A program made the translations under genes and the position numbers. From NCBI GenBank assembly GCA_963758525.1, contig CAVWVQ010000003.1:640001-704000 (forward strand): a stretch of DNA of 64,000 nt, in the 5' to 3' direction. This document shows positions 1 to 64,000 of the stretch, piece by piece; within the stretch, counting starts at the first letter, position 1; every line of letters begins with the position of its first letter. The DNA comes from an uncultured Phycisphaerales bacterium. Its GTDB lineage: Bacteria; Planctomycetota; Phycisphaerae; Tepidisphaerales; Tepidisphaeraceae. The notes below the pieces were generated by a model. It did not search any database. It worked only from the letters and a program-made list of their open reading frames with translations, and was not told where the DNA came from.

Positions 1-63
1 TGATCCTCACTAAACCGAATTGGACCGACGATGAGCAAAAATCGCTTGCGGATGCTCAAGTTT

Positions 64-280
64 ACGACGGCTTCTTCCTTGCCGCCATGGTCCCTTGCGT
101 TTTCGTTGAGGTAGGGGTGTGGCGCTCGAAAGTGGCGATCGGCTCCGAGTAGGGCGGGATTCATCCCGCCGATTTGTTGGCCGGCTGAGAAAACGGCGGG
201 ATGAATCCCGCCCTACGATCGCAAAATCTGCAATCGCCACAAATAAAAGTTACACCCTTGAGGTAGTGCGCGATCAGTTC
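64..280 (-). pseudogene. Short GH29 fucosidase gene remnant (ELIAHYLNENARDHGGKEEAVV) interrupted by a MITE
   Basis: 64-114 plus 267-280 are near-identical to 7017-7081 inside the fucosidase gene at 6383-7891. Confidence 0.75.
115..257. mobile_element. 143-bp MITE, copy 1
   Basis: Ends GGGTGT...ACACCC; flanked by direct repeat TTGAGGTAG (106-114 and 258-266); same sequence as 8092-8234. Confidence 0.9.
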
Positions 281-807
281 TTCGCCCCCGTGTCGCCATC
301 GCCGGGCATGATCGTTTCTAACGGACCGACGCTGCCGTCGGGGCAGGTTGGCGATGTCACGCGGGCGTAGTTTTTGGGGTCATCTGCCAGCGAGAACCAG
401 TTTGATTCACCGGGTTTTTTCACTTCCGCGATCGGATCCCAGGGGATCAGCGCGGGTTTGGATTGCGAGGTTGGGGACTGCTTCATCCAAGCCTGGATTC
501 GCATAACCGTAGCCGGGTCGTACTTTTGCAGATACGCGACAAATGGCTTTCCCCCGGAACAGCGGAGCACTGTCGCTCCATATGCGGTTGTGCCGTTGTG
601 ATCAAAGGGCGGAAAGTTGGAGACGCTGTCCTGGAAATAGGTTTTGCCGTCGTCATCAGAAAAGAACGCCCGATCGGAGCGAAGGGCGTGATGCCTCGGC
701 GTGCCCGAGAATTGCCACGCGACCAAAAGCAGGGTGCCCGCGATGATGGCCGTCGCGGCGATCATCACAACTCCCGTTCTCTGATTCAACCATTGGCGAA
801 CGCCCAC
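274..807 (-). CDS. Conserved hypothetical membrane-anchored protein (prepilin-partner family, copy 1)
   Basis: N-terminal TM helix; motifs AFFSDDDGKTYF, VKKPGxxxW, CPDGS; four paralogs at 46.7-52.3 kb. Confidence 0.8.
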   Translation of the reverse strand: MGVRQWLNQRTGVVMIAATAIIAGTLLLVAWQFSGTPRHHALRSDRAFFSDDDGKTYFQDSVSNFPPFDHNGTTAYGATVLRCSGGKPFVAYLQKYDPATVMRIQAWMKQSPTSQSKPALIPWDPIAEVKKPGESNWFSLADDPKNYARVTSPTCPDGSVGPLETIMPGDGDTGAKN

Positions 808-822
808 GGCATCTCCGGGACC

Positions 823-1749
823 TTATTGATCGATGCGCCAGTAAGGATACGAAAATCCGCCGGTCTTCGCATCGGCGTTGAAGCCGGCAGGGGTGCTGGC
901 GTACATGTCGGCTTCCATCGTCGTATTCACGTACCAGGGGAGCGAGGGACGCGGAATTGTTTCAGCGTGCCCGTCCATCAAAAGAACGTTGGTATACCCG
1001 GTCTTCTGCAGTGCCAGCGGCGATGACTGGTTTCCCTTCCCATGGCGATTGATAAGGCGCCAATACAGGTTGTAGTAGGCATGAAGTCCGGATCCATCGA
1101 AGAGGAAGACCACTTCGGAGGACTTCATCTGCACGAGCTTGTAGCCGCTGGTGAACTGGTCTCCTGTTGCCTGGCAGGGGGACTTATCGTACAGCCCTCC
1201 AGCAATCGGGGGCTTTACGTTGTTGTTGTTTCCGTTGATGCCGTAGCAGCAACCGACATAGAGAGTTTGCGGCGCGGGCGGCGAGGGCCGCAGCACCAGC
1301 GATTTATACGTCAAAAACCCGTCGATGCCGCCGGCGGGGTAGGTCGTGAAGCCGTTGGCGGTAAACGGGCCGTTCTCGCCGACATTTGGAGCGGAGGGAC
1401 AGTTGAGGACGGAGTCGTAATCGATTCCCGACGTGCTGGTTATCCCCTGCTCGGAAATATATCCCAGCGCGACAAGGGCGAGTGGCCAGAGATCTCCGAC
1501 GCTGGTGCTGCCCTTGTCGTAGAAGTAGCAAGGGAGCGCATATCCGTGGTTGTCGTTGCTATAAGACAGCGCCGCCTGCCCGACTTGGCGGAGATTCGAA
1601 AGGCACTTGATCGTGCGTGCCGATTCGCGGGCGGAGTTGAGGGCCGGCAGCAGCAGCGCGAGCAGAATCGCGATGATGCCTATGACGACCAGGAGTTCCA
1701 CAAGGGTAAAGCCTCGACCGCGGTTTTTCCGGTCCAGTCCTCGCATCAT
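823..1749 (-). CDS. Prepilin-type N-terminal cleavage/methylation protein (DUF1559/H-X9-DG-like)
   Basis: [26 protein letters not shown]-terminal [10 protein letters not shown]; start chosen at MMRG. Confidence 0.9.
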
Positions 1750-1911
1750 AACAAATTCGATCGCGCCTTCGCCGCTGTCGGCATCGGCGCGGGCAGACGT
1801 GAGATTACACTCGCCAATCATCGGTCCTGACCCCGCAATCTGGCGTTTAAATTAGCTGTCATCTTCGCCCCGACCAATAAAAATTTCCCGCCGCAAAGAA
1901 GGTGAAAGCGC

Positions 1912-3891
1912 TCAGCCTGCGCCTCTGGATTGCTCGACGACGGCGCGCCGCTTCCTCCGCGACGCCAGCATTGGAATGACCCCGGCCAGCACCAGAATGC
2001 CGCCGCCCGGCTCGGGAGTTGCGTTGTACCCGATCTCCAGATATTGCCCGCCGCCGCTGTTGATCGCCTCCAAATAGAACGAGGAGCCGGATCCCGTCGA
2101 ATTGCTTCCGGGAGCCCCGACGAACGCGCTGGTGTCGAGAGTGAACAGGCTGGAGGTGGTCGTGCCGGTGGACGCTCCGGTTGGGCCGGCGGTTGCAAGG
2201 TAAACTCCGGGCGTGAACGGGGTGCCGTTGGTGATGGAGGCGATTTCCCAAGTGTAGTTCTTCGTCCTATCGAAGTCGCCGATCTTGCCTCCCGGGCTGG
2301 TGAGGGAGATCGCAAACGTATTGCCCGCGCCGCCCCCCAGACCAGAGAGGGCCAGGGCATTCATCGAAACAAGATCCCATCCCGTCGAGCTTCCGGCGGC
2401 GCCGGTGCCGGCAACCCCGGTTCCAGTTCCGTTGGTTTCGTTGATCTTCGCGACGTAAGCGCCGCCTTTGGCCCACGTCTGGCCGACCGTCGTCGATGCC
2501 CCGTTCTGCGTTGTCAGGGTCCCGGTCACGTCGGTTGCGCCGGTTCCGGTGGTGGTCCCGAGCGTGCTTGCGGTACCGGTGCCGGCCGAAAGCTTGCTGC
2601 CGGCGGCAATGGTCAGGGGACCGTTGACCGTCCTGAACCCGCCAAGCGCCTGCCCGCTGGCGAGCGCGAAACCGCCGGTGATTCCGGTGATGTCAAGCGT
2701 CGCGGCGGTGGCAGCGGAACTCCCCGCGGTAATCGCCCCCGAACTGGCAATGTTGTTTGACGCGCTGGAGAGCGCCAGCGTGCCGGCGGCCACGGTTGTG
2801 GCGCCCTTATATGTGTTCGCCGCCGAAATCGTCAGCGTGCTGGAGCCGGCCTTGGTGAAGGCGCCGGTCGCCAATGTTCCAACTTGAAACGCGGTAGCAT
2901 AGGTGGTGACGGTATTTCCCGTGCCTGCGTCAATTGTCCCCGTAACCCCGTCCTCGATTTTAATCTTGCCGGATAAATCGTCTATAGCGGCCCCATTGCC
3001 TCCGTTATTACCGATCCAGAGTGTTGCGTCCCCGGTGAAATCGAAGCCGTTGGTCGCCGTCACTTTAGAGGCATTCCAATTGGTGCTCAGCTCGAATGTC
3101 CCGCCGTTCAGTTGAACCTGAGTGATGGTTCCATTAAAGCCACCGGAGTTGGCGAACAAGCCGGAGCCCTTCTTGATGATGGTTCCGGTCGTCTGGCCAA
3201 CAGGGTTGTTAATCCGGCCAAGGTTCGTATTGCCGCCGCCGTCGATCGTCAGCGTCTTGCCATTGATGTTGATCGAACCGGCAGCCGTGCCGGCGTTCAG
3301 CGTCAGCGCATCGCCTGTGCCAACAAACCACGTTTGGTTGTTCTGTACTGTGCCGTTCCACGCGCTGGTCCCAGTCGCTCCCACTTGCAGATTTTTGTTG
3401 AGGTTGTCGTCGATCCAGATGCCGACATTGGAGGTGCCGTTAACGGTCTGGCCTCCCGTAAAGTTGAAAGCTGAGGTCCCGTTGGTATTCACGATCGTGG
3501 TGTTGCCAACGGCTCCGGTCAGCCAAATGGCCCCGACTGTTATCGCACTGGCGGTGGAAAATGTCGGCTGCGTTGCGGTGACCCGGTTGAATTCGGCAAT
3601 GTCGTTTGTGCCAGGAGCTGCTGCCGGATCGGGTGTGTCCGCTGTGCCACTGGTATTCCAGTTGGTGTTTGTGGTCCACGGCGCACTGCCCGGCGCCGCA
3701 TCCCAGTAAATTGTTGCCGCTTGAGCCGAGGGGGAGGGAAGCAGCGACTGCGCGACCGTCAATGCGGCGGCGGAAGCCACCAGCACGAGAGAGTGTCGCG
3801 CGGCTCTACGGCGCCGCCCGCTCCAGTTGGCGTTGTTGAAAAAGGCTTCTTTTGCTGAAGTTCCGGCACACACACGGGGCTGCTTTTGCAT
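1912..3891 (-). CDS. PEP-CTERM surface protein with autotransporter-associated beta-strand repeats (1)
   Basis: Long signal peptide; TKAGSSTLTISAANTYKGATTVAAGTL repeat; C-terminal PEP + TM + RRKRR. Confidence 0.9.
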   Translation of the reverse strand: MQKQPRVCAGTSAKEAFFNNANWSGRRRRAARHSLVLVASAAALTVAQSLLPSPSAQAATIYWDAAPGSAPWTTNTNWNTSGTADTPDPAAAPGTNDIAEFNRVTATQPTFSTASAITVGAIWLTGAVGNTTIVNTNGTSAFNFTGGQTVNGTSNVGIWIDDNLNKNLQVGATGTSAWNGTVQNNQTWFVGTGDALTLNAGTAAGSININGKTLTIDGGGNTNLGRINNPVGQTTGTIIKKGSGLFANSGGFNGTITQVQLNGGTFELSTNWNASKVTATNGFDFTGDATLWIGNNGGNGAAIDDLSGKIKIEDGVTGTIDAGTGNTVTTYATAFQVGTLATGAFTKAGSSTLTISAANTYKGATTVAAGTLALSSASNNIASSGAITAGSSAATAATLDITGITGGFALASGQALGGFRTVNGPLTIAAGSKLSAGTGTASTLGTTTGTGATDVTGTLTTQNGASTTVGQTWAKGGAYVAKINETNGTGTGVAGTGAAGSSTGWDLVSMNALALSGLGGGAGNTFAISLTSPGGKIGDFDRTKNYTWEIASITNGTPFTPGVYLATAGPTGASTGTTTSSLFTLDTSAFVGAPGSNSTGSGSSFYLEAINSGGGQYLEIGYNATPEPGGGILVLAGVIPMLASRRKRRAVVEQSRGAG

Positions 3892-3988
3892 CGTTCTCTC
3901 CCAGATTTCCGTCTGCGCGTCAGACTTGACGAGGCATGTTCACTCCGCCGCGCCTTTCAAAGACCGCAAGGTTTCTCCGCGTCAATGC

Positions 3989-4060
3989 GTATCCGCGCGG
4001 CGGACTCAAATTCTTACAAAGATTTCTTTTTGTAAGAATTTGGTCTCGCGGCGCGGATAC
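3989..4060. promoter_or_regulatory. Large inverted repeat in the divergent promoter region
   Basis: Inner arms CAAATTCTTACAAA (4007-4020) / TTTGTAAGAATTTG (4029-4042); outer arms GTATCCGCGC / GCGCGGATAC. Confidence 0.6.
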
Positions 4061-4092
4061 CGGCTGACCGCAGTCCGAAAATCCTGTGCGCG

Positions 4093-4647
4093 GTGAACAC
4101 CGGGAGGCGTCTCTTGGCAGGTTTGGAATCGCGTAACGAGGAATTCGCCCGGCTGTGGACGCAAGCCCAGCCAGGGGTGTCGGCTTTCGTATTGTCGATG
4201 ATTCCCGATTTTCACATGGCTGAGGACGTTTTGCAGGAATGCGCCGCCGTGCTGATCCGCAAATTCGACCGGTACGATCCTTCACAGCCGTTCATTGCCT
4301 GGGCCATCGCCGTGGCCCGCCTTGAAATCATGGACGCGCGCCGCCACGTTGCCGCTTCCCGCGTCGTGTTCGACGAGACGGCGTTTGAAAACCTCGCCGC
4401 CGCCTACGAGAAAGTGGGCCCGGAGGTGGGACCGATTGTGGCGGCGCTGCAGGAATGCGTCGACCGGGCGAGCAGCAAATCACGACAGTTGCTTGATCTG
4501 CGCTATGGTGCGGATTTGAAGCCGCGGGAAATCGCCGCGCGGGTCGGTTCGACGGTCAATGCGACGACGGTTGCCCTCAACCGCGTGCGTCAGTCGCTGC
4601 GCCAGTGCGTTGAATTGAGATTATCGAGCAAAAAGGCGACGTTATGA
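4093..4647 (+). CDS. ECF RNA polymerase sigma-70 factor (Planctomycete/Verrucomicrobia type)
   Basis: Region 2 (AEDVLQE...FIAWAIAVAR) and region 4 HTH (LRYGADLKPREIA...LNRVRQSLRQC). Confidence 0.9.
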   Translation: MNTGRRLLAGLESRNEEFARLWTQAQPGVSAFVLSMIPDFHMAEDVLQECAAVLIRKFDRYDPSQPFIAWAIAVARLEIMDARRHVAASRVVFDETAFENLAAAYEKVGPEVGPIVAALQECVDRASSKSRQLLDLRYGADLKPREIAARVGSTVNATTVALNRVRQSLRQCVELRLSSKKATL

Positions 4648-6097
4648 CGAGCGACCCCAAGATACTGATTGCGCTGTATATCGACGACGCGCTGTCGCCG
4701 GAGCAGGGCGCGAACTGTGCGAATGGGTGAATCAGAGCCCGGCCAACGCAGAGCGATTCGCCCGCGAGATGGTATTTCACCGCCGCCTGTATGACATTTG
4801 CCACGGCCGCAATGTTCTGGCGATTCACGACCAGGACGACGAAACTCCGTCGACCGACGATCCGCGGGGCAAGTCGCTGGTGATGCCAGCCATCGTTGAA
4901 GAAGCCGAGCCGACAGAAGACCAGGCGATCACGCCCCCTCCCGCCGCCGCGCGGGTGCCGGCGGCGCCCAAGCCGCGGCGGATCATTTCGGCAAAACGCG
5001 GAGGCTTTCGCCAGTGGCGATGGTTCGCCGCCGCCGCCGGGCTGGGATTGGCTGCGTGTCTGATCCTCGCCTTGATGCCGCGGTTCGGTTCTCCGGCGCG
5101 GCTGACCGCACTGGCGGGCGTTAGCTGGGAGCGCGACGCCATGCCGGTCGGAAGCAAACTGGATCGCGGGCAGATCGTGCAGCTTCGATCGGGAACGGCT
5201 GAGCTTACCTTTGCCAGCGGCGCGAGCGTAATCCTGCAGGGGCCGGTCGCGTTTCATGTTGCCGATCGCAATGCTGGCGCGCTCGACTATGGCAAGCTGG
5301 TCGCACACGTCCCTGGGGCGGCGCACGGATTCACTGTCACTTCATCGAATCTACAGATTGCCGACCTCGGAACCGAATTCGGATTGAGCGTTAGTCGGGC
5401 GGGGGTGGCGCGGGTCGAAGTGTTTAAGGGGAAACTGGAGATCACGCGTCCCGACCAGACAGTCGGGCGGCAACCGCCGATACAACTCACCTCCAACCAG
5501 ACGGTCAGTTGCCAGGTGAGCGAAGGGGAGATCGAGCCGGCCGCGCCGAACAGCGAGGCCTTCGTGCGGGAGATGGCCGAGACGCGGCTTCCCATCGCGC
5601 TTCACAATACTGGCATGGGACTGCGCGTGGGCGATCGTGATCCGAACTGGAAACTTCTTTCGCCCGGGGAGTCTGTTCCGCAGGCCCGGTCGGCGTTCGT
5701 CGCCTCCCCTCTGATTGGTCGCTATCTGGCGAATGATCCCGATCACTCCCAGTGGATTTCCTCGGTCGCGGACTTTAGCCGCGTCGCCACGGGCAAATAT
5801 ATCTTCAGGTCGACTTTTGATTTGACCGGCTTCGACCCAGCCAGTGTAGAGATCCATGTCAAATGTATTGCTGACGACAAGATCCACGAAGTCCGGGTCA
5901 ATGGAATGCGGGCCGCGCTGCCACGTGATGCCACCTCCTGGACGTTCACGGAATTTCACGCCTTCACACTGACCGGGCACTTTCGAAGTGGAATCAATAC
6001 GGTCGAATTCGAGGTTCCCAATGGCGGAGAGACGCCCACGGCGATGGGCCTTCGCGTCGAGTGGGAGGGAAGCGGTGCGCCGATCGTGCAGCGATGA
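4644..6097 (+). CDS. FecR-domain anti-sigma factor with C-terminal beta-sandwich sensor; frameshift near 4710
   Basis: ATG overlaps sigma stop (ATGA); MTSDPKILIALYIDDALSPEQ then shifts frame; TM helix; FecR motif DLGTEFG...VEVFKG. Confidence 0.85.
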
Positions 6098-6382
6098 GGC
6101 GTCCCCTGCCGAAATTCAGCAGCATTATGCTTGGGATTCCCTGTCGTCTTCGGATTGCGATTGTGGAGTTGAGGCACGCGGACAGAGTCTCCTCCTGTTA
6201 ATAGCTTTCCAACACGACGTGCTGTTCAACTCGCCTTGCCGGTATCCAGTCGAGGGATTCACGCTGCAATGTCCGTACCGGATTGAGAACGTTTGCGAAG
6301 GCCTGACTGCGCCTCCGCGGTTCACGACCATCCATTCTTCTCGCGGAAGCCTGTTATATTCCGGATGTTGATGGTTCGCCTG

Positions 6383-7891
6383 TCACTTCTGGATGATCTT
6401 GTAGCAGACCGCGTCTTCGCAGGGCCACTTGCCGGCGGGCTCGATGATCAAACCATCCGAGCCCGCTTTCCAGGCGACTTTCTCGCTGCTTCCGAGCAAT
6501 TCGACATTCTTAATTTTATCGCCCATACCTGCCATGGCGGTCATCTTGATCTCGGCCTGCGGAATGCCCAGACAGAACGCGTAAATCACGTTTCCCTTGG
6601 TGGTGTAGCGGATGTCCTGCCAGGTCATTGGCTGCATCGGCTCATTCATTCCCTTCTTCTCTATCACCGTCGGCCCTTCGCCGAAGGTCTTCCATGGACG
6701 AGTGCCGTAGATAGCCTCCCCGTTGATAGGAATCCATTTAGCGAGTTCATCGAGAACCTTTTCACATTCGGGGTAGAGACCGCCATCGCCGCGCTGAGGG
6801 AAGTTCATGAGCAGATTGCCGTTCTTGCTCACCACGTCGATCAGCGTGTCGATGACGGTCGGCGCATCTTTGATGTTGGAGTGGGAGTCGTTATGAGGAT
6901 TATGGTTCATGTAGAACCACCCGGACAAGGAAGTATCATCCTGCCACGGGTTCGGCTGGAGGATCGTCGAGACGCCACGCTCGTAGTCGCTGACGAAGGA
7001 GCCGGCTTTCACGTTCACGACGGCTTCTTCCTTGCCGCCATGATCCCTTGCGTTTTCGTTGAGGTAATGCGCGATCAGTTCCATTCCATATTGGCCGTGG
7101 GGAATGCCGCCATCGAAGTAGAGAAGATCCGGCTTGTACTTGTCGACGAGTTCTGTGTGGCGCTTAAGCCACTCTTGTTTCCACGCTTCGGTGGGCTTGT
7201 CTTTCGGACCCGTGGGAGTGTTATAGAGGCTCTCAAAAGCGGGGTTCGCGCCATCATACGGCACACCCGCCAGCGGCCCGGTCTTGTCCGTCAGACGGGC
7301 GGCATACATATAATTCCAACCCCGCTCGTCGGCATGGGATGAAACTCCAAAGCGCAGCCCCGCCTTGAGCGCTGCCGCGCGCCACAGCCCGACGATGTCC
7401 TTGTGCGGGCCATGTTTGACCGAATTCCACTCATGATAGGTGGAGTCGAAGTTGTCGAAATTGTCGTGATGCGTCGCCAGGGCGACGAAGTATTTCGCAC
7501 CGGCCGCCTTATACTTTGCAATCAGGGCGTCGGGGTCGAATTTCTCGGCTTTCCAGGATTCGATGACGTCTTTGTAGCCTACCTTGGTTGGATGCCCATA
7601 GTGTGCGAGATGCCAGTTATAGTCGCCGTTGCCCTGCGTATACATGTCGTGAGCATAGTTGTTACTGATTCCCGGGATGGAGTCGGGGCCCCAGTGCGAC
7701 CAGATTCCGAATTTCGCGTCCCTGAACCATTCGGGGCACGTGTAACTGCTGAATGACTTCATCGTCGGCTGGAACGGACCCGCCACATCGGCCGAATCGG
7801 CGGCAGTCGCGTCGGCCAGGGCGGCGCGGGTGAACGACGGTGAAAGGAGCGAGATGAAAGCGACAGCGAAGCAGCAAAAGCGATTAGACAT
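6383..7891 (-). CDS. GH29 alpha-L-fucosidase (1), secreted
   Basis: WFRDAKFGIWSHWG, HHDNF, LYFDGG, DVVSKNGNLLMN motifs; signal peptide. Confidence 0.9.
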   Translation of the reverse strand: MSNRFCCFAVAFISLLSPSFTRAALADATAADSADVAGPFQPTMKSFSSYTCPEWFRDAKFGIWSHWGPDSIPGISNNYAHDMYTQGNGDYNWHLAHYGHPTKVGYKDVIESWKAEKFDPDALIAKYKAAGAKYFVALATHHDNFDNFDSTYHEWNSVKHGPHKDIVGLWRAAALKAGLRFGVSSHADERGWNYMYAARLTDKTGPLAGVPYDGANPAFESLYNTPTGPKDKPTEAWKQEWLKRHTELVDKYKPDLLYFDGGIPHGQYGMELIAHYLNENARDHGGKEEAVVNVKAGSFVSDYERGVSTILQPNPWQDDTSLSGWFYMNHNPHNDSHSNIKDAPTVIDTLIDVVSKNGNLLMNFPQRGDGGLYPECEKVLDELAKWIPINGEAIYGTRPWKTFGEGPTVIEKKGMNEPMQPMTWQDIRYTTKGNVIYAFCLGIPQAEIKMTAMAGMGDKIKNVELLGSSEKVAWKAGSDGLIIEPAGKWPCEDAVCYKIIQK

Positions 7892-8091
7892 CGATCCGAT
7901 CCTTTTCGATTGATAACCCAGCGAGGCAATTCACCCCCGAAGGCCGTAGCCGAAAGGGGAACCCGTCCGGAGACCCGGCAGAAGCAATAACATACTGCCC
8001 GGCGGGCATCTTTTTCCGTATTCGTTGGCGGCTCCTTTATACTCGAACCAGTCCAGGTGAGGCACCCCGCGAAGGGCAGATCGCTCTGGGC

Positions 8092-8234
8092 GGGTGTGGC
8101 GCTCGAAAGTGGCGATCGGCTCCGAGTAGGGCGGGATTCATCCCGCCGATTTGTTGGCCGGCTGAGAAAACGGCGGGATGAATCCCGCCCTACGATCGCA
8201 AAATCTGCAATCGCCACAAATAAAAGTTACACCC
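8092..8234. mobile_element. 143-bp MITE, copy 2
   Basis: GGGTGT...ACACCC ends; target duplication CTCTGGGC (8084-8091 and 8235-8242). Confidence 0.9.
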
Positions 8235-8325
8235 CTCTGGGCGCGGTCGGTTTGATGCGGCGCTCCCATCGCGTACGTCTCCTTGCTTGGAAAGTGTGCT
8301 CCGTGCCCGCAGAATAGGAAACTCT

Positions 8326-11300
8326 ATGAACACCCGCCTGTCGAATGTGGCGCTGGCGATCCTCTTGATGGTCTCCTCCCGCGGTGCCCGGGCCGCCGAT
8401 AAACCTAAAGGCGAGCGGAACGACCAGATCTATCCTCCGGCCGCGGCGGCAAAGGAGTTTATTGATTTCGACGGCAGGGGCTTCATCATCGACGGACGTC
8501 GCACCTACATCTGCTCGGGTACGCTTCACTACCCGCGCGTCCCCCACGAGCTTTGGGCCGACCGCATGCTGCGGATGAAGCAGGCCAGCTTCAACTGCCT
8601 CGAGACTTACGCCTTCTGGAACCTCAGCGAGCCGCGCGAAAACGAGTGGAAATTCGTCGGCGACAGCGACATCGGCGCGTTCCTCGACACCGCCAGGAAG
8701 CAGGGGCTCTACGCCATCGTGCGTGTCGGACCATACGTGTGCGCTGAGTGGGACCTGGGCGGATGGCCGATCTGGCTGAAGTTCAAGCCGCCGGTGAACG
8801 TGCGCACAAACGACCCGGCGTACCTCGCCCTCAACGATCACTGGTACGAGAAGATCTTCTCAATCATCTCGCCACGGCAGATCAACCGGGGCGGCAATGT
8901 GATCATGGTGCAACTTGAGAACGAGCACCCGCTGGGCTGGGGCGTGATCAAGGACCAGCCCTACTTCGTTCACCTCAGCGACACCGCCGTAAAGCTGGGG
9001 CTCCAGGTTCCCTACTTTATGAGCGGGCTCAATCACGGCGGTTCACCTTCGCCCGCCAACATCAACCCCTCCACGCGCAACAATCCCTGGTTCACCACCG
9101 AATTCTGGTCCGGCTGGTTCGACGCCTATCGAACCCTGGCGGAGAAAAAGCTCCGCGCCATCGACAACGCCCAGTGGAACATCGTCGCTCACGGCGGCGG
9201 AGGCTACAACTTCTACATGATCCACGGCGGCACAAACTTCGAAACCTGGAACGACGACTCCGTCGGCGCCAGCTACGATTACGGCACGGGTATCGGCCAG
9301 GCCGGCGACCTGCGACTCATGTACTACCGGATGAAGCGCGTGAACCAACTGGCGCAGAGTTTCCCGGATATCCTCGCCAACAGCACTGACGCCCTCGGCG
9401 ATTTTAAAGACTTTGCCAGCGGCAAGAGCGTGCAGGTCATCGGCGCCCGCCGAAGCGACGCCGGCACGCTGATCTTCGTGCAAAACAGCACCCGCGACCC
9501 CGCGATCGCGACGCTTAAGGCCGGCGATCAACTCCAACTCGCGCGCTACGGCACTTACCCGCTGCCGCATGACGTCGTTGTTGCCGAGGGGCTGAAGATC
9601 GCCGATTCGACCCTTCCGGTTCTAGGCCTGGCGAAATTCGACACTGGCACCACGCTGATCGTCTACGGAGAGCCGGGCCAGACCGGACATCTCACGCTCG
9701 CCGCCGACAGCCCCATGAAGACGGGGCTGACGACCGCCGGCATTGAGGCTTCGCTCTCGAACTCGAAGGCGCCGACCCTGAAGATCACGATTCCCGCGTC
9801 GGGAGTGGAGGAGTGTAATTTGGCCGCAGGCGCCAGTGAACTCCGCGTCCTGGCCACGAGCAGGGATCTGTCGCTGTACACCTGGCTGATCGGAGCAGCC
9901 GGCAAACAGTACGTCATCGTCGGCCCCGCATTCGTCCAGGATGTTCAAGAGAAGGACGGCCAGGCCGCGGTAATGATCGAGCGGTACTATGGCCAGGCCG
10001 CTCCGGCGCAAGTGGCAGTGTACGGCGCTCCCGGCCGCAGTTGGCACTTGGGCGCCAAGGCCGATACGAGCCTCGACGATCAGCCGGCGCCCGCGCTCTC
10101 CGCATGGGAAAAGTCTGTGCTGCCGCTGGCGGACCCGGATTACAATGACTCCCAGTGGCTCCACTCCGAGCAGCCTCTGGAAATGGGAGCGGACGGAAAC
10201 ACCTCCGCATTCGGCTGGTATCGGACGATCGTGGACATGCCCGCCGCCGGGGGTGGCACACTTTCGTTCCGCGCCAAGGATGACGCGGAGCTTTTCGTGA
10301 ACGGCCATCCCATTCCTGTCGCCAACGGCAGCGCAAACGTCGACCTGACCGCGGGCAAGAACACCATCGCGTTCTTCGTCTCCCACCATGGACGCAATAA
10401 AGCCTACAGTTACCTTGGCTCATTGGTGGGTCGCGACGACAAGGGACTGGTCGGCGCGCCGGTGCTCACGGTCGCCGGCCAGAAGCGCGAACTAACCGGC
10501 TGGCGCCAGACCGGCGGACCCGGCGAAGACCCTTCGAGGATCCAGAATTGGAGCGCCGCCAACGGCGCCGCCTCCGCCTCCGGCGTCCCCACCTTTTACC
10601 GCACCCAATTCAGCGCCAAGCCGCCAGCGGAACTGGGCGCATACCCGATTTTGCGCGCGACCTTCGCCGGCCTCTCGCGCGGCACGATGTGGATGAACGG
10701 CCATAACCTCGGCCGCTATCCGGAAAAAATTCGCGTTGATTCCCTCTACATCCCCGAGTGCTGGCTCAGCCCCGGGGGCGACAACGTGCTGACGGTCTTC
10801 GACGAGCAGGGCGCTGATCCCTCCCAGGTCCAGCTCATCATCGAAAAAGTCGCCAGCCGTGAGATCGTGCGTGCCTCCGCGCCGGTGCCCGCGAACACGC
10901 CGCTGCAGGTTCCCCCGGAGAACCCAATCCGCGACCTGGCGGCAATGAACAAAGGCAACCTCGCCTTCGGCCGTCCTGCCGTCGCCTCGGCCTCTAACAA
11001 AGGGTCCTCGCCCGGCGCCGCCACCGACGGCGATACCGAAACCAACTGGTCCGCCCCGGCTAAAACCCGCGATGTGTGGCTCCAGGTCGATTTAGGCCAG
11101 CCCCATTCGGTAAAGGTCTGCGAAATCTTCTGGGACGGCCCGGCAAAGACCATGCACTACACGCTTGAAGGCTCGACCGACGGCTCGACCTGGGCGAAGC
11201 TCGGCGACAACACCACTGCCGTCCCAACCTCGCCCGACAGTCCCTCGGAACTCTCCCGGCTCAACCTTGCCGGTGAGCCGACCCGCTACCTGCGTCTCAC

Positions 11301-11355
11301 CCTTCCCGATACCGGCCGCGGCCTCGGCATCGCCGAGGTCCGCGCCTTCGATTAA
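8326..11355 (+). CDS. GH35 beta-galactosidase with C-terminal F5/8 type C (CBM32-like) domain
   Basis: SGTLHYPRVP, RVGPYVCAEW, QLENE, TEFWSGWF, NFYMIHGGTNF; C-terminal WLQVDLG...GIAEVRAF. Confidence 0.9.
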   Translation: MNTRLSNVALAILLMVSSRGARAADKPKGERNDQIYPPAAAAKEFIDFDGRGFIIDGRRTYICSGTLHYPRVPHELWADRMLRMKQASFNCLETYAFWNLSEPRENEWKFVGDSDIGAFLDTARKQGLYAIVRVGPYVCAEWDLGGWPIWLKFKPPVNVRTNDPAYLALNDHWYEKIFSIISPRQINRGGNVIMVQLENEHPLGWGVIKDQPYFVHLSDTAVKLGLQVPYFMSGLNHGGSPSPANINPSTRNNPWFTTEFWSGWFDAYRTLAEKKLRAIDNAQWNIVAHGGGGYNFYMIHGGTNFETWNDDSVGASYDYGTGIGQAGDLRLMYYRMKRVNQLAQSFPDILANSTDALGDFKDFASGKSVQVIGARRSDAGTLIFVQNSTRDPAIATLKAGDQLQLARYGTYPLPHDVVVAEGLKIADSTLPVLGLAKFDTGTTLIVYGEPGQTGHLTLAADSPMKTGLTTAGIEASLSNSKAPTLKITIPASGVEECNLAAGASELRVLATSRDLSLYTWLIGAAGKQYVIVGPAFVQDVQEKDGQAAVMIERYYGQAAPAQVAVYGAPGRSWHLGAKADTSLDDQPAPALSAWEKSVLPLADPDYNDSQWLHSEQPLEMGADGNTSAFGWYRTIVDMPAAGGGTLSFRAKDDAELFVNGHPIPVANGSANVDLTAGKNTIAFFVSHHGRNKAYSYLGSLVGRDDKGLVGAPVLTVAGQKRELTGWRQTGGPGEDPSRIQNWSAANGAASASGVPTFYRTQFSAKPPAELGAYPILRATFAGLSRGTMWMNGHNLGRYPEKIRVDSLYIPECWLSPGGDNVLTVFDEQGADPSQVQLIIEKVASREIVRASAPVPANTPLQVPPENPIRDLAAMNKGNLAFGRPAVASASNKGSSPGAATDGDTETNWSAPAKTRDVWLQVDLGQPHSVKVCEIFWDGPAKTMHYTLEGSTDGSTWAKLGDNTTAVPTSPDSPSELSRLNLAGEPTRYLRLTLPDTGRGLGIAEVRAFD

Positions 11356-11615
11356 AGCAATCACAATGTCCGTGTGCGGACCATGCGTTGCTGAGTTCTC
11401 GTCGCGCATGCGCGGCGACAAGGAACGATCCGTTTTGCCGACCAAACCTCCTCCGACTCGGGCTTCACCCACACACAACTGGCGCTTGTACTCCTTCCTG
11501 GTCCTCGCGGCGTGCATTGAGCGTCAGAAAATATACTCGTAAAGCAAACATCATGTTTCAAATTGTTCCTCACGGGAGGTATCATTTGGGATTCAGACCT
11601 CTGGCGGAGTTCGCT

Positions 11616-12497
11616 ATGCATGTCCAGCGGTACAAATGTTCATCGAGAGCGCCCGGCGGCGGTTTCCGTCAGCGGGTCAGGGATGCATTCACCTTGGTGG
11701 AGTTGCTGGTGGTCATGGGGATCATTGCGATCTTGATTGCCGTGCTGCTGCCGGCCCTGCATGCTGCGCAGGCATCCGCTCGTGCCATCTCCTGTGCGAG
11801 CACGCTCAGACAGCTGGGCACGCTCGTGCAGATGTACGTCTCTGACTCCAAGGGCTATATGCCCTGCGGTTACAATCTGGTAGGAAATGCGTACAACAAC
11901 CCGGCATTATCCGGATGGACGAGCAGCTATCTGGGCATAGCGAACATCAGCGCAGCCGACGCCCAGACGAAAATTGGTCTCACCCCGCTGCTCAAATGCC
12001 CCGAGGCCATGGTGCAGTATTCCTCCTACGCTGCGGGACAGAGTCGGTCGTACGCATTTAACGGCCAGCTATGGTACGACTACGTTGACGAAGTCAGTTC
12101 ATATTCCAGTGCATCGCCCGCCGTCTGGGCGGCCGGCGGGACTCTGGTGAAATACAATCAGCCCTACTCGGTAACGCAATGCGCGCTCGCATTTTGCTCT
12201 GGGGAATGGGTGCCCAATACCGAGTACGCAACCTACGTATTTGCGAACGGAACCAGCCCGAGTTACTTGCCAATGTGTCCTCATGGAGGAAGGCACTTGA
12301 CAAACATCGGCTCCAGCTCGATTTGGAACGACGGGTCTGCCAACACTCTGTTTTTTGACGGGCACGTCGAGGCGCTCAAGCCTGACTTAACCGGTGTCAA
12401 CGGGAATGGCGCCATCCCATGTATTCGGCCCAACTCTCCGCAGCGGCTTAACTGGAACTTGTTCTGGAAGGGCATCAACAGCGCGACGTCCGGTTGA
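11616..12497 (+). CDS. Prepilin-type (DUF1559/H-X9-DG-like) protein
   Basis: [40 protein letters not shown] upstream of ATG 11616. Confidence 0.9.
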   Translation: MHVQRYKCSSRAPGGGFRQRVRDAFTLVELLVVMGIIAILIAVLLPALHAAQASARAISCASTLRQLGTLVQMYVSDSKGYMPCGYNLVGNAYNNPALSGWTSSYLGIANISAADAQTKIGLTPLLKCPEAMVQYSSYAAGQSRSYAFNGQLWYDYVDEVSSYSSASPAVWAAGGTLVKYNQPYSVTQCALAFCSGEWVPNTEYATYVFANGTSPSYLPMCPHGGRHLTNIGSSSIWNDGSANTLFFDGHVEALKPDLTGVNGNGAIPCIRPNSPQRLNWNLFWKGINSATSG

Positions 12498-12602
12498 TTG
12501 TCCCCGGGTAGCAATGCTTAGACGGGCAAACGACCTAAACTTCCTTCTGCACCGAATCCGGCATCTGGGTGATTTTCCCGTTAGCTTGGTGGATCTTCTC
12601 CA

Positions 12603-14462
12603 TCATCGCGACGCCGGAGAGGTCAGGTGGAATGTTCGGTAGACGGTTTCAGAGGGCTTTACGCCGTGGTCCGAGTCGAAGAGGCCGACTTGGTACGCGC
12701 CAATGGTGACTTCGATCGGGGCACTGGCGCCGGCGGGAAACTCGGCGGGGACAAACGCGCCGTCCTTAATAATGCCCGGGCCTTTGAAGACGAAATAATC
12801 GACTGGCAGGCCTGCGGAGCTCTTGGCGGTTAGCGCAATCCTGGCGGCTGTCGCTGGCACATCGGAAATCGCTGGAAACTCTACAGTCTGAGGTTTGGCG
12901 GCTGGGTTTGCGTTAGATGGTGTCCATGCGATGTTGCACGTGCGGCCGGCCGCGGCGAATTCGTCCGTGCTTTCATGAAAAACACGAACGAAGGACATTG
13001 TAAAGCCGGCATCAGGATCGATGCGGTGGCGCACCATCCGCAGCGTCAGACGCGTTTCGGTGACGCCGCGATCATCCTTAAATTGTTCGCTGTTCACCAG
13101 AACCAGGTCTCCGCCGTGCGGGGCAAATTGCAGGGGAATGTCGGTGGTCGGCAATCTGGTCTTCCCGGGAAAAAGCACGTTGGCATAGACGGGCGGGGCC
13201 GCGGGGTCTTTACGGCGGTTCACCGTGTCGATGTCGGGGGGTTTAGCGAAGTGATAGGTCGTGAGTGTGAAAAGCCCCTCGCCGTGCAGCATCTTCTGCG
13301 GATCTGGATAAGTCGCCATGGATCCCTTGGCGAGGCTGAGGGGCTGGCCGCTTCCATCGAGGAACGTGAACAGCTCCATCTTCTTGCGCGGCTCCGCATA
13401 GCCGAGGTCGAAGGCGCGTTTGGCAAGGTTCTCATTAGGAAACCACAGGGCATGATCGCGGTGACCTTTGAATTGGAGATACGGCGCGGGCATCGGATAG
13501 TCCTTGGGCAGATCGCCCGTCGCCGGGATACGTCCATTGATCAGCCAGCCATCCTTCAGCGTGAGGTTCTTCATCGGCGCCTCGGGAGTCTCGGGCAAGC
13601 GCGCTGTTGCGATGGCATCGAGCCAGTCCGCGACGAACTGATAGTCGCGCGGCAGCATATCGAAGTGCCCGCTGGTCATGTCCCAGCAGTTCCCGAACAG
13701 CTCATTGCGTGGCTCGTACGTGGTGCCGGGATTGTCATCGTGATCGCGGCGATAGGGGCCAAGACCCGCGGCGCTGAACTCGTGCGGGTAGGCGCTCCAG
13801 CTCACCGTCTCCTGGCTGCCTGAACCCACGAACAGGATCGGCACATTGCGCAGAGCCATGTCGGGCGTGGCCGCCTTGGCCTTGCCGGCAACAAAGTTGC
13901 TGTACACATCAGGCATCCCCGCCTTGATCGGAATGGCCGCGAGACACTGCTCGGGTTTCCGCATGGCAGCGTCGAAGGGAAATTCACAGTACGCCGAATG
14001 CGCCAACGGCACGATTGGCGCGTTGACCAGCTCCGGGTGCGCGGAGAGATTAGCCAAGCCTTGCAGGTAATGGTCGTAGACAGCGGTCTTGGCCGGATCA
14101 GTGACGTCGTAGAAGCCGGCCATGATCGAGCCGATGTCCTTCGCCCAGGGCATGAGCAGGATTTGAGCGATGCCATCCTTGCGGCACACCGCGCGCACGG
14201 CCGGATTTTGCAGGATATTGATCGGCAGTCCGTTGTGATACCCGATCATCACCGCACGTATCTTTGGGGTATTCGGCGGAATCCAGAGGTAGGCCCCGAG
14301 GTTGATCCGCGCTTTCGCTTCCGGGCTCGGCAGAAAATATTGATAGATGGAATCGATCCCAGCATCTGTGGGGTTAGCGGCTGCAAGTCCATCGCTGCTT
14401 GAGATGTTCAAGAGCAGGACCAGCAAAGCGATTCTTTTGCTGATGCTCACGCGCTCTTCCAA
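12603..14462 (-). CDS. Secreted alpha/beta-hydrolase-like protein with C-terminal beta-rich domain (paralog 1)
   Basis: Signal peptide; YLWIPP; AHSAY nucleophile-elbow-like motif; similar to 56874-58846 and 59058-60677. Confidence 0.65.
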   Translation of the reverse strand: MEERVSISKRIALLVLLLNISSSDGLAAANPTDAGIDSIYQYFLPSPEAKARINLGAYLWIPPNTPKIRAVMIGYHNGLPINILQNPAVRAVCRKDGIAQILLMPWAKDIGSIMAGFYDVTDPAKTAVYDHYLQGLANLSAHPELVNAPIVPLAHSAYCEFPFDAAMRKPEQCLAAIPIKAGMPDVYSNFVAGKAKAATPDMALRNVPILFVGSGSQETVSWSAYPHEFSAAGLGPYRRDHDDNPGTTYEPRNELFGNCWDMTSGHFDMLPRDYQFVADWLDAIATARLPETPEAPMKNLTLKDGWLINGRIPATGDLPKDYPMPAPYLQFKGHRDHALWFPNENLAKRAFDLGYAEPRKKMELFTFLDGSGQPLSLAKGSMATYPDPQKMLHGEGLFTLTTYHFAKPPDIDTVNRRKDPAAPPVYANVLFPGKTRLPTTDIPLQFAPHGGDLVLVNSEQFKDDRGVTETRLTLRMVRHRIDPDAGFTMSFVRVFHESTDEFAAAGRTCNIAWTPSNANPAAKPQTVEFPAISDVPATAARIALTAKSSAGLPVDYFVFKGPGIIKDGAFVPAEFPAGASAPIEVTIGAYQVGLFDSDHGVKPSETVYRTFHLTSPASR

Positions 14463-14509
14463 ACTTGGGTGTGATGGATCTGGGCTTTAGTCTTTCCGAA
14501 GCCAGGCGG

Positions 14510-15525
14510 TCAGTCGCCGGCGGTGGCAGTCCAATAGCCCCTGGGCTGATCCGTGTTGTTCCACTTGATTTGCAAATCGCCAACCCGACCCAGATTGCTG
14601 GTGACAGTGCCAACAATCCATGGCGAACCCGCGACACAGTACTTCGTGTCACCGAGTATTGTGCTGAGGTACACCGTATCGGCATGGCCGTCGGCGTAGG
14701 CGATCGAAACGGAGGAACTGCCGATGCCGTTGGCCACGTCCTGCGGATTTCCCGACGGATTGTGGCTCATGATTCCCATGCTGCGCGCACCGAAATAGCT
14801 GGGGTCGCCGCTGGCATTCACGCCGCCGAAATGAAACTGGCTGTAGTCGCCGATTGATGCTCCGCCAACAGTCTGCGATTGTGAAAACCCATCGAATATC
14901 ATGATCGTATCATACGCGACGTTGCTGATCTGCATCGTTCGCGGAATCACGTTTGACGATGCATCCACGCGTTCCACGTAATTCGTGCCACTCCAAAAAT
15001 CCCGGATGGGGCCGAACGGCATGATCAACGGCGTGTGTTGGGTATTGCCGATGACCAATCCGACTTGCGGGGGGCGCCGGCAAACGCCCCGTTCACTTTA
15101 TACGACAGCCGCGCCGAATACTTGACCCCGTTATAGGTGTAGATGCCTTCTGAAGCGTTCAAGGGAGATTCCAATTGGAATACGGTGCCGGGGCATTCGA
15201 ATACGCTGGCGCTGAAGCCGACGTAGGGGAGGAGCTGGCTAGTCCAGTGCTTATATCCCTGCCCGTCAAACCTTGGGAGATAACCCTTGTTGTCTGTTGT
15301 GTACATGACTGCCGCGGTAATGAGCTGCCGGACATTGGAAAGACAGGCGGTCCGCCTCGCGGCGATCCGGGCCTTGCTCAAAACCGGGAGGAGGATCGCA
15401 ACCAGCAGTGCGATGATGCCGATGACCACCAAAAGTTCTACCAGGGTAAATCCGCCCTTGCGGCAGCGCGACGATGATGCATCCACGGGTCGGCCGAACA
15501 AGTTGAAGGCAGGGAGACACGTCAT
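14510..15525 (-). CDS. Prepilin-type (DUF1559/H-X9-DG-like) protein; frameshift near 15050
   Basis: ORFs 15025-15525 (GFTLVELL) and 14510-15058 (SIAYADGH) join; homologous to 47633-48565. Confidence 0.85.
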
Positions 15526-15730
15526 TGATCAATTCCTCGTTGAAATGCGCCCTCCCGCTCTGCGCAACCACCTCCGACCTCTATTCTAGCATAGCATCAG
15601 AATAGAGTTCTAGATTAAATTGGGAAAATTTACACGAATTAACGCTTCGATGGCGCGGCCGCGCGACACTGGATATCGATTTCCCTCGTGGAAAAACCGG
15701 CATTTTCAAAGCGCATGTAAGTTAGAACTA

Positions 15731-16561
15731 TCATTCCCAACCCTTCCAAAAGGTCGCGTTGACCGCCGGCGAATAAGTTCCGGCTAGCATGCCCTGCGGC
15801 ATGACTTCCGCGTGCCCGTCAAAGAAGAGAATACACTCCGAACCATTCTGCACGTCGGCCGCCGTTTTGCCCGGCCACTTCCATCCCAGCGGAATGACCG
15901 CCGTCGCGCCGTGAAAACATCCGGCGGCATATTGATCCCCGAAAATCGCGTTAAAGTAATAGCCGCCGCTGAAGGTTGACATTGCCGGGGCGTCGAACAG
16001 CCAGGCCGACTGGCTCCCGCCGAACGGGATCTTGCTGAATCGCACTCCCTTTCCGTTGCCTCCCATGGAGACCGGCTTCCAGTCGGAAGTATAGGAGAGA
16101 TAGGTGCAGAAGCTTCCCGTAGTTGTGGCTGAATTAAGATAGTTGTCGTTGATCGCCAGGGCTGCCGGACACCAGGTAATCCCCAGCTTCCTGATTTGCG
16201 TCTCCGCCGAGCCGGCGTTGCCGTTGCTGTTGAGATTGATGTATTGCTCGAGCGGATCGTACGAGGAGACTTCCTCAAAGTTATATTTGAACGCCAGCAT
16301 GTTCGGACCCGGACATTGCCCCTTATGCTCATTGGCATACGCGATTGCCGCGACTCCGATCTGCCGCAGATTGCTCATGCACTTGATCCGCTGCGCGGAG
16401 TCGCGTGCTCGCGCGAGCGCCGGCAACAGAATCGCGACGAGAATCGCAATGATCCCGATGACGACCAATAGTTCGACAAGGGTAAAGCCGTTCGGCTTGC
16501 AGGTACGAAGGCGAGAAGGAAAGGCACGAAGGCACCCGCCGCGGCGGGTAAACTGCGGCAT
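15731..16561 (-). CDS. Prepilin-type (DUF1559/H-X9-DG-like) protein
   Basis: [34 protein letters not shown]; start uncertain. Confidence 0.88.
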
Positions 16562-16761
16562 CCCGGCGCGCCGGGACCTTGCTGCGGCACGAAGAGGAGG
16601 AGAGCTGGGGCTCACTGCGGGGAGATCGTGCAGCTTGCAATCGCTCGCTTTCGGCATCTTAATCAGAACAATCGCTTCGCCGTCGCCAAACGGTGAGAGA
16701 ACAGACGACCTCGAACGCCAAGCGGATCGCGATGCCAAAGTACCCCGCTGTCGCTGGAATT

Positions 16762-19700
16762 CTACTGGGCCGTCACCTGCCGACGACGACGGCGACGGCC
16801 GCTTAGCATCGGCAACAACCCTCCGAGCACCAGCATCGAAGTGCCTGGTTCGGGGGTGGCATTATACACCACGTCGAGGCTGAACGACGTGCTACTGATT
16901 TCCTCCAACTCCAGCAGCGGAGCGCCGCCGGTGCCGTACGCGCCGCCCGAGAATTCACTGGTGGGCAAAGCCAAAATAAAGCCGGCCGACGATGCACCCG
17001 CTCCGGCGGTGGCCAGAACCGTGGAGTTGCCGGCGCCGGGGCACTGACATTGCCGGCAAGCGCCGAGAAGGAGGCGATCTGCCAGATGTTGTCTTGCGTC
17101 GGGTCAAGTGACCCCGTGGGAGCGGAGGCGGCAACCGTAAAAGGGCTGCCCGTGGTGCTGGTGAGGGTCAGCGTTGGCGTGGTGCCGAGGGTAAGGCTCA
17201 TGGTGTCCGAGACGCTCGCGTTCGCCACGCGGGCGGTATAGCCGCCTCCGCCGGCCCAGGTCTGGCCGCCGGTGGTGGCGGATTCTCCAGTCGACCCGCC
17301 GTCGTTGACAGCGATGGCCCCGCCGCTGTTGACGTTGACGGTCCCGGTTCCGAACGGGCTAGAACCGGTTCCACTGAGAGTGCCGCCGGTGACTGTGCTG
17401 CCGCCCGTATACGAATTCGCCGCTGTTAGTATCAGGGTTCCGTTTCCAGTCTTGGTCAGCGTGGAACCAACCGTCGACTCGCCCACGGCAGCCCCGATGG
17501 TCAGGCCGTTGGCGGCGTTGGCCACCGAGGCGTTCAGATTGCTTTTGAGCGTGATCGGCACGTTGATGGCGTTGGAGTTGCCGCTCGCGCTGCTGTCGGC
17601 GATGGTCACCGCGGCGCTGTTGCCCGTGTTATCGAGAATGATCGAGCTGAGACTATTGCCCGCGTCGTTGATGGTGTAATTGTGACCGGACACGGCGCTG
17701 GAGAACTGGATGCCTTGAATGTTCCGGGTGCTGTTGAGCGTGACCGTATTACTGCCACTGCCGCCGGTGCTGCCTCCGTCTGCAAACTGAGCGATTGCCC
17801 CGGAAGCCAGTGTGGAAGGAGACGACGTCGCACCTGGATCGAAGTAGGTCCAGTCCGCCGCACTCGCCGCATCCCAGGCGTTGCCGCTGGCAGCGTTATA
17901 GGTATTGGTCGCCTGATAACCGCCCACGGCAACGGTGTGGGCACCCACCGCAGCCAATCCGTCAGTGGTCGCGGATGAGGCAGTGGTGTTGATGCCCACC
18001 AGCATGGATGAGAGGCCATTGGCCAGGACCACGCGGCTGGTGCCGCCGGCGACGGCCGTGGAATTGCCGGTAACAAGATTGGTGAACGTGCCGCTCAACG
18101 CGGTGCTGCCAGTCACGATATTGTAAAGCTGGGTTGTATTGGCAGGCGGCGTATAGCTGTTGATGAGGCCGAGGCTCAGCCGGCCACCAAGGGCGGTTGC
18201 TCCGCTGACGGTGACGTTGTCGTAGTCGGCTGCGGTCACTGCAAAACCGCCGGCCGATGTCGTCCCACCGATGTTGATGGCCAGGGCCGCCTTGTTACTG
18301 GTGACTGAATACCCGCCCGTGATGGCGGTTCGGCCGGTGTACTGCGTGCCGGCGGTGTAGGTGCCCTGCGTGCTGGTGGGCTTGAAACCAGGCGCGAGAG
18401 TACCCCCCCCGTTGATGAGCGTGCCAGTCGTGGAAGTGGTCCCATCCGTGCCCGTCAGGTTGGCCGCAGTGTAGGTGGGGACGGTTAACGTGCCGCCGGT
18501 CCACTTGAATGTATTGCTCCCGCCCGTTCCGGGAGCACCGGCTGCCGATATAGCGCCACTTGAAAGCAGTAGCCCGGAAGAGAGGTTGATCGATGAGACG
18601 TAATCGTTATGTGTAGTGCCGATCGGAAATCCGTTGCCGCTGCCACTGGTGATGCCGTTCTGGAACGTCCCGCCGGCAATGTTTAGTATGTCGGTGGTCA
18701 CCGAAGTTTGGTCGGTCCCGCCCTTGCCAATGCCCGTATTTGTGCCGGCGCCCGTGATATCCAGGATGCCACCGTTCACGTTGATGGTGATGGTCGTCCC
18801 ACCTGTCTGCTGCTCGCCTGGATCAAAGCCAGACCCAAAGGCCAGGGTTCCGGCAGAAACGGTGGTCATCCCGCCAGCCGAGTCGTAGAAACGGCCGCCG
18901 CCGGTGAAGTTTACCGTCGCGCCGTTCACAGTGAGCAAGCCTGGCTGGTTGGTGCCGCCATTGGCAGGGCCGCTGGAGAAATTGTACGTCCCGCTCTGGA
19001 AAACCGTCGTCGCGGTCACGTTGTTGCCCATGAAGGTGTTGGCGATATTTAGTGTAGCCCCGGAACCGGTCAGCGTCAGCTTGCCGCCAGCGGCACTGTT
19101 GGTCAGGTTCGAAAGCGCCTGAGTGCCAGAGGCAAAATTCACCGTATTACCTGCTGCCAGCGTGTTGCTGTAGGTGATCGTCGGCGTGCCCGTGGCGCTC
19201 ACGTTGCCAAGAGTAAACGCAGTGTTGGTTGTCGCGCCAAAAGTCAAAGCCGCGGTTCCCGCCAGCGTGACCGTGCCAGTGGTGCTGCCGCCGTTGATCG
19301 TATTCGTGGAACCGGTGTTTAACACAACGTTTCCGGCCGTGCCGCTGTTGGTAAAAGTGCCGCTGTTGTTCACTGCAGCGGTGGTCCCGCCGTTGCTGAG
19401 GGTGGTGCCAGCGTTCACGGTTACCCCACTGGACGCTGCAATGGTACCCGTGCTGGCGACCACCAGCGTTCCTTGCTCGATTGTGGTGGGGCCTGTAAAC
19501 GTGTTTGTCCCCGCAAGCGTGAGCGTGCTGGCACCGAATTTCGTGAGCGCAACGCTTGTGGGTCCAACTGCATCGGTGATGGCCGCGTTGATGGTTCCAT
19601 TCGCTGCTGTATCAACGAACAGTTCTGAGTTGGCGGCGGCGGTGGTGATGCTGCCGTCGTTGGCGGACGAACCAAGAACCGCCGTAGCATTACCCAGGAT

Positions 19701-21598
19701 GAGGCCGCCGCTGGTCAGCGTCAGGGTGTTGCCGCCGAATCCCTGTGTGCCCGCCGCAGAATAGATCAGCGAGTTCTCGGCGATTGGCCCGCCGAAAGCC
19801 GACTGATTTCCCGTGATCTTGACGTTGCTGGTCAAATTACCGTCGAAGGTGGTTACGTTCGTGCCGTTGATATTCCCATAGGCGCCAAGGTGATTGGCGC
19901 CGGTGACGGTGAGGAAGTTGGTATTACTGGTCTCGACCGAATAGGGCAATATGCCGTTGATCAGCGTGGGTGGGGTTGTCAATACGATGGCGTCTAGTGG
20001 AAGATTTGCGCTAGCCAGAAATGCGGAAAGGGTTGAGTGCGTTCCTGGCGTGATCGACGGGATGGTAAACGTCGAGGTATTGTTCGTTCCGCTGGCGGCA
20101 GTAAAGCTGAGAAAAGATGTCTGGCTCCCGCCGAGCGTGATGTTGCCGGCGGAGCCGCTGCCCGCCGTGTTGTTTCCTGCCGTAATGCCTTTGTAGGCGA
20201 GCGTGCCACCGTTCAGTGTGATGGCGCTGAACCGAGCCGGCTAACAGCTGCGGCACCGCTGGCGGAGTTGTCATAGGTAAGCGTGGAGGTGGCCTGCCCA
20301 ACGGCGCCGATGGTGATGGCGCTGGTGCTGGCGATTGCGCCACTGGCGCCACTGAGAGTGACCCCGCCGCCGCCACCGTTTACTAAGGTCGATCCCGTAA
20401 AGGTATTCGCGCCCGTCAGGGAGATTGTAGCCGTGCCAGCCTTGACCAGTGAGAGCACGCCGCTGGTCGCGCCACCGTTGCTGTTATCTTCCAGAATCCC
20501 GGCGAAGGCCCCGCCGCCGCCGTTGCTGTTGCCGATGGTGAACGTTGCGCTGGTGTTGCTGTTGTCATAGACCAATGCTCCGACCGAGCCGGAGAATGCT
20601 CCGACTCCCTGCGGCAAACCGCTGAGATTCAACTGCCCTGCGGCGCCCATTGACAAGGTGCCGGAATTGGCGGTGCCGCCTGAGCCATCGCCCAGCGAAT
20701 TCGCCGCCGTGAAGGCGACGATTCCGGAGGTGATCGTGGTGCCGCCGTTGTAGATGTTGTTCGTGCCGCCACCCAGGGTAGTGATCGCCGTCGCACCGCT
20801 GCCCGTAGTATTGATCACCAGTGCGGTAGATCGGCCGCCGGCGTTGTTGCCGTTGTTTTGGATCGCACCGGAGATTGTGACGCCGCCAGACCCCGTACCG
20901 GTCAGTAGGAAGGTACTGGTTCCCGTGTTTTCCTGGTTAAAGATTGTGCCCCCTAAAGTCAGGAGACTGCTCGAATTGTTAACGATATTCGAGTTTAAGC
21001 TGAGGCTGCTTGGTGCATTCACGGACGAAGCGAGTGACGAGTTGATCGTAACAGCGCCGACGCCCGCGTTCATTGTCAGCACGTTTGTTGCCGTCCCGGT
21101 GCTGCCAAGACCCAAGCCAATCGTGCCGCCGTTGAACGTCCAACTGCCGGTCGCCCCGGCTGATGCATTACCGAGCCCCGGATTTCCAAACGTCATGCTG
21201 TTGACGACATTGGTCGAGACGAGGCTCACGGCGATTACCGACGGTCCTGTCGCATTGACATCATCGGAAAAAACGGCGTCGTCGCCGGTGCTTACCACGG
21301 TATTGCCGGCATTGCTGCCAACGGTAAAAGTGGTCAATGCCGCGTTGGCGGCAGTGGAGTCAGTATTCCAAACCGAACTGGTGGTGTTCCAAGTTCCGGT
21401 CGCATTGGTCCCGGTCGTTCCCGTTGGCTCCCAGTATTTCGTGGCGGCCTGCGAGGTCCGAGCAATGATGGTAGAAACAGGTATTGCGGCGAGCACCGCT
21501 GCCAGCCGCAGTCTCCGCTGCCGGTTTTGCCTAGTCCGCTGAGTACAATTTGTGCTGGGATTTTCCGCGACGATCCGATTCCTGGAAATGCCCGTCAT
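16762..21598 (-). CDS. Large PEP-CTERM autotransporter-repeat protein (2); frameshifts near 20230, 19990 and 17040
   Basis: Fragments 20213-21598, 19994-20209, 16803-19982 and 16762-16974; the last ends [16 protein letters not shown]...RRRRRR; paralog of 22047-27152. Confidence 0.85.
17137..17600. repeat. 464-bp direct repeat, identical to 22420-22883
   Basis: Base-by-base comparison by eye. Confidence 0.85.
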
Positions 21599-21718
21599 TC
21601 TCGCCTCCGAAAGCCGTCCGCACGCCTCGACCGATAGGATTCACCAGTCCGACTGCACCAAAATCGGCTGATGAAAAGCAACTCTACCATCGATTGCGTG
21701 GGATACAAGATAATTGTT
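21560..21718 (-). promoter_or_regulatory. Conserved 5' leader/promoter, near-identical to 27114-27274
   Basis: About 160 bp with two substitutions and two single-C indels. Confidence 0.8.
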
Positions 21719-22046
21719 TCAGCCTTTTTCTGGATTACTCTTGAAGTGGAGCAGCCGAGAACCAACGCGAATAGCGGTAGACAACGGCGAAAAGAGGCCA
21801 TTGTAAGATAGAAAATGTCAAGTATTGCGGCAAGACGGCGGAGGATTGCAACCGGGCGCTGCACGGACCGTTGGATGGAGGACCGATCCGATCTGTCGGC
21901 GTCAGCAGTCCCATCAGACGAACGGCCCGAGCCGCACGACCGCAGCGTCCCCAAACCAACAGCAAACCCGTCTCGGAATCCGGGTATCGCTCCGTCTTTC
22001 TTCATGCCATCTGGCGGGGGACGTGCTATCTGCTCCGGCGGGGAAG

Positions 22047-25000
22047 TTAGCAAGTTGTGCGTTGCCGCCGGCGGCGGCGGGCGGCGAGCATGGGCAGGCC
22101 GCCGGCCAGGACCAGCATCGCGGTGCCCGGCTCGGGGGTGGCGTTGTACACCACATCCAGGCTGAACGAACTTCCGCTGACCTCTTCCAGTTCAAGCAGC
22201 GGGGCGCCGCCGCTGCCGTACGCGCTGCCGGTGAAGAGGCTGGGCGGTAGCGTCAAAATGAAGCCGGCCGACGAGGCACCGGCTCCGGCGGTGGCCAGAA
22301 CCGTGGAGTTGCCGGCGCCTGGGGCACTGACATTGCCGGCAAGCGTCTGGAACGACGCGATCTGCCAGGTGTCGTTTTGCGTCGGGTCAAGCGACGCCGC
22401 GGGAGCGGAAGCGGTAACAGTAAAAGGGCTGCCCGTGGTGCTGGTGAGGGTCAGCGTTGGCGTGGTGCCGAGGGTAAGGCTCATGGTGTCCGAGACGCTC
22501 GCGTTCGCCACGCGGGCGGTATAGCCGCCTCCGCCGGCCCAGGTCTGGCCGCCGGTGGTGGCGGATTCTCCAGTCGACCCGCCGTCGTTGACAGCGATGG
22601 CCCCGCCGCTGTTGACGTTGACGGTCCCGGTTCCGAACGGGCTAGAACCGGTTCCACTGAGAGTGCCGCCGGTGACTGTGCTGCCGCCCGTATACGAATT
22701 CGCCGCTGTTAGTATCAGGGTTCCGTTTCCAGTCTTGGTCAGCGTGGAACCAACCGTCGACTCGCCCACGGCAGCCCCGATGGTCAGGCCGTTGGCGGCG
22801 TTGGCCACCGAGGCGTTCAGATTGCTTTTGAGCGTGATCGGCACGTTGATGGCGTTGGAGTTGCCGCTCGCGCTGCTGTCGGCAATGGTCGCCGCGGCGC
22901 TGTTGCCGGTGTTATCAAGGATGATCGATCCGCTGCCGGCGTTGTTGATCGTGTAGTTGTGGCCGGAAACGGCGCTGGAGAACTGAATGCCCTGAATGTT
23001 GCGGGTGCTGTTCAGGGTCACCGTGTTGGCGCCGCTGCCGGTGGCCGCCCCGTCGGCAAACTGGGCGATCGCGCCGGAGGCGACCGTCGCAGGCGCCGAC
23101 GTGGAGCCTGGATCGTAAGCCGTCCAGTCGACGGCGCTGGCCGCGTCCCATGCGTTTCCGCTGGCAGCGCTGTAGGTGTTGGTCGCGAGATAGCCTCCGA
23201 GCACAACGTTGGCGGTGCCGTAGGTGACGGTCATTGAGGACAAGCCATCGGCCAGAACGATGCGAGGGACAGCCGCGGTGCCGGTAGTGTTGGTGTTCGT
23301 GAATGTCCCGGATCGCCCGGCCGCCGCGGTCGTGAGAATGGTGAACGTGTTCGCGCCGGTGGGGGTAAAGCTGTTGATCAACCCCACGCTCAAGGTCCCC
23401 CCCAGTGCCGCATTCCCCGAGACGGCGGTCTGGTCGTAGAAGGCGGCCCCACTCTGGAAGGCAGTTGCCACAGTCGTGCTTCCAAGATCCACGGCATACG
23501 AGGCAGCGCCGGACGTGACGCTGTAGTTGCCGGTGATCGCGGTCTTGCCGCCAGTGCCGATGTCGCCGGGAGCGAGGATGCCACCGCCGTTCGTCAGGGT
23601 GCCGACGTTCCCGGTATAGGCAGCGCCGGACACGGAAGTCAGATTTGCCGCGTTGTAGGTGCCTGCGGCGAGTGTACCCCCGGTCCAAACAAACGCCTGT
23701 TTTGCATTCGCGGCCTGATCGCCCTCGATCGTGCTGCTGACCAGCAATTTCCCGCCGCTGAAGTTGAATGTCGTCGTGCTGGTGCCCGCGGTATCGGCCC
23801 CGAGGTCAATGTAGCCGTTATTGACGGCACTGAGCGTTCCACCGGATAGATTATATGTCGAGGTCTGGGTTGCGGAGGTGCCTCCAAGATTGAACGAAGT
23901 GTATTGAGCCCCATGGAGGATATTGAGCGTGCCTGCGGTCTGCGTTCCGGTGAATTTATTACCGGCGACACCGGTTCCGTTTCCACCGTTATCGCTGTTT
24001 AGCCGCAGGCCATAAGTGGACGTTGTTACGTTGAAGGTTCCCCCCGTGATCAAAAGGGTCTGCCCGGCAACGCTGCCCGTTAGTCCGAGTCGGTCGGCTG
24101 CGTTTGGAACATTGAACGTTCCCCCATCCAGCTCCAAATTCGAGGCAGTATTACGTCCGGTATTGATCGAAACGGTCCCACTCGTCACGTCGACCAGTTG
24201 TCCAGAAGTATTCAGCAAATTGGTGATGGTCGTGTTCCCCGTGCTGTCACCGGCAAAAATGATCGTGGATCCGCTGACGCCGTTTACCGTCCCGATGGTC
24301 GTTACGGAGTTCAGCCCGGCGTTTAACGTGACGGTGCCGGTCGTGCCGTTGTTCGCCGTGATCGTGCCAATATTATAAGCGGTGTTCGCCGCCTGCGTGA
24401 ACGCCAGCGTGCCAGCCCCGGCCTGCACCAGCGTGCCTAGCCCGTTTAACGCCCCGAAGCTCTGAGCGCCCGCGTTGTTAAAAGTCAGGGAGCCATTATT
24501 AACGGTTGTCGTGCCCGTGTAATTGTTGAGCCCCGTCAAGGTCAAGGAACCGTTGGTGCCATTATATTGTGTCTTGGTAATGCCATTCGTGCCGCTAATC
24601 ACGGAGCTGATCGTGGGATTGGCCGCCGTGACGGCAAAAATCCCCTCGGAAGCCCCCAAGGCGATCGTTCCGCCGGTGATGTTCGCTCCTACGATCAAGC
24701 CGGCGGGCGTGGTTCCATTATCCCCGATGTTCAAAGTGCCGGCAAGCGTAATCGCACCGCTGGTGGTCAAGGCATACGCGCTGCTGTTCGCGGGGACGGT
24801 GCCGCTGGCGATAGTGACGATGTTGTTCGCACCGAACGTCGTGGTGGTCGTGGCGTTCACGAAGCCATTCGTCGTACCGTAATTCAGGAAGTTGATGGCA
24901 CCACCACCACCGTTTGCGGAGCCCAGGATATACGCCGGCACCATGCCGTCTGTGACCACAGGCTGTGCACCGCTTGCGCCCGCGATGATGAACTTTTCGG

Positions 25001-27152
25001 CAGTGCCCAGCGCGCTGGGACCGGTAATGAGCAGAACGCCATTGCCAACACGGTTCAGGACTGGGCTGGCATCGGACGCGTTTCCGAATGTGTAAGTCAC
25101 GCCCGTGGCGGAGCCCTTGTTTAGAATGAAGTAGTCGCCGCCGCTGAAGCTGAACTGGCTGTTCAACACCGTGCCACCGGTCAGCGCGACCGTGCCGGAA
25201 GAACCGGCGCCGGGCGTGATGTTCAGGTTGGAGATATTGTTTGAGGCCGCTCCGCTGTTGGTACTCAGGGTGACGCTTCCCGCGCCGAATGGCGTGCCGC
25301 TTGCCAAGGCTCCGGTATAAGTAAGGCCACCTTGGCTGACCGTGGTAACGGCGGTGGTCCCGCCGCTATAGGTATTTGAATTCGTCACATTCAAGACACT
25401 GGAATTTGTCTTCGACAGGGCCAGTGTGCCCCCGCCCGCGCCATCGGCGATCACCCCCGTTATCGTGTTGCCCGCCGCCGAACCGTCAAAATCAAGCGTG
25501 TTGACATTGCCCGCCGTGGCGCTGCCGGTCACCGCACCAAGGGTCAGCGGGGCGCTCGTCGGATTGAAAATGCTCGTTGAATTGCCGGTCGGAGAGAGCG
25601 TTGTGACACCCGCAAATTGTAATTTATAGGTATTGCCGCCGGTCACGCTCAATGTCTGGGCACCGATGCTCAGATTGTTAAATTGGATCGTACCGCCGGT
25701 ATTGGCGCTGCGCTGGTTGACGTCGATCGTGGCGTTCGCTCCGACCACCACGTTGTTTCCCGTTATGCCGTCGCCCGTGATGATCGTCTGCGCACTTCCG
25801 CTACCGTTTGCCCTCAACTGAAGTGTGCCGCCGTTCAGGTTCACCTGCGTCGTGCTCAGTGCCTTGATGAAGTTATTCGTGGCGGGATCCTGCGCTTGAA
25901 GATTTCCCGTTGTCAGCGTGGTCGCGCCGCCATAGGTATTCGCGCCGCTCAGGAGCACCGTGCTTGTCCCACCGGCGGTGCCGGAGAACGCCGCGTCATT
26001 TACCGTAACGCCGCCGCTCATGCTCAGGTTGCCGCTCAACGTCGCGGTTCCGCCGGTGCTTCTATTAGTGAGCTGCACGCCGTTAAACGTCACGCCACCC
26101 AAGCCGCTGACGCCGCCAGTGAAGGTGGGACTGGATGCACCAGCCTGGGCATTATTCGCCCCAAAGCCTGCATCGATCAAATTCACTGCAGCAGAGCTGA
26201 CATTGGTTAGGACGATATTCTGATTGCCTGTGAGGCCCGCGATGCGCGCGGAGGTCAGCGTCCCGAAACTGAGGGTTCCACCCGTTTGATTCAGCGCCTC
26301 ACCCTGCAGGGCATTGGTATTACCCAAGGTCAGCGAGCCGCCGGCGGCTAGCGTCGTCGTGCCTGCGATGACGTTTGCCGCGTTGAGCGAAACCACGCCG
26401 CCGCCGCTGATGCTAAGATTGATGACTCCGCCGAGATTGCCCAATGCTGCGTTATTTCCCTGAATTGCGGCACCGAAGGTAACACCGCCGCCCGTGCCGG
26501 TGATGGCGATCGTCTGCGTCACACCGTTGCCCGTGCCGTTCGCGCCCACAGTGCCATTGAAGGTCAGCAAGCTGGATGAATTATTCGTGAACGTCGTCGT
26601 GTTGCCCGTCGCGGCATTGATGTTCACACCGCCGGCGAAGGACACGGCACCGACGCCCGAGCTCATGGTGATGGCCGTATTGCCAGCCGTACTACCAAGC
26701 GTGAGCGTGCCGCCGTTCGTGAAGCTGAAGATGGCGCCTGTGTCGCCGCCGCCCGTAACGCCGGCGTTGCCTCCGAAGGTGAGGCTGTTGGCCTGAAGGG
26801 CGGTGGTGGTGACGGTAGAAGTGCCGCCGGAAGCGAGAGACGGATCAGCGGTGAATATGGCGTCGTCGCCGGTAACGAAAAATGTCCGCGTTGCTAGGCC
26901 GGTTGAATCGGTATTCCAAACCAAATTCGTCGTCGTCGTATTCCATGTGCCACCCGCCGTGGTGCCGGAGGTAGTGGTCGGTTCCCAGTATTTCGTTGCT
27001 GCTTGCGAAGGGCGAGCGATCAGCGCCGACATAGGCAGGCCAGCGAGCACTGCGGCGGTCCGCAATTTCCGCTGCCGGGCCTGTTTGGCTCGCTGTGCTG
27101 GATTTGCCTTGATATTTTCCGCGACGATCCGATTCCTGGAAATGCCCGTCAT
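22047..27152 (-). CDS. Large PEP-CTERM autotransporter-repeat protein (3), about 1700 aa
   Basis: Start MTGISRNR shared with paralog; many LTKxGxGTLxLxxxNxYxGxT repeats; C-terminal PEP-TM-RRRRR. Confidence 0.92.
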   Translation of the reverse strand: MTGISRNRIVAENIKANPAQRAKQARQRKLRTAAVLAGLPMSALIARPSQAATKYWEPTTTSGTTAGGTWNTTTTNLVWNTDSTGLATRTFFVTGDDAIFTADPSLASGGTSTVTTTALQANSLTFGGNAGVTGGGDTGAIFSFTNGGTLTLGSTAGNTAITMSSGVGAVSFAGGVNINAATGNTTTFTNNSSSLLTFNGTVGANGTGNGVTQTIAITGTGGGVTFGAAIQGNNAALGNLGGVINLSISGGGVVSLNAANVIAGTTTLAAGGSLTLGNTNALQGEALNQTGGTLSFGTLTSARIAGLTGNQNIVLTNVSSAAVNLIDAGFGANNAQAGASSPTFTGGVSGLGGVTFNGVQLTNRSTGGTATLSGNLSMSGGVTVNDAAFSGTAGGTSTVLLSGANTYGGATTLTTGNLQAQDPATNNFIKALSTTQVNLNGGTLQLRANGSGSAQTIITGDGITGNNVVVGANATIDVNQRSANTGGTIQFNNLSIGAQTLSVTGGNTYKLQFAGVTTLSPTGNSTSIFNPTSAPLTLGAVTGSATAGNVNTLDFDGSAAGNTITGVIADGAGGGTLALSKTNSSVLNVTNSNTYSGGTTAVTTVSQGGLTYTGALASGTPFGAGSVTLSTNSGAASNNISNLNITPGAGSSGTVALTGGTVLNSQFSFSGGDYFILNKGSATGVTYTFGNASDASPVLNRVGNGVLLITGPSALGTAEKFIIAGASGAQPVVTDGMVPAYILGSANGGGGAINFLNYGTTNGFVNATTTTTFGANNIVTIASGTVPANSSAYALTTSGAITLAGTLNIGDNGTTPAGLIVGANITGGTIALGASEGIFAVTAANPTISSVISGTNGITKTQYNGTNGSLTLTGLNNYTGTTTVNNGSLTFNNAGAQSFGALNGLGTLVQAGAGTLAFTQAANTAYNIGTITANNGTTGTVTLNAGLNSVTTIGTVNGVSGSTIIFAGDSTGNTTITNLLNTSGQLVDVTSGTVSINTGRNTASNLELDGGTFNVPNAADRLGLTGSVAGQTLLITGGTFNVTTSTYGLRLNSDNGGNGTGVAGNKFTGTQTAGTLNILHGAQYTSFNLGGTSATQTSTYNLSGGTLSAVNNGYIDLGADTAGTSTTTFNFSGGKLLVSSTIEGDQAANAKQAFVWTGGTLAAGTYNAANLTSVSGAAYTGNVGTLTNGGGILAPGDIGTGGKTAITGNYSVTSGAASYAVDLGSTTVATAFQSGAAFYDQTAVSGNAALGGTLSVGLINSFTPTGANTFTILTTAAAGRSGTFTNTNTTGTAAVPRIVLADGLSSMTVTYGTANVVLGGYLATNTYSAASGNAWDAASAVDWTAYDPGSTSAPATVASGAIAQFADGAATGSGANTVTLNSTRNIQGIQFSSAVSGHNYTINNAGSGSIILDNTGNSAAATIADSSASGNSNAINVPITLKSNLNASVANAANGLTIGAAVGESTVGSTLTKTGNGTLILTAANSYTGGSTVTGGTLSGTGSSPFGTGTVNVNSGGAIAVNDGGSTGESATTGGQTWAGGGGYTARVANASVSDTMSLTLGTTPTLTLTSTTGSPFTVTASAPAASLDPTQNDTWQIASFQTLAGNVSAPGAGNSTVLATAGAGASSAGFILTLPPSLFTGSAYGSGGAPLLELEEVSGSSFSLDVVYNATPEPGTAMLVLAGGLPMLAARRRRRQRTTC

Positions 27153-27582
27153 TCTCCGCCTCCGAAAGCTGTCCGCACGCCTCGACCGATAGGATTCACC
27201 AGTCCGACTACACCAAAATCGGCTGATGAAAAGCAACTCTACCATCCGATTGCGTGGGATACAAGATAATTGTTGTGAATTTTTCAAGGTTTTAATTGCA
27301 AAGTGACAGTTAGAAACCGCCCATATAGGCCACTTTTTGCTGCATAATCGAGCAATGTAAGACAGAAATGCCTACGAATCGCTACCGCGAGGTCGGGCGG
27401 CAAAATGAATTTGTCGATATGATGCGTAGCACGAGTTCCCCGGTGAGCCACCCGCCGAACTCTCAGCGTTTGAGTCTGCTTGGAGACGGATTCAGGGACA
27501 CGACCTTGACCAGGCGAGACTTACGACAAAACCCGCACTGCGATAGCCGGTATATGGCTCATCTCGTTTCCATCTTTCCTTC

Positions 27583-29310
27583 ATGAACATCCTTGGACTC
27601 ACCAGCTTTATCCATAACTCCAGCGCGGCACTGGTCGCCGATGGAAACGTGGTCGCCGCCGCGGATGAGGAGCGATTTACCCGCGAGAAATTCACCGGCA
27701 GGTTTCCGCAGCGCGCAGCCGCGTTCTGCCTGGAACAGGCGAAGATTCGGCCGGCGGATGTGGACTGGCTGGCGTTTTACTGGAACCCGTGGCGCGGCAC
27801 GCTGCGCCGAGCGTGGATGATGGCCAGGCATTTGCCGCATTCGCTGGCGTTCTTCGGCCAGCGCGGGGGGGATGGCACCGCCGTCCGCGGAGACTTCAGC
27901 TCATGGCGAAACATGGTGAACGTCTCCCGTGCAACGCGCGACGCGTTCGCCGGCGAGTCGATGCGATTTCGCCGGCGATTTGTCGATCATCACACCGCCC
28001 ACGCGGCCAGTGCGTATTACGTTTCTCCGTGGGAGGACGCGCTGATTCTCTCGCTCGACGGGACCGGCGAGTGGACGACGACATTGATGGCCCGCGGGAG
28101 CGGCAACCGGGTTCAGTCGCTGCGCGAGCTGGCGTACCCGCACTCACTGGGTGCGCTGTATGGAGCGATCACCCAATTCCTCGGCTACCAGATTTATCAG
28201 GATGAGTGGAAGGTGATGGGGCTGGCGGCGTTTGGCTCGCCACGCCGGGCGGCAGACGTACGGCGGCTTATTCGATTTGATGGCGGGGGGTTCCAACTCG
28301 ACTTGAGTTATTTCAACTTTCAGTTGGCGGACAAGGGGTCCTGGTTTGGACCGAGATTTGTGGAACTGTTTGGGCCGCCGCGCCGGGAGGATGAGCCGAT
28401 CGACTCTGAGCGATTTGCCGATCTGGCGGCGTCGTTTCAGCTCGTCACCGAGGAGATCGGCTTGTCGCTGGTGCGCTACCTGCTGCAGGTCGGCGGCGGC
28501 TGCCGCAAGCTCTGCCTGGCCGGTGGCGTAGCACTCAACGCCGTGCTCAATGGAAAGATCCTCGCTGAAACGGACGTGGAGGAGTTGTTCGTGCAGCCGG
28601 CGGCTGGGGATGCGGGGGCGGCGCTGGGCGCGGCGCTGTACGTTCACCATGCCGTGCTGAACGGCGAGCGATCGGCTCCCCTGCGGGATGCATATTTGGG
28701 TCCGGAGTATGATGAGGCGAGCATCGTCGCTGCTCTCAACGAAGCGGGAATCGTCGGAACGAAGGTGGCGGATGTTGGAGAGCATGCTGCCCAGCTATTG
28801 GCGGATGGGAAGGTTGTGGGATGGTTTCAGGGAAGGATGGAGTACGGGCCAAGGGCATTGGGAAACCGTAGTATTCTGGCTGACCCGAGGCGGGCGGACA
28901 TGAAAGGCATTCTCAATGCCAAGGTGAAGTTCCGCGAGGCGTTTCGGCCGTTTGCGCCAGCCGTTCTGGCGGAACATGTGAGCGAGTATTTTGAGGGAGC
29001 CGGATCGTTTCCGTTCATGACCGTGGTCTTGCCGGTGAAGCCGGAGAAACGGTCCGTGATTCCCGCCGTGACGCACCAGGATGGGACCGGGCGGCTGCAG
29101 ACGGTGGAGCGGGCGGTGAATCCCCGGTTCTATGGACTGATCGACGCGTTTCACCGGCGCACCGGTGTGCCGGTGGTGGTGAACACGTCATTCAATCTGC
29201 AGGGCGAGCCGATTGTTTGCACGCCGGAGGATGCGGTGTCAACGTATCGGCGGAGTGGGCTGGATGCGTTGATCATCGGCGATTATGCGTGCGAGAAGGG
29301 GAACTGGTGA
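27583..29310 (+). CDS. NodU/CmcH-family O-carbamoyltransferase
   Basis: HNSSAAL...EERFTREK, HHTAHAASAY, LDGTGE, GGVALN, EYGPRALGNRSIL, NTSFN. Confidence 0.92.
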   Translation: MNILGLTSFIHNSSAALVADGNVVAAADEERFTREKFTGRFPQRAAAFCLEQAKIRPADVDWLAFYWNPWRGTLRRAWMMARHLPHSLAFFGQRGGDGTAVRGDFSSWRNMVNVSRATRDAFAGESMRFRRRFVDHHTAHAASAYYVSPWEDALILSLDGTGEWTTTLMARGSGNRVQSLRELAYPHSLGALYGAITQFLGYQIYQDEWKVMGLAAFGSPRRAADVRRLIRFDGGGFQLDLSYFNFQLADKGSWFGPRFVELFGPPRREDEPIDSERFADLAASFQLVTEEIGLSLVRYLLQVGGGCRKLCLAGGVALNAVLNGKILAETDVEELFVQPAAGDAGAALGAALYVHHAVLNGERSAPLRDAYLGPEYDEASIVAALNEAGIVGTKVADVGEHAAQLLADGKVVGWFQGRMEYGPRALGNRSILADPRRADMKGILNAKVKFREAFRPFAPAVLAEHVSEYFEGAGSFPFMTVVLPVKPEKRSVIPAVTHQDGTGRLQTVERAVNPRFYGLIDAFHRRTGVPVVVNTSFNLQGEPIVCTPEDAVSTYRRSGLDALIIGDYACEKGNW

Positions 29311-29454
29311 TTGGAACGTGGAACGTGACGGTAGAGTAGCGGCGTGAAACGTGAAACGTGAAAACGTGAGGAAAGTCAGCGCCGGAGCAGTCCGGTGGAA
29401 CTCGCCGCCGACATCCGGAGCAGCTTTGTCCTTCGCGGGTGAAAAGAAGAACGG

Positions 29455-31361
29455 GTGAGCCGAAAACAGCAACTTCTTGTAAACGTTGTCGCGCCGTTGC
29501 TGCTCGTCGCGGCTACGACGGCGGCCTATCTGCCGGCCATTCGCGGCGGATATATCTGGGACGATGATTCGTTCGTCACCGACAACGCCATTCTCCAGGG
29601 CGGGCCCGATTCGCTGCGTCGAATCTGGTTGGAATTTCGGGCCACCGATCAATACTACCCGATGGCCTACAGCAGCTTCTGGCTGGAATACCGGCTGTGG
29701 GGATACAACCCGCTCGGCTCACACATCGTCAACGTCCTCCTGCATGTGCTCAACGCGTTGCTCCTGTGGCAACTGCTGCGTGTGCTGAAGGTCCCGGGGG
29801 CGTGGATCGCGGCGTTCGTCTTCGCGCTGCATCCGGTGGAAGTGGAGTCGGTGGCGTGGATCACCGAGCGGAAAAATGTGCTCTCCACGTCGTTCTATTT
29901 CCTCGCGTTCCTGGCGTACCTCCGTTTTTGCCCGCTGCCGGAGGCGCGGCGCGACTGGCGGTTTTACCCGCTGGTGATCCTGCTTTTTTTCTGCGCCTGT
30001 GGAGCAAGACGGTCGCCTGCTCGCTGCCGGCAGCGCTGCTGGTGGTGCATTGGTGGAAGCAGGACCGCGTCCGCTGGCGCGATCTGGCTCCGCTGCTCCC
30101 GCTGCTGGTCATCGGGGCGGGGATGGGCTTTCTGACTGCATGGATGGAGAAGCACGTCATCGGCGCCAAGGGAAACGATTGGTCGCTGACGATGCCGGAT
30201 CGGTTTCTCATCGCCGGCCGGGCGCTGTGGTTCTATCTGGGGAAGCTGATCTGGCCGTCGCCGTTGATCTTCATTTATCCGCGGTGGGACTTGAACCCCG
30301 CCGCGTGGTGGCAATGGGTGTTTCCCGTGGCGGCAGCGGGGCTGCTACTGCTGCTATGGCGCTTGCGTCGCGAGCTTGGCAAAGCGCCGCTGGCGGCATT
30401 GCTGTTTTTTGCGATCACGCTGTTCCCCGCCCTGGGATTCTTCGACGTCTACCCGTTCCGATATTCCTTCGTAGCCGACCATTTTCAGTACCTCGCGAGC
30501 ATGGGGCCGATCGCCCTGGCGGCTGGCGGCATCGCTATGCTCACCGCCCGGGCTACGCGGCACTCTCTCGCTCTCCCGGCCCGCGGCGAGCGTCGCCGAG
30601 CCGCACGACGGACTTCGGCGGCCTCGGTCGAACCGGAGAGGACGGGGGTGAGCGCGATTTCGAGAAACAACGGCATTGGAAATTCTAAATCACCCTCACC
30701 CCAACCCTCTCCCGGAATACCGGGAGAGGGGGCGGAGGGAAACGCTCCGCTGCGCATCGCGGCTAACCGGGACGTCCCACTGCTGGCGGCGATTGTGTGC
30801 ATGCCGGTGCTGGTGATCCTTGGCGCTCTAACCTGGCATCAATGTCTGATGTACTCCGACCTCAAGACGTTCTACCAAACCATCATCGCGGAAAACCCCG
30901 GCTGCTGGATGGCGCACGATAATTTGAGCGTGGTGCTGCTGCAGGAGGGACATGCCGACGATTCGATGAGCCATTCACAACGATCTCTCATGCTCAAGCC
31001 AGACGATGCGACGGCGGACGTGAATCTTGGGAACGCTTTGATTTCCCAGGGGCGTCTTGATGAGGCGATCTGGCAGTATCAGCGGGCGATTGTCGCCCAG
31101 CCGGATTTCCCCGAGGCCGAGAGTGATCTGGGCAACGCGTTGCTTTTCAAGCGAGAATTCGGCAAAGCAGTAACGCACTATGCCCGGGCGATCCAGTTGA
31201 AGGCCGACTATGCTGAGGCGCATAACAACCTTGGTTATGCGCTGATGCAGATGGGCGATCTGGACGAGGCAATTGCTGAATTCAAAAAGGCGCTGTCGCT
31301 TCGGGCGAATTACGCGCAGGCTCGGGAAAACCTGGGGAACGCAATGGCGCGGAGAGGATAA
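29455..31361 (+). CDS. TMTC-like membrane glycosyltransferase with TPR repeats (1); frameshift in a T run near 29985
   Basis: WDD motif, HPVEVESVAWITERK, VADHFQYL, C-terminal TPRs. Confidence 0.85.
30563..30731. repeat. CCCTCTCCC-type REP doublet (degenerate left unit), in frame within the TMTC-like gene
   Basis: CCCTCACCCCAACCCTCTCCCGGAATACCGGGAGAGGG at 30693-30730. Confidence 0.7.
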
Positions 31362-33272
31362 GTGAGCTCGCTTCCAGCCAGCGTTCAACGCCAAGACCAC
31401 CGAAGAGTCGTTTGCATCTGCCTGTTTCTGGTCGCGATCGTCTGGCTGGTATTCGGCCAAACTGCACGCTTCGATTTCACCAATTATGACGACGGGGAAT
31501 ATGTCTACGAAAACCCGCACGTGCTCGGAGGGTTCACCGCCCAAAATGCCGCGTGGGCATTCACCTCGTTTTACGCATCCAACTGGCATCCGCTCACCTG
31601 GTTGACGCACATCGCTGACGAGCAGATCCACGGCACTGCCGCCGGCGGGCATCATGTCACCAACGTGCTGCTCCATTCGCTTGCGGTTGTGCTGCTGTTT
31701 CTCGTGCTGAACGAAATGACTGGTGCGATCTGGCGAAGCGCTTTTGTGGCGGTGGTTTTCGCGGTGCATCCCCAGCGCGTGGAGTCGGTTGCCTGGGTCG
31801 CGGAGCGCAAGGACGTGCTCAGCGGCGTCTTCTTCATGCTGACGCTGGCGGCATATCTGCATTACATACGCGGTCGCTCGGTTGGACGATATCTGTCGAT
31901 CGTTCTCTGCTTTGGGCTGGGGCTGATGTCCAAGCCATCGATTGTGACGCTGCCATTTGTGCTTCTGTTGCTGGACTTTTGGCCGTTGCGGCGGATCTGT
32001 TCGGCGCGCGACACGAGCGGCCGCTTGAGGTTGGGTCAATTGCTCATTGAAAAGGCGCCGCTTCTTCTGATGTCGGCGGCCTCCTGCTGGGTGACCGTGC
32101 TGGCGCAGCACCGCGCCATCATGCCGATCACCAGGTTGCCGTTGACCATGCGGCTCGCAAACGCCAGTTGGTCTTATCTGGCGTACCTTTGGCAAATGAT
32201 CGATCCCATGAACTTGGCGGTGCTCTACCCGCTGCAAATTCCGCCGTGGTGGGCGGTGGCGTTATCGGTAACGTTCCTGATCGCTGTTTCCGGCGTGGCG
32301 GTGATTTTGAGGAAGACGCAGCCATGGATTCTGGTCGGCTGGCTGTGGTACCTGGGAGTATTGCTCCCGATGATCGGGCTGATGCAGGTCGGATCGCAGT
32401 CGTGCGCCGATCGTTACACGTATCTCTCGCAGATCGGCGTCGCGATCGCGCTGACATGGACGGCGGCGGAATTCGGCAAACGCCTGCGTTATGGAAACAT
32501 TCTGCTCGGAAGCGCCGCGGGGCTGGCAACCGTCGGCATGGCTGCGGTGGCATTCGGTCAGGTATCGGTGTGGCATGACAGCGAAACCCTGTGGACGCAC
32601 ACGCTGGCGAATACCGAGCGCAACTCCGTCGCACATAATTTGCTCGCGGTGGCGCTGGTGAAGGATGGCCGCGTGAATGAGGCGCTGTCTCACTTCAGAA
32701 CTTCGATGCGAATCAATCCCAATGATGCCGGCACCTACCTGCACATGGGCATCGCGCTGGCCAAGCAAGGCTCCCTCGATGAGGCGATCGTGCGGTTGCA
32801 ACAGGGATTGCGGCTGGCGCCCAATGAGGCGGGTCCGGAGTGTGATCTGGCGCTGGCACTGGCTGGGAAAGGACGATTGCAGGAGGCGATCGTTCACTAT
32901 CGAAAGTCTCTGGAGCTCGACCCGGATGTTGCTGAGACGCAGAACGATCTTGCCTGGCTGCTGGCAACAGCACCGGATGCGAAACTGCGAAATGGTGCCG
33001 AGGCGATAACGCTGGCTGAACGAGCGTGCGATCAGACCAACCGCAAGATTGCTACGTATCTCGATACCTTGGGAGCGGCCTACGCGGAGCAAGGGCGATT
33101 TCCCGAAGCGGTCGCCGCCGCCAGAGCGGCGCTCCAACTGGTCCAGAGGCAACCGGCGATGGCGGAGCAAATCAATCAACGACTGATAGCGTATGAACAG
33201 GGCAAGCCGTGGAGAGATCAGGCGGCGGCGCAGTCTGGCCGAGATGGAAAAATCCCGGCGATCATCGAGTGA
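31362..33272 (+). CDS. TMTC-like membrane glycosyltransferase with TPR repeats (2)
   Basis: YDD motif, NWHPLTW, HPQRVESVAWVAERKD, ADRYTYL, TPRs. Confidence 0.88.
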   Translation: MSSLPASVQRQDHRRVVCICLFLVAIVWLVFGQTARFDFTNYDDGEYVYENPHVLGGFTAQNAAWAFTSFYASNWHPLTWLTHIADEQIHGTAAGGHHVTNVLLHSLAVVLLFLVLNEMTGAIWRSAFVAVVFAVHPQRVESVAWVAERKDVLSGVFFMLTLAAYLHYIRGRSVGRYLSIVLCFGLGLMSKPSIVTLPFVLLLLDFWPLRRICSARDTSGRLRLGQLLIEKAPLLLMSAASCWVTVLAQHRAIMPITRLPLTMRLANASWSYLAYLWQMIDPMNLAVLYPLQIPPWWAVALSVTFLIAVSGVAVILRKTQPWILVGWLWYLGVLLPMIGLMQVGSQSCADRYTYLSQIGVAIALTWTAAEFGKRLRYGNILLGSAAGLATVGMAAVAFGQVSVWHDSETLWTHTLANTERNSVAHNLLAVALVKDGRVNEALSHFRTSMRINPNDAGTYLHMGIALAKQGSLDEAIVRLQQGLRLAPNEAGPECDLALALAGKGRLQEAIVHYRKSLELDPDVAETQNDLAWLLATAPDAKLRNGAEAITLAERACDQTNRKIATYLDTLGAAYAEQGRFPEAVAAARAALQLVQRQPAMAEQINQRLIAYEQGKPWRDQAAAQSGRDGKIPAIIE

Positions 33273-34983
33273 TCTTGAGAACGATCGCCGAATCCGCGTA
33301 AGCGCCGGGCTTTTGCGCCGGCAGCGTGACGTGCAATCCTGTCGCGTCGCGGTTGAATTCGATCGGAGCGGCGGCCCCGAGAAGCTGGACCGCGTCAATT
33401 TTTTCGGGAAACATCGCTGCCCCCTCGGCCAGGTTCTTCACCGTCACCTGGCCGTCCGCGGGCCAGCCAAGCACGATCGCGTAGAGGGTTTTACCGTCTT
33501 TGGAAGCGGTGAAGCGGATGTCCTGGGGCCCCAGAGGTTTGGCCTTTGATTCGGGCGCCGCGGCGGCGGCTTTGGTGGTCGCCGCGGATGCCTCCGCCAT
33601 CGCGCTTTCGGCGGCAGGACCTTCACCGAACACGCTCCAGGGTCGCGTGCTGTAGATCCCCTGGCCATTCACGTCCAGCCATGCGCCCATTTCATCGAGG
33701 AACTGCAGTTCATCTTCATCGAGCGTGCCATCGCTGCGGACGGGAACGCTGAGCATCAGATTTCCGTTTTTGCTGACGATGTCTGCCAGGGTCCGGATGA
33801 CGTCAGGGCTCTTCTTGTACCCATGATGCTCGGCGAGGCCCCGGCTGTAATGCCACTGCCCGATGCAAGTGTCGGTTTGCCAGGGTTGGGGCAGAATCGT
33901 TTCCGCGCCGCCGCGTTCGATGTCGAACATCAGGGCCTGGCGGCGTTCGAGGGTCAATTTCTTGGCAGCAATGACGGCTTCCAATTGTCCGTTGTGCAGC
34001 GCCATGTTGGTGTTGTAAAAATGAGCGGCCAGACGAAGACCAACGGACGGGTCATCGTTGTAGAGGGGAAGGCCGCCGGAAATGTCGTCATCGAAGTACA
34101 ACAGGTCGGGGTGATACTTGTTGATCAGGTCCATCGTCCGATTAAAGAATTTCTGCATGTAGTAGGCGCTGGGCCTGGCCTTGGGCGCGTGGTTCTGAGA
34201 ATAGAGTTCCTGGGGATCCAGCCCGTCCCACCAGAGTCCCTTCCCATCGGCGGCGGTGAGCCTCCCATCGTATTGCACGCCGGCCTTGGGCCCGTCCTGA
34301 TCCGAGCGGAGCGTCCCATTATTCCAGTCCCAGGCGCGCGCCGCGTGAACGCTCACGCCAAAGCGCAGCCCGGCAGCCCGCGCGGCTTTTTCCCAGCCGG
34401 CGATGAGATCTTTTTGCGGGCCGATGTTGACGGAATTCCACGCCTGATATTTGCTGTCCCAAGTGTCGAAATTGTCGTGGTGATTGGCCAGCGCCATGAA
34501 GTATCTGGCGCCGGCCTTCTTGTACCGCGCCATGAGCTTCTCGGGGTCCCAATGCTCGGCTTTCCATAAGGGAATGACATCCTTGAAGCCAAAAACTGAT
34601 GGATGGCCGTAGTGCTCAACGTGGTAGACGTAGTCGGGATTCGGCTTGCCCTGCTTGTTGTATTGCCAGTACATGTTGCGGGCGTACCAGTCCCCCTGCT
34701 CGGGCTCGCACTGCGGGCCCCAATGCGCCCAGATGCCAAACTTCGCGTCGCGGAACCATTCAGGCGTCTGATATTTTTCCAGGGATTTCCATTCGGGAGT
34801 GAACGCCCCTTCCGCCACCGGCTCGGCTGCCGCGTTTGCTTCGTGGGCGGCCCTTTGCAACGCGGAGAAACGAGCGGCGTCCTCCGCGGATGCGGGGCCT
34901 GAACTCAGCGCCATCGCCATTGCCAGCACGCTCCCGGCGGTCAAAAGGTTCGAAAGCGGCGATTTCAAATGGAAGAATGTCAT
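33262..34983 (-). CDS. GH29 alpha-L-fucosidase (2)
   Basis: WFRDAKFGIWAHWG, HHDNFD, LYFDD, DIVSKNGNLMLS; RBS before ATG 34983. Confidence 0.9.
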   Translation of the reverse strand: MTFFHLKSPLSNLLTAGSVLAMAMALSSGPASAEDAARFSALQRAAHEANAAAEPVAEGAFTPEWKSLEKYQTPEWFRDAKFGIWAHWGPQCEPEQGDWYARNMYWQYNKQGKPNPDYVYHVEHYGHPSVFGFKDVIPLWKAEHWDPEKLMARYKKAGARYFMALANHHDNFDTWDSKYQAWNSVNIGPQKDLIAGWEKAARAAGLRFGVSVHAARAWDWNNGTLRSDQDGPKAGVQYDGRLTAADGKGLWWDGLDPQELYSQNHAPKARPSAYYMQKFFNRTMDLINKYHPDLLYFDDDISGGLPLYNDDPSVGLRLAAHFYNTNMALHNGQLEAVIAAKKLTLERRQALMFDIERGGAETILPQPWQTDTCIGQWHYSRGLAEHHGYKKSPDVIRTLADIVSKNGNLMLSVPVRSDGTLDEDELQFLDEMGAWLDVNGQGIYSTRPWSVFGEGPAAESAMAEASAATTKAAAAAPESKAKPLGPQDIRFTASKDGKTLYAIVLGWPADGQVTVKNLAEGAAMFPEKIDAVQLLGAAAPIEFNRDATGLHVTLPAQKPGAYADSAIVLKITR

Positions 34984-35075
34984 GGCTTTCCTTACGTTAC
35001 TGGCTTTCCAGATCAACTGATGAAGATCGCAGCTGCTGGCGATTTCCCAAGCTGTCTTGCGTCGCCCCTCATGAA

Positions 35076-37525
35076 TCACTCGACCGACACCAGTTCCTTG
35101 CCAGCACGCGTCAGGTTGATACGGGTTCGTCCGTCGGGCGACTTGGTGAATTTGACGATGTCTTTCTGATCCGACCATGCAATGGCAAGTTGGGTGTGGT
35201 CGCCGTTCCACTGCGTCATCGGTTGCTCGTCTCCTTCGCGATACGGAAAGAGAAGGGTTTTGAAATCGGGCGCCACTGAGTTGCTGGTGATGACCAGCCG
35301 GTGCATCTCGATCGGCCTCTGCGGTGGATTCGGCAGGCTGTATGTCTCCACCGCCGCGGGGCGCTCGGATCGCTCCCTTCGACATTCAATGGCCGCACCA
35401 GCATAAAGCGGGACTTACCTTCCCCCTTCTGCTTCTCGCCGAGAACCACGTCATTTCTGTATGATCCATTTTCTGAATCATGCACTGCCGGGACCTGCAC
35501 TAAGTCGTCTTCAAGCGTCATCCCCCACTGGTATACGTGCGGCGAGGCGTCTTTCTGGATGTCGTCGACGATGAGCACATACGGATGCTTGCCGCGTATC
35601 AGCCCGGCCGTGCGGAAGGCGCGCTGCACGGGGCTGCGGGGGATCCACTTTTCCGAACCCTTCCACGACGTTTGCCAATAGGGCAAGTCACTCCACGGCA
35701 TGCTCATCCAGGGCAGCTCGCTCTTGTGCAGACGAAAATCATTTGCGACGAAGGGGACGCTCTCGCCGCCCTTCGGAAAACGGTTGTTGCCGCCGGTGGT
35801 CCAGTCCCAGGCCGGCTTGGCGTCGGCCGCGATGAACGTCGCCTCGGGATTGTCGATCATCGCATCACAGCGGCACGTCGCCATTCCGGGGCCTTCGCCG
35901 TCGATCAGAACGACCGAGCGATTCTTCGGCAGATAGTGCTCCTCCACCTGCCGCAGCGGTTTGTAAATTGCCCAATAGCGACCCAGCGCGTGAATGCTGA
36001 AATGCGTCCGATCGGCGTACTGATGTCCGCCGGAAATACTACGGGTCAGGAAATGAAGCTGAAGCGCGTCCTTGTCCCACGCGCTGCTCGTGATGAGGTT
36101 GCCGGTCGCATCGCTGAACCACGTCAGTGGCTTCCCCGCGGTGGCGTCCTGGTGAGCCTGGTCCCAGCTCCTGGCGCATAGTCTTCGGCGAAAATCGCCT
36201 GGATCAACCCATCGGACACATGGAACGGATGGCCGAAATGCACGGCGCCCTTGAACGCAGCGTAGTCTTCGCCCACGGTATTGCGATAGACGAAATCGGT
36301 CGCGGCATCGTTGGGAAATAGATGCTTCATCAACAGCACGTCAAACATCGGCGTGGTATTCCCCCGCCCGCCCAATGAGTCGTAGAAGGTAAAGTGCCCT
36401 CCCCAGGGATCCATCGCGTGAAGATAATAATCATCCACCTGCGCCCGCAACGACTTCAGTGCGATCAGGTCGTTCCCCCGATTCGCAATCGGGATCAGAT
36501 TCTCAGTGCAGATGAAGTTCTTACCCATGCTCTCGTACATGTCGCCGGCGGGAAACAGCCCCACGCTCAGGTACCGCTTATACCCCTCCACGCAGCGCTG
36601 ATAGGCGCCGGCGTCATACCCTTTTTCTCCCTCGATGGCGCAGCAGAGAAAAATGAGGCGCATGTGCATGGGGATCCAGTTGGACGTGTTGGCGGGAAAC
36701 GCCGGCAATCCCTCGGCACAGAGAATCGTCATGTTGTCCGACGCCTTGGCGATCACTTCCCGCGCCGCATCGCGCTGATCGCCGGTCATCCACTGATAGC
36801 CAAAGTCGTACCCCAGTCCGAGCAACCCGTGCTGCGTAAGGCCTTTGGTTTCCTGATAGTCATGCAGCGGCGGCATGATCGCGCCCGGTGCGGGCTTGCC
36901 GCGCTGCTTGGCAAAGCTCTTGTCCAGTTCCGCGCCATCCAACCTGGCTAAAGTGACTAACGCCGCCGCTGCCTTCTTCCCACCTGCCTGGTCGTTATCG
37001 ATCAGGCAACGAAACGTTTCGTAAATCATTGCGCAGGAAACTTCCACATCCAGCATCTCTGCCGATCCGTCACCACGAACGGCCGCCGCATACAGCATCC
37101 GCATATTTTGCATTGGGCCCGGTGAGATCCCGCTGCAGCATCGTCCGGATGCCATTCATCTGCAGCGTGCCCGCCTTCGACCCACCGGCCAGTTTTCTTC
37201 GCATCTCAGGAAGATCATCCGCCTGGAACAACACCCGTGGATGCGCTCCCGGCGCCGGTGGCGCTTTGATCCGGTCGGCAGCAATCCCGGTCGCGTCGTA
37301 GTTGAAGACCTGCGGATAGTCGAAGTACTTGTGGATCTCCTCGTCGGTATATCCAAAGTTGTCATTCCGCTTGACCATCGCCATGCCGAGATGCTCGGTG
37401 ACGCTATACGCGTCAGTTCGAGCAGGCCCGACGGATTCGGCTGCAAATGTGAGCGCCGAACCAGCCAGTGCAGCCGCCCCAACGGCGAGCGTCGCGAAAA
37501 CCCTTTGAGATCGCCCAATGATCAT
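35076..37525 (-). CDS. Heparinase II/III-like protein (paralog 1); frameshifts near 37095, 36170 and 35370
   Basis: Signal peptide; PAPGAHPRVLF, AIEGEKGYD, GHQYADRTHFSIHALG, DDIQKD...HVYQW shared with paralogs. Confidence 0.7.
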
Positions 37526-37788
37526 TTTGTGTTCTTTCCAACTGGAAATCGCCCCGCTCCGACCGAAATATCACGGCCCCGGGCTACAGCATCAGCTAAC
37601 GCTGCCATATTTACTATTTTTCACAACTTCCGTTGATGCTACGGGGTTTCAGCTCGGCCAATACCTGCCGATCACGGCACAAATTAGCCTTTTGGTGGGA
37701 TTTTTGGAAGGAAAACCGGGATGTCTGATAGTCGGTAAATACGAAGTACGCGTTGGAAAAGCGCCGTTCGAGCCCTTTCTTCCCGTGT

Positions 37789-40032
37789 TCACGGGAGCGA
37801 GCCGCCGTTGGGGAGAACGATGTCCTGTTTGCGCTGGGGCGGTGAAACAAGCAGACTGACAAGCTTCCCGCCGGCTACCTCTCCTTGAAGTGTTGTCTCG
37901 AACGGTGCATGTAGTTTGAAGTGGGCCTCCCAATTGCTGGGCCAGGCAGGAAGCAGCAGAATCTTTCGGCCGTCGATCTGCATCAGCATTTCCTGAAGTC
38001 CGTTCTCGCCATTTCCGCCGTTGTCTTCATCGGGCATGTAGTCATGGCCTCGGGCCCAGAAGGCGGGGAACTTCAGCGCGGGATCTTTTCGGGTGAGATC
38101 GAACGTGACATCCTTCTGGGCAAGGTCTGTCAGGCCAAGCATGGCTGACTGGATCGGGTCCTGCACCCAGCAGCCGGTGGTCTTGTTTTTTCGCATGGCG
38201 AACGTGTTCAGCGCGACATCCAGGTCAGGCCGGCCAAGGCCGTACAGTCGGAAGGGATAGATTGCGTAGAGCTCGGGATTTTCCGAGTTGTGCGCTTTTG
38301 CCGTCTGCTCCCCTTCGTACGGCAGCAGCACTTTCTTGCCATCGATCATCCCCGTGGGAAGATCGGGCAGTTCACCCTGGATTCGCGTCCAGTTGGCACG
38401 CGTATTCTGGTCAACCAGATCAGCAGGCAGCGCAAGAAGCCGGGCGAGCACCGCGTGCAGGCCGGCAATGTCGGGCGCGGGATTGTGCACCTTCCAATAC
38501 ATCTCAATGGCGTTGTCCGGATCGAGCACCAGCTTGCCGGCAGCATCGTGTGGAAAATGCTGATCGAAAAACGTGAGGATGGCATTGGCGATCGGGAAGA
38601 CGGTGTCGGGAAGGAAAGTCTTGTCGTCCGTGTACTCGTAGTAGTCGAGTCCCATCATGCTCAACTCGAGCAGATCGGTGAAATAATTGGCGGTGTAACT
38701 TCCTTTGCCGTTGCTCGTGAGGTTCTGAAAGCCGCCCCAAAATGGCGCCGTTTCCGCGCAATAGGCCCCGTCGTGGTTGTAATATTGCTTCACCAGCGCC
38801 GCATTAGCGGGAAGCATGTCGCGATACATGTTGAACAACGGCAACATCTCGTCGAAGTCGCCGGCCATGAGCCTGGGCCAGTACATCGCCCGGGTGTTCT
38901 GAAACCAGTATTGCCCGCCCCAGGCGCGAAAGTCGGCGGTGACCGGCTGAATCACCGGAGGCTTGCCGCCCATGTTTTCAGCAGGATGGTCAACAACGAA
39001 GGTCGAGCCGTTGAATTTGATGGGATATGCTCCGCGACCGGCGCAGGCAGTGACAAACCGTTGCAAGACGTATCCTTCGGTCGTCTCTTTCGCCTTGGCC
39101 TCGCCGGTGAGGAAGATCCAGCTTCGGTCCCAGAACTGGTCCCACCATCGCTGATGTTCCTGCCGGGTTTTTTCCAGATCCAGCGCGGCAATGTCTTTTG
39201 CCTGCCGTTCCAATTTGCTCACCCACGCCTCCACCGGTGAAGCCGGCGTGGTGAGCGGGTAAATGGAGATCAGTTGTGAAGTGCAGGGGGCGGCGGATTG
39301 CAGCGTCTTTGCATCGATTGCTTTCAGCCCGTCGCCCTGAATCAGCGCTCCGAAGGTCCAGTCCAGAACATGTGGCTCTGAGCCGGGGCCATCGTGGTGA
39401 TACCAGACGATCTGATCTTTCTGGTCGGGAACGATCGTGTCCGGGCTCAGCTTCTTGATTTTCTCCGTTCGCCAGTCTTCCAGAGCAACTCGCACCGATT
39501 CAGGTTGCTCGCTACGCGCTTCCACGCGGATGACCGGGTGATTCGCATCGACCCAAATGCGGAAAGTTGTCTGTGCGTCGTCTTTGCCTTGCCGGATCTC
39601 GATCTCACCTTCATGCAGTTTCAAGACCTGTACGACCGGAACGTCCGCGGTCGAGTCCCTCGGGCTCATCGAAACCCGGATGCGCCCGAGCTTGGCCAAC
39701 CCGAGCTGATCGTTGGGATTTTCCGTCCAGGCATCCGACTTGCCGATGTAGAAAACAACATCGCCGGTCGGTTCGGTCCAGACGTTCAATGAGATGTCCC
39801 CATTTCCCAGCGGCATTGAGTCAGCAGAGCTCTTGCCCGGCTCGTTCCAAACCACATTGCACCCATTGAGCGCCTTGACGTGATCGAACCCGCCATCGTC
39901 GGCTCGGGCAAGCGGGAGAAAGAGGCAGGGCCGCAAGAAAACGCAAATGATGCAAAGGAGAAGGCAGGGGCTGCGTCTGGTTTGATTGTTGCTGCATTTG
40001 ACTCCTGTGAACGTTGGATTTTCGGTGGCCAT
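37789..40032 (-). CDS. GH95-like / DUF5703 glycoside hydrolase
   Basis: SMPLGNGD, IKFNG, YWFQN, C-terminal LLPAWPSNW; AGGAGA RBS before ATG 40032. Confidence 0.75.
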   Translation of the reverse strand: MATENPTFTGVKCSNNQTRRSPCLLLCIICVFLRPCLFLPLARADDGGFDHVKALNGCNVVWNEPGKSSADSMPLGNGDISLNVWTEPTGDVVFYIGKSDAWTENPNDQLGLAKLGRIRVSMSPRDSTADVPVVQVLKLHEGEIEIRQGKDDAQTTFRIWVDANHPVIRVEARSEQPESVRVALEDWRTEKIKKLSPDTIVPDQKDQIVWYHHDGPGSEPHVLDWTFGALIQGDGLKAIDAKTLQSAAPCTSQLISIYPLTTPASPVEAWVSKLERQAKDIAALDLEKTRQEHQRWWDQFWDRSWIFLTGEAKAKETTEGYVLQRFVTACAGRGAYPIKFNGSTFVVDHPAENMGGKPPVIQPVTADFRAWGGQYWFQNTRAMYWPRLMAGDFDEMLPLFNMYRDMLPANAALVKQYYNHDGAYCAETAPFWGGFQNLTSNGKGSYTANYFTDLLELSMMGLDYYEYTDDKTFLPDTVFPIANAILTFFDQHFPHDAAGKLVLDPDNAIEMYWKVHNPAPDIAGLHAVLARLLALPADLVDQNTRANWTRIQGELPDLPTGMIDGKKVLLPYEGEQTAKAHNSENPELYAIYPFRLYGLGRPDLDVALNTFAMRKNKTTGCWVQDPIQSAMLGLTDLAQKDVTFDLTRKDPALKFPAFWARGHDYMPDEDNGGNGENGLQEMLMQIDGRKILLLPAWPSNWEAHFKLHAPFETTLQGEVAGGKLVSLLVSPPQRKQDIVLPNGGSLP

Positions 40033-40240
40033 GTTCTCCTCGTAATCGACGGCGCTGGTTCTGCTGGAGGACGATGCTGGGTTGGCGAATATCGGCACGC
40101 GAACTACCTCCCGCCGTTCTCCATGCGGCGCCGAGGTCCGCAGAAGAGCCGACAACGTTCATCACCGTGACCGCGCCCACTGACCGGCTCTTCAGCGGAC
40201 CCTACGACAATTTGGGAACTGGGCACACCCATATTGCGGG

Positions 40241-41815
40241 CTACCGTCCGACGCGAAAATAGTCGAAGTCGGCAAAGACTCCGTGCGCAGCCGGCGTCGA
40301 TGACAGGGCGAAGACGCCGACTTTTGCTCCCATCCATCCACCTTCCTTTGCCTGAAAGAATTGATCGATTGCGACGAAGTGTCCAGTGACGCCTGCATAG
40401 CTGAACCGGCACGTGGCGGTGGAATCGACGGCGACTCTCAATCGCATGGTTTTGGCTGGAGCCTCGGCACGAAACCGCGGCTCGCCGTTGATGCGCAGGA
40501 CGCATAGGGCGCCGTCGGCGCCTCGCTCCAGCGCGAGCGCGGCGCTTTCGCCGCCTCCGACGATTGCCAGGCCGGCAGAGATTCCGCCGTTTGCGGCAGT
40601 TGCATCCACCAATGTCTCGGCCGAGAAACCGCGGGCTGGGAACTTCTGCATCAGCAGGTTTGGCACTCGCGACAGATCCTTATTTGCTTCAGCCTGAGCG
40701 AAGAGGCGCAGCCAGCCGGGGCGATCGGCCAGCGAATACCAGTCATTTGCATGATTCGCCTGCCATTGCCATTGCAATGCCAGGTTGGGTGAGTCGAATT
40801 CGTCGCTGGTCTGCGGCGAAGGTGTTTCGAAGGTTGCTCCGACGGCAGGCTTTCGCCAAGAAGCCACCGGCTCACCGATGCCGTTGCCGTCGAAGTCCTG
40901 GCCCATCAACGGCCAGTGATTTTTCCATGTGACCGGCTGCAGATGAACGATCCGGCCGAACGGGCCCGTGTCCTGAAAATGAATGAACCAGAACTCGCCG
41001 TTGGGCAGATCGATCAACGCGCCCTGGTGCGGGCCGTTGATTGATGTTGATCCGCGCTCCAGCACGATCTTTTGCTCGTAGGGCCCGAAGATGTCGCGCG
41101 CTCGAAAGGCCACTTGCCACCCCGTCGGCACGCCGCCGCCAGGCGCGAGAATGTAGTACCAGCCGTCGAACTTGTGAACCTTGGGGCCTTCCAGATAGGG
41201 ATGCTGGGGCGCATGGATGACAGCGCGCCCTTCACCGAGAAGAGCAGCGCCATCGGGCGCCATCGGGCGGATGTGAATTGTGTCGCGAATGCCGGCGCGG
41301 GAATTGGCATAGGCATGGGCGAGGTAGGCGCGGCCGTCGTCATCCCAAAAAGGGCATGGATCGATCCAGCCCCGGGCGGCCTGAAGCAACCACGGCTCAC
41401 ACCACTTCCCGGCCGGGTGTTCCGCCGTGGTCACATAGATTCCCTCGTCAGGAAGGGGAAAGAAGATCCAGAACTTCCCGGCATGGAACCGAATCGAGGG
41501 CGCCCACACGCCGCAGCCGGGCTGCACCTGCGCGTAACGGGCGCCCGGCACGTTCTGGATCGCGTGGTTGATCAGCGTCCAGTTGACCAGGTCGCGCGAG
41601 TGAAGGATCGGCAAACCCGGCGTGGCGGTGAAGCTCGACGCGACCATGTAAAACTCATCGCCCTGCCGGATCACATCCGGATCGGAGTAGTCGGCATGGA
41701 TGATCGGATTGCGATAACTGCCGTCACCGGCATCGGAACGCCAGGGATATGTATATTGCGAATCCATCAGTCTGTTCCACCTCTTGGCCGAGCCGGATTG
41801 GTCACGAGGCGTCAT
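40241..41815 (-). CDS. GH43 beta-xylosidase/arabinofuranosidase with C-terminal ConA-like domain
   Basis: NPIIHADYSDPDV, WAPSI, IDPCPFWDDDG, EGPK, GPHQG, ADFDYF. Confidence 0.9.
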   Translation of the reverse strand: MTPRDQSGSAKRWNRLMDSQYTYPWRSDAGDGSYRNPIIHADYSDPDVIRQGDEFYMVASSFTATPGLPILHSRDLVNWTLINHAIQNVPGARYAQVQPGCGVWAPSIRFHAGKFWIFFPLPDEGIYVTTAEHPAGKWCEPWLLQAARGWIDPCPFWDDDGRAYLAHAYANSRAGIRDTIHIRPMAPDGAALLGEGRAVIHAPQHPYLEGPKVHKFDGWYYILAPGGGVPTGWQVAFRARDIFGPYEQKIVLERGSTSINGPHQGALIDLPNGEFWFIHFQDTGPFGRIVHLQPVTWKNHWPLMGQDFDGNGIGEPVASWRKPAVGATFETPSPQTSDEFDSPNLALQWQWQANHANDWYSLADRPGWLRLFAQAEANKDLSRVPNLLMQKFPARGFSAETLVDATAANGGISAGLAIVGGGESAALALERGADGALCVLRINGEPRFRAEAPAKTMRLRVAVDSTATCRFSYAGVTGHFVAIDQFFQAKEGGWMGAKVGVFALSSTPAAHGVFADFDYFRVGR

Positions 41816-42168
41816 TCGGAGGCGCCAGAGGTTCGATTTGCGCGATCAATAGCGGTATATGCACCGTCGCCACTCGCCAGATCAGCGCGTCGTCGATTTC
41901 GCCGTATTCGTGCGATAACCGATGCCTCTGGGCCATGATCGGGCGCCAGGGAATTTTCGGGATGCTCAGATTTGAACGTATCTGAAATGCCGCGGGCCGC
42001 CTCACCGATGATCTCCACCTGACGCTCGACCGCGGACCGGAGCATCAAGTCTGCGGCGTACTGGTAGTACGTGCGTCCGGTCACGAAAATCTGCACCGCC
42101 TTTGCGGCGCCAAGCATGTCGAGCAACCGCGCGCCATCTCTGTTGGGGTCCGGCCGTCTACGCGGCAT
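41802..42168 (-). CDS. HEPN/DUF86 (HepT-like) toxin; +1 frameshift near 41956
   Basis: AVERQVEIIGEAA, then HPE/IPW...RHRLSHEY (RX4HXY). Confidence 0.85.
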
Positions 42169-42466
42169 AGACCACCTGGTAACTGCTCATGATCGCTTTG
42201 CGACGAATGGGGTTGCGGACTCGCCCTTTTTCAATAACGTCGACGGGGCGGTTGAAGATCCGTTGCAGTTCATCCTGAATATCGGGCGTATTTTCGAACG
42301 TAAATCCGCGACCCGGCAAAAACTGCAGCATCACATCAATATCGCTGTCAGCTTCAAAATCCTCTCGCAGAACCGAACCGAACAGCGCGAATTCGGCAAC
42401 GCCAAATCTTCGGCAGAAGGCTTCGATCTGAACCCTGGGCAATTCGATCTTTACACCGTCGACCAT
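42158..42466 (-). CDS. Minimal nucleotidyltransferase (MNT) antitoxin
   Basis: LFGSVLREDFEADSDID, RPVDV; overlaps the HEPN start. Confidence 0.9.
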   Translation of the reverse strand: MVDGVKIELPRVQIEAFCRRFGVAEFALFGSVLREDFEADSDIDVMLQFLPGRGFTFENTPDIQDELQRIFNRPVDVIEKGRVRNPIRRKAIMSSYQVVYAA

Positions 42467-42537
42467 CGAGTCGCCTCAACTTTCAAAGTACGTGAAACCA
42501 GATTTTCGCCTGCCCAAAACTCCGCTGCAAGCCCCCA

Positions 42538-44966
42538 TCAATTGCCTGGCTTCTTTGTGTCAGCGGCCTTCTTCCTTGCTGCCGGTGGCGGAAAATCCTC
42601 GTGCCCGGACGAAAGAATCTCCGTCAGCTCTTTAAGAGTGTATGGCTTATCGCGCCTGGCCGTTTCCTCGCGCACTTTTGCGATGTCCGACGGCTTGAGA
42701 GGGGGCGCCTTGTTGCCGAACGCGTTGCGCGCGTAGGTGAGAATGGCGCTGAGCCAGTCGTCGTCGAGGAAGGGGAAGCCGGCCATCGTGTTGGGATAGG
42801 TTTTGCCGCCGTCGTTGGGACCTTCCAGGCCGTGAAGAACGATTCGGCAGACCAGTTCCCGGTCCCCTTGCAGCCGCTTCGAGCCTGCCAGCGGCGGTGC
42901 CAGCGTCAGGCCGGCCGCGGCGCCGGGCACCGGCGCGCCCCTTCCATCCACGCCATGACACGTGATGCAGGTCTGCATGAAATAGTCCTGGCCCTTGGAG
43001 TAAATCGCGGCAAGTTTTGGATCCTTTTTCGCGAGAGCCGCCAGTTTGCGCGCTCGGCCGCAGTCCCGGAGATACGGTCTTCGTACTCCTTCACGATGCG
43101 CGGGACGACATCATTTGCCGGACGGCTCGCAGCCAGTGCATCGACGCTCTTGAGGTCTTGCGGCTCCTTCATGGACAGCAGTGAGAGGCAGTATTGCGTC
43201 ACCACCTCCGGGTCGGGGTCTGTCGAAGCGGCCTTGAGCGAGCTTACGATTTGCGGATCGCGCTTCCGGATCAATGGTTCGCTGATGCGCACCGCCGCCG
43301 CGCGGACGTGGGCATCGGAATCCTTCATCGCGTGAATTAACAGCGATGGGTTGGTTGCGTTCAAACCATCGAGCGTCCAAAGTGCGTGAAGTCGGCCCAA
43401 TGGGCTCGCGCCGGTCCGCGCGAGCGTCTCCAGCGCCCCGACGACCGATTTGTCGCCGCGAATAACGATCAGCTTCTGTGCGGTGTCGCGCCACCAGCCG
43501 TTCGGATCGGAGAGATGGGCGACGAGTTGCGCCGGCGTTTCGTCGAGCATCCGCGGGGCCGCCCGGCGCTCGAAGCCATCGTGAACCAGTCGGTAAATCC
43601 GGCCCCCGTTCACGTTCTTGTCCAGCCCATAGCTCACGATCTGCGGACGGAGAAACGAACCCTCTTTCGTCCAGTTCGATTCCTGGATGATGCCGTGGTA
43701 AAGGTCGCAAATATAGAGGCAGCCATCCGGACCTGTTGCCGTGTAGACGGGGCGGAAGTTTGGGTCGGTCGACGCGATGAATTCGTTTTCGCCGTAGACG
43801 TTGTTCAGGACGCGCATTCCGTGGTCGTCGGTGAAACGGGCCCGGCGGATGAGACGGCCGACGGGTTCGGGGAGGATGTAATCCCCTTCCATATCCTTCG
43901 GAAGCGCGTCTCCGCGATAGATGCAGCCGCCGGCGCATCCGGTGAAGTGATTCAGGCCTCCGTTGGGCCATACGCGATTGAGGCCGCCCTGGACGTCATA
44001 CAGTTTTAAGAGTGGATGCACCTCCACAAAGCCGGGAGCCATCTCACCCTTGAGCGTCAGCGGGCCGTAAATGTAAGGAATTTGAAAATCAAATGCCGGG
44101 TTCTCGCCGCCGGCGGTGTTGAAAACCATTCGGCCGGTGTCGTCCATCGCGATGCCCCACTGGCCGGAAGCGCCGGGAATCTTCTCGGCTTCCAGTTTCC
44201 CATCCGCATAGTGAAATCGTTTTCCGTCGTGCGTGATATAGATCGAATTATCGAGATTCCACAGAAGTCCCGACGGCTGATGCTCCAGGTTGCCGGTTTG
44301 CGGACCACCCTGAAACGCCAGCGTCTTTTCATCTGCGACGCCGGTGTTCTTCGTGTCGCGGTAGCTGTAGATATCCTGCGTGTCGGTCTCGCGAATCAGG
44401 ATGCGATCGTCCAGCGGAAGGACCATTCGCGGCAGCACCAGATTGTCCGCGAAGACGGTGTGCTTCGCGTAAGACCCGTCACCCTTTACGTCTTCGAACC
44501 GGGAGACTCTGCTGATCGGCTCCTTCTCCCGTGTGCCGTTCACGTCGAGCATGTACGATCGCATCTCCGCGACATACATCCTGCCGTTGCCGTCCCAGAC
44601 ACAAACCACCGGAGAAATAATCGTCGGCTCCGACGCCACCAGCTCCAGGTGATAGCCCGGCGGAAGGTGGATCGAGGCAATGGTCTGCTCCGGCGTTCGC
44701 ATGTGCATGTCGATCCCAGGCGGCGGCGCCACGAAGTCCTTCGCGGAACCTGCCGCCGGCGCGGCGCCCGGCTTTGCCGGCTGCTGCGGCGCGGCGGCGG
44801 CGGATCCAACGATGCAGGCGCAAAGGCCCGCGAGACATACGGCCAGCACAAAACCCGCCGCGCACCTCGCGCAGAGGCGCGGCGACGCACAGAAAAGCCA
44901 CATGCCATCACCTGCTGCTCCGCGGCTCCGCGGCTCTGCGTGATCACGATCCAGACTGTTCCACAT
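42538..44966 (-). CDS. PVC-type membrane-bound dehydrogenase-like protein with HEAT repeats and cytochrome c; frameshift near 43045
   Basis: LPPGYHLELVASEP, FRPV...GPDG, HEAT-like RLHALWTL, CITCHG heme motif. Confidence 0.85.
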
Positions 44967-45014
44967 CGAATAATCCTCTTTCGTCGATCGAGCATCTCAA
45001 TGCTGAGCGCTCGA

Positions 45015-46425
45015 CTATCTGAGTCGAACATCCTGCGTCGAGGCTGGCAACCCCGCGGATCGATCGGGAAAATGATCGAACTCCAATTTCACCACCATCA
45101 CTGTATCAGCCAGCTCATTGGCAGGGAGGTTGCGAAGCCGGAGACATTTTTTCTGCCCGATGTATTCGCTGGGAAGCAACTCCACCGCAAACTCGACCGG
45201 GCGTCCATCATTCAGCAGCGTCGCCCGCCTCGGCGCAACATCAATGGGCCCGAGCTTCACAGCTTCGGTCAATGGCTCGCGATGCAGATGAACGTAGAGA
45301 TTGTTTCCCTTGCGCGTCAGCAATACATTGCGGTTGGAAATCAACTCAGAACAGGGCTCCGCGTTCTCCATCGCTTCCTTCACGGCATTATACCATTTGC
45401 CGATGCGCCCGAGGATCGCTGTTTCGTTGGGGCCGATCGTTCCATCAGACATGGGACCGACGTTCAGCAGATAATTGGCATCGCGCGCCAGATACTTGTC
45501 AATGCTGCGCATGAGGTGAACGTCGGTGTAGTAATCCTCGTCCTTTCGGAAGCCCCAGCTTTCGCTGCCGACCGACTGATTGGCTTCGGTCAGCTTGTCA
45601 AACCGCAAGACCTCTTCGCCCGTCGAATCGTAATCGCGTTCTGGCGTACCGAAGTCGCCGGCATCGTAGCCGCGGTTGTTGATCACCGCGGCCGGCTGCA
45701 GTTTGCGGATCATGTCGTTGATCGACGGGTCGTGGTGCTTGTCCACGTTCATGTCCCACCAGAATTCGTGGATCTGGCCGTAGTTCGTGCAGAGTTCGCG
45801 AACCTGCCCCTTGACGAAATTCCAGATACTTCGCCAGATCCGGCTCGTCGCCCGCCTGCGGCGGCAGTTCGTGGTGCCGGCCCTGATTCGGGTAGTTCTT
45901 TTGATGCCAATCAACGCACGAATAATACAGGCCGAGCGGAATCCCTCGCCGATGACACGCATCGGCCAGCATCTTCAGCACGTCCTTGCCGTATGGGGTG
46001 TTGACGGTGTTGTAGTTCGTGAGCTTGCTGTCCCAGAGGCAGAACCCGTCGTGATGCTTGGTCGTCAGGCAGATGTACTTCATGCCGACGCTCTGCAGCA
46101 GATCGAGCCATTTGTCCGGATCGAAATTCACCGGATTCCACTGCTGCTGGAACTTCTGGTACTCGGCGCGTGGTACGCGGGCGCGCCACTGATATTGCTC
46201 GTGCCAGGCGGGGATGGAATACAATCCCCAGTGAACGAACAGGCCGAACCGCTTCTCGAAAAACCAATCTCGTGCGTCGTGGAACCGAGGCGGCGCGGAG
46301 GGCATCACCGGCTGCGTCGCAACGGCGCCGGCCGCCGACGCCGATTGAAGGAGTGCCGGGGTACCAGAGCATCCCGAGGCGATCGCGGCGCCCGCGGCGG
46401 TGCGAAGGAAATCGCGTCTGTTCAT
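45015..46425 (-). CDS. GH29 alpha-L-fucosidase (3), Tat-exported; frameshift near 45820
   Basis: NRRDFL Tat motif; RFGLFVHWG, TTKHHDGF, ELCTNYG...WWD, LLNVGP. Confidence 0.88.
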
Positions 46426-46549
46426 TATCATCATCCCATGCAAGATACGTGATTGCAGGAATAACTAGCGGGTTTCTGGAAATTTGTTGCGGTGGTTACC
46501 GGAATAGCTGCGATCCCCTCCTCGATGCGAAATCTCAGACTCGCCACGA

Positions 46550-46692
46550 GGGTGTAACTTTTATTTGTGGCGATTGCAGATTTTGCGATTGTAGGGCGGG
46601 ATTCATCCCGCCGTTTTCTCAGCCGGCCAACAAATCGGCGGGATGAATCCCGCCCTACTCGGAGCCGATCGCCACTTTCGAGCGCCACACCC
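46550..46692. mobile_element. 143-bp MITE, copy 3 (inverted orientation)
   Basis: Reverse complement of copies 1 and 2 with one mismatch seen; target duplication CGCCACGA (46542-46549 and 46693-46700). Confidence 0.9.
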
Positions 46693-46707
46693 CGCCACGA
46701 TTGGCGC

Positions 46708-47226
46708 ATGGGGAGCATTACCCCACGTTAGACATTGAACGAGCGGCCGGTGTATGCGACAGGCTGCGTGGGCGCGCTCCTGGCGATCGCCATTTTTTCA
46801 ATGTGGCGGCTCCTCCCTCGCCATCCCCGTAATCTCGTCGGCCCGGGCCGGGCGTTTTTCACCACCGATGATGGCAAGACCTGGTTCACCGGGCAGGCGA
46901 CCGATATTCCCCCGCTCGCTTGCGGCGGCAAGACTGCCTATTGGGTTGAGGTCTACCGGTGCTCGCGCCGCTCGTCATTTGCCGTGAACCTCGAAACATT
47001 CGATCCCGCGGACAAGGCGAAAGTGGACCAAGCGATCGCCAGCGGTCGCGACTGGAACGATGTGGCGCACCTGATGTCCGGGCTCCATATGCTGGTCAAG
47101 AAGCCGGGAGATGAGAATTGGATCGCGGAAATCCCCGAGAATGAGAGCCGTTTTCGACAGATCATCCGACCGGTGTGTCCCGATGGATCGGCAGACGGAC
47201 TTGAAAAGGTCGATCCGAATGAATGA
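46708..47226 (+). pseudogene. Prepilin-partner family copy 2, with in-frame TAG at codon 8
   Basis: ATG 46708 reads MGSITPR*TLNERP, versus MGVRERLNEKP in a paralog; all family motifs follow. Confidence 0.65.
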
Positions 47227-47632
47227 CGCTGCGGCGCCTTGCCGATGCGGCCGTGTACTTGTGCAGTAAGAAATTTGTTGCAGCGGTTCTGGAATAGCGA
47301 CCAGTCCTTGATGACGGAGCGCACATTCCAACGCCCTTTACGCTTCGATCGTCGGGAGTTTGCCAATCGAATAATTACAGTAATCGAGGCGTCGATAAAG
47401 TGCCGAGTTCGGACGGAACGGGCTCCGCGACGTATCAGGCAGGAGATTCCGGCGCAGGTAACACCAGTTTTCAGAATGGTTTACCACGACGAATTGAGTG
47501 AACCCGGGCACGCAAGGTGACTTCGCGCAGATTGTCAGGCAATTATCGTTGTGCAAATGGTCATCCGGTCGCTAGGATACCAGATAGCGAGGATGCCAAA
47601 ATTGTTTTCATTTCCCTGCCGGCGAGGATTCG

Positions 47633-48565
47633 ATGATCGCAGGACAAGATTCAACGTCGAGAATGAACCATGGCACGATGAGCAGACGTCTGCGGGAGCT
47701 TAGCCGCTCCCGCCGGCCCTTACACGGTTTTACCCTCGTCGAGCTTCTCGTGGTCATCGGAATTATCGCACTCTTGATATCGGTGTTATTGCCCGCGCTG
47801 AGCAAGGCAAGAATCGCGGCGCAGCAAATCAACTGCCTCTCGAACATTCGTCAGTTGTCGAACGCGGTGCAGATGTACGCCAATGACAACCGTTGGCGGC
47901 TTCCGCGATATACAACCAACGTCGCCACCACCGAAACGCCGAAATGGAAGATGAATTGGGTTGGGCTCATCTTTCCGTACACGAATTACAATGCCCAGAT
48001 TTTCGAGTGCCCGATGCGCACTTTTATCAGCACCACGATCGGCACGCAGACAATCGGCAATATGACATACAAGGCGCGGCTTTGCTATGCGGTGAACGGC
48101 ATGATCGGTGGTGGTCAGACAAACCAGAATCAGAGCTGCCCGTTTGGTCCGGTCTACGATCACGCGAGCACGATATCGCCCGGTTACTTCGACGACAGCA
48201 ACGAACATACGTTGAAACTCTCCGATGTTGCGTACGATACCATCATGCTGACAGAGTCAATGCGCGCGGGAGGCGAGCAAAGCATTTCTGAATTCAACAC
48301 CGTACCGAATGGCTACGCCGGCATCCGCAGCGTGTCGTCGAGCAATCACAACGGAAGATCCGCATCCTTCGCTTATGCCGACGGACATTGCGAGACTGTC
48401 AGCATTCAGTATATGATGTACGACTCACATTACAGGGTTGATACAGCCAACACGCCGTCTGTTGGCGTTGTCGGCAATAATAACTCCGGAGCCGGAGATG
48501 TGCTTATCAACTACAATAACACAAATCAGCCCCAGGGATACTGGACTGCCAGAGGGAACGACTAG
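47633..48565 (+). CDS. Prepilin-type (DUF1559/H-X9-DG-like) protein, array unit A
   Basis: [29 protein letters not shown]. Confidence 0.9.
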
Positions 48566-48599
48566 ACGGTCAGCTGTGCAGATTCAGAAGGATCCCACA

Positions 48600-49109
48600 A
48601 TGGGCGTTCGCGAGAGGCTAAACGAAAAGCCCGCGCTGGCAGCCGCTGGTATTGTCATCCTGCTGACAGTCGCAGCTTATTTTTGCTGGCGAGCGATCGA
48701 TCATCCTCCCAGGGCAATCGCTGGGCTGGGTAAGGCTTTTTTTTCAACGGATGATGGCAAAACGTGGTTCACGGCCCCAGCCTCGAACATCGCGCCCTTC
48801 GACGACAATGGCACGACAGCTTATCGCGTTGAGGTCTATCGTTGTTCGCACGGTTCGGCTTTTGTCGTCAATCTGGAAGCTTTCAGCGCGGAGGACAAGG
48901 CAAAAATTGAGCGCACCATCGCCGACGGACAGGACAGCAGTGCAGTGCGCGGGATGGAAGCGGACGCTCCTCCTCTCGTGAAGAAGCCCGGAGACCGTGA
49001 GTGGGTAAAAATGACCGAGAAGAACGAAGCGCGATATCGCGCAATCGCAAGGCCGGTCTGTCCGGACGGATCGGCCGACGGACTGGAGAAGGTGGATCCA
49101 AATGAGTGA
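48600..49109 (+). CDS. Prepilin-partner family copy 3
   Basis: MGVRERLNEK, TM, AFFSTDDGKTWF, VKKPG, CPDGSADGLEKVDPNE. Confidence 0.85.
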   Translation: MGVRERLNEKPALAAAGIVILLTVAAYFCWRAIDHPPRAIAGLGKAFFSTDDGKTWFTAPASNIAPFDDNGTTAYRVEVYRCSHGSAFVVNLEAFSAEDKAKIERTIADGQDSSAVRGMEADAPPLVKKPGDREWVKMTEKNEARYRAIARPVCPDGSADGLEKVDPNE

Positions 49110-49198
49110 TCCCGACGGAATCCGAATATGTGGAATGGCTTTTTTTTTTGGCGTCACGAGAGTGACGCGTCTCGGTCTGTTACGAGGAATGAAATCCG

Positions 49199-50125
49199 AT
49201 GAGCCTCCCGAAACGCACATCCAATTGCTGGCCTGCTGCCCGGAAACGAAATCGCATTTCGAGGCTCAAAGCATTTACGCTCGTTGAACTGCTGGTTGTG
49301 ATCGGCATCATCGCCACGCTGATCGCACTGCTATTGCCCGCGCTGAGCGCCGCCCGCTTCGCCGCAGGCCAACTCAAGTGCCTGTCGAATGTCCGGCAAC
49401 TGTCACAGGTGATCAATATGTACGCTGCGGACAATCGAGGGTATTTGCCCCGATTCAGCATCACATGGTACAATACGAGTTACACGACGATTTCCGCTCC
49501 AAAATGGAAATACAATTGGACCGGCCTCATCTTTCCCTACACGAACAAAAGTACGAGCCTCTTCGAATGCCCCTTGAGGCAATTCACCAGCAATAACGTG
49601 GGACAGATGTCCTCCTCCATCGTGGGGAATGCGGTCTATCTGGCCAGGCTTTCTTATCAGGTCAACGGAATCACCGGTGGAGGCAATGCGAATAAATGCC
49701 GGGCGTACGATCACCCATTCGGCGAAGTTTACGATGTCTATGTACCTGCCAATGGGGGCTTTAATGATTCAGAAAACACAATGCAGATCAGCAACGTTTC
49801 TCCACGCTGCATTATGCTTCTTGATGGATGGCTCGACGAGACAAGCATCAAGATTTTTGGCAATGATAAGGTTGACTCAAACACAAACGGTTATGGATAT
49901 GGGGAAGTCACTGGAATCCCTGTCAGCAGCCATAACGGCAAGTCGGTCTCAATTGCATTCTTTGACGGCCACTGCGAAACGGTGCAAACCAGCTATTTAC
50001 TCTCCGACGTGAACTACGGACACAGCGCGGTACAAGCCAATGGAGACTTAAATATACCTTATAATAACACCGGTTTTGGGGGCAAGGGATTTGGGGGCTA
50101 TTGGGGCGCCGAGTTTGCGCCTTAG
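49199..50125 (+). CDS. Prepilin-type (DUF1559/H-X9-DG-like) protein, array unit B
   Basis: [29 protein letters not shown]. Confidence 0.9.
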
Positions 50126-50164
50126 CAGTCCTTGCGAAGCTAAGGTTTTGCCGGCCGGTCCGCT

Positions 50165-50704
50165 TTGGCAACATTGCACCTACCTGGAGCATCGACGGCT
50201 TTGCGCGACGTTCTAAACAAATACCCGGGTTATGCGATTGCAGGCGTGGTTGTCATCATGCTGGCAGGATTTTACACTGCATGGAAGTTCATGGATCAGG
50301 GGCCTCGGAAAATCCAAGGCCTGGGACAAGCGTTCTACTCTGTGGACGACGGCAGCACCTGGTTTCGAGCGCCAGCATCCAATATTCCTCCATTCGATCA
50401 CGACGGCAAGCTTGCTTACGAAGCGGAAGTCTTCGAGTGCAGGCACAGCTCAGCTTTTGTGGCAACTCTGCAAAGCTACCCTTCCAACGTCAAATCTCGT
50501 CTGGACAAAGCCATCGCCGACAACCGCCCCACCGCCGAGATTCTCGACATCGAAGCCAGGAATCCGCCGATGGTGAAAAAGCCGGGCTCCTCGGCTTGGA
50601 TTAGCCTTACCCCGCAGACCGGACCGCAATACATGCAGGCGGTCTCTCCAATTTGTCCCGACGGCTCGGCCGACGGTTTGGCGCGAGTGAATCCCAACGA
50701 TTGA
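50165..50704 (+). CDS. Prepilin-partner family copy 4
   Basis: LRDVLNK, TM, AFYSVDDGSTWF, VKKPG, CPDGSADG; start uncertain. Confidence 0.8.
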   Translation: MATLHLPGASTALRDVLNKYPGYAIAGVVVIMLAGFYTAWKFMDQGPRKIQGLGQAFYSVDDGSTWFRAPASNIPPFDHDGKLAYEAEVFECRHSSAFVATLQSYPSNVKSRLDKAIADNRPTAEILDIEARNPPMVKKPGSSAWISLTPQTGPQYMQAVSPICPDGSADGLARVNPND

Positions 50705-50834
50705 CCAGATTTGTCCGCATCATGAGGAAATGCTGGAATTTCGAAAGATTGTCAGAAAATAATGCTTGTTTTGAAAGACGCTACGATGCTAAAATGCTGA
50801 ACGGCGAAGAGAGACGAACTTTGTCCACTTCCTG

Positions 50835-51791
50835 TTGGGAATCAACCAATTGAATACGGACACGAGACACTTGACCGAGCGAACATTAAAACGACGTGTT
50901 CCGCATCGCAATGCCGGTTTTACGCTTGTAGAGCTTCTGGTGGTGATCGGCATCATCGCAATTCTCATATCGATTTTGCTTCCGGCACTCAGTAAGGCGC
51001 GGATCGCCGCCGGCCAAATCAGCTGCCTATCAAACGTTCGTGAGCTGAGTTCGGCAATTCAAATGTATGCCAACGACAATAAGTTCTATCTGCCGAGGTG
51101 GACTGCCGCTTTTCCTAACCACGCCGTTACATCGACATGGAGATGGGGGTGGTGTCCTCTTGTGCTTCCGTACACCAACTTCAATGTGAAGGTATTCGAG
51201 TGCCCTGTCCGCCAGTATTACGAGACGACTAGCCCGGGCACGATCACGTTAGGGGTGGCCAAATACCAGGCGCGACTCGGTTATCAAGTCAATGGGATGC
51301 AGGGTGCCGGCAACGCCTCAAAGTTGAGGACCTATGACCACCCATTTGGAGCGGTATACGACTATCCGCTTGCGTCGAATTCATTCCAGGATTCAATGAA
51401 CACCATGAAGATCACGCAGGTGGGCCCGTACACGATCATGATGACCGATTTCGTACGGGGCGGCGGTGAGCAGAGCTGCAATGATAACGGCAGCTTCACC
51501 ACGAGCGCCAAGGGCGCCACGGACTATTCGGATATCAGAAACGTCTCTGCGAGCAGCCATTACGGAAGGTCGGCGTCGATCGCGTTCTTTGATGGACACG
51601 CGGAAACCGTCTCCACAAGTTATCTGCTGTATGATGCGACTTACCGCATCAACAGTGGCGCAAGTCCTACGGTTGGACCAGTCGCCAACGACGCCAGCGA
51701 AGCTGGCGATCTGCTCATCAATTTCTACAACAGCAGTTCTCCACCTCCCAGCCGTTGGAGCGCACAGTGGTACCCCGGCGCGCCGTTTTAG
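50835..51791 (+). CDS. Prepilin-type (DUF1559/H-X9-DG-like) protein, array unit C
   Basis: [29 protein letters not shown]; start uncertain. Confidence 0.9.
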
Positions 51792-51826
51792 AAAAGCTCA
51801 ACAAATAGCAATCCTCGCAGAGCCGT

Positions 51827-52333
51827 ATGGGAATCCGCGAAATCTTGAACCAGAAGTCAGAGTACGCGATTGCCGGGATCGTTGTCGTTATAATCATCGC
51901 TGCAATAATCTGCTGGCGATCTCTCCCGGGTGATCCCAGAGGAATCACTAAATTGGGGAAGGCATTCTATTCAACCGACGACGGGAAGACCTGGTTCGTC
52001 GACGATGCCTCGCACATCCCTCCATTCGACTACGACGGTGCAACCGCCTATCAAGCCCAAATCTTCAAGTGCGCCCACGGCGGACAATTCATCGCTTATT
52101 TGCAGAGCTACAGCGCGGCTGACAAAGAAAAAATCGAAAAGGCCATTGCGGACGGTCAGTCCGGAACCGACGTCCGCGGCTTGGAACTCATTCTTGGCTG
52201 CGCGGTGAAGAAGCCTGGCGAAAGCAACTGGGTAAAGAACACCCCTGCAAGTAGCGCACTCTATGCGGAAATCACCAAACTAACTTGTCCGGACGGCACG
52301 GGCGACGGGCTTGAAAAGGTCGATCCGAACTAG
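51827..52333 (+). CDS. Prepilin-partner family copy 5
   Basis: MGIREILNQK, TM, AFYSTDDGKTWF, VKKPG, CPDGTGDGLEKVDPN. Confidence 0.85.
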   Translation: MGIREILNQKSEYAIAGIVVVIIIAAIICWRSLPGDPRGITKLGKAFYSTDDGKTWFVDDASHIPPFDYDGATAYQAQIFKCAHGGQFIAYLQSYSAADKEKIEKAIADGQSGTDVRGLELILGCAVKKPGESNWVKNTPASSALYAEITKLTCPDGTGDGLEKVDPN

Positions 52334-52472
52334 GGCGTGCGCTGCTGGTTGCGGAGTAGCCGGCGTGATTGATCAGGTTTGTAATTTCGAAACGCGTTTG
52401 TTCTTGGGCGACTGCCGCGCGGCCAACGCGTTCCCGATCCGCTATGTCGAGTGCCACCGAATCGAAACAACA

Positions 52473-53513
52473 ATGTGGACAATCAAATATCGCTTTACGG
52501 CGGCGGCCACTTTCGCATTAGCGACCTTCATCTCTTCGGCCGCGTCCGGAGTTGAGATGCGAAGTCTGTTCGGCTCATCAACGCCTCCGCGGCCGAGGGC
52601 CTATAAAACGATCGCCGCCGTTGAACTCAAGCTCTACTTCTTCACACCGCCCGACTGGAAGCCCGCTGATCATCGATCGGCTGTCGTGTGCATTCACGGC
52701 GGCGGCTGGACTTCGGGAACGGCTGATACGTTCTTCCCTCATGCACGCTACTTCGCCTCGCGCGGCGCGGTCGGGTTCAGCATCGAATACCGGCTGGTCA
52801 AGGCGGATGGTCCGGTCGTCGCGGACTGCCTGGCCGACTGCAAATCGGCTATTCGCTACATCCGCTCGCATGCGGCCGAGCTTGGGGTCGACCCGGATCG
52901 CATTGCCGTGCTCGGGGATTCAGCCGGAGGGCACCTGGCGGCAGCGCTCGGCACCATCGACGGATTCGATGATCCCGCCGACGACCTGTCCATCAGCGCC
53001 AAGCCAAACGCGATGGTCCTCTGCAACGCCATTTTTGATTTCAACCAGGACGGATTCATCAAAACCATCATCGGTGGAGCGGCTTTGGCGAAACATCCGG
53101 CTCCGGCGGCGACACAGCCTACGCCGCAACAGTCGGACCTGGCGCGTCAACTCTCACCGCTCTTCTCGGTGCGGCCGCACGATCCACCGGCGCTGGTGAT
53201 GCATGGCTTGGACGATCATGTGGTGTCGCCCAACCAATCGCGTCAGTTCGACGCTGCGATGAAAGCAGCTGGCAATCATTGTGAACTGATTTTGTTGGAA
53301 GGTTGCCGTCACGCGTTCATCGTTCCCAGGTATACCGCCCCGGAGAAAGTTGTCGTCGGCGCCATCCGATCGGCGGACATCTTCCTGGCCAGCCTCGGCT
53401 ACCTCGCCGGCGATCCCACCCTCGAGGTTTCCGAACCGCCTGCCTGGGTCATCAAGCAAAAGCCCGTCAAAGCGAACGAAGCAACTCCCGCTGCGACGCA
53501 ATCAACAAGGTGA
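52473..53513 (+). CDS. Secreted alpha/beta-hydrolase (HSL-type esterase, possible carbohydrate acetylesterase)
   Basis: IHGGGW, GDSAGG, HGLDD, GCRHAF motifs. Confidence 0.88.
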   Translation: MWTIKYRFTAAATFALATFISSAASGVEMRSLFGSSTPPRPRAYKTIAAVELKLYFFTPPDWKPADHRSAVVCIHGGGWTSGTADTFFPHARYFASRGAVGFSIEYRLVKADGPVVADCLADCKSAIRYIRSHAAELGVDPDRIAVLGDSAGGHLAAALGTIDGFDDPADDLSISAKPNAMVLCNAIFDFNQDGFIKTIIGGAALAKHPAPAATQPTPQQSDLARQLSPLFSVRPHDPPALVMHGLDDHVVSPNQSRQFDAAMKAAGNHCELILLEGCRHAFIVPRYTAPEKVVVGAIRSADIFLASLGYLAGDPTLEVSEPPAWVIKQKPVKANEATPAATQSTR

Positions 53514-53561
53514 TGACGGCAATCAACAAGGTGATGATGCAGCGGTATAGCGAGGCATACG

Positions 53562-56500
53562 ATGAAAATAAGAAACTTACTCTGTAAAGCGGCTGTCATC
53601 GCTGGCGTGTACACGGCGGGTGCTTTTCCGATCGCCCTGCATGGGGCTGAGGAAGTACCGCTTCCGGCAACACCGCCGCAGGATCAGGGGCTCCCCTACA
53701 CGCGCACTGCCCGCGCCAGAGCATTGGAAAATATTCGCAATTGCCTGGTGGTTTTCCCCGGCAGTCGATATGCCTATGTCAACGGCCTGGAGGTTCGCCT
53801 CGACGAGAAGAACTGGCATGACGAGGCGCTGGCGAAGGATGGAACTGTTTTCGTTCCGCAGAGCGCGGTCTCGCTGGTGGAGTTGGCAGACGTCAAGGCG
53901 GGCCCTGCTCCTTCCTACCTTGCCGACCGGTGGATCTACACGCTGTTGCGACCTGCCGTCCTCCTGCCCCGGGGTGTTGCGACGATTGACGTCGACGGCC
54001 GGCCTTACGTCGACTTGATCGCCTACGCCAGGGCATTGCGGATCAAGACGTATCAGCATGCGCGCGGGTTTGTCCTGATCGGCAGCGATCCGCCAACGCT
54101 CGAGAAGCTTTCGCCGCCCCTGCTCGATTCGATGGTCACGCTTTTCGACACGCCCGAGAAGTTTGCGGATCCGGACATCGCCACCAGATACATTCCCACT
54201 CTCATCAGGCAGGGGAAGTGGACCGACCATGTGAAGGTCACCGCCGAACAGCTCAAGATTCTCAACGGGCCGGAGACGAAGTGGCCGACGGCGCCGCAGT
54301 CGTCATACGACTTCACGGGATTCAATTACAAATTACTCGGCTCCAAAGTTCCGCCGCCGGGGGTCTATCCACGTGTTCTCTTCAGCCCCGAGGACGTGCC
54401 GATGCTGGCGGAGCGAATCAAGAGCAGTCGCACCGGCCAGATGGCGCTCATTGAGATGAAGTATCTCTTCGAGAAAAGCTGGTGGAATCCCAAGACCAGC
54501 GACGGAGTGATTTTCCAGAAGCTTGCCAGCGGGGACGTCGCGGGGCTGGAGTTTGACTCTCCGCCGAATATCTCCCCCACCGCCATTTCCAATTTGTTCA
54601 AGGGCCAAAAGCCTGGCATTTTCAATACACACATCCAATACAACCCTGAATGCCTGACGGCGATGGCGCTGTATTGCCTTCTGACCAATGACGACGTGCA
54701 TGGACGTCAGGCGGCCGCCGCAATCGCAAGCTTTTACAAGTTGCGCGAGCCGATCCTCGACGAGGTCAACCAGATCAGCGACACGGAGTTTGGAGGGGTT
54801 TATGTACGCCCCAATGGCGAGACAATCACCATGGCGGGCAACGGCGCCGTCACACACTGGCGTACGGTGCAAAACGTCATTTCGCACATGAATCTGGGCC
54901 TTTCTCTCGACTTTGGCGGCAAGTGGATGACGCCGGAAGAGAAGGACGTCATGCGCCGCGTCATCGTGAAGGCGACCTACGGCAAACGCCCGTATGGTCA
55001 GGACGGATCGATCCGTTTCCGCGATGTGAATTGGGTCGCCTGGGATCTGCCGCCGTTTCTCGCTGTGACGGCGATCGAAGGTCTGGAGGGATTCGACCGC
55101 GAGGCGTACGAGTCCGACTGCGCCACTGTCCGGGCGTTCTGTGATTGGGGAATCGACGAAAACGGCGTGATCTACGAGAGCAACGGGAAGACACCAGGAA
55201 GCCTGCAGTTTCAGACCCTCTCCATGATCACGCTCGCCCGTCGCGGTGAAAACCTTTTCGGTCATCCCCACTGGCGGAAGTTGCTGGAGGGCCAGATCGA
55301 GATGACCTCCCCCAGCGGCCGCGTGACGGTCAACAGCGGCACGCAATACGTTCCCTACAGCCGCCAATACTTCTCGCCGCAGATGATCGATGAATACAAG
55401 GCCTTCTTTCCCGACGAGCGCAACGCGGACTACCTGCTCGGCCGCGCCAAAATGTTTGTGGAAGAGGGCATGGACCAGGAGACGATGCGCGAGTGGTCGC
55501 TCTTTGACTTCTCACCCGACGAGTACCGGGCGAAGGTGGCCAGCATCCTACGGCTTCGCCTGCCGAGCCCGACCTATCCCGGCTTCGTCCATGGCATGCT
55601 CTACGACACCGACATCCAGCCCACAACACGTGCCGATCTGAAGCTGCCGCTCGACTTCAACGACCCTATCCATGGCGTCTTCTCCAGCTACAGCGACCAG
55701 ACTCCCAATGCGACGTGGATCAACATGATGGTGCGGCCCGATCATTACATTGGCGCCGGCCATCATCATTCCGATGCCGGCATGTTTCACTTCTCCGCGC
55801 TGGGTGTGGACTGGTTCACGCAAACGCAGTTCAGCGGGAATTACGAGGGGAAATACTACAACCTGGTGCAGGTGGACGGTCATTCCGAGCCAGAAGTGAT
55901 GCCGGGAGGAAACGCCTACCAGGCCGCCGCGACCTACCTCGGCGCCAACTCAAGTGCTAATGGAGCATTCGGCAGCGCGGATCTGACCGACTCCTACAGT
56001 TATCGCTGGCAGACCCAGCCGGCGCCGGTCTGGCCGCCCAATTCCAGCTCGATGGGATGGGAGATGGAGCCGTCCCCGCGCATCCTCGAGATGTTTGCCG
56101 GGACGGCGCATTACAAGATGCGCTTCTGGTGGGCCAACTACAACTACTCCAATTACATGGCCACCAGCCGCGCACCGTGGAATCCGATGCAGTATGTCTA
56201 TCGCAGAGTGGGACTCGTCCGCGGCAATCATCCCTACGGCGTGGTGATTGACGACCTGAAGAAGGACGACGCAACGCATCTGTACCAGTGGGTTGCCATG
56301 CTCAATGGCGGGGTCTGGCAGGCGAAGGTCGACGGACTTCCCGCAGGCCAGATCGCGCTGGCCTTCCGCGAGCAGGATCCGAAATCGAACGGAATGATCC
56401 GCGCGGGCGAGCCGCCGATCGTTCCCCAAAATGGCGAGCCGTTGCTGCTGGTTTGTGCGCTGGGCGCCGGCGCCGATGCTGGCGGTCATCTGCCGATCGA

Positions 56501-56780
56501 GGTCACCACAGAAACCGGCCCGCCGGACAAGAAGGGCGCTGAACAACTCTACGCCCGGCTGGCCATCAACCACTCGGGAGCCGACGTCCACTTTAAGGTG
56601 CTTCTGATTCCGTTCAGAGCCGGCGAAGTGCTTCCCAGTCTGTCGTGCGATGCGGGCGCAAGCAAAGCGACGCTTGCATGGTCTGATCAGAACGACGAGC
56701 TGAATTTTGCATCTGACGCCAAAGGGCCGTCCGGAATCAGCGTGAGCCGCGGAGGTCAGAGCGTGCTGACCTCGAAATGA
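53562..56780 (+). CDS. Heparinase II/III-like protein (paralog 2) with N-terminal extension
   Basis: Signal peptide; PPPGVYPRVLF, AIEGLEGFD, GHHHSDAGMFHFSALG, DDLKKD...HLYQW. Confidence 0.75.
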   Translation: MKIRNLLCKAAVIAGVYTAGAFPIALHGAEEVPLPATPPQDQGLPYTRTARARALENIRNCLVVFPGSRYAYVNGLEVRLDEKNWHDEALAKDGTVFVPQSAVSLVELADVKAGPAPSYLADRWIYTLLRPAVLLPRGVATIDVDGRPYVDLIAYARALRIKTYQHARGFVLIGSDPPTLEKLSPPLLDSMVTLFDTPEKFADPDIATRYIPTLIRQGKWTDHVKVTAEQLKILNGPETKWPTAPQSSYDFTGFNYKLLGSKVPPPGVYPRVLFSPEDVPMLAERIKSSRTGQMALIEMKYLFEKSWWNPKTSDGVIFQKLASGDVAGLEFDSPPNISPTAISNLFKGQKPGIFNTHIQYNPECLTAMALYCLLTNDDVHGRQAAAAIASFYKLREPILDEVNQISDTEFGGVYVRPNGETITMAGNGAVTHWRTVQNVISHMNLGLSLDFGGKWMTPEEKDVMRRVIVKATYGKRPYGQDGSIRFRDVNWVAWDLPPFLAVTAIEGLEGFDREAYESDCATVRAFCDWGIDENGVIYESNGKTPGSLQFQTLSMITLARRGENLFGHPHWRKLLEGQIEMTSPSGRVTVNSGTQYVPYSRQYFSPQMIDEYKAFFPDERNADYLLGRAKMFVEEGMDQETMREWSLFDFSPDEYRAKVASILRLRLPSPTYPGFVHGMLYDTDIQPTTRADLKLPLDFNDPIHGVFSSYSDQTPNATWINMMVRPDHYIGAGHHHSDAGMFHFSALGVDWFTQTQFSGNYEGKYYNLVQVDGHSEPEVMPGGNAYQAAATYLGANSSANGAFGSADLTDSYSYRWQTQPAPVWPPNSSSMGWEMEPSPRILEMFAGTAHYKMRFWWANYNYSNYMATSRAPWNPMQYVYRRVGLVRGNHPYGVVIDDLKKDDATHLYQWVAMLNGGVWQAKVDGLPAGQIALAFREQDPKSNGMIRAGEPPIVPQNGEPLLLVCALGAGADAGGHLPIEVTTETGPPDKKGAEQLYARLAINHSGADVHFKVLLIPFRAGEVLPSLSCDAGASKATLAWSDQNDELNFASDAKGPSGISVSRGGQSVLTSK

Positions 56781-56873
56781 GCTGGCGGAAAACCCGCGGA
56801 GCGAGATGAGAATGCAGATGAGGAACGACCCTCGAGACGTTCTTCCCCCCTCTCCCGATATCGCGGGAGCGGA

Positions 56874-58846
56874 ATGACGATGCAGATACCCAACGATATT
56901 CGAGTGGTTCTTCCCCCCTCTCCCGGTACGCCGGGAGAGGGTTGGGGTGAGGGTGATTTTGAATATCGAACGATTGTCGAAATTCGGAAACAGGAAACCC
57001 CGGCGAATCGAACAACTTTCAACGCTCCAAATCACCCTCACCCCAACCCTCTCCCGGAGTACCAGGAGAGGGGCAAAGCGCGCCGGCATCATGCGACTTT
57101 ATTGGCGAAGATTGCGATCGCCATGATGATGCTGATTGCAGCGCGCTCATCCGCCGCCGAGTATCAATTCTCCGTCCCCACCGGCCCGCGCGATAGCCGC
57201 GCATTTCTTTGGATTCCCCCGCAGTGCCAGCATGTGCGCGGAATTCTCCTTGCCAGCCAGGTGATTCTTGAAAAGCGCGTCTGCGATGATCCGATCATCC
57301 GCGACGCATGCGCGCGTGAAAACCTCGCGATCATCATTTTGTATCGCAGCCCCTTTGGTGAATTTCATTACCACCGCGATCTGCCGCGGGCAAAAGCCAT
57401 TGAGAAAATCCGCGAGCTGGCAGCGGATCAGAAGATCGACGTCCAAATTGCTGACAAGAAAAGCGGAGCATCGCCACCCGATGCAAATCACTCCGACATA
57501 TCCAACGGCGAAACAGCAGATCAGATTCTCCAACGCATTCTCGACCGACTCGCTGGCGAGTCCAGCTATTCCGAAATCTCCACCGCACCGCTGCTAACCC
57601 TCGGCCATTCCGGCGGCGCCATCTTCGCCTGGAACGTCGCCTACTGCTGGCCGCAACGTATTCTCGGTCTGATCGGGCTGCATTCAGCGGTGATTCTCCC
57701 GCCCCCCTGGGATCCCAAGGCAACACCGGCTGGATTCCCCGCGCTGTGCATCAGCGGGGAATACGAGAGTTGGGGTAATCCCAGCGAACCGCTCGACAAG
57801 CACTGGCGCTGGCTCCGCGGCGGAATCCTCAACATGCGCGGCTGCTACGACGCCCAGGCGTGCGAGGTGGTTCAGCCGGGCTGCACCCACTTTAATTGGG
57901 ACACTCCACTCGCACAGGTCACGGCGAAGTTCATCGAGAAGGCTGCCCGCTATCGCATTCCTGCCGACGCTCCGGGGAACGAGACCAACCCAACGCAGCC
58001 CGCGCCCTGAAAACGCTGCCGATGGATTCTGGATGGCTGACGGATGTCGAAATGATGTCTCCCAGCCACTACCCCCCCGCTCCTTACTCCCAGTTCAAGC
58101 ACGATCCATCGCTCGGCTTCTGGCACATGGATGAGGAGATGGCGCAGGCAATCGAGAATTTCCCCAACTCCTATGGCGGAACGAAGGATCAGCGCGTCAC
58201 GTTTGTGCAGGACGGAAAGCCGGTCCCCGCAAAGTGGATTGATGAGCTGAAGTTCGAGCCGATCGACGACGGGATGACCGTAAAGCTCGCGGCAGACTTT
58301 TTAACTGAGACGCCGCAGGGCGTCGCCGGCGCGGGCCAACTGCTCGGACACGCCCCCGGACCCATCAAATTTCGCCTCATCGGCGGCTGGGGAGGCGGCG
58401 GCGAGCAGACCGGACCGGATACGTTTCGGATCCGCTTCGACCACTTCGGTCTCTCGCAGGGCTGCTGCAATATGCAGGTGATGGCCTACCAGGAGGGGGA
58501 CGCCATCTATAAATACGCCGAGCAGCCGTGCCAGATTTCTTTTCCTGAGAAGAACGCCGCGGGGGCAAAACAGACAATCAGCTTTCCGCAGATCGGATCG
58601 GTCAAGTGCACCGAGTCAATGATCCACCTGGGGGCTACGTCAGACTCAAAACTTCCGGTTAACTATCTGGTTCGTTGCGGCCCGGTCGAAGTAGACGGTG
58701 AGAACCTCCGCCTTACGCCCATCCCTCCGCGCAGCAAGTTTCCGATCAAGGTGACGGTGGTGGCCTATCAATGGGGTCGGCCGATCCCGCCGCTGGTGCA
58801 GACCGCGACGCCGGTGGAGCAAACTTTTTCAATCGAGAAGCCATGA
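56874..58846 (+). CDS. Secreted alpha/beta-hydrolase-like protein (paralog 2); frameshift near 58000
   Basis: AFLWIPP, LGHSGG; C-terminal FPIKVTVVAYQWG lies in the second ORF. Confidence 0.7.
56913..57073. repeat. CCCTCTCCC-type REP doublet (REPIN-like)
   Basis: Inverted pair: CCCTCTCCCGG...CCGGGAGAGGGTTGGGGTGAGGG / CCCTCACCCCAACCCTCTCCCGG...GGAGAGGG. Confidence 0.85.
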
Positions 58847-58914
58847 ACGAATCGGCAGGAATTCAATCGCCCCGCGCGACCCTCGTATCCTACCGGCATG
58901 ACAGCGCGCTCTTT

Positions 58915-59032
58915 CCCCCTCTCCCGGTACTCCGGGAGAGGGCAGGGGTGAGGGTGATTTCGGATACGAACGACTGTCGACATTCCGAATCACCCTCACC
59001 CCAACCCTCTCCCGGAGTACCGGGAGAGGGGG
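58915..59032. repeat. CCCTCTCCC-type REP doublet (REPIN-like)
   Basis: Same inverted units as 56913-57073 with a different spacer. Confidence 0.85.
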
Positions 59033-59057
59033 CAAGACCCCTATATTCCTTTGGTCC

Positions 59058-60677
59058 ATGGTGGCGCTGTTTTGCTGCCTGTGCGGCAGCGCCCAGGCTT
59101 TTTGGAATTCGGAATATCAATGGGGGATCGAAATTCCCAAGCCGGCCAACGATCCTCTCGTCTGGAACAAGACCGATGCATTTTTGTGGGTGCCTCCCAA
59201 GTCACAGCACATCCGGGCGGTGTTGCTCGCCCCCGCGAACATTATCGAGCGGCGGATCTGCGACGATCCCATCATCCGCGCGGAAGCGGAGAAGGACGAT
59301 CTCGCTCTGGTCTATTTCCAGGCGGGCTGGAAGAGCCCGATCATGGAAACGCCGCGACTGCTCGAGTTCGTGCAGTCGGTGCTCGATCAACTGGCGGTGA
59401 AATCGGGATACGACGAACTTCGAACCGTCCCCTGGATCACGATTGGCCACTCGGGAAACAGCCAGTTCTGTCAGGCGATGGCCCGCCAGAAACCGGAGCG
59501 AACGCTGGCGAATATCGTCATCAAAGGCGCCTTGCCGGGAGTGGCGAAGGACGGGAACACATCCGGGCTGGTCGGCGTGCCGATCCTTTTCGTGACCGGG
59601 CAGTTCGAGGAAGTGATGCCGCCCGGGAAAGTGCGGGACGCCTGGTGGGGGGTGCAGATGAAACGCTTTGCCGACGCCAAGGCGGCGGTTCCGCAGGCGC
59701 TGATCACCGGGATGGAAGATCGCAGCCATGGACATTTGAACTGGTTTCCCGACATGTCCCGTTTTGTGGCTCTGTACATCCACAAGGCAATGGCCGCTCG
59801 ACTGGGCGATTCCGATTTCACGACGCTCAAGACGGTTCCATTCGACAGCGGCTGGCTGAGCGATCCGGCCGAGGTGAACCCGCCGGCGCCGGTCAGGGAG
59901 TACAAGGGAAATCCGCAGCAGGCGTTCTGGCACTTCGACGAGGAGATGGCGCAGGCATGGCAGACGCTTTACGACCGTGATCGAGGCAAGAAGGAACAAC
60001 TGCTGGCCTTCACGCAGGACGGCAAAATCTCGCCCTGGTGGAACGGTTGGGCGCTGCAGTCGTATGAATTTCGTCCGCTGGCAGATGGCATTTCGTTCAC
60101 CGCCGATGCAACGTTTCGTGACCAGGTCCCGCAGCCCTTTGCCGATGCCGGCACAAAGCTTGGGCACTCCACGAGCGGTCCAATCCAGTTCCAGGTGCTC
60201 GGTTGGGCCGGGGCGACTGAGCAGACCGGGCCCAACCAATTCCGCGTCCGTTTCGATCGCGAAGGGGTGAATGGCCGCACGCTTCATGTGCTGCTTGGGG
60301 CGATTCATCCTGGTGACGCGGAGTACCGCGAGACGGTGGCGGTCGCATCATTCGATCTTCCCGGCGGCAACCATGAGGGGACGAAGCAGAAGCTCACATT
60401 CGCGCCGATTGCGGATGTTCCCGCGGGAACCACATCGGTGGCTCTGCATGCCAGTTCCGATTCGGGGCTGAAGGTCGATTACTACGTTTCGTATGGGCCG
60501 GCGGTGATTGAAGGCGACGCGATTCGCCTGATGCCGATTCCCGCCAGGGCGCGCTTTCCCATCGAGGTGAAAGTGACGGCTTATCAGTGGGGCCGCTCGA
60601 TGGCTCCGAAGATCGCGAGTTCGGATTTTGTGACGCAGACGTTTCACATTGTGAAAGCCGCTTCACCGGGGAAATGA
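59058..60677 (+). CDS. Secreted alpha/beta-hydrolase-like protein (paralog 3)
   Basis: AFLWVPP, IGHSGN, FPIEVKVTAYQWG; true start may be upstream (ATG 58843 overlaps the previous stop). Confidence 0.75.
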   Translation: MVALFCCLCGSAQAFWNSEYQWGIEIPKPANDPLVWNKTDAFLWVPPKSQHIRAVLLAPANIIERRICDDPIIRAEAEKDDLALVYFQAGWKSPIMETPRLLEFVQSVLDQLAVKSGYDELRTVPWITIGHSGNSQFCQAMARQKPERTLANIVIKGALPGVAKDGNTSGLVGVPILFVTGQFEEVMPPGKVRDAWWGVQMKRFADAKAAVPQALITGMEDRSHGHLNWFPDMSRFVALYIHKAMAARLGDSDFTTLKTVPFDSGWLSDPAEVNPPAPVREYKGNPQQAFWHFDEEMAQAWQTLYDRDRGKKEQLLAFTQDGKISPWWNGWALQSYEFRPLADGISFTADATFRDQVPQPFADAGTKLGHSTSGPIQFQVLGWAGATEQTGPNQFRVRFDREGVNGRTLHVLLGAIHPGDAEYRETVAVASFDLPGGNHEGTKQKLTFAPIADVPAGTTSVALHASSDSGLKVDYYVSYGPAVIEGDAIRLMPIPARARFPIEVKVTAYQWGRSMAPKIASSDFVTQTFHIVKAASPGK

Positions 60678-60709
60678 ATGTTCAACTTACACCGCCGCGA
60701 CGGATTGCT

Positions 60710-60741
60710 CCCTCTCCCGGATTACCGGGAGAGGGGGTGAG
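60710..60741. repeat. Single CCCTCTCCC-type REP hairpin
   Basis: CCCTCTCCCGGATTACCGGGAGAGGG just downstream of a stop codon. Confidence 0.7.
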
Positions 60742-60783
60742 TCGCCGGAAATTTTAAGAGTGCCTCCTTACGGAAGATCATTC

Positions 60784-63295
60784 ATGACGAAGCTTGCTCT
60801 CGCATTCCTCACGTTGATGTGCACCGCGCCCTTGCTGGCCTCCGCCCGCGACGCACCGCTGCGCTGCCTCCCCGGCGAGCCGAGCGCGGACGATGTGCTG
60901 AACGGGAAATACCCGTTTCCGCCATCGCCGGCGGTTGAGGCGCATGATGACTACACCGGCTTTGTTAAAGATCGGCTGACGAAAGTTCCACCGCCAGGCG
61001 TCCATCCGCGCATTCTCATCGGCCCCGACGATCTGCCCGACTTGCGGAAGCGTCTGAAGGAAACGGAAACCGGCCGCACGCTTCTCTCCAATCTCCGCAG
61101 CCGAATGGACGCAGCCGTTCGCAATCCGAACTTCTGGGGAAGCGACCTGTACGCGAAGCTCGCCGCGGGGGATGCCGGTGGCGCGCAGCGACTCCTTAAC
61201 GAGCATCATGGAATGCCGGAACCCGTCGGTCACTACCAGCCGTTCATCGGATCCTGTCTGGAAATGGAGTCCTTCGACGCGCTGGTGAGCGAAGATGCCG
61301 AGAAGGGAAAACGCGCCGGCAAGGCGCTGGCGACGTTCTGCCGAATGATCCAGCCCGCGGTCGAGAATGCCTTGAGCCAACCGCTGGGGGATGATGTCTG
61401 GCGCGTAAAGGTGACCGGTCCGACCACGGGCGATTGGTCGTCCGATCAGGGTGTTCGCGAACTGGTCGGATATCACCTTCTCGGCTACGCCTACGACTTT
61501 GCCTACAACTTCATGAGCGATGAAGATCGCGCCGCTGCCCGGCATCTCATTGCCACGATCATCGCCGGCCATGTCTGGATGGGCGCGCGACTCCCCCACC
61601 ATTGGCGCAACTGGAACTGGATCATGGTGGGGATGGGTGAGCCGTTGCTCTCGCTGGCCATTGAAGGAGAAGAGGGCTACGACCCGCGCGTGTACAAGAT
61701 GGGCGTTCAAATCGCCCGCGACTATTGCACCTACGCCATTTCCCCCAGTGGCGCCTCGACCGAGGCGGTGGGGTATACGCAATTTGGTTTTGTCTGGGGA
61801 GCGCCATTCATGGTGGCCGCCGCACGGCGCGGGGACAACCTGCTGGTGCAGAGCCATCATCGCGCCATGATCGACTGGTATCTCCAGACGATGGAGCCGT
61901 ATGGCAAATTGTGGCAAAGCCATGGGGACGGCGGTGTCACCGGCCCCGCGGTCTGGACGATGGCAATGTGGAAGTATTTTTATCCTGGCGATCCCAAAGT
62001 CGACTACCTCTGGCAAAACGCGCTGCATGCCGAAGGCGTCGAGCAACTCAAGACGAAGATCCACCAGGTAGAGGCGATGATCTGGGCGTCCGATCCAGAC
62101 AAGGATGCCAGCGGTCAGCCGATCAATTACGAAAACGGCGCGAAGCTGAGTGCGCCGCTGACGTGGTTTGATCCGATCCGCAGTTCGCTGATTGCCCGCA
62201 GCGGATGGTCGCCGGACGCGGCGGCGTTGGAGTTTGAGTGCCGCACCGACTCGGTCGGTTCCAGCCATGAGCACGCCGACCGGGGAAATTTCACCTTCAC
62301 CGCGCTCGGCCGCGACTGGGCGCGGGAGAGCTTTCGATCCATCGAATCGCGCCATCACGACTGCGTGCTGATCGATGGACTAGGCCAGGGCTTTTGGGGC
62401 GGGCCGGGCAAATGGCTCGGACTGAAAGACACTGGTTGGGCGCTGGTGGCCGGATGCGATGCGAAAGACGCCTACGACTGGTGGTGGCCCAAGGAAATCA
62501 CAACGGAAGATCCGGCGACGTTCATTCGCTTCAAATTTCCCAGGTGGGAATCGTATCTTCCGCAGGCCGAGGCGTTTCGCAAACAGTACGCCGGCGTCCC
62601 ACTGGAGCGCGACCCCCGGCCGTCGGTCGTGGCCCATTTCAAGGGATTTGAGCAGGGCGATCCGCGCATGTGGGACGAGGATTCCTGGCCGGTGCGCCTG
62701 CCGCACAATCCGGTACAACGCGCATTTCGATCGCTGGCATTCGTGCGCGAAGGGGACCCGTATCTCGTCGTTGTCGATGACATTCAAAAGGACGATCGCG
62801 AGCATCTCTACGAATGGCTGATGCAGACTGGTCCCGACACCGAGATGGCAAGTATCAAAGACAATGACATCATCCTCTGCGATGCCACGGTGCCGCGGCC
62901 CCGATGGCGTCGCCAAGCCGAGAAAGGGCGACCGTGAACTGCTCGTCCGCATCCTGCAAATGACCGACGCCGACCCGGGAACAGCGTATCAGGCGAAGCC
63001 CTCGGTTCGCCTGGAAGCATTTGAAAAGAAAGACACGACGTCGCCCGACGGCCGCTCGTTTGGTCTGGACAAACGGCTGGTGATTCCAAGCCGTTGCCTC
63101 GCGCCCAACTTCAAGATTCTCCTCTTCCCATTGCATGCCGGCGATCCGCTGCCGACCACAGCCTGGGACCAGAGCAACACGCACCTGATTCTCACCACCA
63201 GCCAGCAGAAGGACGAGATGACCTTCACCACCAGTGACGGCCGGACGAATCTTTCGATCCAGCGAGAGGGCAAGGAACCGACGGCCTTGCCGTGA
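60784..63295 (+). CDS. Heparinase II/III-like protein (paralog 3); frameshift near 62900
   Basis: PPPGVHPRILI, AIEGEEGYD, SHEHADRGNFTFTALG, DDIQKD...HLYEW. Confidence 0.75.
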
Positions 63296-63386
63296 TGGAA
63301 TGGAAGTTGGTCATTGCCCCTCTTCCGGAGCACCGAGACCGCTTGTTGTATGAGAGAACGAGAACAAATAGGAGTTTAAAGACCAT

Positions 63387-64000
63387 ATGCGATTTCAAAT
63401 ATCCTTTGCGGCCGCGTTGCTGCTTGCCGCAACATCGTCGTTCGCCAGCGAGCAATCTCCGTTCGCCGATAAGACGGCGGCTTCCTACTCCTCCTACAAC
63501 GACGACAAAGGGCATCCCGTTGAAATTCCCTGGGGTGACCTGAAGGCGAATGACTTCGGATCGCGAAAGATCGAGTTTGATGTCACCGGCGTCCGTCCGC
63601 TGCACCAGATTCCTGCGCCAGGAGTGCATCCTCGCATCTTCTTCACGCCCGACGATCTGCCGGACATCCGCCGACGGCTCAAGGAAACCCAATGCGGCCA
63701 GGCCGTTTGGAAAAACATTCTCTGCTGGACGGAGATGATGAAGGGCAACTACGACGACAAGGCCCAGTACGCGCAACCCGATGTGTGGAAAGGATCCTTC
63801 GGCGGACTCCACGGGAGGGTGCCGCTGTTCAGACTCGGGGTGAACGGTTCGCACGGCTACAACCACAATCAGGCCGCCCGCGAGCGATACCAGAAGCTGA
63901 TCGCCGGCGACATGACACAGGAAGTCGGCTTCTACTGGAACGTTTTTGCTCTTGAAGCATTTCGCTGCCTGATTGAGAACGATCAGAATGGTGCGAAGGA
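63387..64000 (+). CDS. Heparinase II/III-like protein (paralog 4), truncated by the window end
   Basis: Manual translation: MRFQISFAAALLLA signal peptide; PAPGVHPRIFFTPDDLPDIRRRL; EAFRCLIEND; absent from the ORF track because it has no stop. Confidence 0.75.
   Translation, partial: MRFQISFAAALLLAATSSFASEQSPFADKTAASYSSYNDDKGHPVEIPWGDLKANDFGSRKIEFDVTGVRPLHQIPAPGVHPRIFFTPDDLPDIRRRLKETQCGQAVWKNILCWTEMMKGNYDDKAQYAQPDVWKGSFGGLHGRVPLFRLGVNGSHGYNHNQAARERYQKLIAGDMTQEVGFYWNVFALEAFRCLIENDQNGAK

Follow-up and report, generated by a model that had tools for sequence, protein, structure and literature searches.

Type IV pilins and type II pseudopilins, such as PilA and GspG, combine a G/A|F-x-x-x-E cleavage motif with a hydrophobic helix, and PilN/O and GspL/M are the inner-membrane alignment proteins of the type IV pilus and of type II secretion, respectively. 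The expanded N_methyl + SBP_bac_10 family of Planctomycetota (DUF1559, PF07596; TIGR02532, TIGR04294), among the largest orphan families of that phylum, is marked by the prepilin motif, a DUF1559-type N-terminal helix, a C-terminal H...DG motif and many dispersed paralogs; in Planctomycetia, lipoprotein partners of DUF1559 genes carry a conserved lipobox Cys. The SusC/SusD polysaccharide utilization loci of Bacteroidota consist of a repeated two-gene core beside CAZymes and are under ECF sigma/FecR control. According to the passages of PMC12673574 on polysaccharide uptake by Planctomycetota, in which pili are discussed, its mechanisms and players are still unknown. In Akkermansia, the part of PMC13174399 on the MUL2 locus, with the pilin-like MUL2A and the PilM-like MUL2B, ties pilin-like proteins to glycan uptake.

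The window analysed here, 64,000 nucleotides from an uncultured Phycisphaerales bacterium, contains at 46708..52333 a partner gene followed by three units of a prepilin-like gene plus a partner gene, in the order and at the coordinates given by the initial annotation (Table 1). Each unit encodes a prepilin-like protein of DUF1559 type and a membrane protein that has a single pass and belongs to a Phycisphaerae family without a name. The pilins have the cleavage motif and helix of PilA and GspG, and the partner is bitopic, as are PilN/O and GspL/M; however, the cassettes contain no assembly genes, the machinery lying elsewhere in the genome (2 prepilin peptidases, 4 secretins and 11 assembly-ATPase matches), and the partner matches no Pil or Gsp family and has increased in copy number along with the pilins, not with the assembly machinery. 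The pilins share the traits of the Planctomycetota DUF1559 family listed above, whereas here the flanking gene is a member of a single defined family of homologues, whose membrane anchor is uncleaved and which, judged from alignments, lacks a lipobox, the motif spacing is H-X10-DG, the cassettes are tandemly arrayed and a stand-alone partner copy exists. By its published description, MUL2 likewise involves pilin-like proteins of a PVC bacterium with a glycan link, but it comprises four genes at one locus, with PilM, and is not a multi-copy two-gene cassette. The repeated core, the neighbouring CAZymes and the ECF sigma and FecR genes recall SusC/SusD loci, but here the core pairs a pilin-like protein with an anchor of inner-membrane type, with no TonB receptor nearby (the nearest of 7 PF00593 matches in the genome lies 28 kb from any partner); the likeness is one of layout only.

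Table 1. Features of the pilin-partner array and its surroundings (positions in the window)
Feature	Position	Strand	Remarks
Separate cassette	274..1821	-	pilin 823-1821, then fifth partner 274-807
PATR-repeat protein	1912..3891	-	PEP-CTERM-like tail; directly upstream of the 274..1821 cassette
Alpha-L-fucosidase (GH29)	45015..46443	-	next to the array and divergently oriented; read in two frames
MITE-like element	46550..46692	.	143 bp; ends GGGTGT...ACACCC, 8-bp target duplication
Partner 0, orphan copy	46708..47226	+	ATG 46708; open from TTG 46735, 163 aa
Conserved upstream stretch, first copy	47530..47580	+	otherwise present only before pilin C; predicted promoter/operator
Pilin A	47633..48565	+	G|FTLVE prepilin motif, DUF1559-type N-terminal helix with Cys pair, variable head, H-X10-DG
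Partner 1	48600..49109	+	169 aa; N-terminal membrane helix, predicted periplasmic domain, two Cys
Pilin B	49199..50125	+	A|FTLVE; same subfamily as pilin A, 48% identity to A
Partner 2	50201..50704	+	TTG 50201 agrees with alignment; alternative start TTG 50165
Conserved upstream stretch, second copy	50747..50797	+	predicted promoter/operator of pilin C unit
Pilin C	50835..51791	+	G|FTLVE; 53% identity to pilin A
Partner 3	51827..52333	+	168 aa
BD-FAE-type esterase	52311..53513	+	directly downstream of the array

The gap of about 35-40 bp initially given between pilin stop and partner start fits pilins A (34 nt) and C (35 nt); for pilin B it is 39 or 75 nt depending on the start, and in the fifth, separate cassette it is only 15. 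Where the array units match over longer stretches, their DNA is mostly 66-71% similar; the units are old duplicates, and an assembly repeat is ruled out. The pilin B-partner and pilin C-partner junctions are bridged by short contigs in two low-depth runs, which may include the source. We read the array as an old tandem expansion of one pilin-partner cassette beside the fucosidase and esterase genes. The stretch conserved upstream of pilins A and C is a predicted promoter/operator; its pattern, derived from these very sites, occurs twice genome-wide, each time ahead of an array pilin, and a promoter scan returned 5 sites against 3.7 in shuffled sequences.

The pilins had been described as H-X9-DG, DUF1559 proteins, which holds only in part. 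Their spacing is H-X10-DG, and PF07596 (cut-off 23.3) is exceeded by pilin A alone (23.7; C 18, B none), over about 60 N-terminal positions only; close homologues have the domain. The TIGR02532 prepilin motif (cut-off 16.3) is found in A (22.1), B (16.6) and C (25.2), with pilin B just below the cut-off of the Pfam prepilin motif PF07963. For TIGR04294 (H-X9-DG), the best score of pilins A-C was 13 against a cut-off of 19; this profile being too weak for counting pilins, those in relatives were counted with an alignment (A4) instead. Scores for the GspG, PilA, ComGC and Verru_Chthon families were far below the cut-offs (e.g. GspG 35.5 versus 88.85 and TIGR02596 27.9 versus 70). The pilin heads are hypervariable, and three cassette pilins of the genome have a ConA/LamG-like head, two of them over the cut-off.

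The five partners of the window, which have 42-54% identity to the copy at 48600, indeed belong to no named family: none matched a Pfam family at E 0.01 or gave a meaningful NCBIfam match, and 150 members of the family returned scattered weak matches only. Of the motifs first proposed for them, DDG, Cys, VKKPG-W and CPDG are common to all five, but across the family such motifs are subfamily traits, with the Asp-box pattern in 148 of 184 members, RxxLN in 84, VKKPGxxxW in 49 and CPDG[ST] in 36. The single transmembrane helix was borne out, an N-terminal hydrophobic helix being found in 179/184 members and a second one in none; no conserved lipobox Cys follows it in the alignments. The partner combines this one membrane helix with a predicted periplasmic domain that contains two Cys. 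Among 174 members, both Cys are present in 121, both absent in 48 and only one present in 5; given that the pair is lost together in 48/174, a catalytic or metal-binding role was rejected.

For the full-length partner model (pLDDT 91.9), Foldseek retrieved nothing at E 0.001, and VIA matched helices only. The soluble domain, modelled as a 130-residue mixed alpha/beta domain (pLDDT 94.5, pTM 0.86), likewise gave no Foldseek match, and comparison with 48,161 chains gave a best Z of 2.5 (rmsd 3.5, 62 aligned), with 9 chains at Z 2 or more; such absent matches to a model are no proof of a new fold. In the ESM Atlas, the partner matches three unnamed Planctomycetota clusters and no named one. Literature searches on DUF1559 and prepilin-like proteins, which covered few subscription papers, returned no paper on the partner family, and a term search of PMC11266412 and PMC11685898 hit no pilin passage in the text searched.

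A PDB sequence search with the partner returned only short Asp-box matches to sialidases (best E 0.002), and PF02012 is weakly matched by 28/150 members (best E 0.005). The partner shares with Asp-box (BNR, PF02012) proteins one S/T-x-D-x-G-x-T-W hairpin, a strand-loop-strand in the model, but has a single copy of the motif in its 130-residue domain and no propeller; the repeated Asp-boxes of a beta-propeller glycosidase are absent. In other Phycisphaerae families, the motif is replaced. Given this replacement, and a role described in PMC2716378 as structural, with ligand binding unlikely, the Asp-box was rejected as a sign of glycan binding.

We favour, with moderate confidence, the view that the partner is a putative membrane-anchored accessory that binds the pilin head, with one shared copy and cassette-specific paralogs in glycan-foraging loci. 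The linkage is strong in this genome, where 24/29 partner matches are preceded on their own strand, at no more than 1.7 kb, by a pilin motif (0.9% by chance). A partner lies behind 23/67 pilin-motif loci, giving about two dozen gene pairs, often beside sugar-degrading genes. Linkage also extends across the class Phycisphaerae: in six further families, 19/38 matches follow a pilin and 2 precede one, and a three-unit array recurs in family f103. The order is nearly always pilin then partner; over 63 intact pairs, the gap has a median of about 53 nt. In 20 pairs of this genome, the similarity among pilins correlates with that among partners (r=0.73, 0/2000 permutations), and the trees have 3/9 supported splits in common (shuffled mean 0.11), although the two trees branch differently inside the array, at weakly supported splits. 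The paired genes were duplicated together, which linkage alone would bring about.

The initial suggestion that the partner could be dedicated to the pilins is not supported in that form: most relatives have one stand-alone copy for 17-46 pilins. Four genomes have that range of pilins with one partner each, the partner is beside a pilin in 0/34 single-match genomes, and in one genome assembled in a single contig, 98% complete (G348), 57 pilins are matched but no partner. An obligate one-to-one pairing was rejected on the last two counts. Among 158 unique matches in relatives, a sample biased to top-scoring matches, 58 follow a pilin, 43 occupy a conserved pilin-free spot with DUF883-like and hldE neighbours, 52 lie elsewhere and 5 are on short contig ends. 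Such stand-alone copies, the norm in relatives, the pilins without a partner, and the occurrence of tandem partner pairs and orphan partners would suit a periplasmic protein that handles solutes or glycans independently and shares its regulation and uptake locus with the pilin without binding it, as would two fusions of the domain to unrelated exported proteins. We nevertheless find this doubtful, since in seven families a linked partner almost always has a pilin immediately ahead of it, and since one fusion, in 1/141 genomes (G342), joins exactly the pilin head and partner domains: a signal peptide, DUF3352, a DUF1559 head and the partner domain without its membrane helix. These fusions came from the genome search; a weak search of 8000 candidates for longer, fused forms yielded none.

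The cassettes are enriched near CAZymes, though modestly: 11/19 cassette loci have a CAZyme match nearby and 8/19 none, against 4/20 random regions with one (p=0.02). Surface proteins are the strongest correlate, with PATR proteins at 12/19 cassette loci versus 0/20 random regions and a PEP-CTERM-like gene within 5 kb of 14/23 cassette pilins, 8/33 orphan pilins and 6% of random genes. Together with the hypervariable heads, these figures could point to adhesin or surface-diversity modules, for particle attachment or evasion of phages and predators, with the CAZyme context reflecting the many glycan islands of the genome. We regard this as very unlikely in view of the lectin-like heads, the recurrent sugar-type regulators and, in 5 loci, a conserved dehydrogenase gene immediately upstream. 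FecR anti-sigma genes occur at 8/19 cassette loci versus 0/20 random regions, and the pair might, in the place of a TonB-dependent transducer, be a surface-signalling input, the partner passing on to a FecR-type anti-sigma/ECF sigma pair whether the pilin carries ligand; the missing TonB receptors would fit. It is nonetheless very unlikely that the pair acts in this way: FecR is absent at 11/19 loci, including this array, other loci use LacI or AraC regulators, several FecR proteins bear their own LamG or NPCBM sugar-binding domain, and the predicted cytoplasmic tail of the partner has only about 10 residues.

For a pilin-binding accessory, the following mechanism can be envisaged. After cleavage by a prepilin peptidase, the pilin would either stay in the inner membrane or be assembled into a short fibre by type IV filament machinery whose genes lie elsewhere in the genome; its variable head would confer ligand specificity. 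The partner, N-in/C-out with a disulfide-bonded domain, would dock on the conserved part of that head and act as a stabilizing or loading subunit in the periplasm. The loci concerned are predicted to have a role in glycan foraging. The numerous orphan pilins of a genome would share one stand-alone copy, and additional copies that arose by duplication together with particular pilins would specialize on those. A more speculative extension, which we consider unlikely, is that Phycisphaerae swap SusC/SusD for a modular pilin-plus-adaptor system, in which hypervariable DUF1559 pilins bind glycans and an unnamed inner-membrane adaptor, present as one general copy and as cognate copies for specialized pilins, loads each pilin onto a shared type IV filament machine. 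By way of a secretin, this machine would draw polysaccharide into the periplasm, regulated by ECF/FecR or LacI and together with PEP-CTERM surface proteins. The cassettes offer a testable handle on possible polysaccharide capture by these bacteria: with a class-wide definable partner family that has a one-copy housekeeping form, the uptake question could be addressed by a single deletion, and the cognate and non-cognate pairs of the array are a ready specificity test.

Partner 0 has no pilin upstream. Read from its ATG at 46708, the frame meets a TAG at 46729, codon 8, so the RxxLN start initially ascribed to all five partners contains a stop in this copy, the TAG standing as one x. Partner 0 is possibly a pseudogene, or the TAG a sequencing error; the contigs of the listed read runs do not span this position. 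The MITE-like element ends 15 nt ahead of the ATG and, given its 82 genome-wide matches over 130 bp, was rejected as a component of the pilin-partner system.

The alternating partner/pilin array of the initial annotation is real, with four genes for the partner (a single-helix membrane protein) and three for the DUF1559-type pilin, all on one strand. The proposed order, a partner followed by three pilin-partner cassettes, holds as regards alternation, although the first partner is irregular, having TAG as codon 8 after its ATG and lacking an upstream pilin. Only 15 nt separate this gene from the end of an upstream 143-bp MITE, which has an 8-bp target duplication. Of the genome's 82 MITE matches over 130 bp, most are 98–99% identical, so that the element was active recently. 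Apparent frameshifts occur at several places in the genome, such as the fucosidase adjoining the array, so the codon-8 stop may be a sequence error. At 42906-46443, the fucosidase and DUF7133/cytochrome c genes are each split over two frames, and an extra A behind 46437 in one low-depth contig is consistent with indel errors in the present assembly. The array units are old duplicates. Gaps from pilin to partner are short and those from partner to pilin longer and AT-richer, with a conserved stretch upstream of pilins A and C only; the unit therefore probably reads pilin then partner. Five large ORFs without a Pfam match lie 3' of the esterase (53562-62937).

Features of the window and of related loci (L, examined locus)
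Feature	Position	Strand	Remarks
Array: four ~170-aa gene copies alternating with three ~310-aa prepilin-like genes	46708-52333	+	sequence
Fifth partner copy	274-807	-	behind another prepilin-like gene; sequence
143-bp MITE copies	46550-46692; 115-257; about 8092-8233		GGGTGT...ACACCC ends, internal palindrome, 8-9-bp target duplications
ConA/LamG-like-head cassette pilins	L003:8084-9124; L004:7606-8580; L010:11186-12115		ConA/LamG-like domain replaces H-X-DG head
852-aa fusion, relative genome G342	L142:1961-4519		signal peptide, DUF3352, DUF1559 head, partner domain
Partner domain at C-terminus of two unrelated exported proteins	L279:2575-5439; L280:2096-3535		no Pfam family
Four-Cys partner domains, other Phycisphaerae families	L245, L247, L260-L273		CxxC + C-terminal pair

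As first noted, the partner belongs to no recognised named family: no Pfam or NCBIfam family matched, and no published description was found in the literature searched. The family is sizeable, comprising 593 clusters in a word search and 2510 representatives at E 0.001, with relatives titled Tepidisphaeraceae and Phycisphaerae. Searches found it in 126 of 141 order-level genomes, in 128 of 401 class-level genomes (63 of 328 when Tepidisphaeraceae are set aside) and, with only 9–25 candidates scored per genome, in 6 of 301 phylum-wide, all six from the same class. One bin labelled Verrucomicrobiae carries tandem cassettes whose partners group with those of our genome (L075), through either transfer or mis-binning. 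The AlphaFold model has a short helix at the N-terminus, a single helix of membrane length and a compact mixed domain; one N-terminal hydrophobic helix occurs in 179 of 184 members and a second in none. Both cysteines are present in 121 of these members and absent in 48 (single in 5, gapped in 10), a joint pattern that would agree with a structural disulfide on the periplasmic side. Partners in other families often have four cysteines with a CxxC, which may form two disulfides or a metal site, and lack the Asp-box, a motif that, according to PMC2716378, is a hairpin with a structural role and probably does not bind ligand.

The linkage of partner and prepilin genes was borne out in the genome, where 24 of 29 partner matches (27 near full length and 2 fragments) lie ≤1.7 kb behind a pilin motif (chance 0.9%), and a partner accompanies 23 of the 67 pilin-motif loci. 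Among 158 unique matches from relatives (the best-scoring part of 369 order-level matches plus 31 loci and 4 class-level loci), 58 follow a pilin, 43 adjoin DUF883-like/holin-like or hldE genes, 52 occupy other pilin-free places and 5 are at contig ends. The partner was beside a pilin in 0 of 34 single-match genomes versus 35 of 92 matches from multi-match genomes, and 70 of 87 genomes yielded exactly one pilin-free copy in this sample. Four genomes with one partner each encode 17, 25, 36 and 46 pilins, and the partner search gave no match in one complete genome with 57. In 15 hand-picked partner-positive genomes from six other families, 19 of 38 matches have a pilin before them and 2 have one after them, 1 comes behind another partner and 16 stand alone; a three-unit array occurs there too. 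Stand-alone and cassette forms thus exist throughout the class. No clear stand-alone ortholog was identified in our genome, and most of its copies cluster near stand-alone copies of the genus (tree support <95).

Pilins A, B and C all exceed the TIGR02532 prepilin cut-off and score far below that of every named pilin family. Their DUF1559 match is N-terminal only, with the cut-off exceeded by A alone, and the C-terminal motif is H-X10-DG, not H-X9-DG as annotated. They form a small subfamily (13 close matches, then thousands of weaker DUF1559-type matches) with variable loops, and three cassette pilins of the genome bear a ConA/LamG-like head. The latter form one clade, each retaining its partner. 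Such variability would also suit a pair serving adhesion or surface variation, which we consider unlikely.

Pilin and partner similarities are correlated (r 0.73 for 20 own pairs, 0.60 for 63 pairs; 0/2000 permutations), and both proteins have the same nearest neighbour in 11 of 20 and 35 of 63 pairs. The trees have 3 of 9 supported splits in common, one being the array itself; within the array, branching orders differ with weak support. These patterns demonstrate co-duplication rather than contact. The G342 fusion, whose partner domain lacks the membrane helix and both cysteines, is the only listed match across both domains in 141 genomes; nine close relatives stop short of the partner domain. 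The two fusions to unrelated proteins dilute it as evidence of pilin-specific contact, but they support placement outside the cytoplasm and a docking-type domain that is portable. A partner co-regulated with the pilin but acting independently, as the stand-alone copies would allow, is a less likely reading than a pilin-binding accessory. The DUF3352-DUF1559 protein, in which a signal peptide replaces the prepilin leader (own copy on contig C3, 4222765-4224819), appears widespread in the order (many 720–800-aa frames).

Of 23 cassette pilins, 14 have a PEP-CTERM-like gene, called by regular expression on our gene predictions, ≤5 kb away; the same holds for 8 of 33 orphan pilins and for 6% of randomly chosen genes. 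Pfam contexts were counted by eye in 19 cassette loci and 20 random 11-kb regions, the latter narrower than cassette loci holding several partners; the scan covered 117 of 140 listed neighbours, the rest being small, pilin pieces or scanned before. Enriched were PATR proteins (12/19 versus 0/20; Fisher p 1e-5), FecR (8/19 versus 0/20; p 0.001) and glycan-degrading enzymes (11/19 versus 4/20; p 0.02). None of the genome's 7 TonB-receptor matches lies ≤25 kb from a partner. Genes for type IV filament machinery are located elsewhere in the genome. FecR-type anti-sigma proteins without a nearby TonB receptor occur at seven loci (L007, L008, L009, L010, L012, L016, L018) and in the window (4727-6097), most beside an ECF sigma gene; LamG or NPCBM domains in several suggest that these may sense glycans directly. 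A relay from the pair to FecR/ECF would accord with the FecR enrichment but seems improbable.

In the reading that we consider most likely, at even odds, the partner would sit in the inner membrane and bind the pilin head as an accessory, with one shared copy plus cassette-specific paralogs, the cassettes working in glycan-foraging loci. Linkage, co-duplication, context and fusion are observed, and this reading infers pilin processing, topology, binding and ligand. DUF1559 expansion, with frequent flanking signal-peptide genes, is described in PMC8567305; PMC10632474, PMC4807772 and PMC2754498 establish no function, and PMC12673574 and PMC11131199 treat planctomycete uptake as an open question. 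Pilin-like proteins are linked with glycan uptake in Akkermansia MUL2, according to PMC13174399. The present analysis contributes a census across the class, the division into stand-alone and cassette forms, the fusions and a context test with controls. The window also contains a minus-strand run of large PATR-repeat genes, several in pieces, then two partner-less DUF1559 pilins (12603-27287; pilins at 15025-16738). A D-2-hydroxyacid dehydrogenase-like gene lies directly 5' of the cassette pilin at L001, L002, L011, L013 and L015, and near it at L014.
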